A stretch of DNA of 51,552 nt, filler included, from Sphacelaria rigidula (GCA_964200075.2; 3 parts of 3 records of this genome joined end to end with filler, not necessarily neighbours in it), one strand, 5' to 3'. Positions 1-51,552 are shown, counted from the first letter of the whole stretch. Notes: generated by a model from the sequence alone, not told the origin. Program-made: numbers and translations.

Positions 1-74
1 GTAGAAACCAGTCATCCACTGTGGCGGAAGTTTCTGCATAACACCACCGCGACGACCGTATATCGTATCGTTCG

Positions 75-2502
75 CTACGGTTGTAAGGAAGAGGAGGAGT
101 CGCACCCAATGACTATGTATACCTGTGGATGCCGATCCTCTCCTCCGCCGAATATGGCTAGCGCACGTGTTGGGAGGACCCGCCACGTCGGGTCCATATG
201 ACAACCGTAGTCGTCCGCTGGAGTGTTTCGCCGGTGGAATCCGCGGTCAACATCGCCCTTGAAAGGGATGGTGTTAAATGGAACATCGAACGCCTTTGTT
301 CCGCCGCACAAGTCAGCCTGCGGATACCCGATATAAACGAGGGTGGCGACGTGAGTTGTGTCTGCGTCCAGCCGGACTACTGTATCGTGACAAGTGCTCT
401 GTCTATATGCACATAAACTTGAGTATTCTCCCGTACTGGATCATCTAGGGCCAGGCATGTATCAATACGGCGATTACAAGACCGTGTCAGTCAGCGTGTA
501 CCACTGGCGCGACAACGCACCATCATCTTCAACGCCGTCTTGCAGGAGTGTGCCCAGTCGGTGTCGTATCCTTCGGTGTCGGTCTTCTTGCGGAACTCGC
601 GGCTCTTGTCCACGACGATGACGACGGGTAGTGCATGAAGCCCCCCGTCAAGCATCACGGCTTCCAGTTCTTGCCGCAAAGATTGCATTTTTCGCGGGTA
701 ATTAACCGGTACCACTATAGTTCCGACTAGTGAGCGGAACTCGCCATCTCCGGCCTTTTTCGCACTGAGAGTGGTCTTCACGACGTCCGCGGCGACGAAG
801 CTCTTGCATGGCAACGATCGCACGTGCTTCATGGAGGGTACATACATTCGGCAAGACAGACGCGGATTAAAGGCGAAGATACCACGATTTCGGTTCTTTC
901 AATCGAAGTGGATCATGTCCTGCTATTTAGGTCCGGTGCCGGTAGTATCTCCCCTTCGGGAGTTAAGTAATCCGTGATAGGTTGGGCAAGTTGATCGGAT
1001 GGCAGTCTGTGTGCAAGTGACATGTCGGCACTCTGGTGGCGATGATTGTGGCGCTGTCCATGCCATGGGACGGCCCTGAGCTGGACGGACCAGATAAAAT
1101 GTCCCCATGATTTCCAGAAAACACACATTTTACGACAGCCGCCCCCCCCCCCAAAACAAAACCAGGCCGAGGTTGTCGTGAACGTAATGGTCATCGGGCG
1201 CCTGATGTTTGGTTTCAGGCCGCGCGAAGCGGCTCGTGTGGGCGACATTACACAAACTGAACCCAAGCGGTACGATTCCCACCTGCTGCTTGTGCGCGGC
1301 TTTCTGTATTCCGATTGACGTTTGCATTTCGCCTCCCCGAACCAGCCACTTGTTTCGAGGGGGGATGTTTTATAAAGTGTCACAATGCGATATATTCAGC
1401 GCTCCGTGTGTCCTTTCGCATCAGCCCCCTTCCACGGAGCTCGCGTTTGTGCGGTTCAGTTGCAAAAATGGCGTCTACGCCATTCTATTCCATATTTGGT
1501 GTAAGAAACACCGGAATGAGCGCGGACCAATTTTTGCTCTTTACCCCGCACGTCGCCGCGGGCATCGGGTAACTGCCTTCGTGCAGCATGGACTGCTTCG
1601 TGTACTGTAAAATATAGTGTGTTCCGTTGTGTGCGCAAATCACATTTTGACAGTGTAGTGAGTTGTCCGTAAAAGGTGATTCGTTATCCCCCCTGCTTGA
1701 TGCACATACTCGCCTCTCAAATGTGAGTCCCTGGACTTTTCAGCTGTGATTTCAAGCGACGCCACCCCTTCACTCCTTCTATGCCGAGGGGTTGTCTTCA
1801 CCACCCATGAAAAACTGGGAGAGCGCAAAAGATGGGCACCGCGATCGCCTTTCAGCCGGGTAAGGATTGGCTTGGGTTGGGAAATCGGTTTCGAAAACGG
1901 CTTTGTCGAACACCCAATATATCAAGAGTTTTGAAACGTTGGTTTAAACTCATGGTCTGTTTTTCGTATGAGTAGTGCTCTGCCCTCACCTCAACGGGTG
2001 ACTCCAAGCTCCCCCGTGAAGGCATGACGGTCACCTCCGCTCTTCCACCGTCCGCGGAGGTAGTTTTGGTGGACCCGGTCGCCACCGGGTCCACATCCTC
2101 CTCACTTTCGGCATCGCTATCGCCGTACTCGGAACTTCCTGCGCCTGCCGCTTCCGTCTCACTCTGCTCACCGGTGGTGCTGACGGTGGCGTTCCCATCG
2201 GTTACACGATTGTCGACGCTTCCGTCTGATCCTGAGTCGTCGTCATCCGCGAGACACTCCTCGTTCAGGTCGGTTGCGCCGTCACTCGTGATAATATACT
2301 GCGAGAGCTTGTAGACGTCATATTTGCACAGTTGCATCGTGTTGAGTAATACAGCCACCGTGCCTGCCCATTCCTTGGTGGGTGGCGCCCACTCGGACAA
2401 ACCTTCCACCGTCACTTTGTCGGGAGGAGGCAAGTGGTGGAAGGATTCCAACAAGGTGTTCGCCACTTGGAAGGGGATATTCGTCAGAGGTGTTTCCGCC
2501 AC
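75..2502 (-). pseudogene. Degenerate multi-exon gene of unknown function; ORF pieces 1852-2502 (acidic/Ser-rich), 1130-1327, 491-847 and 75-311; may continue beyond the window start
   Basis: Several protein-like minus-strand ORFs separated by intron-like stretches, e.g. a CCGCAG|GCT acceptor near 318. No family recognised. Confidence 0.4.
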
Positions 2503-3455
2503 GTCCGAGTAGAATACCTACGAAGGCGGTCAAGCGTAGGCATCAATGGAGCACATGAGAATCTCCGACGGGGGTGTTGCGTTGCAATAATATAGGCAGC
2601 CTTGTTGCCATGCCGATAACTGAGGTTGGGTCCCCGCGCGAAATGCCCCCCACGCCCCACCCATTCTTCCAAGCACACATGACTGAAGTAATAGAAGAGG
2701 GGAAGGCATAGGTAGGCAGGGTGCACGTGATGGTCACAGACTCTAATGTAAATGCTGAGGTCAAGATACGTATCGTGATGAACGTCAAGGCACCAAAGCT
2801 AGAATATGCAGGAGAAGTGCGTGAGGGGAATGTGAACTTGTCGAAGAAGTCGGGAACAGCACAGATCGCCGCGGCGACGAAAAAGGTGGGGTGCTCGAAA
2901 ACGACGAGTAGTACAGCATGTAGAGCAGAGTCGGGCCCGTTCCCACTTGAAACTAACAAATACATGAGAAAATGCCGATGGCAGTGTAGCTCCAAAAACA
3001 GGCAGTGGAAGAGATTGCCAGCTATGGTTTATGAGGCAGTATTGGAAAAATTACGAGTGTGCAGGCTGGAATAACGGGGGGTAGAGAAGTCGAGAGAGTG
3101 TGGAAGAAGATATTAGAATATGAAAACGACATGCTGCCCATAGGTGAAGGCGCGGGTACAAACTAAAAGGTAGAGATATGATAGAAATACGGGGACAAAA
3201 GATGATGAGACGCAAAGTAGACGAGGGAGAAACTTGCAGACGTCTGGCGGGTTGAGTGGGAGGATAGGGGTGAAAACAAACTGCATGGAAACTGCATGGC
3301 CCGATGGACGCGGCGATAATTTGAAATCTGTCCAAGGGTAGGTCGACTAGTGCACACTCGATACTCTGAATTTTTCAAGAGTCATACTTGTAGTACCCAA
3401 ACTTCGAGTGAAGTATTGAGACCGTACTCGACCTCCGCAACATTTGAGTAGAGTA

Positions 3456-4305
3456 CAAGCTGGGCCAGCGTAGAGGCGGATTTGAGGTTTGCAAGCCCAT
3501 GCTCCCGCGAGTATTTAGAGTTGGACCCTTAACTTTGGTATGGACAAAGGATAGGGCATGAAAAACAAATTACAGGAGCACCATAGTTTTTTTTTGTTTT
3601 TTCATGAGTCGAAGGCACTTTACTGATACCTAAAAAGTGATTATTGCCCAGAAATAACGTGGAAAAAAACTCTGGTGCTCCTGTAATTTTTTTTTCATGC
3701 CCTATTCATTGTCCATACCAAATTTCAGGGCCCAACTATAAATATTCGCGGGAGCATGGGCCTTTCAAAAACTGGGTCGGTAGAAACTCGGAACAGTATT
3801 TCGCAGGCCACTCACCGGCCCATGTTTGATTCTCTTGTATTGAACATTTGTGTGGGCGCTCTTGAAGGCATAATTAACAAGAAAAAGGGGGTCAGGTCGA
3901 TTTTTTTCAATTTTTGTCACTGGTTTAAGGCGTTCTACCATGGCGAAGACCATTTATTCACTAGAACGCCCTGATCTTCACGAAGAAAAAAAATGAAGGC
4001 CCATTACTCTTTATTATTCTGCAATCTTTTGTGGTTCTCTACACCAAGTTGCGTCGCCATCCGCTAAAAGCATCGATCGGGAGTTTCGTAGAGATTTTAG
4101 TATTGGCGCTATCTCCCTTAGGTTGAGGAACTACTTGACATGGGGTTTAATCAACGAGAAAGTATGGACCCGAAATTTTGAGCAGAGGGGTACCTTCCCC
4201 TTGATTAGACGATTAATACGGTATGCGGATCACGGCCCAACTCGCCGGTGTCAATGACATATAGCATTTAGAGCTTAAAATCCGTTTTTAGGCCGGCCCA
4301 GCTCG
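3456..4305. mobile_element. Non-autonomous Tc1/mariner-like element (850 bp)
   Basis: TIRs CAAGCTGGGCCAGCGTAGAGGCGGATTT / AAATCCGTTTTTAGGCCGGCCCAGCTCG, flanked by TA at 3454-55 and 4306-07. Removing it restores the host repeat unit TTTGAGTAGAGTA|TTGAGGTCATACTC. Confidence 0.75.
3495..3761. repeat. Internal inverted repeat (arms ~3495-3593 and ~3663-3761)
   Basis: GCCCATGCTCCCGCGA...TTTGGTATGGACAA...TTACAGGAGCACCA recurs as an imperfect reverse complement after a ~70-bp spacer. Confidence 0.85.
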
Positions 4306-4763
4306 TATTGAGGTCATACTCAAGTGATACTCTTTACTCAAGTATTACCGAGAGTGCTTACGCAATGCTTGAGTACAGTATTTGAGATTGTACTCGATCT
4401 ACTCACAATTTCAGTAGAGTAATGGAGGCCGTACTCGACCTATTCAAAATTTGAGTAGAGTGTTCGAGGTCGTACTCGACCTATTCAAAATTTGAGTAGA
4501 GTATTCAAGGTCGTACTCGACCTCCTCTAACATCGAGTAGGGTAAATGAGTCATCCTACGATAGGGGGGGGGTATTTTGGGCCACTTCTGGAACGAAATT
4601 CAGAGACAAATTGTCCTTGAAAGCAGCAACGGTGACTCGAACGAGTTTGTTGAACATACATAACGCTCGTTCATACCGATTGACACCGTTTTGAACCGAA
4701 TGCAAGGGCACCGCGACTGTGGTAGAAACGTAATGGGCGCCTAAATGTTGGAAGTGTATATAC

Positions 4764-4962
4764 TGTAATGCGTGAGAGGACTGTGTGCTTTGAGGATCGC
4801 GCCGTAGTTCAGAACACCTCAGGATCGACGTTTTTCATAACCAATCGGGGCAGTCCCTGGAGGTACGACGCCCCTAACCCTAACCCCAACACTAACCCTA
4901 ACCACAGGGATGTTCAAATTCTGATGCGGTCCTCTAAGCACGCGGTCCTTTTGCGCAGTACA
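4764..4962. mobile_element. MITE family A, copy 1, with internal telomere-like CCCTAA repeats
   Basis: TIR TGTAATGCGTGAGAGGAC..GTGCTT.GAGGA.CGC with reverse complement at 4924-4962; CCCTAACCCTAACCCCAACACTAACCCTAACC at 4872-4903. Confidence 0.8.
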
Positions 4963-5269
4963 TCTACTATGAGCATGAGCGGTGCTCCTTCTTCCAAGGG
5001 ATGCGTGGTCAACGGCGAAACGATTAAGGCAAGCTTTCACTCGGTCCACCCCCCCACCCCCCCACCCCCCACCCTCCCGCACCCCTACACCCCTCTCCCT
5101 CCTACACGCCACTCCGCTTGGGGAGGTGCACCTTATTGTATGTACCGGTGTTAACCACGTACGTGTGGTATTTGCGGTGTATATTCCTCTACTCTTGCGT
5201 TGCCTCATCGGGCAACATCGGTGCGCGCGCCGCCCGTGAAATTGTCCGGGATGCAGTGTCAACTCACAC

Positions 5270-7507
5270 CTCACCTCATTCACTTTATCCTCGGAGAATT
5301 TGGTGCTGATCTCGTCCGCCACTATCTTCAGGAAGCTCGGGTATCTTTCGCTCAACACGGCGAACGCTGACAGCTTATCTACCTTGTTGCCGTTCGCGCT
5401 CGGGGGATCGTCGTTGGTTGGGTCGCGGTCGACGATGTGGTATCTTATGGCGAGGACGACGAAGACCTTAGCACCAAAGTATTCCCATTCGCGATCCGTT
5501 CTTTTCCCCTGCATCAACGTAGACCGGACCTTGTGATAGAGTGCCTGGCAATGAATGAGCGCGAAGACGTGTGGTATATTGTTGATCGCTGCATGTGACA
5601 CAATAGTTGACCGGGGAGAGGCGTGACCGCTAACGTGTGTTGTGCAAGGGGCGGACGTGCCGTCATGGTTGCGCTGTCGTCACCGATGTGTTGTGAACTG
5701 TGTCTTTCCCGTGTTTATTCCCTGCATTTCAATTTACACCCTCGCGGCATCCTAAGCATTCGTGGTTGTAAGAGGGAGCGAGGGATCCCCGCGGCACCTC
5801 CTCGCGCACCGGCCGCATGCAACATATTGATTGACAAACAACACGTCGACGGTCGAGGTTTCCGAAACTTCCATCTTCAAGGTGAATGGAATCAATGTGA
5901 AGCGTCATATGACCTGTGGTTTAGCTCATCATGTTGCGGGTGGTATGGATTTTCCCAACGTTGACAACCCATCCGCCTCACCGACTGAAAACTCGTGGGC
6001 GAAAAGAATTTGACCGTGCCAGGCACGAACCGTTCTTTGTAGTACGCTCTTAGTGGCTTTATGGCCGGAAAAGTGTCGCTGAAGACGGCTGTCGCTGATG
6101 CGCAGAGCTTCTTGCGCGCGCTGGCGGCCACCGATGAGGGCAGGTTTTGTCGGATGATTGGGCCAGATACCCCGCGCTCCCTGTGCGGAGGTGCGTGCAG
6201 AAGAAGAGCAGGGTGTCGGAGTCCAGGTACATCATCAGCCAACAACTCAAAGCGTCAAGCCGACCTTCACTCGAAGGCGTCGTTCAGAGAGTTTCAGAAA
6301 AGCATTTTTTCAAATGTCGCCGGTGACGGTGTACCTTCCGCTATCAAATATTTTCCAGGGCGATTTCTTCAGAGGGAGAGGGTCATTGGCGCCACTGCAC
6401 TCTGAAAACCGTTGGTCCTGTTCAGAGTTTATGGCGGAATGAAAAATAACCACGCCCACCTTCACCACCACGGCCACGTCCACTCCGAAGTCGATACACC
6501 CTAACAAGCAGAGTGGGACACTCATTATACATCAAAACTGCCATACTCAACAAGGGGCCATTCACTAAGTAGAAAAGCTTAGCATCGCAATCAGAAGACC
6601 TCCCTGACGCCGGCTGCTGTTTGAAAGTGCTGCGTGCCGTGCTGTTTGTACAACTTGTAATGCGTGAGAGGACCGCGTGCTTAGAGGATCGCATCGGAAT
6701 TTGAACACCCTTATGCTTAGGGTTAGGGTTAGTGTTAGTGTTGGGGTTAGGGTCAGGGGCGTGGTATCTGCACGAACTGAGATAGGATAGAACGTCATTC
6801 GAAATGCCAGTGCTCTCAGGTTCCCGGCAGCTGACCTCGAAGCGGTTCGTCAGGGAAGCGGTGGCGATCCCTTTCTTTCGTCACTCTTCTTGTCGGCACC
6901 GGAGCACCCCTTTGTCCCTCGAGTTGGAGTGACAATACTTGAATATTGCTATTTTCATCAGCGACGTAATATTTCGCTGCCTAAAAGCGCCAGTGGGTTT
7001 GACTTGGTAGCCGGCATACTAGATGCGTTCGAGTACTGACGGGATAAAATATCATTCGAATTGCCAGTACCCTCAGGTCCCCAGCAGCTGACCTCTGTAC
7101 CATTCGTGAGAGGTGCGGTACCGATCGCCGTTTTGGTAACTCCTGTTGTCATCATCTCTGTTGTTTCGGACCAAAATCACGACAGCGAAGAACCCGTCCC
7201 CGATCGCAATTGTCATCGCCACGGTCGCAAACGACTCAGGTGTCCGGAAGGTCACACCCTGTGAAGTTCGTGTACTACCCCGATTCGGACGCGAGCCCGC
7301 AAGTTCATCCTTCAGCCAGATTCCCGAGAGCGCATGTTGTCGCCGCCGACTACCTCGCGGACCATAAGACCATTGCCGGTTACCGCGTTTCAGCTGTCGA
7401 CGTGGAAGCATGGCTGCAACTGCGTTCGCCCGGGGATCTACACCAAGTGTTTCCCACATCGCCTTACGCCCAACAGATGATAATCCCGCCCTCATCACAT
7501 CAACCAT
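5270..7507 (-). pseudogene. Degenerate minus-strand exons of unknown product, divergent from the integrase gene
   Basis: Protein-like segments at ~5275-5601 (ending at a GAG|GTGAGG donor), 5892-6400 and 6800-7507, with stops and frameshifts. A duplicated peptide EVSC(W/R).PE.TG.SND occurs at ~6795-6840 and ~7050-7095. Confidence 0.4.
6656..6770. mobile_element. MITE family A, copy 2 (truncated, one TIR)
   Basis: TGTAATGCGTGAGAGGACCGCGTGCTTAGAGGATCGCAT followed by TTAGGGTTAGGGTTAGTGTTAGTG. Confidence 0.75.
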
Positions 7508-7836
7508 TGACTAAGGCAAGCAACAAATGAGTACGCCCCCCCCTCATCACATCACGATCTGCCGGGTCTGGTGTACAACATACCTCTAGCCGGGGGAACG
7601 TTCGAAGCGCTCGAACCGGAACACGACGAATTCAAGCCACAAACACAATTGCCCGGAAGTCACGAAGACCCCGCCCGCTCCAAACGGGATCTCAACACAA
7701 CAGCCCGGCAGCACTCGCGGAAAAACAACGTCGACAGGCGGAGTTTACCCCGCGCTTCGGGCCGCAATACTTTGACGACACGGCAATCTTCTTACGCGAA
7801 CGACACTCAAATAGGCCCTCGTTTTTCAGAAATGAG

Positions 7837-10271
7837 GTGTACGATTTCTTGGATTCAGGTCTTCTGCCCCATCGTCTATCCATACGGTTGTTCGCCAAGA
7901 GGGGGCAATATCAACATTCGATACGAGACTTCAAGCTTCAGGCCCGAAAATTCTGGATGGTGAGCGAAGAGAAAGACACCAATGGGCGCCGGACACTATT
8001 TCGCACCGTGCGCCCAAGCAGGTCCGCCGAGGTGAAGACGTATCGACAGACTACATACGGACCTCGGGTCGTCCCCCCGAAGAGCGACATAGAAGATATC
8101 GTCGCGCAGGTCAGTCGGGTAAACACGCCACACATGGGTTGCGTGTCGCCCGTGTTCGCCGTCTAACGACAGTAGTAGAAAACAGAGCGCTGACAGGAAA
8201 GTATCCATATCTCTCGGTTGCACGGCGAATACTGACAGAAACACGCAAAAACGCACGCCGGAGAGCGATTGATGGAGATGGAGATTCGCAAGACGTACGA
8301 CATTGTCAGTGAGGTCCTCAGGCCGATTCTAAGGGCGTTGAGAAAGATGTGCGAGACCTGCGCCCTTCACCAGACTCTCCCCACGTCCACACCGGCCGCG
8401 TACATCGTGTCAAACTTCTAGGGGGAGCGTGTGCTGGTAGACTGCAAGACAGTATACGGTAGAGGGTACTTTGTTATAGCTGTGGACCATTTCACGACGT
8501 ACACGTGGACGAAGTTCGTCGAACGGGAGTTTGGTCGGCCGATAGCTGTATTCGTTGCTGACGTCGTTAGGGACGTTCGCCAGATTCGCAATAATAGGCC
8601 ACACATCGACCACGACACGACCGCGACGTCACCACCGGACCCTACGCTACACATCTCTACCGGTAAGGTGAGCGTCGCCTTGACGTCGCATCCACGTACC
8701 CATCCCACGGTCTGACTAGTAGTTCCCGTATGATCCCGGTAGAATGATGAGTCATGTCCCACGACATTGAGCAGATGTTCCTCTGGCGGAAAAATCCAAC
8801 ATGGTGTTACACCGCAGATGGCACGCATCCCACATGCTTCCAATGACGATTATAACCATGGCAACGCGCCCGCCGGGCCGACGTTCGGTACACTTGCACC
8901 AAATCACCCAGGAATTTCAAGAGATCCTCAACGCAGAGCGGGAAAGAGAGATGAAGACCCCGACCATATACCAGAGTGACAACGGCCACGAATTGAAAAA
9001 CCGGTATATGCGAAGTGAACTCAGCAACCTTGGGGTCCTGATGCGACACAGCAAGCCATACAACCCCCGTACCAACGGCAAGGCGGAAAACAGAGTGAAG
9101 GTTGTCGCCCAGAAATTTGCCGCCGAGATCAGGGCGTGGGACGACCTCTCGAAGGTGTCGGTGCACGACATCATCGCAGCCTTGGCCAGCGCGACGTCCA
9201 TTCTTAACTGGACACAGGGCTCGACGTCCACCTGTCGACCATTCGAGGCAAGTTGAGAGAATAGTCTCACATCGAACAGTCGACACCAATGCTGAGCGGA
9301 GATACTGACTCTCCACGCAAACGGTACCATCATGATGCATTATCACCTCCCGGCGTCACGTACATCCGCCGCACCAATCCTGCGCAGGCTGCATACCACT
9401 ACCAGGCTATCCTGACCACAGCAGAAAAGGACGGATCTGCGACAAGAAGAGGTGAAGCGATCGCCCCCACGCAGGCGGTCCTGATGACCAACAAAACCCG
9501 GGCGATTCAGGGCGTCAAAGCCCTCGCCGACCAACAACGACAGCTCAGGAAGGCAGAAAACTCGTCTGTAATTCGGCTACAGGTAATTGGCATATACTCA
9601 GTCGCAACGTTGCATTTTTTGCGGAAGTAGGAAGACCTCCGACATCAAAGTTGACGACATGGCCGCAGACCCTGTCGCACAGGGATCCGCATGCGAAGAT
9701 CGCACTCGCGAAGCGTCTGCCGATTAGTACCCACCACACACCCTCATCGCGAAGAAGCACGAGAGCACCGACAACCATAGTGTTTACAATCCGTCACGTG
9801 GTAATGCATGACAGCAGCGCGTCTGTAGAGGGCGGCGTCGTAGCTCAAAGCACATCAGGACCCATGTTTTTCAAGACCAATCCGGCCAGCACCTGCAGGG
9901 TCCAAGCCCCCGCCTCTAACCCCAACAGGAACCCTGACCTTAACCCTAACCATAAGAATGTTTGAATTCCCATGCGGCCCCCTAAGCACGCGATCCTCGT
10001 TCGCATTACCACGTGTACAATCCGAGAATCAACAGCAGTCCCTTCCGAACACTAGGGTGCTCCTTTTGACTATAGCGCCATGCTGCACTCCCAGGTGAAC
10101 GACGAGGTTTGGTTCTACGACCCGGCGGCGAAGTTGAAGAAGACGAAATTGAAGGGCACCATCCGGAACTTCACCCACAACAGAACCTACGCAGAGGTTC
10201 GCCACGGAAAATCCGGGTCGACCATCACAGTTGATGTTAGGCTACTCGTCCACACAGGTGTCTTCGAAGAG
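7837..10271 (+). pseudogene. Intron-containing gypsy-type DDE integrase/transposase (Ginger-like), inactivated
   Basis: Intron 8110-8238 (CAG|GTCAGT...ACTGACAG) joins DIEDIVAQ|KHAKTHAG...MCETC, an HHCC zinc finger. Then *GERVLVDC...YFVIAVDHFTTYTW (first D; in-frame TAG at 8419-21), TPTIYQSDNGHE (second D) and SKPYNPRTNGKAEN (E). Intron 9583-10094 joins RLQ|VNDEVWFYD, an SH3-like C-terminus. No RT, RNase H or LTR nearby. Confidence 0.85.
9800..10010. mobile_element. MITE family A, copy 3, inside an integrase intron
   Basis: GGTAATGC...GCATTACC termini, flanked by ACGT on both sides (or CACGTG if the termini are 1 bp shorter); degenerate CCCTAA repeats at 9915-9952. Confidence 0.75.
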
Positions 10272-10584
10272 GTGAGCTACCCACAGCAACTGCCCTGCAC
10301 GGTTTTTTGACACGAACGAAATCCGATCGACGCGCCTGTTACACACCTGCACGGGGGGGGAGGCGCCGCGACCTGATTCCCCTTTTCACGCCGGGTCATG
10401 ACCTCACCCACTGTCGCTGTCGCAAACAACCTGATCGTGAGCATCGCACACGAACCAAGCATTACACTTATTGCAGCAATCTACCCCGCGCCGCCCATCA
10501 CTCACGTGGGTCTTCCGATGCTATCCCTACTATCCAAACAACCTTGTCTCCTCTTTTCGTTCTTTGTTATGTATACCTCGGACT

Positions 10585-11636
10585 CCGGCGGTGTAAAAGC
10601 ACCAAAACAGTTTTCGCGAAATGGAAGGAGCTCAAACGCGAGGCAGTTCTCGCAAGCAAGGCAGCGGATAGGCTTGGTAACACGGCATCCGTTGCCGCCT
10701 CAGAGGACGTACCACGCAAGGGTCCTGGCCTGATAGCGACATGCAGCCCCAAAGATTCCACGCCTCGCAAAAAGCCACGGCTTCCTTCACCCCTGCAACC
10801 GGTCTCACAGACGCGACGAAGTGGCTCGCACGGCAAGAACTTAGTTGGCGATGAGATGACCTATGGTATTCTGCAAGAAGAACCCGACTCGGACGGGGAG
10901 GTGACACTGACATTTGGGCGCTTCCGCGACGGTGAAGGTGTGTTGCTACAGGCCATGAGGATCGGGGTTGTCGACGGTCGCTCTCCTCCTAGGCTGAGGT
11001 TCCGGCGCCGTGCGCTTGTCTTCAGTAATGGTTTCAGGTGGGAAGGTCTCGGAGTTACGTTATGGACCGCGGCCATATGAAGTGTCAGTACTAGCAGGTT
11101 CAGACGAGATGTAGTCGGACACGGCCCCCGACAGGGAGAAGTTTTGGAGAGGAATATCTCGGGGGTTGTTTCGTGGACCGCGGTCATATGAAGTACGAGT
11201 ACTTCTAGGTTCGACGGACCTACAGACGTATATGGGTTTATTTCTTTACATTTCGGATGATTGCTCTGCTGTGTATGTAAGGTCAGAGTTTTCGACGCTC
11301 GCTCCCTCCCTAGGCCGAGTGAGGTCGTGCAACGCGGGCACACGATGTCTCAGTACTTGCGGGTTCCGAAGAGCTGCAACCCGAGACGGGTCGTGTGGAC
11401 TTTTGTGTTCCATGTAATAGTTGGAAGATAGCGTTTTCACGGACTGCTTGCGCTTGGTCGATGAGTATGTGAGGTGCTTGGTCTGCGTTATGTTCGACAC
11501 CAGCGTTTTCGACGCCCGCTCTGTACCTGCGGTGGGTTTCCACTTATTTCGTTTCGCTATCCCTTGCGATGTTTTTCTGTGCGCACTGTCTATAAAGGAG
11601 CGCTGCAGGAGTAGCTTGTGGACCGCGCCTGAATGA
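10585..11636 (+). pseudogene. Degenerate exon-like segments between the integrase and the Sola2-like gene
   Basis: ORF 10307-11080; duplicated peptides GPR(P/S)YEV.VL.GS at ~11063 and ~11175, and VFDARS at ~11287 and ~11504. Confidence 0.4.
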
Positions 11637-11724
11637 AATCTCAGTAATTGCAGGTTGGCATGACTTTTCGCAGACATTATGTTTCGCTTGATCAAGTGTT
11701 TGTGGATCACTCTCTGCGATCCGT

Positions 11725-12179
11725 TGTGATGCGTGAGAGGACCGCGTGCTTAGAGGACCGTATTTAAGTCCTAAACACCTCAGTACCCGGGAGTACCAAG
11801 CCACATGAGGGCCGTTTATGCAGCTGGAAGCCGTGCGTCCCGATCATCAATACGTTTCTGCCTTAGCTACCCGTGGCTCCATAAAGTGCACGGCCCAAAA
11901 CACCTCAGCACCTGTGATTAACGAGTCACAAAAGTAGTACGCGGGAGTACCAAGCCACGTTGGGGCCGTGTATGCAGCTGGTAGCTGTGCGTGCCGATCA
12001 TCAGTAGGTGCAATTCGTCTGCCTTTGCTACCCCTGGCTCGATAAAATGCGCGGCCCAGGTCGGGCCTAGGCGCGGTCCCGGCATCGACGACGCCCGCGC
12101 GGTCCTCCTGCCATGTCGGTCCTGGGGTGTTCGAATCCAGATGCGGTCCTCTAAGCACGCGGTCCTCTCACGCATTACA
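11725..12179. mobile_element. MITE family A, copy 4 (455 bp, different interior with an internal ~110-bp duplication)
   Basis: Near-perfect ~37-bp TIRs. GGGAGTACCAAGCCAC...GGCCCA is repeated at ~11789-11897 and ~11943-12058. Confidence 0.85.
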
Positions 12180-12235
12180 CTGACGCCTTATGTCCACAAC
12201 TCACGGACGAGCTTACGTGACAAAGTTTAACAGAG

Positions 12236-15200
12236 TTGACGCAGCAGCATGTGACACCCGACCTGCGAGTCCATCATATGCTAACCCGCGTGAAAGGAGT
12301 GTCATACCGTGTAAGACCAGCCCTCCCGCCGTGGACCTCATGTGAAACATCTGTTACTGTCCCCCGCTGCCGCCTCCGCGATGACCACATATTTCCGGGA
12401 GGGAAAAGTGGAGACTGTTCACATATCAAGATCTACCTTCGCGAAGTTGATGCCATTCAATGTAGTCAAACAGGCTGCGAGATGCTGTCGGTGCCCACAC
12501 TGCTACAAGGGCGAGTGATCATGAGATCGCTCGTGCGAATGTGGCCACGACTTCACTGCGGCGAGACTACTGGGTCGCTACGCACATGCCGGTGTGACCT
12601 TTGCGCCAACGGCGGATGTAGAGCTTTCCTGCCAACCATGAGTATCAAAGACGTCCACAGTGTGGGAGAGCTCTGCGACAAGCTCCTCTGTGAGAAGGTG
12701 AAGCTAGACAAGACCACGGGAGGGGGGGGGGGGAGTGAGGTCACAGCACACCTGAACGCATGTGTAATGGGATCATGCGGAGAATTCGACAAACGTCAAC
12801 GGCGCTTCTTCGACTGCCCTCGTCATCGACAGTCTGCGGAAGATGTGGAGAGTATACCGGACATCGTTCGAGGATCAGAAATGAAATGGGAGGCGTTCGT
12901 CCCTGTGAATGAGAAGGGGAACGGGATTCGGCGACCGCAACGGCAGGGCAGACGTCCCCGAGCCAACGATGACAATAACGGCGATGAGACATGGGAGCCT
13001 GAAAGAACGGGGACGCAAACACAATCTCGAAAGGTGTGTTGTACGAAAATGTGATCCAGATGGAAAGAGTCATCTTACGATAGAGAAGGGGGGGGGTTCT
13101 TGGGCGTCTTCCTGCTTCACGAAAACAAAAGTCAAACCGTGCTCAACAGCAGCAATGGTTTTTAGATTATTGACCTCATCATTTCTGATCAACGCGCATG
13201 CACACATCCATGTATACCGCTTTAAGTCGAGTACAAGCGCACCGCGAGTGTTGCAGGTCGTCAGCCACACACATGAGACTGTTCTGTCATGCGATCAACC
13301 CCACCTCCCTTTCGTAGTAAGATTCCACATACGATGGTGTCATCACAATGTGTAAACCGCTGGTACGCAGCCGCTGGGACGGATCAATCGTCGACCTTCA
13401 AAAGCGACCACTCCCAATCTCGCCACACGCGCCAATGTTCGAGACGGCCACCCGTTGAGGGAAACAATCGTCACCACCCCCGATCGCTCAAGCAACATCC
13501 TTTTCCTTGGTATCTGTCGAGAATTGTCCGCATGACCCAATTCACTACGTAGATCAGCATTCATTGCATCCAGACTCTATCGATAATGCATGTTAGTATC
13601 ACCAAATATACGTATTCCTACTCGCGTAGTATCTCGCGAGTTTCACCACTGAGAATAAGGAAAACAAACGCAGTGCATAGTCCGACACATAATCATCACA
13701 TACACGGCATTTATCAAAGCCATCCAAGCCTGTAGTCATTAAAATCCGCTCGCCCAGCTTACCCCCTTGAGGCCAGTTTTCGAAACCGAGAATGACGACA
13801 TCACACGTGAATATCGACATGAAATAGCGCGAAAATGAACACGGAAGAAGCGTAGCTGCAATCCCTTCCACAGAGGTGGTTACCGTGAACAATGATGAAG
13901 TGAGGTACACATTTCCTGCAGACCCCGGCGTACGAGACAAACGTTCTGGAACTCATCTCACGATCGTCTCTACCACATACCATTTTTTGTCTGTGAACTT
14001 TCTTTGGTCGAATCAGGCGGTGGTGTGAAGGAGTGGTTCTGTGACTGAATTGTTCAAGGATGTGAGGCCCACCGCGGAACGCCTATTCCCTCATCGACGA
14101 CAAAAACAGCTCCAGCGTGTGGCCATCAATGAGTTGATCGTGACTCTCGAAGATGGACACGTGATCATGGTGGCAGACCTCCAAGAGCGCTATACACATG
14201 ACGAGCAGGATGAGGTTCAACCCCAACATTGGAATCGCGATTCCACAACGCTGTTTCCGGTCCCAGTTTGTTTCAAGCTCAACGGTAAGGTATGGGTATA
14301 CTCGTTTGTTGTGCTGAGCGACGACAAATCGCAAGACAATGCCTGGGTGCAACACACCTTCACCCGACTACTACAGACAGAAATACCATCCATGCTTGAG
14401 AGAGTCGGAGCCACACCCATGACGCGTGTGACTGTTGTGACAGACAATTGCGGGAAACAGTTCAAGTGTGCGATGTCATTCGGGCACATCGGTGATTGTA
14501 AAGTGTACGTCATCGATCAACCGGGCAGCCGTATCCACATCGAAGCACACTACTTTGCCGGCTGCCACGGCAAGAGCGTGTCGGACAGCGAAGGCGGCGT
14601 GGTGAAGACATTCGCCAGGAATCAGGTCCTTAGAGGGCGAATACGGATCCTGAGCTCCTTCGATCTCTTCGAGAAAATCGCGCCTGAGCTAGACTTCGAG
14701 CTTCGAGAAGTCGACAAGACTACAGCGCAGGACTTCTCCGGGAAGATAGGTGGTGGGCAGCTGCTGATGGCGAATACCAGAAAGATGAGTGTCATTGTCA
14801 CATCGCCTGCCGCGAAGGGTACAATGCCGTGCATTTCTGCACCTGAAGTACGAGTCCGCAGCGGGGTAGCGCTCGCGTGCGTATTACGTGCATTAGTGAT
14901 GCGAGAGGCCGTCCACGACCCAAAGTCTCGCCATTTGATTGACAGTGCCACCATTATATGAAGTTGCACTGATCCCAATCATACACCCCGCGTTGTCTGC
15001 TCGTGTGTATGTGCAACTCAGGGCGCGAACGACCCCAACCACGAAACGACAACATTCGCGCTGACAAAACAGAAGAATACACTCCTCGGACGGAAGATGA
15101 TGTTCGTCCGAGAAACGGGTGTAGCGGCAACACGCCCATCTGCACAATCGTCACTTCGGGCTATCCACGTGACCGGTTGCATGTCGCAATCTCGGATCGC

Positions 15201-16416
15201 CGCAACGTCCACCCCGGGAGTGGTGGCAGCATACCAGCCATCTTGCGGGTGAGACTGTAGCCACAGAAGCGTAGGGGATGTGCTACAAAACGTTTCTGCC
15301 TGAGATGACGTGATGAATAGTGGGTAGGAAATTGTGTCGACTAATAAATGAGATTAGGCGAAGAGCAACCCCAACCGGGCGCCACACAAAGAGCACACGG
15401 GCTGCTATCCGTGAATAGCGATTGTTTCTCGCCACTTGCTATCAACAGAAAAGCACCAGGAGGACTCCTACTGACTCTGAGGACGACTCGACCCACCTTG
15501 ACTGCTTCCCTGTTCTCGGAGACGGTGCCACAGATACCGCACTGGCCAGGGGCACACGTGTCCACTGATCCGGCAAGGAGTGATTCTGGCACCAGTGGAA
15601 TGGGCGCGGCGCACATACCGGGATGAGCCAGTCAGTACACGGGAGCTGGAACTGGAAGCCACTTTCCGGCGCATGCAGTATCACCTGCCTTACGGTTCTA
15701 CCGCGCTCATGCGCCTTAATCCTAGCGAAAACGGGGGCCGGGACCTTGTACCTGTTGTGATCGCGCGAAGATCGCCATGCCCATGGGGGAGGGCGTTCTC
15801 GTCGGACGGTATGTTCACTCCTGGGGACATCATGGTTTGGATTCACGATATACATCCAATGGTGAGTGACAGACAAGAGACACGGTTCCACGTGTTGTCT
15901 GATACCGTGAGCAACGACAACCAGCGAGCCGTCACCCTCGCGACCATCGCCGCCCTGGGGATGCTCATGTCTGCATACATGAAGCAGAGCACGAACAATC
16001 CTTCGATATGGAAGATGAAGACGTCAGCGATCGAGAATACCCGCAGCAATGCCGTATTGATGCCCTTGAGTCCTTCTCAGGCCTTCATCAACCATGCTGA
16101 GGACGTTCTCGAGGCATACGATACCCACAGAGCCCCCGTCCTCGCGCGCGGCATATACCCCGAGGAAACGTTGCTACAGAGGAAGGTTCGCACACCAACA
16201 GTGTACATAGAGGGCCAACGCCGTGCGAGGCCAGCTTGGCAAGGGGCCAAAGATTTCGCGGGGGAGATTGTGGGGCAACAGTTCGACGCGAAATCTCGCC
16301 GATACTCATACGAGGTAAAATGGAGCGGGGGTACGCCAGGAGAGATAGCCTTAGGGGGTCTTGAGGGCATGATCGATGAGGGCGCAGTTCAGCGGGTGCT
16401 TCTGGACCATCGGTGA
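12236..16416 (+). pseudogene. Spliced Sola2-like DDD transposase, inactivated
   Basis: Cys-rich N-terminal exon (DCSH..LCDKLLC..ACVMGSCG..KWEAF). In-phase intron 13034-14016, then a TGA at 14026. Core: ADLQERY..EQDEVQPQHW (D 14176), VVTDNCGKQFK (D 14443), YFAGCHGKSVSDSEGGVVK (D 14584). An exon from ~15022 has SCG*DC; further exons run to the stop at 16416. Confidence 0.8.
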
Positions 16417-17119
16417 TTGCGATCACGACTCGAGCTTCATTACAGCTGCCCAGGTGATGTGTACATCTCGATAAGTCACACCCGTGCAATGCTGTGTGAA
16501 TGAAATCCTCTCTCCAACAGTGTCATGTCGACAGCATGACTACCCGACAACGACGAAGCAGGGCACATACACAGCACGCTACTATGTACTCACGACATTC
16601 CTGCGTGTTCTAAGTTTCGTTATGCTGTTACCCTCTTCTCATTTCATTGATTACTTCGACACGGCAAATACGTCGACAAGTTGGTATGCGCGACGATCGC
16701 CGGACGAGCGCGTGGTGATGCAGGTTTAAGAAAAATATCGTGAGTGCGACTATGGTTATGTGGCTGACCCGGTTTCGAAACCAGCCACCAACGGCGTCTG
16801 GAGGAACATATGTCGTTTCGCAAAAAGCGATGGCGAGCCCAAAACACCTGTCCCGAACCAGCACATAGGTCCGAAACTACCACATCGACATATATGATGA
16901 ACACACGCCATGCCATCCGTTGATGGATCGTCTCCGGTGCACTCGTTTGTGGGTGGGGCAGTCGCAGCGTCACCAAGTGCTGCACAAGCAGGGCTATTTT
17001 TTCGTAGGTGGGTTCTCGATACAGCCATATTCCTCTCAACTGCAAGTTTCTTCCTCCATAGGCTATGTGCTGCTGCATGTGGTTTTCAACAAACCCTCAG
17101 CACGTAACCCCAATGTGGC

Positions 17120-17219
17120 NNNNNNNNNNNNNNNNNNNNNNNNNNNNNNNNNNNNNNNNNNNNTTAATTAATTAANNNNNNNNNNNNNNNNNNNNNNNNN
17201 NNNNNNNNNNNNNNNNNNN
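17120..17219. other. Assembly gap with artificial six-frame-stop linker
   Basis: N run with TTAATTAATTAA at 17164-17175. Confidence 0.97.
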
Positions 17220-17337
17220 CAATCCCGGGGAGCGGTGGATTCTCATTTCAAAATACCTTCTCATTTTTCTGGCAACGCTGTTAGCAGCAGCATTGGCTCC
17301 GCCTGATTCAGAACCACCCCCAACTGTACACGTTTAC

Positions 17338-18133
17338 CAATGTTTTCGTGAAATTGAGAGTTGAAGATCCAGACATCTTTTTCCGACCAGCGTGACATCC
17401 ACCTTTTAAATTGTTACACGACACGTCGGTTACTAGCATTATAAGAGGCCCGTTGACCCTTACAGCAGTAGACCTGATGAAATGTTCGTACACGATGGTT
17501 TACAGGGATGACTACTCGATTTTAGAGTTGATAAAATTGAAAAAAAAAAGAAGATGGTTTGGGGCAGGTGAGCAGTGGACCCAGCTCGTCCAGAACGTGT
17601 TTTTGTCGTAATCGGAGCCTGCCGCGACGATTCGAAGTCTGCAAACGCACACTTTGCCTCGGGGAAACTATGCACCCTCCTCGCCCGAGGGTCTCGTGCG
17701 CCTTGGGTCGGGGTTAGTGTTAGTGTTAGTCTTTAACATTCAATGATGTTCCCCATCAACCATTATCTACTAGCATTTCTTCACGTCTTTTTCCGATAGA
17801 CCGCGAGAGTAGGTCATTTGGTGAATCGGCATCAATTTTCACTTGAAGAAAGTATGAGTGATCCAAATGGACTACCCCCACCGCGGCGGTCGCCCCGGTG
17901 GCTCAGTTGGTATAACCTCGGAATCTTCTGACGGTTGGGTCGTGGGTTCAAATCTCGGAGTGATCTGGGATTTTTCCTCACACCATGACCAACAGTAGAT
18001 ATAAGGGTCAACGGCCTCTTATTATGCTAGAAACCAACGTGTCGTGTAATAATTAAAAAGGTAGATGTCACGCTGGTCGGAAAAATATGTCACTCTCATT
18101 TGCATCTTCAACTCTCAATTTCACGAAACATTG
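17338..18133. mobile_element. Composite repeat: ~125-bp inverted arms enclosing a telomere-like segment, a piggyBac-like MITE and a SINE head
   Basis: 17338-17462 is the reverse complement of ~18002-18133. 17343-17998 matches 48762-49445. Confidence 0.75.
17892..17998 (+). mobile_element. tRNA-derived SINE, 3'-truncated
   Basis: A box TGGCTCAGTTGG and B box GGTTCAAATCTC; same family as the copies at 45190 and 49342. Confidence 0.75.
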
Positions 18134-18137
18134 TTAT

Positions 18138-18830
18138 TTACTGGCAATAAAGATGCTGCTGCTGCTGCTGCTGCTGCTGCTTCGTCTTCTCGTGCGGGAG
18201 GAGGTCCGCGTTTCAACCGTGCGACAATGCCCATGCACCTGGTGTGTATTTCCTCCTCCCGACTATATACCGATTATGATCTGTTGGCGTGCTGTTACCC
18301 TCATATTGTATCAGTATGCTACAACAGTTCAGTACGAGTACGTATCACTTTTTCCCCCCTGTATTGGACGCTGGCTTTATTCTTTCAACGCCATCACCAG
18401 CAGTAGCCACGCTTGCGAGACGCACCCGATGTGCACAGCTTGCGCAGGAAGATGCGCACAGCTTTATCTCCTAGCACTTAGCCTGGCGGGGAAGCATTGA
18501 CTTATGAGCGGGCAGTACGGAGCAGCGCTTTCCGACATGGTGGCTATCACGTGCAAGGTGCGTGGGCATTGTAGCACGATTGAAACGCAGACCGTCTCTC
18601 CCGCGAGGAAAAACGGCAGCAGTAGCGGCAGCAGCAGCAACAACAGCGGCAGCAGCGGCAGCAGCGGCAGCAGCAGCAGCAGTGTCGGCACTGGGTGATT
18701 TAGACACTCCCCCAGCCGCGCACATCTACTGGCAGTAAAGATGCTCCTGATACTGCTGCTGTTGCTTCTAATCCTTCTCGTGTGGAAGGCGGTCCGCGTT
18801 TCGATCTGCGACAGTACCCATACCCCCTTG
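18138..18830. repeat. Three copies (+,-,+) of a ~100-bp unit with a (CTG/CAG)n tract
   Basis: TACTGGCA.TAAAGATGCT(GCT)n..CTCG..GG..GGTC.GCGTTTC at ~18138-18242 and ~18727-18830; reverse complement at ~18554-18685. Confidence 0.7.
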
Positions 18831-19540
18831 CGCGTGGTTGCCGCCCTCCTTGGGGTCGCTGGTCTGTTCGCGTTCTGTTTTACCATCTTTGTATCACTTG
18901 TTTCCCACCCTAGCATACTCGATTAGAACGGCGCGTGATTTCTCGTGATAATGAAGTTGCCAACCGTCACTTCACTACCACTATCACGGAATGATCATCA
19001 TTGAATTAAATTACACACGCGGAGAGCGTTATTTTCAAGCAGCACGCGCGCTAGCGTTTTCCGTGTTGTCGACATCGTGCCAGCGCGCTTGTGCACCAAA
19101 GCGCTGTACTTCCCTGTGGCAGCCCGTCATGGTAGTGCTCCTCATGTTTCATCACGCCTAATTCGAAAACACCCAGAAGAGATGCCAGCGAGTCCATCGT
19201 TGTTGCACTTGGATTGTGGTGAATCAGTTGTTTTTCGATAGAACCCCCGCATGCTGCGTGTTGTACCAAATAGTATATACCGTACCAGTTCGAAAACGGA
19301 TATGCATTATGTGTACGCCACCGACATGCTCTGGTCATCAGGAACTGTGTACGAGGCTCGGGAAGCGTAGTTTTTGTCAAGGAATGCAAGGACACAACCG
19401 TACTGCAGTACAGGCAGTACGAAACACGTGATTTGAACGAGACACAAGATGAAGCGTTTACATTATGATAAATACGTGGGCGTTTTGGTACTGAAACGTG
19501 TCCACCAGTCCCTCCACTACCTACCGTATAAAGATAGCAA

Positions 19541-19793
19541 GAGTTGGACGAATCAATGATTCATCCGGAAATCATTCGACTTTTAGTGTAATTGATTCGT
19601 ACCGTACGAATCAATCCTTAGGCTTTGTTTTCAGCGTTGCAACCCAGGAACGCGTAGCCCAGGCACGTAGAACGGCACAAAAGTTGCGTGGAGACCTGTT
19701 TGACCAGCGGTCGACCTTTTTCTCTATTTTCGGCAATCAGCCCTGAGAAATCGTGGATTTGGTGATTCGAATCGACGATGATTCGTCCGAGCC
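19541..19793. mobile_element. Possible small MITE
   Basis: GGACGAATCA at the left end and TGATTCGTCC at the right end; internal palindrome ATTGATTCGTAC-C-GTACGAATCAAT. Confidence 0.45.
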
Positions 19794-20436
19794 GTAGAAG
19801 ATAGATGCCCCGTGTGAATTACACAACAAGTTACGGGCAAGCCTTTTCACTTTAGAGTAGAAGAGCCCAGCCGAGACCATTCCGGTTTCACCGCCGAAAT
19901 CCGGGACCGCAACGTCATATCACCATCACCGAATTATATTGAAATTGGAAGCGCCCTGTACACAGGGCAATCTATAAAATAATGACAGACATGAACGCTT
20001 TTGGGCTCACATCCTACATTCTGCATTCCATCACACGGTGCCATGCCACCAGCTGATGCATCTATATCACGATCACCTCCGAGAATGGCAAAATCATATA
20101 TACATGCAGTCAGTGTGGTCGTGGTGTGTGTATTACCCATTATCGGGGCGGTGCGGACCTCCCACGGTATGGAGCAGCAACGGTGCTGACTGGCGGCGGT
20201 GCCAACTCTGCAAACCTGGAAATAGAAACGACCACTACGACGGAACACACACCGTGCCACGTTCCAAAAACAGTGTTGGCTATGGGATATCTTCATGTAT
20301 TTTCACAAAAGCGCGCGAAAACGGGGGAAAAAATGGCTTGTTCAGAACGGGCTTTAAGGAGTACACGACTACTTCCCAACAAGTGCCACAAGCCGCGAGA
20401 CTACCGAAATGAGAAAGAGATGGAATACGCAGAGTG

Positions 20437-20694
20437 TGTAGCCTCTTCCAGACGATCTGGACAAGAGGACCATCCACGAGGGGCTCCTCCAGTAGCACTG
20501 GCCTCGTGCTCGACAAGTCCTTTCTTCTAACTTGTTATTATTTCGGAGTGATCCTCTACAGCCCATATCAAGAGCTAAACAGCAAGGGGCCACACAGATG
20601 AGGGTCATCAATCCAGGATCCCCCGTTCCCTGCCACTGCTCCAATCATGCATGTGATTATACTGAAACCTACGGTTTGGAATCATTTGGCTACA
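20437..20694 (-). repeat. 3' LTR of element 1
   Basis: TGTAGCC...GGCTACA; about 6 substitutions relative to 25876-26133 (manual count). Confidence 0.95.
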
Positions 20695-20845
20695 ACCGCC
20701 CCAAAGCGAGTTCAAGACAAGCGAACGAGCTTGACAACCAACAAAACCAAGGCAAAATCGCATGCGCCAGATCACAAAGAAATATCATACTCCGACGATA
20801 ATTTACTGGTCAGCGCCCGAGTCAACCGCATTTTACGCAGTTCCT

Positions 20846-23327
20846 TCAGAACAAATTCAGGCGCAAAAGAATGAATCTTGCGAAAAGACTCCCCCATGTG
20901 CGTTCTTCAGCACCGAATCCTTCCCAATCGACCAAAACAATGGCCTCACCGTTGTCATCCTCAGCGACGTGTACCAAAGCATTTATCCGACATTCACCTT
21001 GAGCATACGAATGCTGAAATACATCTTTTTGTTCCGCAGTAATGTGCAACTGCGAGTCGGCACAGAAACGCGAACGAGCGACATGGGCCGAGTCCACGGC
21101 GTCAGAAACAATGTTCTGCACCGAATACACGTGAGCGTGATCGGCTCCGACCACTCGCCACGGACGTGTCCACGTGGACATCAACTTTGGCGTCACACCT
21201 TGCCTCGGAACACGGGTATACAATACGAAGTTGCCAATTAATTGCTGACTTGGGCAACGCAGCCTGGCCCTGAGCAAGCTTGCGTTTGGTTTCGTGAGAC
21301 ACCGCGACAGCAGCTTGCACTTCGTTACAAAATCGCACTTGCTCATCAACCACGCCTAGAACCTCGTCACGCAACGAATCAGCATCCATGACATCGACGT
21401 TCCACTCGCCGCCAGTGACAGAAGTAAGCGCGGAAAACGCTGTACGCGGCGCACGCCCAAATATCACAAAATACGGAGGGATACGGTAGCGTTCACCAAA
21501 ACAAGTATTCAACGCCCACTGAGGGGCTGGCAACATCAACCCATTCAGACACCGTCCGTCTCTGTTCCGACAAAATAGACCGCAACGCACGAATAACCTC
21601 TTTCACCATGCGTTCACAAGCACCATTCGACCAAGGGGTATACGAAACAGAAAATTTGTGTTGCACCTTGAGCGCATCGCTCAGCTGCGCGATCACTCGA
21701 TTTTTGAAGTGCGTGGCGGTATCACTAACCCAAACACGCGGCACTCCCAAATTCTTGCACCAATGGAGCAAGTGATTAGCCGTAACCTCGACGGTGCAAG
21801 CCTCGGTCGGCTCCAAGCAGACGAAATTGGACAAATCATCCATGATAACCAAACACACCGAAAACCATCCTCCTCAGGCAAACCATTAGCACCTTCAGGT
21901 CCGCTTCTTTCGACGTACAGAAAATCAAAGTGAATAACTTCACCTGGCGCAGTACCATGTACAGTATCGCCATACGGATGAGGTACAATCTCACCAGCAC
22001 GAGTGTCCACACAATGCAAACGCTGGCGAACGAAGTCGCGAACGTGGGAATCCATGTGAGGCCACACACAGTTTTCTTTCAAACGAAACAGAGTCGGCGC
22101 CACGCCATGGTGACCAGCCGACGGCATGTGAGTGCACACCATCAAGCGAGTTTGTAGAGCCCTATGATCTGACGGAATCCACAAACCATCACTACTGTCA
22201 ACACGCACGCGAAACAAACCATCGTCAGCCAAAGCAGCTTGACCGAAAGTCGTAGGAAAAGAATAAACACCGTCGCCGACTGTTTTGCGCTGCGCGATAC
22301 AAATAACATGTAACGAGGGCAGATTTCATCGGCATCACACGGGCTGTACACGGCAACAAAACGAACAGGCACGGTAGGAACCTTCACCAAGCGAGACAAC
22401 AAATCTCCCCAAAAAATGCGCTCTCCAGGAATGTGTTCACTGACATACCGATATTGTTGTTGGGCCAACTCCCGTATGTCTCTTTGGCCTGACATCACCC
22501 CCGGAGACTGTTCCACTTGCGCGTTCACCACCTGATAGTCGCTGACCAAACGGAATGTGTCCCTCTTCGGCACCGCCATCACCGGACTCGACCACATAGC
22601 CTGTATGTTCCTCACCTGTCAAACCAAACGCCACCAAAAGTGCGATGCATGAGGCAAACCACCCGGTCTTCACCCGATCGTAGCATCGGGGCTCGGCCTT
22701 CACACCCGTTGCCTGTAACTTGAACTGAACCCTCATGGGCTCTACGCGCGCTGGCGAATCACCACGCGGCGCGCGACGAAATGTATTCACGCGACGAGCC
22801 AAGAAATTACGCAGACAATGTGCGCCATCGGTGCTCAGGCCCTTCTGCTCGGCCTGCCGCACGCTATCCTCAAGCGCACGTTCTTTGGCACCTCCTTCCT
22901 CTGCTGGGTCCATGAACATGTCGGATCCCCGATCGACCAAGCGCTCCACCGCTTCGTCCGCAGGAGCTTCCTCCTCATTGGCGCTCTAACATGGCCGTAT
23001 GGATACGATCACACGCCTTGCCGCAAGGCAACCGGGGTTTTCCACGCCGGTTTGCACCGGCACAGCACGCGGATGTAACTTCTTCAACGCCAGCAGATAC
23101 AAGTCATTCCCGAGCTCCTTCATAGTCGCCATCCCAAATAGAACCACGTTGTCCCTACCGGGCGTGGCAGTGAAATTAATGGGCTGTAACTCCACAGCCC
23201 CCCACGGCGTACGCACGCTGACAGTAATCGGCACCGTTTTGTGTGTAACCGTCACGGGAGCACCCGTGGTGGTCTGTGCCGTTTGCGGTCCGTTTACGAA
23301 CGGAATCTGAAGCTGAGCGCCGCCCAA
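20846..23327 (-). pseudogene. pol: pol remnant: protease C-terminal part, RT start, RNase H end, integrase, chromodomain
   Basis: WSSPVMAVPK..FRLVSDY; EHIPGE..WGDLLSR; H..GHHG..C zinc finger; IHFDFLY; VWVSDTATHF; YTPWSNGACERM; VLVDWEGFGAEERTW (chromodomain). Many frameshifts. Confidence 0.9.
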
Positions 23328-23335
23328 CTGCGAAG

Positions 23336-23963
23336 TGTGACGGTTTAAGAGACAACCAACTAGACTAGTAACCAGTCAGCGCTGACTGGTCAGTAGTCTA
23401 GTTGGTTATATCTGAAACCGTCACAAAAGTTGGTCGTGGGGATTGATCCCCGTCACTTCCACTCCGAGGAGGGTGACTCCCCTCGCCAGTCTAGTTGGTT
23501 GTCTCTTAAACCGTCACAAAAGTTAGTCGTGGGGATTTGATCCCCGTGGGGGTTTGATCCCCGTCACTTTCACTCCGAGGAGGGCGACTCCCCTTGCCAG
23601 CGTTCTATCGACTGCCATCAGGATATCTAGTGTTGTCACTCTCACCGTATCCTAGAGTTACTCGTCTCCCCCACTCGTTCCCAGAGTGTGTGCACTGAGG
23701 TCCCTAGCATTACTCTCCAAACATAGCCACCAGGCTATACCCCACCCTTTTCCTTTGGGCCAATTATTTACTGAGGTTTTCTCTCCTTGGGGCCAGTTGT
23801 TTTAGAGGTTTTCTCTCCTCTTTTTTCTTCAACGAAAGTGCGTCCGACGGGAATCGAATCAGCGACTAACTTTTGTGACGGTTTAAGAGACGACCAACTA
23901 GACTACTGACAAGTCAGCGCTGACTGGTAAGTAGTCTAGCTGGTTGTCTCTCAAACCATCACA
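23336..23963. mobile_element. 628-bp non-coding insertion with 90-bp palindromic termini and a 4-bp TSD (GAAG)
   Basis: 23336-23425 and 23874-23963 are each self-complementary (TGTGACGG...CAGC|GCTG...CCGTCACA). GAAG at 23332-35 and 23964-67. It interrupts the gypsy protease region. Confidence 0.9.
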
Positions 23964-23976
23964 GAAGACATCTGTT

Positions 23977-25215
23977 CTAGCAACCCCACACCGATCGACG
24001 TGAGTGCGGATCCAGATCCACGGGGGCTATGAACGAACCTACAGAACCAGGCAAGGTTAAATCTGCGCGTAAGCATTCAGCCTTGCGATTGACAGGTACC
24101 ACGCCTGCCGAAGAACCCTGTTCTGTACCAAGAGTCACCTGACGCCAGGGCTGCCCTTCAGCATTTGGCATCGATAGCTGCGAATCGTCGGTCCAACCAG
24201 ACCAAGTCTCCGAATATGCAGGCGGCGCTGTTACAGTCGTCGCAGCAGTAGGGAATGCACCAGATACGGATCCTACCTGACCGAGGGGTTGCGAGCTATT
24301 CGCTCCAGCACTCCCCACCGAAGTATTTGCATTTCCCACGTACACTATCCGCCCCGCTACAGACGAGCCATAAGATCCAGAGTCACCACCTGATGACGTA
24401 GTGAAAGAAACAGCAGTGGAGGAACCACCATCCGCCGCCGATTGCTTGCTACCGCGGCCGCCGCGCCCGCGTCCCTGATTGGCACGGCCCCGTCCACCGT
24501 GACGACCGCCCCGAGATCCTGATGAATCTCGCGCATTGCCCTGTGCAGCGCCTTGAGCGCGAGGCTTGGGGAAGTCCTTGATCATGTGTCCGGTGTCGCC
24601 GCAGTTGTAACACGCGCGAGTGGACGACGCTCGCGAAGAGGGCTGCTGTTTCTGTTTCTGTTGCTGTTTGCGGCGCATACCATCTGCACTTGTTGCCGAA
24701 TCACGCCGGCTATTTGCTTCAATGAACTTCCACTGGTTGGTTGCCTCAAATATTGTTTTGAACACCACCGTCGGGTTCTTGTTCCAGCCGTCAACATACG
24801 TTAGTACACTTCTAACATACGCCTTGAATTCCTGGGGCGAAATCCCGTCCACCAAAGCTATTAAAACCGACTCGGCCGGGCGTGGCAGCCAACTCCTGTC
24901 CTCCGCACAGTACATGGCTTGCACCGTTAGGTTTTCTGAGAAAAACCTTTCCATAGCTGAACTGACCATCATCGCGCGGTCCTTGACAGATTTCCCACCG
25001 CTGTGTGGCATAATAAGAACTTTACGCAGGTCTGCTGCAGCCCGCGCAGCGTCATACTTTCCGCCAGTTGTGGTATACCCGGCGTGCTGCTTCACAGCAT
25101 CAGACAATTCATCGGGGGTCATAGCCCGACCGTCCTTGTACATATCTTCGAAACACCGGTGAATATAGGTAGGAATAAGTTGACTTTCATAGAAAGCCTC
25201 ATGCACCGGATGCAT
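23977..25215 (-). CDS. gag: gag with zinc knuckle, running into the protease start (disrupted)
   Basis: 412-aa ORF with CYNCGDTGHMIKDF (CCHC with the last C lost), a Gly/Arg-rich tract and a degenerate protease motif VDLDPHS. Confidence 0.85.
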   Translation of the reverse strand: MHPVHEAFYESQLIPTYIHRCFEDMYKDGRAMTPDELSDAVKQHAGYTTTGGKYDAARAAADLRKVLIMPHSGGKSVKDRAMMVSSAMERFFSENLTVQAMYCAEDRSWLPRPAESVLIALVDGISPQEFKAYVRSVLTYVDGWNKNPTVVFKTIFEATNQWKFIEANSRRDSATSADGMRRKQQQKQKQQPSSRASSTRACYNCGDTGHMIKDFPKPRAQGAAQGNARDSSGSRGGRHGGRGRANQGRGRGGRGSKQSAADGGSSTAVSFTTSSGGDSGSYGSSVAGRIVYVGNANTSVGSAGANSSQPLGQVGSVSGAFPTAATTVTAPPAYSETWSGWTDDSQLSMPNAEGQPWRQVTLGTEQGSSAGVVPVNRKAECLRADLTLPGSVGSFIAPVDLDPHSRRSVWGC

Positions 25216-25875
25216 TGTCGCGGGAAGTTGTAGGCCTGCCGTGGCCAGTTGAGACCAGATATCATTTATGTAATTAATTCACCCATTTATGCCCACTCTC
25301 ACACGCATAACACACAACTGCTGAAAACACCACTGAATCAGAACTGACACACAACTGGATCAAGTGGGGGCAGGAAATCGATCAAACAAAATCACACGTC
25401 ATGATCCCGTATTTTCGGCACACGAAAAAGGCGTGTGCCCCCAGTAGATTTGTACTGCAAGCACTAGATCGGGTATACCTCAAATAACCTGAAGCGTAAG
25501 TATAATCGATTAGACCTATCCTCACCCTCTCATGCCTCACAATTCCCTGTGAGTTCGCGAGATTCAAACGCTGTATGTATTCAAGATATGTGATGCTTCC
25601 TCTGTCCACACTTCGCCATACTCAGACGGTTCCAGTGGTTCACCCAACACTAGCGGCGCTGCCGCCGCTTGAGCCATGTCGTCTATGCTTCAAACACTTC
25701 ACTGAGAGACTCTCACTTGACTTGTGCGTCCTCCAGCTCACGAAGCGTTCCCCAGTGCTGTGCGCTCCAAGTTGGTCTCGTCCTGTCTGCGTGCTAAACT
25801 GGCTCTCAGCTGTAGCCTACTCTCTCCTCAGCCAAACTCCTCTAACAGAGTGCCAGAAGAAGAATATCTAGATAT

Positions 25876-26133
25876 TGTAGCCTCTTCCAGACGATCTGGA
25901 CAAGAGGACCATCCACGAGGGACTCCTCCAGTAACACTGGCCTCGTGCTCGACAAGTCCTTTCTTTTAACTTGTTATTATTGCGGAGTGATCCTCTACAG
26001 CCCACATCAAGAGCTAAACAGCAAGGGGCCACACAGATGAGGGTCATCAATCCAGGATCCCCCGTTCCCTGCCACTGCTCCAATCATGCATGTGATTATA
26101 CTGAAACCTACGGTTTGGAATCATTTGTCTACA
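25876..26133 (-). repeat. 5' LTR of element 1
   Basis: Direct repeat of 20437-20694. Confidence 0.95.
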
Positions 26134-26489
26134 GTGCAAAGTGTGTCGTGGATTCATTCACCGTCCGGTCCAAAACATGGAGCTCTAAAGTAGACAGGTT
26201 CCGGGAGAAGTTAAATAGTAGACAAGGGCAATGGTCGTTCGGTGCAACCCAATTTATGCGTATTATCGCAGGATCCCAAGGTACTTTGTGATCCATAGCT
26301 AGTAGGGTTGTGTATCGATACCGAAGTACACACATATTCACCAAGGTACACGGACATATCGGCCGTTTGCCGTAACCGGCTAAAATTACGATATGCAAGT
26401 CATTATATCCCTTCAGAAAAGCCGTTGTCTGCCGATGTACAGGGTATGAGTGGTGCAGAGTAGCAGTGCATGACAGTAGTATGTATATA

Positions 26490-27081
26490 CTTCTTCTGTG
26501 CCATAAGTCAAGTCCGTTATGATCACACGGACCCTTAATCATGTCCGATGCCGTAGACGATATTTTTTCTGAAATCTTCAGTTTTTTCTTGTTCTGAACC
26601 GCGTCTTTCCCCCCCCTGTTTGCGTAGCAGCCAGCGTGCGCGAATGGCCGATAAACGATCAGTCGGACCAAAAATGGCCATATTTCACCTCTTTTCCAGA
26701 ACACAGAGAAAAAGGACGGCAACACGAAAATCGGCAAAAATTGCGAAAAAAGCTGTATCTGGCTCTTTTTCTCCGGTCCATCGCTGGCATACGACAGCTA
26801 CGCCTGGTCCGAAACCACTCTTTTACATTGCAGCCTTCAATTACTTGAAAACAAGCCAAACTCGTCAAAACTCGGCCGACAATGTACAGATCGGCGAAAC
26901 TTGGTCGAAGTTGAGCCATGTTGGACCCACTAATTCTCAGTAATTTCGGCCCAGACGTTTTTTAGCGAGCATCAGTACATCAACGGCTTTTCAAAAAGCC
27001 TAACCATAGCATCGTGGGAAACTCCGTTGGCGATATACGATCTGCCCCCCATAACGGACTGTACTTATGGCACAGAGGAAG
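26490..27081. mobile_element. Stowaway-like (Tc1/mariner) MITE, 592 bp
   Basis: TA|CTTCTTCTGTGCCATAAGTCAAGTCCGTTATG ... CATAACGGACTGTACTTATGGCACAGAGGAAG|TA. Confidence 0.85.
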
Positions 27082-27914
27082 TAGAATATTTTGGACTCAC
27101 AAGCGTGAAGAACAATTTGTAGGGAGGCGTCCACGAGATTTATGCTGATTTTAGTGTGAAATTTCCTGCGCACCCGACCCAGGAGATGACCGTTCGGGCC
27201 AATGCAAATGCCAGGGGTTCAGTGCGCGTTCGTGCTACACATTTTGTGTGGGGCACACCTGCGTTCGCGGCTGTTCGAACGGACGCGTGATCGCGGTGGC
27301 CCTGCAAAGTTTCCGGCGGGTGCTACGTAGATTTTCTCGCGCAGAGGTTTGTAGAGGTATCTCGAGCTCGAGATACCTGGTACATTACACAGTGCTTTAC
27401 AGTTAAGTATATCAGGCACCTCGAGTTCGAGATATTGTACCTCTCACAACAACTGGATCGGGCTTATTCCCAAGGGGAAAGAGGGCGCACGAACAAACAC
27501 GTTCTCGCACACAAAGAAACGTAAAAGCGGAGTCTAGTGCAACTGTATACGGCGCCCATTACTGGTGGCAGCACCGACAACCTCTCGCGCAGGAGAAGAC
27601 ACGTGAAACGAAGTCTGGTGCAGTTCGGCGCTGAATGCCGACGCGTTGTCGATTCCTGGCGCGAACGCTTCCAAAGCAAGATTGCTTCGCAAGTAATCTA
27701 TGCTGTAGTACAGTCAGTTCATGACTGCATCAAGAACAGACAATTCACGGCGCTGATTGCTAGTGCGTGGGTGCACCGACTCTATAATAATAGTGCAATA
27801 CGGCGCTGGATGCTGACGTTTCATTCTCTTTTTCTGGAGTTGAAAGCTTGTGACGCAGATGATTGCCGGTGCAAGATATACATGTAAATAGTACCGACAG
27901 AACCGCAGGCAGCG

Positions 27915-27995
27915 AAAGCAGGTCATGGGTTGAATCGGCATCAATTCCACATAAAAAATGTATGCATGACCGAGATGGACTACCCCCGCGGTCTG
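27915..27995. mobile_element. piggyBac-like mini-MITE fragment
   Basis: TGAATCGGCATCAATT...GCATGA..AGATGGACTACCCCCGCGGTCT, shared with 34650-34747. Confidence 0.65.
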
Positions 27996-28419
27996 ATGGT
28001 CAAGTATAGACAGTACAGTAACAACAGTAGTATACAGTCAGTCAAGACGGCTATAGCGACTACTGTTGTGATCTGTGACGCCAGCCAGAAGAAGAAATGG
28101 TGGATCATTGCTGTTGAGGGACTCCCCAGTCCCACTGGCCTCAGTTTCAGTTGTCAGCTTTTACAACATCTCATTATCCAGAGTGCCCTCGACAGCCTCC
28201 TAGACATGCCAGGCATCATCCCCGTGTCCCCGGCCATTATTCAGATCACCACTACCAACGGTCATTATCCAGATCACCACTACCAACTCAACGTAACGGC
28301 GTAATTTCGTCACAGCACCCCCAAAGCGCGTCGGACGAAAATCGAGCAACAACCTTGACATGAAAAACGCCAAAACGATGAGCACGTCACAACCGAACAA
28401 CAAACTCACTCGTAATGCG

Positions 28420-31400
28420 AGTCTGCATAAAAACGCAAACGATCCAAAACAATGTTCTAGATCTCAAACACGTGCGGGTGATGAGCACCAACCACTCTCC
28501 ATGGACCAGTCCACGTCGCCATCAAATTGGGCGTAAGGCACGCGTGCATACAAGACATAGCCGCCTACCTCAAAATTTGGCAGTCCCAGTCCCGACGAGG
28601 ACCCCTTACGTCTACGCGCACGTTCAGCGGCTACACGCTCCTGCACTTGAACGTGGTAACGTTCCTGTAAGTCCAAGACTCCTCGCAATGTACGCTTAAT
28701 TTGATCATCATCCAAGACATCAATTCCCCTGCCTACAAAGACGCCAACACCGCGAAAGACGTCCGAGGAGCACGACCAAACATCACGTGGTACGGCGTAC
28801 TATCATAACGACGACGATACACTGTATTGAGCGCCCATTGCACCGCAGGCAACATGTCCACCCACTCGGAAACAGCTGTACGCTGCTCGAGAAGAATAGA
28901 GCGAAGAGCACGAACTGCTTTCTCAACCATGCGTTCGCACGTGCCGGCAGACCACGGAGAATACGCTATACCGCAAACTGGTGATTAACGTGCAAAGCTT
29001 CTCGCAATCGGACTAAGGTCGCATTCTTGAAATGCGTGGCGGTATCACCCACCCACACACGCGGCACCCCCAAAGTTTTGTACCAATCTAGCAAAGATGC
29101 AGCAGTCGATTCAGCAGTACACACTGCTACTGGTTCCGGAGACACGAAGTTGCTCAAATCATCCATGCCTACCAAAATGTATCGAAACCCAGCATTCTTC
29201 GACAAACCTTGGGAAGCTAGCGGGCCACTCTCGCCCACGTACAAGAAGTCAAAATGAAGACTTCATTCGGCATGGTCTCATTGACCGTTTCACCGAGTGG
29301 GCGCGGAACCCCCTCGAGTCAGCACAGTGAAGATACTGCCGGGAAAGTTCGCGCACATGAGCTTCTATCCCCTGCCAAACACAAAACTCTTGTAAGCGCA
29401 CCGGCATCGCGGCCACACCACGATGCCCCGCGTCGCGCATGTGAGCGCAAATCATCAGACGTACCTGCAACTGCTTGTTAAAACTCGGAATCCACAAAAC
29501 GTTTCGGCCATACACAAGCACACAAAACAGACCTTCATTGTCCAAGATAGCAGTACCAACGTTTGACTCGAAAGATCGGTCCCAAGGTCTTTTCGTTGCG
29601 CTTGGCGGACAACAGATTTGGACGGCATCGAGCCATCAGGTTCACACGGACCATACACAGCCACAGCGCGCACAGGCAAAGCCGGAATATTCACCCAACG
29701 CCAAAGCAAGTCACCCCACGCGTTACGGTCACCCGAAATATGGCAAATCGAGTAACGATACTGGCCACGAACAGCTTTCCAACCCTCCAAACGTTGTGCC
29801 AACGCCTTCGACACAGGCGTAACGCACGCTTCCGTGCTAAAAATATACACGAGATTTGGGTGATCCATGAAAATGTGCACGGCATCCCACGAAAGATGCT
29901 CCAAACGACGAAAAGTGCTCACAATAGCAAAACTTTCCTTGTCAATTATGGCCCAACACAACTGCGAACCCTTGAAACTACCACTAAGGAAAGCCAGCGG
30001 TTCATGCATCATATCGAGGCGTCGTTGCATTTCAACTTTAGGTACCTGCGTGACAAAACTACCCCAATGGCACTTAGATGCATCCGGAAACATCAACATC
30101 TGAAAATCAGGACGAGGATGGAACAGCGTCACCACATGAGCCACCAGATCCTTCGCTGCCGCCCACGCCTGCAGCCTGCCCTCCGTCCACGATGCTAGCG
30201 GAATAGCCCGGTTTTTTCCAAATGCTTCGTCCGCCTCGCAGCACCCGCCATGAGTTCTTCGAGGAAAAACGCGAGGGAGCTACGATTTCTTCCATACGCG
30301 GCAACAAGGTACGCAGCCAAATCATGACCTGCAGGAATTGCATGAGTTGCGCCGCATGTCAGACAAGCCTTGCAATCTGACAGGGTCATGAGATACGCGT
30401 CCGTGCGAGTACACTTTCCCACACGACACGAGTTCACCAGCGAAAAAAGTATACTTGTGCGCAGTCGCAAAGAAACGAACACCCTCTAAACGAGCCAAGA
30501 TGGCATCAAGCGTGTCTAAAAGTTCGTCTTCCGTGTCCGCGAAAAAAAACCCATCGTCCACCCATATCTTGCATTTGAAGCCGACGAGAAGTTCTGTCAT
30601 GATACCTTAAGAATATGCCGTGGCATTCAGGACACCTTGCGGCACCCGCGTCGGGATGAATAAGCCAAACGGAGTTGTGATTGTGAAAATTTCCGGCGCC
30701 TCCTCCGCCAACGAAATCTGCCAGTAACCTTGGAGGAGGCCCAACTTGCCAGAAAAATGAGCACTAAACAAATCACGCATGTCCGACTCTTGGTTGGGCA
30801 TCACACGTGACGACTTCTCAACCTGCTCATTCACGGCCTTGTAGTCGCTTACCAGGCGAAACGAGTCCTTCTTCGGAACCGCCATAGCCGGACTGGACCA
30901 CACTGCCTGCAAGTTCCGGAACACCAAGCCGAGCGCCAAAAGGGTCGCCATGCACGACGCCAACCAACTCGACTTCACCGGATCGTACCGCCGCGGCTTC
31001 GTCTTCACCGCGGATGCCCCAGGTTTTAGCTGAACACGCATGGACTTCATGCGCGCAGGGGGATCACCCTAGAGCCCCCGACGAAACGCGTTGACGCGGC
31101 GATGAAAGATGCCGCGCAGGTACTCCGCTTTTGAGACGCCCAGGCCTTTCGCAACAGCATCCGCTACGCTCTCCTCCACCGCGACTTTTCGAGCGGACTC
31201 CTCTTCCGCCGGATCCATGAACATATCCGGACCGCGCTCCACGAAGCGTTCCACTGCCTCATCTCGCTTCTCGTTCACCTGCCCCCCAGCCTCCTGAAAA
31301 GCATCCACGGACAAGCTCACGCGACGACTGCCCAAAATGATGGGCGCCTCCGAGCGCGGACCAGGCGAAGACATACGCGTCTTCATGGAGTACCACAACC

Positions 31401-32019
31401 GCGCATACGGGTCAGCTCCAAGATCCTGAAGCGTCGGCAACCCCAGAAGAATGACGCCATCCGACCCCGGCATGATCGTAAACGAGATTGGAGGCAACGG
31501 CGCCGGTCCCCAGGAAGTAGTGCAAGTCAACTGCAGCGGAACAGTACGCTCCGTGACGGAAGTATGCTGACTCGACGCGGTGACGGCCTGCCGCGCCCCG
31601 ATCGAAAATGGGATGCGCAGCGGCACACCCGGGAGAAGACGCTCCAACATCTCTACAATCTGCATCGACAAACTCGTGAAGTGGGCGCCACGATCTAATA
31701 CAGCCCAAATCGCAATGGCTCCACGCTCCCATTGATTTGGAAGACACAGCTCTGCAGAAACGTATTTGTCCGCAAACTCCACTGGCACCTCATCCGCTGA
31801 TCGATGCGCCGCTAATCCCATTTGACGCCATGGCTGCACAAGCTGCGCAGGCGAAGACGCCCCTGAAAGTTCAAACGGCACCGCCGGCGGGTACGACCCC
31901 CAGCCAGCAGACCAATAACTTGGCGAACCTCCGACCAGCGCATCAGCAGGCGTCGCGCCTGGCGCTGCTGCCGATGTCGCCACCGGCACCACCACCGACG
32001 CCGGCGGAGTGTTCGACAC
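28420..32019 (-). pseudogene. pol: pol of element 2 (protease, RT, RNase H, integrase), frameshifted; chromodomain absent
   Basis: WAVLDRGA; FRLVSDYKAVN..GYWQI..RVPQGVLNA; KIWVDDG; MFPDASKCHWG; YILVGMDDLSNF; VWVGDTATHF. Confidence 0.9.
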
Positions 32020-33000
32020 TGTAGAAGTCGGTCCACCTGCACCACGCGTTGCGGCGCAGCAGCACCTACGGCGGTGCCAGATCCAGAACCAGAACCGTGC
32101 TGACGCTGCTGCCCCTGCTGCTGCTGCTGAGGACTCGACTGCGACCCTTTACCACCGGCGGATCCGCCGCCACCACCACCCCGATTACCTCGTCCTTTGC
32201 CCTTGTGCTGACGATGCTGATGGCGCGCGGCATGGTACTGGCCAGAGTCTCCACCGGAAGACTTTGGGCGATCGCGCGCGTATGGGCCGACCTGGCTACA
32301 TCGGCGGCAGGTGATAGTCGGGGCCCGGCCGGCTGATTTCGAGCCGTGGTGGCGCAAAGACTTTGACGTGGAGGTGGACGACTGGCCGAACACCTGTATC
32401 TTTCGCCAACCTTGGCCTCGGCCACGACGGTGTCCATTACCAGGTAAGGGTCGGCATTCCAGTTTGTTTAGTGCTGCAACTTTACAAGCACGGCTTGCAT
32501 ATTTTTTTCCGGCGCCAGCCCCTCCACCAGAGCGTTGGTGATTGCTGTAGTCGGGCCGGGAATGAACTCACCCTCGGGGAACGATATACAAGTTCCACGT
32601 TCGGATTTTCACAGAAGTATTTCTCCAGATTGGACAGGATCGGCTCCACCCGCTCTAGCATCGTCTTTCCCCGAGACTTCATGGCGACAGCTTCCACCAC
32701 GGCCGCGGACGCTTGGGCCAACTTCACCTCGGCGTCCGCCGCATGCCCAGCATGCTTTTTGATCGCCGCAACCAATTGCGGTGGGGGGATTATGCTCTCA
32801 TCATGTTCCACACGAGCAAACACTCGCTGTACATGCGTCGGCACTGGTTGAGCCATCGACACTACCTGATCTCGCACGGCACCCCCACACGCTTCCTGTA
32901 CTCCAAGTACTTGGTGTAGAAAGTGCGATATGCACTCTCGAAGTACCTATCCCCGTATTGGGGAGGTTGCCACTCTTCCTGCATAACCGCTGGCGTCACG
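31812..33000 (-). pseudogene. gag: gag of element 2, frameshifted
   Basis: Fragments similar to gag of element 1 (AIKKHAG, LEKYFCENP); degenerate knuckle CRRCSQVGPYARDRP. Confidence 0.75.
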
Positions 33001-34337
33001 GTGGACCCAGCACGCGGGCCGGTTGCCATAACAGCAGCCGGCTACCTGCGAACCTTTCGCAGGCCAGCGGACCGTCGCGAATTGTACACTTTACCCTTGC
33101 TTCGTCGCCGCACCACACGGTCGTAGGAGCCTCAAAACTCCCGCTGCGCGCAGCTTCAGCAAGCCTCCAGTCTGGATCAATCACAGGCCAACCGCCTTTC
33201 TGCTGATCACTTCAGCTTGAACCCCCTCCACGCCTCCGTGGTGAATCAGGTTGTCCCCAGCGACCAGGCTCTTCCGCCGAAATTCTTCCAGCAGGTTCCG
33301 CTAGGTACTAGCTCTAGCACTAATATCGGTATGGTGACGCCAGCCAGAAGAACTGGTGGATCACTGCTATTAAGGGACTCCCCAGTCTCACTGGCCTCAG
33401 TTTCAGTTGTCAGCCTTTCAACATCTCATTATCCGGAGTGCCCTCGCAGGCACAGCCTCCTAGACACGCCAGGGCATCATCCCCGTGTCCCCGGTCATTA
33501 TCCATATCATCACTACCAACGGTCATTATCCAGATCACCACTACCAACTCAACGTAACGACGTCATTTCGTCACAGATCTTCAAACGTGATGAGCGCATC
33601 CCACCATATACCATTCGGCATGTGGCCCCGTCCTCTCTTAGTTTGGACGTTGGAGGCTTTACCACCTTGGTATATTCGGGGTATCTGCCTCTCGGATAGT
33701 CGTCCTGTACCGCGAGGTTTTCCTCCGAGGCCGCCTGTGTAGAACAAACGTTTTACCTGCTTGCCGAGGTCAAGTTGCCCTTTTCGCAGCACAGTGCAAA
33801 ACAAGGTCGAACCGTCGCGTGTACCAAAAATAGAAAACTGGACGCAAACTCTGATTTTGCCCTAAATCGTAGACGGAACAAGCTACGAATGTAACCAAAG
33901 TCTGACAATATGTCCACTGAGCCAGCACATAGTCGCGATCATGTACTAAGCTCGTCTGCGAGAACTTCTACTCATGTTTGTGTCTTGCACGAGGACGGCT
34001 GCTGTCCGGGCACCCAACGTTATTCCGGTATTTTTCATATTCATTTTTACCTATCGTCCATACCCATCCACGCGATTTATACTGGAATGAGTGTATAATG
34101 ACCGCATCTGCAGTGCCCGAGCTTCCCGTACACGTTTATTTTGAAGTAAGTATACTACCGCCCCGCGTCTAAATTTCATCACGTATGTATACAAGGTGAT
34201 ATTTAACCCTGTGCACCGAACAGCACGGAATTCTATTTTGTAGCTGAAAGGCGACATCACCCTCAGACAATACAGTGTTTTCGTGAGATTGAGAGTAGAT
34301 GATACGATTGAGAGTGAAAAGCGGTCAATCAGTGAAT

Positions 34338-34437
34338 NNNNNNNNNNNNNNNNNNNNNNNNNNNNNNNNNNNNNNNNNNNNTTAATTAATTAANNNNNNN
34401 NNNNNNNNNNNNNNNNNNNNNNNNNNNNNNNNNNNNN
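34338..34437. other. Assembly gap with artificial linker
   Basis: N run with TTAATTAATTAA at 34382-34393. Confidence 0.97.
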
Positions 34438-34649
34438 ACGACTTATACTGCTTGCTACACCAGATGCACACCACCTAATGCGCACCCTGCACCTGAAAAC
34501 AGGATAAAACTTTCGGTCTTCGTCATGACAACCCTGCGGTTACATACGCGGATTTTCAGCAACACTCCACTGTTTCGTGCAGACCCCAGACACGTCATTC
34601 CTGACCAGCCTCATTGGTCGTTCTGGAGGCCCGGTCCCAAAAGGGTTAA

Positions 34650-34747
34650 CCCTTAGACTGCGAGGTTAGTCTTCTGTTGAATCGGCATCAATTTCAAGTG
34701 AAAAAAAGTGTGCATGATCCAGAAAGACTAATCTCGCGGTCTAAGGG
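34650..34747. mobile_element. 98-bp piggyBac-like mini-MITE
   Basis: TTAA|CCCTTAGACTGCGAGGTTAGTCTT...AAGACTAATCTCGCGGTCTAAGGG|TTAA. The left TTAA is preceded by another AAAGGG element end. Confidence 0.85.
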
Positions 34748-36329
34748 TTAAGGTGCGAATCGTTGCGACAGAGAGGCAAGCTACTCGCCCCGCACCGACC
34801 TGCCTCACCACAACTCTTGAGCGCATGAAGTTGAAGGTTGTGGTGAAGGAATTGTGATACTACAGTACAGTGCAGTAGAGTACATCCTGAAATGCTTGTG
34901 AGTTTGGGTATGGCTTCGCAGGCCCGCCCGAAAGGGTGTTGCCTCATGGACCAGTTTCCGCCCATTGTGTAAAAGAGAAACGCGGTCATCTTGCACCCAA
35001 CGTTGAGTGATGAAGCAAAAGTAGCCGTGAAGAAGATATTCATGACGGTACTTGAGCACGTTTCGGTACCCTAAAGGGTAAAACTTCATACAACAGTGTT
35101 CATCTGTGGTGTATTGCAGAACATGATCAGTTGGCATCAAATGTGGACTGACGACGCAAACATGAAATGCAAGACTATTCATGACGCACACCTGAGCATG
35201 TTCATGTTCCGAAATACGCTCAGTTCTTGCATGACTCGAACTTTTGAACTGGTCGACCCTTGCGAACGTGATTCGTTGGTGCCCGCTGCTGGCCCCGTGA
35301 GAGTTTTGTAATTTTGCGTTGCTTATGGTACAATATGCTCGATATCTACTCTCACGCTCCTGCGAGCAATGTGTTCAGAGCGTGCAGCGCATACAAAGCT
35401 TGAAATAGTATCCATTTTCCTCACACCGATGTTGCATGTCAAATTAATCCGTGTCCAACAATGAGAAATGGTTGGTTTGTGGCGCGGGCATGGCCGTTTT
35501 GCGTGACTCATTGTTGATGCAATGCTTGAAGCCAGGCCCAGGCTGGAGTTGTGACGTTAGCGTTTGAGCGGAGATCGTAGGATCATAGTACTCGGGTCTA
35601 CTGGAGGCTGATTTCATCAAGGGGCGTAAGAATACCATTCCCGCAGACTATTTCAATCAAAATGAGGAAACGATAGTAGCATGAAACATATCCATTTGAA
35701 AGGGAAAGCAAGAATAGGACACGAGCGTTCCTTCATTGGGCTTGCGATTTATCCACCGACACGATGCGATGGCACATTTGAGCCGAAAAGCAGCCGTTCC
35801 GGTTCGATTTGTGCCGAAGTAGTCGCCTCTAACTCCGAGATCTTGTCTAGCCCACAAAAACCACAAAACATTGCATACATACCCGCACACCTAACCACAT
35901 ACATGTACAATGGGGGCGGGGTGCTGCTTATTGTTGCGCGCACGATGTGATGCACACAGAATGTGCTGTTGTTGCAGTGTGGTGCGGCAAAGTGAAATAC
36001 AATCGGCAGTACTAAGAGTAAGGACTTACTTTTTGCTTGAACTGATCCAATGTGATTCTCCCCCGCTTTTCCCTGTTTCTGTACCCGTGTGAATGTGAGA
36101 TGCTTGAGCTGCAATTTTTCTCATGTCTCGGGCATGGTAATGTGGAGGTCTTGCCTTTCCGAACCAATGAAGTGGGGCCCCCCTCTGAAGTTATTTTCAA
36201 GTATTCATGTATATTTAGGGGGAAATGTGTGTATTTGCTTGCTTCACACAAATAAATGAAGCAGTTTTACCTCAACGAGCCATGTTTGTCACGTGACCGG
36301 CAAAGCCAAAGCACGGAGCGTTGTGTCGT

Positions 36330-39300
36330 ACAGAAATCAGCCAGAACACACGGTGCCAAATGGCCCTACCCGTCCGGACTTTCTGTGCCCGGGTTGGTGG
36401 TGGAAGTTATTGGCGGCACCGTTTCCACCACGCCGTGTGCCATGGTGTTGATTTTTACCACCCGTCAACATCATCTCCCCTGGCTAGCCGCTATGAAAAG
36501 CCGAGAAACTGGGAAGTATAAACGTCTGGCTCTAGCAGGACTTTTTCCAGTTCCATGTGCCAGATGAGGGGACTGAGGGAAGGCGTTCCGTGCCTGACAA
36601 ACCAAGAGTAAAGCTATTTGAATTGCGATCGAAAGTCCAGTCGCATATGACACGTGCAGTACGCTTTTCTCACCACTGAGACGCTATTGTAGATTTTTTT
36701 TTTCAGCATATGTGAGTTAGTCGATATTTTTCAAGCTCTTGATATACCGTTGTGGGCTATTGCCCCAAATGTTGAAAAGCGTGATCGTCAACCCTGACCG
36801 CGCCAGGTGGTTTGTCTATTTACTGTCTGCACCTCGTGGGTAAGCGAGTCTGTAGCTTCAACAAATACTTCGACATGTCTGGGGTGGAATATTCTCAAAC
36901 AAGTTGCCGGTATTGTAAGAAGATGGGGAATGGCTGCCTGAATCATGGTGACACGGTGGAATGCTCACGTGTCGATTGTATGTAGGGCATTCGTTCCTGA
37001 GCCCCAGGCCTACTTCACCGTGGGAGATTTAGACGTGCACACTCTCGTGGCGTCGCCACGGACTGTGCTCGAGCAAGCGAATGCAACGTAATGCGTGCAC
37101 CGTGTCTGTGTGACATGTGCTGGTTATGTTGATCTCGCCCATGATTATAAAAATACAGCGGTGGGAATCTCCGAAATAAACTATGAGTATGCCGTCTTTC
37201 GCGCCTACAGTGTAGATGATGTAGGCCTGGGTGATCGTTGTTCATCGCTGAATACGCACGCCGCCTCATATGAATGCTTTCGGCTCTCACTGGATGGACG
37301 GGCACCACGCGCACTTTACTGTGTCGATACATGTTAGCACGCTGCGGGGGTAAGCAAACTTTGTACCCATGCTTTTGGAGGAAAGTATTGACCACGTTCC
37401 TGTCAGACTCATATTATGCTCTTGCCAAGATATATCGTCGATAAGATCGCAAGTCGACATGTCCGGTTGATCTCAAGACGAAAGTGTAATATTGCTCCAC
37501 TATATCATATGTATCTGCGACATATTCACCATCGCCGAAGCCGATGCTGTAAACAGTATCTCTCCTTGCGTAATGTACAGCCAAATGCGCCATCAAGCAG
37601 GTGGCGATACTGGTGTTCACTATATCCAACTATGTCATGTTGCTTGCACCGGTTGTTCGTGTCCATATGTAGCGCTTCTCCGCTTGAAGTGTAGACACAA
37701 TCGTATTTAGTCTCAGCTACGGTCTAACTGGTCGCCTACCCCAACCTGGCGTCATCTCTTGTGCACCGCCTGATGCATGAATCCTCTGCCTGGCAGGCTG
37801 GTTCTTCGCTGTAGCGGTATAGGACTATGGTGTACCGAATAGTGCTCACACAGCCCCTTGCGGCGGGGCCGGATGGCGAGTGGGAATATGATCTTCTCAT
37901 GGAGGGTAAGCCGGCTGCTGATGACCTTCCTCTGTCGGAGTCGCAACGGCGCATAATTGAAGCGGCCAATGGAGGCGGTCGCGGAGATACTGGATCCTCT
38001 GGCGAGAAAAAAACGGCAGCCGGGAATGTCGACGATGCGGAGATGACCGTCAGCGAGGACGAGTGTGTTTTGAAAGACAACGATATCGATAATGGTGTCG
38101 GTAACGACGGAAATGAAGGAGGCCATCATGTTGATATTGATCACGGTGCTGCGACAACAAGCTCCAAAGTATTCACGGGATTTGAAACCAAGTCACTCGG
38201 TATCGGAGAGGATAGCCTGGATTGTGCTGGTTCCGACACCGAGACTGACGTTGATCTTGAACTCGGGAAGAACTTTAACCACAACTCGGACGTGTCTGAC
38301 GTCACCAACAGCGATGGCGGCTTAAGTTCAGGCGATTCTAGCGCAGGCGCGAGGGACATTGGTCGTGTGTGTGGTCCAGAAGCCGTGAATCGAGCCGATG
38401 GCAGCAATGGCTGTAGTGACCTCTCCTTAAGCGCACAATGCGACCCAGAGGATCGTACAACTCTGGATGCTCCTGATAGGAGCATTTCCGAAGAAGAATC
38501 GAGTGTAGATATGGAAGAAAGTTCTTCAAGTGTAGATATGGAAGAAGTTGATGACGATGACTCTTCGTTCGGCGAGTCCAACGAGGAATATGGGGCCAGT
38601 AGCGAGGGAGGAGAGTCAGAAGATGGGAGTGACGGCTTCGTCCCAGATGTTGTACCCAGCATATGCTTCATGAAACACCAAAATCGGCCGCCGCACAAGG
38701 ACGGGCTGTGCAAAGAGTGCTACATAGACATGGTGGGTGTGCGAATTCGAGCGGCCGAACGAAGCACGTCGGTGTGTGAGATCTTTGAGCCACAGCTGAA
38801 TCATGTTGACTTCTCCCACTTTTTATGCCCTCCAACATTTAATCTATCACGCCTGAGAACTTGCCGCAGGGGGTCCTTTATTTGTGAATCACGGGATTTG
38901 TACAGACCAGGTAGTACCCTCTTGCACCCTGCTACCTCCATATAATGTGTTTCACTTGTGTCTCGTGTGTGTGCTCAACTTCCACGCGGGTAGCAGCTGG
39001 GCACCTTACGGGTAGGCCATACATATTTTCATTATATGATTTTAAGGCGCCCAGTGGCCGCCCGCACACCAACGGCGACCTTCACAATACAGTTCGTTGT
39101 TGCCCAGGCGGTCAATGTAAACCTCCCGTATGAAAAGAGCAAGCTTCAACCCCTTTGGCTCATAAGAGATACTTGCGTACCGCAAAATGCACGTCACTGT
39201 GTTTTCCTTCCTAGGTGGATCGAGAGACACGCGCTGGTCTTCGATCTGCCAATGGTGCGCCGCCGGAGGCTGGTCGAAGGAAGAGGCCGAAAAGAAGTGC

Positions 39301-42300
39301 CAATGATGCGGGTAAATCTAAACACGGGAAAGTACGTGCAGAAGAGACTCGTTACGGTCACCCAGGCGCAAGAACCCGGAACAAAAGCAGGAAGAAAAGG
39401 TTGAAGCGGCGAAACGATGCGGACACGGGGAAGCGCAGCGCTCGAGATCGACGGTGTCGGCAAGACTTGTCCATCACCAGGTCAGACCGAACAGGATTCA
39501 GGGGGCGCAGACAACGCCGCAACAGAGTGGTCACGAGCGACACGGACAACGAAGACGATGGTTCCACCGTGGATACCATCGAGGCGAAAAACAATGATGG
39601 CGCGGGCCTCGGTGTGCTCAAGCGACCAAAAATTGGTAAATGCATCGACATAACCTCTAGCTCGTGTGAGGACTCCGCTAACAATCCCAGAAATTCTCCA
39701 CCATCACGAGTTTTAAAGGTACGGCGGCCACCCCGCGCAGACAGTGATGCTGCCCTAGACACTGATGCTGGCATAAAGGCTCCAAGCAAGTTAGTGGCAG
39801 CTGGAGAATCAAATGGAGGTGGAAGGGAAAGAAGAAGGACTGGCGAATTGGCGAAAGTGAACGCGGCAAACATGGTCGGTGACGTGCTGTCTATGCCGGT
39901 ATCCAAAACGTGGGCGGATGCGTCACCACCACAGGTGGAAGAGTCTGATTCGGTCAGGAGACACTCATGCTCGAGATCGGATACCACAGGCATCGCCGCG
40001 GATGGAGAGCCTGCTCCAAGCAGCCCACGATCTCCCCGGACAGAGATACAATCGTGGGATGCAAATCGACCGTGGGAAGCAGCCGCGGAGGTTGGGAGTG
40101 ACAACCCTGGCGAGGCAACCGGAGTTGGGGACAGTGCGGTGACGCCTGCTCGAGCGAAGGCTGTGTCGACAACGAGGCACCCCGACACGAATGTCGCAGC
40201 GGGAGGGGATGCTGAGAGTGTGGAGAAACGGGGGATGGGGTCGAGCAGCCATGATGACCACAGGATAGGAAAAAAAGCCAGAAACGGTGCTGTCAGCTGT
40301 TCTGCCGAAAAATCTAAGTACGTTCAGGCTCAGCAGTTGGTGGGATTTGGTTGAGGAGGGAGAACCATGATCGATTCCGCTCAGCACCTGTACGACTGTG
40401 TTGTGACCTTCGCTCGCTACCTGGTCACCCAAGCGTGTGTTATTTTCTTGATTGTGCACTCCTTTAATCGGATTACTTGCTATGTTTGTATTTCCCCCTT
40501 TCCGCCGTCTCGCTCCCCAGATGCTCGCGCCCCGGCATGATGACTAGATTATGCTGGTGGGAAATTCATCAGTGTGCGTTACTTGCTCTCTTGCCTCTTT
40601 CATCTCTCGCTCGTGCCCTTGCTTTCGAAATACCCATCCAACAGCGTCGCAGAGTACGTCGAGTTGCCGCGGGAAGTGGGCTTGCAAACATCTTGGAGGT
40701 GAGTTTTTGCAAGAAAACGTGCGACGTATGCACATGGGCGGAACAGTGGTGCATTGTTTTCGCTGCGAAAGGGTGACACGTTGGACGCTGTTTTGGTCAG
40801 CTGCTCTGTTAATTGCTGTGATGCTCGTGGCTCATTACAGATTCGGGTACGCTCTTCCTCCTACGTTCGTTTCCCATCGCTGGCTGTGTGTCATCCAACG
40901 TCCATCGTGGGTATCAGGTTATCGACCAATCTTGGAAACGCTAATGCCCCTTCTCATGTGGAGACGATGGGGCTCACCCCGCTCACGGCTGAGCCGGGTT
41001 CGCGCATAGCCAAACGGATAGAATCTGGATACGTGGCATCTTTCCCGCCGAATGCATTTACGCCAACTGCACGAAAAAGCATAACTCGTCCGTCATCTGG
41101 CGCAAAAGCTGCGAAGAAGCAACGGAGACCGAAAAATAGTTCAGCTTCAGCAGCGGCTTCTGGCGAGCTGTCTTCAAGGACAGCGGCGGCCACGAAGCGT
41201 GGGCAGCAAATTACATCAGCTCCGGCGGAGGCTTCTCGCACACCTCGTCCCAGTCTACCGCCGGGAAAACACGGAGATGTGTCAGCTACTCCTATCGACA
41301 ATTCAGTAAATGGACCAAGAAAAATTGATCTCCCCATGCGGAAGGGGAATTTGGAGTCCACACCTTCGTATTCACCACGTGTCGACACTAAAATTTGGTG
41401 GCCAAATAAGCTATTTACCTCTGACCAACCTCCGGATGGACGTTATCTCCCTTCTCTACCTTCCGCGGTCCCCCTCCGGTCAGCCCTCAAGGGCGGGAGG
41501 CAAGCGGCCCTCGCGCAACCACCTACTACGGAAAATCGGCCCTTGGCCGCCTGTACAGACACAACACCAGCCCATGGGCGTGTGTACAACCTACACCATA
41601 TCTTGGGTGATAATTATGGAGACACTGCCGAAGCCACGGCGCCCCGAGTGGAAACCACAACGAGTAGTATGTTATGCCCCGTAGGATCGGACGATCCTTC
41701 ACGAGAGAATAGTGTACCAGCTGTGTCAGGCTCGCCTCTTGGTCGTGCTGCAATGTCAACATCAGAAAGCGGAGAAACGTGTGTGCCTTCGTGCGGTCCT
41801 GCTGTGATGGCGAGCGGAAAGGTGTCCGTTACTGGGGCAGCTTCTGGCGACCACTGCACACATGCCGATGGAGATGGTGCAACAAGCAATGGCGATGCTG
41901 TCGCGCAGAACGATGAAGTGTCGAGCGAGAAACGTCGAGCGTCAGGAACGGCAGAGAAACCAGGTGACAGCTCTCCGGATCGTAGCTCACGAAAGGCCTA
42001 TAGTGGGCTCGGTGGCGTGAGCGTTACATCTACCAAAACGTTTCCACAAAGAGACATCGTACCTTTGCGTGACCACCTTGCTCAAATGCGAAACCGTGCG
42101 GCGGCTCAAAATGCTAGCGGTGCCGAGGCTAGCGGGCAGCAAGCCATGTCACGGTGGATGCATGCGAAGAATGATGATAGCTTGAGTCCAGGAGATGCGG
42201 GAAATGGTGACTATGCTGGAAATCAAGCTAACGCATCTTCATCTGCTTCGAGGCTAAGTGTTCCCATTTCGCTTGATGAACACGTTCAAGTTGCATCCAC

Positions 42301-44071
42301 TGGGCCAGTGGCAAGTCAAGATGCGTCCGATGCCGCGAGCAGCTCAGGGAGCGATTCTTCGATTGATGAAGATCTCGAGGACCTGGAAGAGTATGAAAAG
42401 TTGGGAGAAAAGCTTGTCGAACTCAAGCGAGACGTGGGGGCGTCATCTCTGCTGCCGCCGACGGCTGATTCTGCTGCCCAGAGCCCTGATGAGCATCTTG
42501 AACTCTCGAGTCCCGCGGTAGGCTCTGACTCGGTGCCCTCTACCGATTCTTTGCTTCGTCACGCAAACGCTGTAGCTGTACCATCCCGCACAGTTGAAGA
42601 CTCGAACCAAGGAAGCCAACCAGCTCCAGGCGCCGCCGATGATCATTCTTCCCAGCGGAGATGGTATGATGAGACATACGAAGCTTGCCCGAAAACCTGC
42701 GCCAACAATGATGACCGAGAGAAGGGAGGGTCTGTAGCTTCACCAAGCTTACCACATGTTGCTCCCCCGGAAGCTCGAACATCGGGGGCTGACGCAGTTG
42801 CGATGGTCGCGGAAGACCCGGTTGCGCCTTGGGTCCCGCTGGCTTCCCCCGTGGGAGAGGAAACTGAGGATGTGGTCACGGAAGAAACCCCGGAGGTCAT
42901 GGGCCCATCTCCTCCTGTGCCCACGGTTCGTTCCACACTTCTGCCCCGAGTGTCCTGTACAGATCAAAACCGGATGGCTGAGGAAGATGGTGCAGAGGTC
43001 GAGAGGCGTGGCGAACCTCCGCCAGTGCCGCGCGTGCCGTGGAAGCCACCGGCAAAACTGTCCCGAGCTAATAGCGTGGGAGACACTGCCTCGGCTCAGT
43101 CAGCTGTGTCACCACCACCAGGCGATGCTTCGTCTGCCCCTTCAGTGGGGGCGCAGCAACCCTCCCAAGTGAAGTGGGTTACCCCCAGAGCACTCGAAAA
43201 TTCCGCGCAGTCTTCGGTCGCTGCGCTCACTGATGTTCGATGGTCAGACGACTTGCAGGCTCCCGACCACGGAGCTGTAACAATTTCGCCAAGTTCTGGC
43301 CACAGTGAAGAGACACAAAACGAAGGCTCTCAACCAGCTCGGGGTCAAGAGGAGGCACAGTCAGAGAAGAACAGCAACCCGAGTACCGCTACCACGATCC
43401 TTCCAGTGGCGGTAAGTACAGAACAGCAGAAACAATCAGACCATGACGACACTGGAGGAGCAACCAGTCATTCGCGTCCCGTCAAGCATCAGCGGGGGAA
43501 CAAGCGGTTGAACCGTGGCAAACTGGGCGGCGTCGGGAAGGTAGGTGTTCACACCACCGCAGGCGCTTCCAACGCACCCACGCGGGAAGAGAACACGGAA
43601 GTGCGATCGGCTAATAGTAGCGACGATACCAGAAGAAGCGAGTCTAGTCATGGCTCTCACAGAGGCGACCGGGATCACGGCCGGCAATCATCGAGAAGGT
43701 GTCATGAACATCGCCGTCGTTCGCCTGACAGGTCAACGGGTCGACGTTCTCCAGACCGTGATGACGGATACTGGAGAAGAAGCGCCAGCCGTAGTCCCGG
43801 ACGCAGCAGTCGTCGAGGGTCTCGTGGGAGAGATGAAGACACCTACTACAGGCGGCGAGAGAGGAGCTACGCAAATTTTGCTGAACGCGATCGTGATGGA
43901 TACCGTCGGCGCCACGACAGCTGCGATAGGTCCCGCCGTGACAGTCGCGATGAGGATGAAGACATCCGCCGAGATTTGTGGGTTACGAGGACGCGAAGTG
44001 AACGATCCCCTTCACGGCGTGGGTATTCGGAAGGCAGGTCCAGAAGACACAGACGTTCCAGATCGCGATGA
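36330..44071 (+). CDS. Large multi-exon gene (possibly partly pseudogenised) for a low-complexity protein with an acidic region and RS/RD-rich C-terminus
   Basis: Long ORFs 37827-38945, 39215-40354 and 40754-44071 (1105 aa). Splice-flanked small exons at ~36807-36839, ~37009-37349 and ~40624-40698. In-frame stops in upstream exons. Start and exact exon structure uncertain. Confidence 0.65.
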
Positions 44072-45189
44072 GCCAATGAGATATGTCGTGGCTGTTGTTC
44101 GTCTGGTACATGGACGTATTGTTCTTTTTCTGCGCGCCTGGGCTGTTTTTATCCATGTTCGCGAGGGAACACCACAGTAAAAGTGAAGGATACAAGTTGC
44201 GCTCAGGAGGTCGAGTGTACTCTCGCCAATGCGAGACAGGATCCTCACGGCGGAATATGTCACACTTAAAGGAGTTGGAGTTCGCCTCAAAATCGATTCG
44301 CCACGACTTCCACTTCACTGCTGACATACAACACCCTCATCCGGAGTAATGTCGTTCTTGCATGCTTTCACGAAGCGAAAGATGAACCAGACCTTCCTAA
44401 CGCACTGTACTGGTACGCTTTGAGCAGCAATAAGCATATGCGGTAGGCCTGGTTCCCACACCCAGCGACTGTCACCTCTGATGTTCCTGAGCCGACGTTC
44501 TTTTGTTGGCGAATTTTATTGTGCCTATGAAGCTGTTCGTAGATGCGATGCGACCTCTTTGAGTGTTCCTGTCAGTTATTTCTCCTAATGGACGTGGCAG
44601 GTGACATCTGTGCAATATACCTTTTCGGCGGGGCCCGCTGTAGAACTGAAGTTGCTTTTTCGGTAGCTAGTTACGCCTGTAAGTAAGGGGTTGATCACAC
44701 CTACGTTTGAACGTTCCGTGCTTTGTATAATGTTTCATGTGGAGCTCAAGTTTTGTTTGGCGTTGTGGCGGGGGGTAGATGGTCATGACCGGTCAGTCGA
44801 GGTGGTGTCGTTTTTTGTGAACAGTCATAACATGGTTTGCTTATGATCCCGAAGCTTTTGTGCGGCGGCAGAGTTGATGGTTTCACGGTGGAGGGGGGAG
44901 CGGAGGTCATGACCCGACCCGGGTACTCACGGGGTATGTTATATCGCGTTCCACGTTCCACGCTCGCCATGCCTTTTTTCTGAGTGAAAACGTTGTAAGG
45001 CAGCGTAAAAACGTGCGTTGAGTACTAACATCATCCGCATACAAAGTATCTCCTGGTTGCCGCTACACGCCAGTGCCCCTTTCGCCAAAGAAGTTGTCGT
45101 CCCATCTAGTCTGGGCGCCGGTCTACACCTTTGGGTATATGCGGGCGCACCAGCCGGGGTCACACGGGAGGAAGTCCAACACAGGAGTT

Positions 45190-45440
45190 TTTTTTCTGAT
45201 TCGTGTGGTTGTAATTCTTAGTTCTCCACCCTCCTTCTGCGGTGTTGGCCTTTCTTTTTCTAACGCGAGGGGGGTTCAGCAGTCCCTTTCCCTCGTCAAC
45301 CATTAAGTCGAATTTTGTGTACCCACGATGTAGTCGCGTTTCACTGTTGGGCATGGTGTGGGGAAATGTACCAGGTCGCTCCGAGATCTGAACCTACGAC
45401 CCAACTGTCGAGGTTACCTACTAAGCCACCGTGCCGGCGA
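45190..45440 (-). mobile_element. tRNA-derived SINE
   Basis: Reverse complement of the 49342-49605 copy; A-rich tail at ~45190. Confidence 0.8.
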
Positions 45441-45796
45441 TTTGTTCTAGATGTGGTGTGCTGGGGGCAGTGAGTAAAAGGATATTGCTCCATTTCCATC
45501 GTCTACTTGGCATTCGATGGCGACGACTCGCTTCAACCACCCAGGCGTTCGGAAAGTCCCGGAGACCATGGTTTGTGTTTGTGTCTAGGTGTACATGTAT
45601 CTGTTGTCTGTGTCGTCTATGTCTTCGTGCTGGTGTGTTGGTATCCCTTTTGTGATCATTGAAGTGCAGGTCATCCAGGCGAGGCTATGTCAACGAGTCA
45701 GAGGCACACCCAGCCGACGGAGAAGTCCCTGAGACGATGAGTCGGTAAGCGCCAGGCTTTGTAAGTAACAGATCATTTCCAGAAGGGGGGTTCATA

Positions 45797-48000
45797 CTAA
45801 TGTGTAAGGATTGAGCTGAGAAGGGAAAATGGTGGAGAAATTACAGCGAGAGATCGCAATTGTTTTTCGTAGTTTTCATCGACTATAAAAGGCAGGTGTG
45901 CGGCGGTAAAAGCCACAAAAAGTCGAACAATACTAATTTCGAACAGCAGTGATTTGCTCCAGGGGATGTTTCCTGAAAAAGCTTCTTGGCACCGCATGAC
46001 TAGCTGAGGGTGGATATGCATGCGTGGACGTCTCGCGACTAGCATTCAGTACTCTGCATCATTGCCATAGCCAGGATGATGTCTCCTGTTTTGGCGCACC
46101 TCGCGTGTCACACTTCTGTTTTTTGTCATACCGTAGATGAAGTCTACTGGATGTTGTTTGTCATTTTGAAATTTAAGCCGCAGGTGCTTGCTGTACGGAC
46201 AAATACTGCAGGAAGTGAAACATAACCGCATGGACGAACAAGGCGCACCTGACTTGAGATGCAGTCAGTGCAGTGTGTGCGTGACTTATTCATCTCTCAG
46301 AGCAAGCCGCGCGCTCCACTGCTGCTGTTTTAATTTCACGCACTGAATTTGGTTTCTGCTCCGGGTACGAAAATGGACCAGCCGTTTTTTTGCGACTCGA
46401 TTTTCGCGACTTGTTTCTTCACCTGAGGCCCGTAGGGCTAAAAAGGTTTATACTGATCCTAAATTCAAAAAGTGTCCTGTCCGTAAGGATATCACCACGA
46501 AGCTTCGAACCACGCTTTTCTTCTTCCCGAATTGATTCGAAGCCGCGCTGCGCAAAAAAGCCGTCACATGCCGCTTATAATATCAGAGACGCCCTCAACA
46601 AGTTTCAGCTTACGAGTATACTTCAGGACGCCCGTTCTAGCAGCATGCTCACATGCTCCCCGCGGCAGTCAGTTGAACGTGAAGGGGAAGCGGGCACAGT
46701 ACACTACAGACAGCGCTGGACTATATGTATGTTTTCTGCTTACGGTGCGACGTGAAAACGACTTGAGCAGTGCGCGCAGCTTTGTCTCATGGATGCCCAT
46801 GGCGTTGTGTTTCGCTCCTGTCTCTGGGCGCACTCGAGAACACCCCCAATCCGACCCTTGTCGAGCAGAGCGAGTCTTGACTAAACTTCTCAGACTTAAC
46901 TGTCGCAACTTCAGTCGAGACACTTTTGGAGGTTGGAGGCACACGCAGCAACCGGCTCCTCAATCACTTTCTTCACTTTGCTGTCGCTGTACTTGAAGGG
47001 CGATAAATGGCACCGCACTCGTGAACTGTTATCGTATTACCGACTGGATCGTCATGTATCATCACGCGGCATTGCCGTGTACTGTGATTGTGGAGTGTAC
47101 TGCACAGCTAGACCCCAGGGTACCACGGCACGACGCTGCTCTTGAAAAATGGTTCACTGCCTGCCTGTTCTTCGGCTTCATTGTGACATCACACCCCTGC
47201 AGAAAATGATCCTCGTACAGAAACATTTCAACATATTTGTGAAACCTGGACACATCCAGGCGTACACACGAATCTGAGTCCCTCCGATTTGGCACAGATT
47301 GGGGTCCCGCCAGATTCGGGATTGGCTGCCACACGAGTTGGTCTAACGTCTCCCATTCGGAAATCGTGGGCTCCCGAATAAAACAAAACACGCAGGATCG
47401 GTCAAAATAGAAGGGGTGGGTGGATTCTGATTCCCCCCTACATGGATGAAAATGTGAGGAAGGCGTATCGCTAGAGTAGCCAGAGACCTACGGGGGAGAC
47501 TGCCGTCCTGATGCCGAAGGAATTCCGAGGCTGGCGATCATTTCCTCTTGTATATGTAGGCAAGAAGTTGGGTCAGACGAGAAGTGGTCGCCAGGAGCGA
47601 CCAGTACCTCGGGGGATGTTGGATCGTCCTAATATCAGGCTCTTCCTGGCATCACCTCGAGTTATCTAGTTCCGTCGGCATTATAGGGTTCTCGGTAATC
47701 TGGTCCTTCCGGACCGTGCCTACCTTGTCCCTCCTTGCGCTGGTTCTTCATACATGTGTGGCATCAGTCTCTGATATGTCACTGCAAAGAGGCATCTTCC
47801 ACATTCCCCCCCCCCCTTCATGCGCCTCAAGCCCATCGGGACTACGGCTGGTGGGACGAGGCGATCATCAGCTTCGCTGATGATATAATCGTGGAAGTGT
47901 CCTTGAGTGACAGTCATTGATTGAGTCACGCCACCACTGGTCGCAAAAGCAGCCCTTCTCTTTACTGTGGTGTTGAGTAAATACCCCCAGTAAATTTTGG
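45797..48000 (-). pseudogene. Degenerate minus-strand gene of unknown function
   Basis: Abutting in-frame ORFs 46046-46231 and 45797-46045 separated by a single stop. Exon-like pieces at 46669-46944, ~47197-47391 and 47720-47929. Confidence 0.35.
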
Positions 48001-48100
48001 CTACCTGTGGTCAGCAACAGTGCATGTATTCCAAACCCTCTAGTTTTAGGTTTCTCTGTTCTCTAGCTGTGTCATAAATGACATGTTGCCATCCGATGTA

Positions 48101-48745
48101 TTTGCACTTGGGTGCCGATTGCATCTGCTGGTCTGCATGACTGGGCACTGAGACACTGATCGGTCCACTGGCGCCTGGGTTATTCCTGCCCGGGTTCTGG
48201 GATGCCTTCGGCTCCGCGGACACCGGAGTAGGACTAAGTTATCGGGTTAGTAATTAGGCGGTGTTGAAGATACATAAATATATATATATATATATATATA
48301 TATTTAAGCTGTGAGCATTGTGCTCTTTTGGCTAAACACCGTCAGAATGACTCCTACTTCTTGTATTGTGTCGAATGACTGCATAATGTGTTACACATGT
48401 TTTATGGGATGCTTTTGCACTTCGGTGCAGGCTGCATCAGTTAGGTAGGCATGACTAGGCACTAGGACACCAACCGGTCCACGGGCGCTTAAGGTATTCC
48501 TGCCCGAGTTCTGGGATGCCTTCGGTTCCACTGACACTTGAGTAGGACAAAATCTTGGCGTTAGTCCGAAAGCGGTGGGTCTGATCTTATCTTGCGAGCA
48601 TTGCGCTTTTCGGTGAAACATCGACATGTTCTTTGCTTCATATAATTTTCTGTCATGTAACTGTCATACGTAACCTAATTCCGCGAGATGCCTTTGCACT
48701 TTGGTGCTGGATGCATCTGCTGTTTCTACATGCCTGGGCGCTGGA
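48101..48745. repeat. Diverged ~300-bp tandem repeat (2 units plus a partial third)
   Basis: TTTGCACTT.GGTGC...GCATC at ~48101, ~48414 and ~48693; shared TATTCCTGCCCG.GTTCTGGGATGCCTTCGG; (AT)n tract at 48279-48303. Confidence 0.75.
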
Positions 48746-48761
48746 ACATTGACAACAACGC

Positions 48762-49713
48762 TTTCGTGAAACTGAGAGTTGAAGGTCCAATTGAGAGTGG
48801 CATCTTTATCCGACTGGCGTGACATTTACCTTCTAAATTGTTGCACGACACGTTGGTTTCTAGCATAATAAGAGGTCCATTGATCCTTAAGGCAGTGGAC
48901 GTGATGAAATGTTCGTACACAATGGTTGACAGGGATGACTACTCAGTCTTAAAGTTGATACAATTTAAAACACTAACCCTCACCCTAAAATTTGAGACAA
49001 AATAGCTTTGGGGTAGATGAACAGCGGACCCAGCTCGTCCAGAACGTGTTTCAGTCGAAATCTGAGCCTGCCGCGACGATTCGAAGTCTGCAAACGCATA
49101 CTTTGCCCAGGGGGAACTATACACGCTCCTCGCCCGAGGGTCTCGTGCGCCTTGGGTCGGGGTTAGAGTTAGTGTTAGTCTATAACATTCAATGATGTTC
49201 CCCATCAAACACTATCTACAGCATTTCTTCAGGTCTTTCTTTCGATAGACCGCGAGGGTAGGTCACCTGCTGAATCGGCATCAATTTTAACTTGAGAAAA
49301 AGTATGCATGATTCAGATGGACTAACCGCACCGCGGCGGTCGCCTCAGTGGCTGAGTTGGTAACCTCGGGATCTTCTGACGGTTGGGTCGTGGGTTCAAA
49401 TCTCGGAGCGATCTGGGATTATTTCTCACACCACGGCCAACAGTCGATAGCGACTTTGTCGTGGGTACACAGAATTCGACTTGATGGTCGACGAGGGAAA
49501 AGGACTGCTGATCCTCGCTCGCGATAAAAAAAAGGCGAGCACCGCAGAAGGAAGATGGAGTACCGAAAGCAAATGAGACGACAACACACACACCCGAATC
49601 ACGAGCTAAGGGTTAACCCTTACACTGCGAGGGTAGTCCATCTGAATCACGCATACTATTTTCAAGTGAAGTTGATGACGATTCAACCGATGACCTACTC
49701 TCGTGGTCTCAAG
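48762..49713. mobile_element. Second copy of the composite repeat, plus an inverted piggyBac-like MITE
   Basis: Matches 17343-17998. MITE at ~49248-49612 with a SINE inside its right TIR; shared TTAA at 49613-16; second MITE at 49617-49713. Confidence 0.75.
49342..49605 (+). mobile_element. tRNA-derived SINE, near full length
   Basis: A box TGGCTGAGTTGG and B box GGTTCAAATCTC; body shared with the 45190 copy. Confidence 0.8.
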
Positions 49714-49747
49714 GATCAAATTCCGGCTCGAAACTTCCCTTGGTGTG

Positions 49748-51478
49748 AGATTCGAAATAATCAACGGCCATCGCATACCTGCCCCAGTCACCTGGCAGCA
49801 GCATGTCGTCTATGTGTGCAACCATTTCATAACATGTAGCCCAACAACCGGTCGGAAAATATTCGGAACCAATTAACATCCAATCCTCGGGGTCCGAAGC
49901 GCAAACATGTTATGTATTGAAGGAAAAAAGTGACGATTGCGAGCATCCAGTTCTGGGTGAAGGTACCCGACCGGTAGGGTACCCTCTCATCGTATACCAT
50001 AATCGGAGTAACTTCGTGATGACATAGTGGTTTCACGACTTCACCTATAGGATGGCTGTCGACATAGTATCGTTGATTTATTCGAACAATCGGTACTACA
50101 GTCTGACGATCTCAAAATCTCTTTTTCGAACTAGTGCACTTAGAAGATTCGTAACCAGATGACATAAACCTTGCAACTACCATTGGGAACATAGGCCGGG
50201 ATGTCACTTTTGATTATCAAGGAGGCGGTTGATGGACGGAGGCTAGTTCACCCGGGAAAATTAAATGTACACCCCGGTGCACCATCGACCTTCATGTGCA
50301 CCCTGGGATAATGGCAACAACACGTGCGGCTAGTCAGCGCCGCATGATCACGACCCTGACCGTGGTGCAACTTGGGTCAAACTATTCCGATCCGAACCAG
50401 CACAACCAACGTAGAGTGCAGTTGTAGTACAGCAGTAACATGATGTCGTAGTCTCTCATCTCTCACTACTCGTCTCACGGTCGAGTCTGCTGGACTTTCC
50501 ACTGCCAGTTCGAAAACGAAGGAGTGCTCTGTGTAAATTGTGTCAGAGCTCAAAATTCTCTGCTCGCTCATCTCCATCCTCCATCCATGTATGATGCACA
50601 CCGACAGACTATGAAGAGAAAGGAGGTGCTGATTTGTGTACCACGATAAGCACAGAAGACACAAGGTAGAGAGAGTGGCGTGTACTGGAACAGACAAAAT
50701 CATGGAGGCTACATCATATTCTACTGTCTGTCAGTTGCGCTAAGTCTATCGGTAACGCCATAAGGTCCACCGTGCCATCTCTACAGCAAAGCGAGTTATG
50801 GCCTACAGACAGGACGGTACACATGACTGTGCCGTACTGTACTGTATGTACAAGGAGGCCCAAATAAAACAGTAGTGCAGTGCAGTCGTCTCATTCTCCA
50901 TCATCCCGCTGCGTTCATCCCTTCGTACATGAAAATTCCTGAAGGATCAGATTCCATCAAAACCCCGGGAAGCGTGATCCCTTCCTACCGCAAGCTGTAA
51001 AATTTATCCCTCATTTGACCACCTGGGTGGGAATTTTTGAAGTGAATATTGTGCCGAAGAAACAGAGGGCCCACCCTCCGTGTGACACGTTATTTATGTT
51101 CTTTCAAACAACAGCGGACGGATGCTGTAGAGCTTCCGTACGGAATCCGTAGTTAATGATCGTTGGGCTACGTTTGAGAACGGTTGACACCATTTTATAA
51201 GTATCGCTACCCTTACCCCTAATCCTAACCCCGACCCAACGCACACCAAGAAGCCTTGGGCGACGGCGGAACGTGAATTCCCTAGGCAAAGGGCGGCCTT
51301 GATAGATCCCACACCGGCGCCTATGGCGCCGAATTCAACGAAACACGCGTTTTGTACGCACACGAGGAGCACACGGGACCGTCAGTCCCGATAAATTCCC
51401 TCCTCGTGGTTCACACTCGACATGCTGCTGCCAGGTGACTGGGGCAGGTGTGCGATGGCCGTTGATTATTTCGAATCT
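49748..51478. mobile_element. 1.73-kb non-autonomous TIR element
   Basis: 61-bp TIRs (49748-49808 and 51418-51478) with one mismatch; GTG on both flanks; no transposase ORF. Confidence 0.85.
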
Positions 51479-51552
51479 GTGACGAAATATCGCCTACATG
51501 ATGTGCTATGTAGTGATCAGCAGGATGATGACCGTTGGCTGTGTAGTGATGG

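Follow-up and report, generated by a model that had tools for sequence, protein, structure and literature searches.

A 628-bp non-coding mini-element with palindromic ends in a gypsy-type retroelement of Sphacelaria rigidula and its possible kinship with integrase-type TIR transposons

The window, that is, the whole stretch of Sphacelaria rigidula DNA analyzed here (GCA_964200075.2; 51,552 nucleotides, filler included), is made of three contigs placed end to end with artificial linkers, and adjacency across these linkers is not real. It is repeat-rich, with a G+C content of about 52%, and ARAGORN found no tRNA gene in it. The middle contig bears a non-coding mini-element of 628 bp (23336-23963), which lies within a gypsy-type LTR retroelement, hereafter the host element. 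The linkers, the two gypsy-type elements and the parts of the mini-element are as follows.

17120-17219 and 34338-34437: artificial linkers, with two 44-N runs around TTAATTAATTAA at each
20437-26133, minus strand: host LTR retroelement (gypsy-type), LTRs at 20437-20694 and 25876-26133
About 28074-33575, minus strand: gypsy element 2, LTR ends TGTGACG/CGTCACA, 4-bp TSD GATC on both flanks
23332-23335, no strand: left TSD copy GAAG, from the sequence and the empty-site joint
23336-23425, plus strand: left terminal palindrome, outer arm 23336-23380 and inner arm 23381-23425
23426-23487, plus strand: left subterminal unit 1, consisting of AAAGTTGGTCG, then the 16-nt mini-palindrome GGGGATTGATCCCCGT (23438-23453), then GTCACTTCC...CTCGCC
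23488-23598, plus strand: tandem duplicate of the inner-arm end and subterminal unit, with a partial arm, AAAGTTAGTCG and a 17-nt motif
23599-23845, plus strand: non-coding interior, holding a 33-nt tandem repeat in 2.1 copies (23751-23819)
23846-23873, minus strand: right subterminal unit, made up of the mini-palindrome motif in diverged form and then CGACTAACTTT, from an alignment of the three inward extensions
23874-23963, plus strand: right terminal palindrome, inner arm 23874-23918 and outer arm 23919-23963
23964-23967, no strand: right TSD copy GAAG, from the sequence and the empty-site joint

The two LTRs of the host element are 258 nt long, are 97.7% identical and read TGTAGCC...GGCTACA. 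A gag zinc knuckle was located within 23980-25278 and an integrase within 21496-22325, and the closest named relative of the host gag came from a brown alga, with 51% identity. No RT or RNase H domain was detected between gag and integrase (22326-23979), an interval in which only about 1 kb of the host element is left once the mini-element is removed. Contigs from diverged paralogues matched both flanks of the insertion site, indicating that the arrangement there is shared with other host copies.

Both ends of the mini-element are palindromes centred on CAGC/GCTG (the slash marks the centre). The arms of the left one are 45 nt long and 89% complementary, with a spacer of 0 nt, and the right one was scored as 51-nt arms at 86%, four flanking bases being counted in. 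Folded as single-stranded DNA, the left palindrome reached -34.5 kcal/mol (z -11.0) and the right one -29.2 kcal/mol (z -8.7), and none of 200 shuffles equalled either value. The terminal 45 bp are present four times in the mini-element, with a fifth, partial copy at 23488-23518. When these five arms were compared with their majority sequence, the left palindrome arms carried 2 and 3 private differences and the right ones 2 and 4; overall, 11 of 211 positions differed, each difference was confined to one arm, and the majority consensus was a perfect palindrome. The terminal 18-mer had five matches at up to 3 mismatches, against 0.04 expected, a number that none of 100 shuffles attained. The outermost bases are TGTGACG at the left and CATCACA at the right. 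Taken alone, either palindrome forms a full TGTG...CACA unit in which the terminal motif occurs twice, once facing outward and once facing inward, in agreement with the proposal of the initial annotation that each terminus offers two att sites. The other traits listed there, namely palindromic ends with this centre, TG..CA ends, a 4-bp TSD and the lack of an ORF, were likewise all recovered from the sequence, the longest stop-to-stop ORF wholly inside the mini-element being 53 aa.

The two ends had also been described as both direct and inverted repeats. As direct repeats they match over 94 nt (88%), and this match stops at the palindrome plus 4 bases, whereas the inverted repeat reaches beyond the palindromes, a continuation absent from the initial annotation, over 101 nt at 89% or about 120 nt at 86% depending on which of two comparisons is used. 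Weaker inverted similarity extends some tens of bases further inward. The inverted repeat (about 120 nt per end, more with the weak extension) makes up roughly 40% or more of the mini-element. Since the direct repeat ends so early and the inverted one goes further, the mini-element is built as a TIR element. The inverted half of the description thus stands, and the ends are direct only through being palindromes, their non-palindromic extension being inverted.

Contigs from four public runs (X6, X7, X1 and X8) were placed over 22336-24963 at a likeness of at least 80%. An empty-site joint from 23331 to 23964, which skips 632 bases and at which four letters fit either side, was found in 15, 17, 11 and 11 contigs of X6, X7, X1 and X8, respectively, besides a few near-variants. 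One such contig of 311 nt runs through 23161-23331 and continues with 23964-24096 at about 86% identity; its approximately 14% differences from the window assign it to a diverged paralogue of the host. Because the paralogues lack exactly the 628 bp and one GAAG, the 4-bp TSD is established, and the mini-element inserted as a single unit, the TSD resting on one copy. These results bear out its description as a discrete mobile element. They also rule out two independent 90-bp MITE insertions, which the initial annotation had named as a refutation of its proposal: the empty sites lack the whole 628 bp, and the flanks of the two palindromes (GAAG/AAAG and CTTT/GAAG) show that the inner ones are inverted copies and not direct duplications.

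The mini-element belongs to a multicopy family which is more abundant than the host family. In X6, the summed contig depth, which is not a copy number, was 0.52-1.32 million in 23480-23919 and 0.03-0.14 million in the flanks (22600-23303). The interior stood at 5-10 times the depth of the flanks, again a depth and not a copy number, and the other three runs agreed. In each run, some 95-117 contigs covered interior positions such as 23859. Nearly all the run depth differed from the window at nine listed interior positions, so the copy in the window carries private mutations. No second copy was found in the window. The run contigs break at the palindromes, and depth and loose ends at the outer termini are uninformative on the neighbours of other copies. 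Co-variation of the arms, considered from a loose end at 23925 (20 contigs, X8), was rejected as ambiguous, as contigs of a palindrome fit either strand.

Inward of the palindromes, the mini-element carries an ordered set of short repeats. As the initial annotation had noticed, the 11-nt motif AAAGTTRGTCG lies inward of every palindrome, and it was also found after the third, partial arm. It has the form AAAGTTGGTCG after the left palindrome and the form AAAGTTAGTCG after the partial arm and, on the other strand, after the right palindrome. The partial arm (23488-23518) is 31 nt long and is the exact complement of 23336-23366; its presence is explained by a 93-nt tandem duplication (23395-23487 and 23488-23598). 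The repeat matches of the duplicate comprise two direct ones at 92% and one inverted at 100%. Unit 1 has one copy of the 16-17-nt mini-palindrome (GGGGATTTGATCCCCG) and unit 2 has 2.2 copies, the 17-nt motif there having a period of 17 (23528-23564); the right end has a single, diverged copy. Unit 1 belongs to the inverted repeat shared with the right end, and its own fold is not stable (z -0.5). Other copies of the mini-element carry a fuller mirror image at their right end, as observed from opposite-strand joints between 23545/6 and 23865 in the run contigs. Subterminal short repeats are found in many DNA transposons.

This architecture could also have arisen in two steps. A palindromic 90-bp micro-MITE, made of two 45-bp TIRs with no sequence between them, would have inserted at mirror sites in both TIRs of an older TIR element of 450 bp, after which the outermost micro-MITE ends would have mobilized the whole unit, which amplified. 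Such a composite (macro)transposon would account for the fact that each palindrome alone is a TGTG...CACA unit with its ends correctly oriented, for the mirror-image inner flanks AAAG and CTTT, of which AAAG resembles the outer TSD GAAG, and for the interior having inverted ends of its own, AAAGTTRGTCG.... It requires, however, two independent insertions at exactly symmetrical sites, and no solo 90-bp palindrome was seen elsewhere in the window. Moreover, the bins of highest depth include the junction between the inner arm and AAAGTTAGTCG, and the internal 93-nt tandem duplication copied this junction, which indicates that it is old and fixed in the family. A composite origin is accordingly held to be improbable.

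The possibility of a retroelement was considered next to the DNA-type readings. In a TRIM-like retroelement, the 90-bp palindromes would serve as direct LTRs, the element would be copied through RNA, and a gypsy integrase would insert it. The palindromes do double as direct repeats, the TG..CA ends and the 4-bp TSD are as in the gypsy elements of the window, and a TGG lies 5 nt past the left palindrome. However, this TGG is confined to one of the three arm ends, TAG standing at the other two, no reading of the bases downstream of it gave the complement of a tRNA 3' end, and the spacing is unfit for a T-arm plus acceptor; no plausible PBS was found at the arm ends. A polypurine tract is absent before the right palindrome, where the bases preceding 23874 are mixed and mirror the left subterminus, so that the sequence beside both palindromes is mirror-symmetric and not of the PBS...PPT kind. 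No tRNA-like or ribozyme match was obtained either, in a window that ARAGORN left free of tRNA genes: the Rfam scan at E<=1 returned only a spurious 19-nt viral pseudoknot match. TRIMs resemble the mini-element in their small size, lack of coding sequence, TG..CA ends, terminal repeats of about 100 bp and TSD of 4-5 bp; the mini-element differs in that no PBS or PPT was found, in repeats that are direct only as palindromes, and in its inverted flanking subterminal sequence. Taken together, these features make a TRIM-like element very improbable. Of the TRIM/MITE hybrid proposed by the initial annotation, the MITE part is retained through the TIR build, and the TRIM part is not supported, no plausible PBS, purine tract or tRNA-like match having been found.

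Two related candidates were rejected. A tRNA-derived or SINE-like reading of the GGGGATTTGATCCCC motif met neither an Rfam match nor an ARAGORN tRNA in the window, and a retrozyme or ribozyme reading found no hammerhead match in the Rfam scan. The ORFs touching the mini-element had no match in Pfam. A peptide search with the ORF that runs through the arm and junction gave two candidates, neither of them significant. When the terminal 18-mer was compared with public collections, seven metagenome, two bacterial genome and no viral loci were returned, all of them 18-21 bp matches at the level of chance.

The mini-element was compared with gypsy element 2, whose LTR ends the initial annotation had likened to its terminal 7 bp. 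The likeness was confirmed: gypsy element 2 starts with TGTGACG, its LTRs end with CGTCACA at 28308 and 33569, the fourth LTR end is mutated to TGGTGACG, and the GATC duplication was found. The 7 terminal bases common to both elements are only suggestive of a relation, and this 7-mer is present at six further places in the window.

These data raise the possibility that the mini-element is a solo LTR of a gypsy-type family, with unusually long inverted ends, whose internal part was lost by LTR-LTR recombination. The TG...CA ends, the 4-bp TSD, the length of 628 bp, the lack of an ORF, the high copy number and the nesting in another gypsy element would all suit a solo LTR, as would the terminal bases and TSD length shared with gypsy element 2. 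In the curated Ectocarpus library (PMC12477816), the Gypsy families all have 4-bp TSDs and LTRs of 231-636 bp, a range that includes the mini-element, and every family of the TG..CA type with a 4-bp TSD is a gypsy LTR, which makes this explanation serious on priors. Against it, about 120 nt are inverted at each end, including the two 90-bp palindromes, while the terminal inverted repeats of the two verified LTR pairs in the window are of 7 nt only. The window also shows no second copy, partner LTR, internal region, or adjoining PBS or PPT. Finally, the small TG...CA elements with long TIRs at 4764-4962 and 11725-12179 derive from an integrase-encoding TIR element and not from an LTR element. 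A solo LTR is considered unlikely, though it is the chief rival to the favoured explanation and less improbable than the composite and TRIM-like origins.

The TIR family to which these small elements belong has three members in the window, with ends TGTRATGCGTGAGAGG... (TGTRATG).

6646-10020, plus strand: TIR-bounded element of about 3.4 kb, ends TGTAATG...CATTACCA, 134-nt arms at 77%
4764-4962: small derivative, 199 bp, non-coding
11725-12179: small derivative, 455 bp, non-coding, with 39-nt TIRs at 95%

The 455-bp derivative contains two internal direct repeats of roughly 150 bp each, and the 3.4-kb element has telomere-like (CCCTAA)n subterminal repeats. In the latter, a stand-alone HHCC+DDE integrase gene was also recognized (8236-8712 and 8909-9253), decayed by six stops and a frame change. 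Frame 1 of 7531-8712, in which the six stops lie, holds H-x3-H-x31-C-x2-C and the first catalytic Asp; the ORF at 8771-9253 holds the second Asp and, 36 residues on, the Glu. The 363-aa relative P0007, in which Pfam recognized rve only, aligned in two frames, at 48% over 8284-8697 and at 49% over 8909-9247. Solved retroviral integrase cores matched at E 7e-5, and beyond the small family the next relatives were copia Pol, IS481 transposase and gypsy Pol. The 3.4-kb element region has 52 ORFs of at least 45 aa; in the 37 of them that were compared, no likeness to RT, RNase H, protease or gag was found at E<=1. These sequence features indicate that the genome has, or had, TIR transposons with a stand-alone HHCC+DDE integrase and short derivatives, which is a Ginger-like architecture.

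None of the three copies of this second TIR family had a clear 4-bp TSD. TGTACAA is present on both flanks of the 3.4-kb copy, 2 nt outside its ends, and could be a 7-bp TSD or an extension of the TIR. When the terminal 40 nt were aligned with MAFFT across all TG..CA elements, no convincing likeness extended past the first 5-7 bases, and the TIRs of the family match those of the mini-element in TGTGAYG only. The 3.4-kb element shows that the class exists in the genome and is not the partner of the mini-element.

The explanation that we favour, with restrained confidence, is that the mini-element is a high-copy TIR element of the non-autonomous, MITE-like kind, mobilized by a Ginger-like DDE integrase or transposase of the retroviral type. 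The class of enzyme and movement as DNA are both our inference; an enzyme of the integrase type, as the initial annotation had supposed, agrees with the TGTGA...TCACA ends and the 4-bp TSD. Each TIR of about 120 bp consists of an outer 90 bp formed by two head-to-head copies of the 45-bp terminus, then AAAGTTRGTCG, then one or two of the mini-palindromes. The enzyme, acting in trans and presumably encoded elsewhere by a Ginger-like DNA transposon, would bind the repeated terminal and subterminal motifs and join the CA-3' ends to a target cut with a 4-bp stagger. The 628 bp are one copy of the family, which was inserted in a single step into the gypsy-type retroelement, duplicating GAAG. The terminal palindrome would give each end an outward and an inward recognition copy and could fold into a hairpin or cruciform.

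In the work on Ginger elements by Bao, Kapitonov & Jurka (2010, PMC2836005), Ginger1 and Ginger2 have TGTNR...CA ends, TIRs of about 40-270 bp and a 4-bp TSD, and TGTNR ends with a 4-bp TSD are given as a signature common to Ginger elements and gypsy LTRs; non-autonomous copies with only the ends in common are also reported there. The mini-element is alike in its TGTGA...TCACA ends, its TIR of at least 101 nt, its TSD length and its presumed integrase-related transposase. It differs in its target: Ginger1 inserts at CCGG/CCGT and Ginger2 at the AT-rich RTATAY (PMC2836005), and GAAG in a GC-rich context, as seen in the one copy examined, fits neither preference. It differs also in its partner, as no Ginger transposase with the ends of the mini-element was found. 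No autonomous element with these termini is present in the window, and the collection scans gave only chance matches. Target and missing partner both count against a Ginger-like mover, as do the differing TIRs of the second TIR family, the lack of a clear 4-bp TSD in its copies, and the curated Ectocarpus library.

Like MITEs in general, the mini-element is shorter than 800 bp and has no ORF, long TIRs, a TSD, subterminal short repeats and a high copy number. Unlike them, it has TIRs that each begin with a 90-bp palindrome, and its TSD and ends are of the integrase type and not of the usual Tc1/mariner or PIF types. Foldback-type elements have long inverted ends made of sub-repeats and a strong hairpin potential, as does the mini-element, which differs in that each end is a hairpin of its own, with a unique interior between them and an integrase-type TSD and ends. 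A foldback-like unit of 267 bp is present elsewhere in the window (3495-3761), with 99-nt arms that are 91% complementary and 69 nt apart.

Among brown-algal elements, the Gypsy solo LTRs (PMC12477816) are similar to the mini-element in their TG..CA ends, 4-bp TSD, length range and nesting; the mini-element stands apart through its inverted ends of about 120 bp, compared with 7 nt in the LTRs verified in the window, and through having neither a partner LTR nor an internal region. The 502-bp non-autonomous Ectocarpus family DNA5-N1_Ec32 bears the curators' note 'possible Ginger?' in the same source. It is, as described there, a small non-coding element with TGT...ACA-type ends and a short TSD which the curators left unassigned; unlike the mini-element, it has a 9-bp imperfect TIR and a 5-bp TSD, with no palindromic ends noted. 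Sola-1 and Sola-2, which have a 4-bp TSD in Ectocarpus, were rejected as relatives, their termini being AACCG and GGCGG and not TGTGA (PMC12477816). The curated library of PMC12477816 lists no Ginger family, and its curation notes mention palindromes solely for the subtermini of an EnSpm family. PMC2836005 contains neither 'palindrom' nor 'hairpin' and mentions no stramenopiles, 'alga' appearing only in the title of one red-alga reference; 'palindrom' and 'hairpin' are likewise absent from the GingerRoot paper. Within the literature searched, no description of an integrase-type element with palindromic termini was found; a similar consensus may exist in Repbase or in the Ectocarpus FASTA supplements.

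The palindromes may be a historical accident, caused by fold-back repair or by one 90-bp micro-MITE per end, or they may be part of the mechanism. In the latter case, each end of an integrase-type element would be folded back in an intermediate of its movement or replication; a single-stranded or nicked copy would still offer the integrase a duplex TGTG/CACA end, and in each cycle one arm could be re-templated from the other. We regard such a functional role as a speculative idea with little probability. If true, it would amount to hairpin-ended transposition, which is not described for integrase-related (Ginger/LTR-type) elements, and it would link the TIR and LTR architectures.

If the Ginger-like reading holds, an integrase-type TIR mini-element is abundant in brown algae or in close relatives of theirs. 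Elements of this sort straddle the LTR/TIR classification, and annotation pipelines may wrongly assign them to solo LTRs, TRIMs or unknown repeats. Hairpins with perfect 45-bp stems would also serve as strong substrates for the production of small RNAs and as fragile sites in replication.

Several further features were observed in the window. A TIR-bounded element of about 785 bp lies at 17344-18128, each TIR comprising about 107 nt in two blocks, and the third contig holds another copy at about 48756-49449 (84% identity over 697 nt). This element contains a stretch that resembles a tRNA T-arm, and ARAGORN called no tRNA in it. On the plus strand, 40703-44068 is an open frame of 1122 codons for a low-complexity Ser/Ala/Pro-rich protein with an Arg/Ser/Asp-rich C-terminus. 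It matches no Pfam family, and a comparison with 5.8 billion clusters gave a single match, 99% identical. The frame is probably a gene of the host, encoding a disordered protein of RS-domain-like character. Finally, at 18154-18682, microsatellite blocks of (CTG)n and (CAG)n-like sequence stand in inverted orientation, separated by about 430-480 nt.
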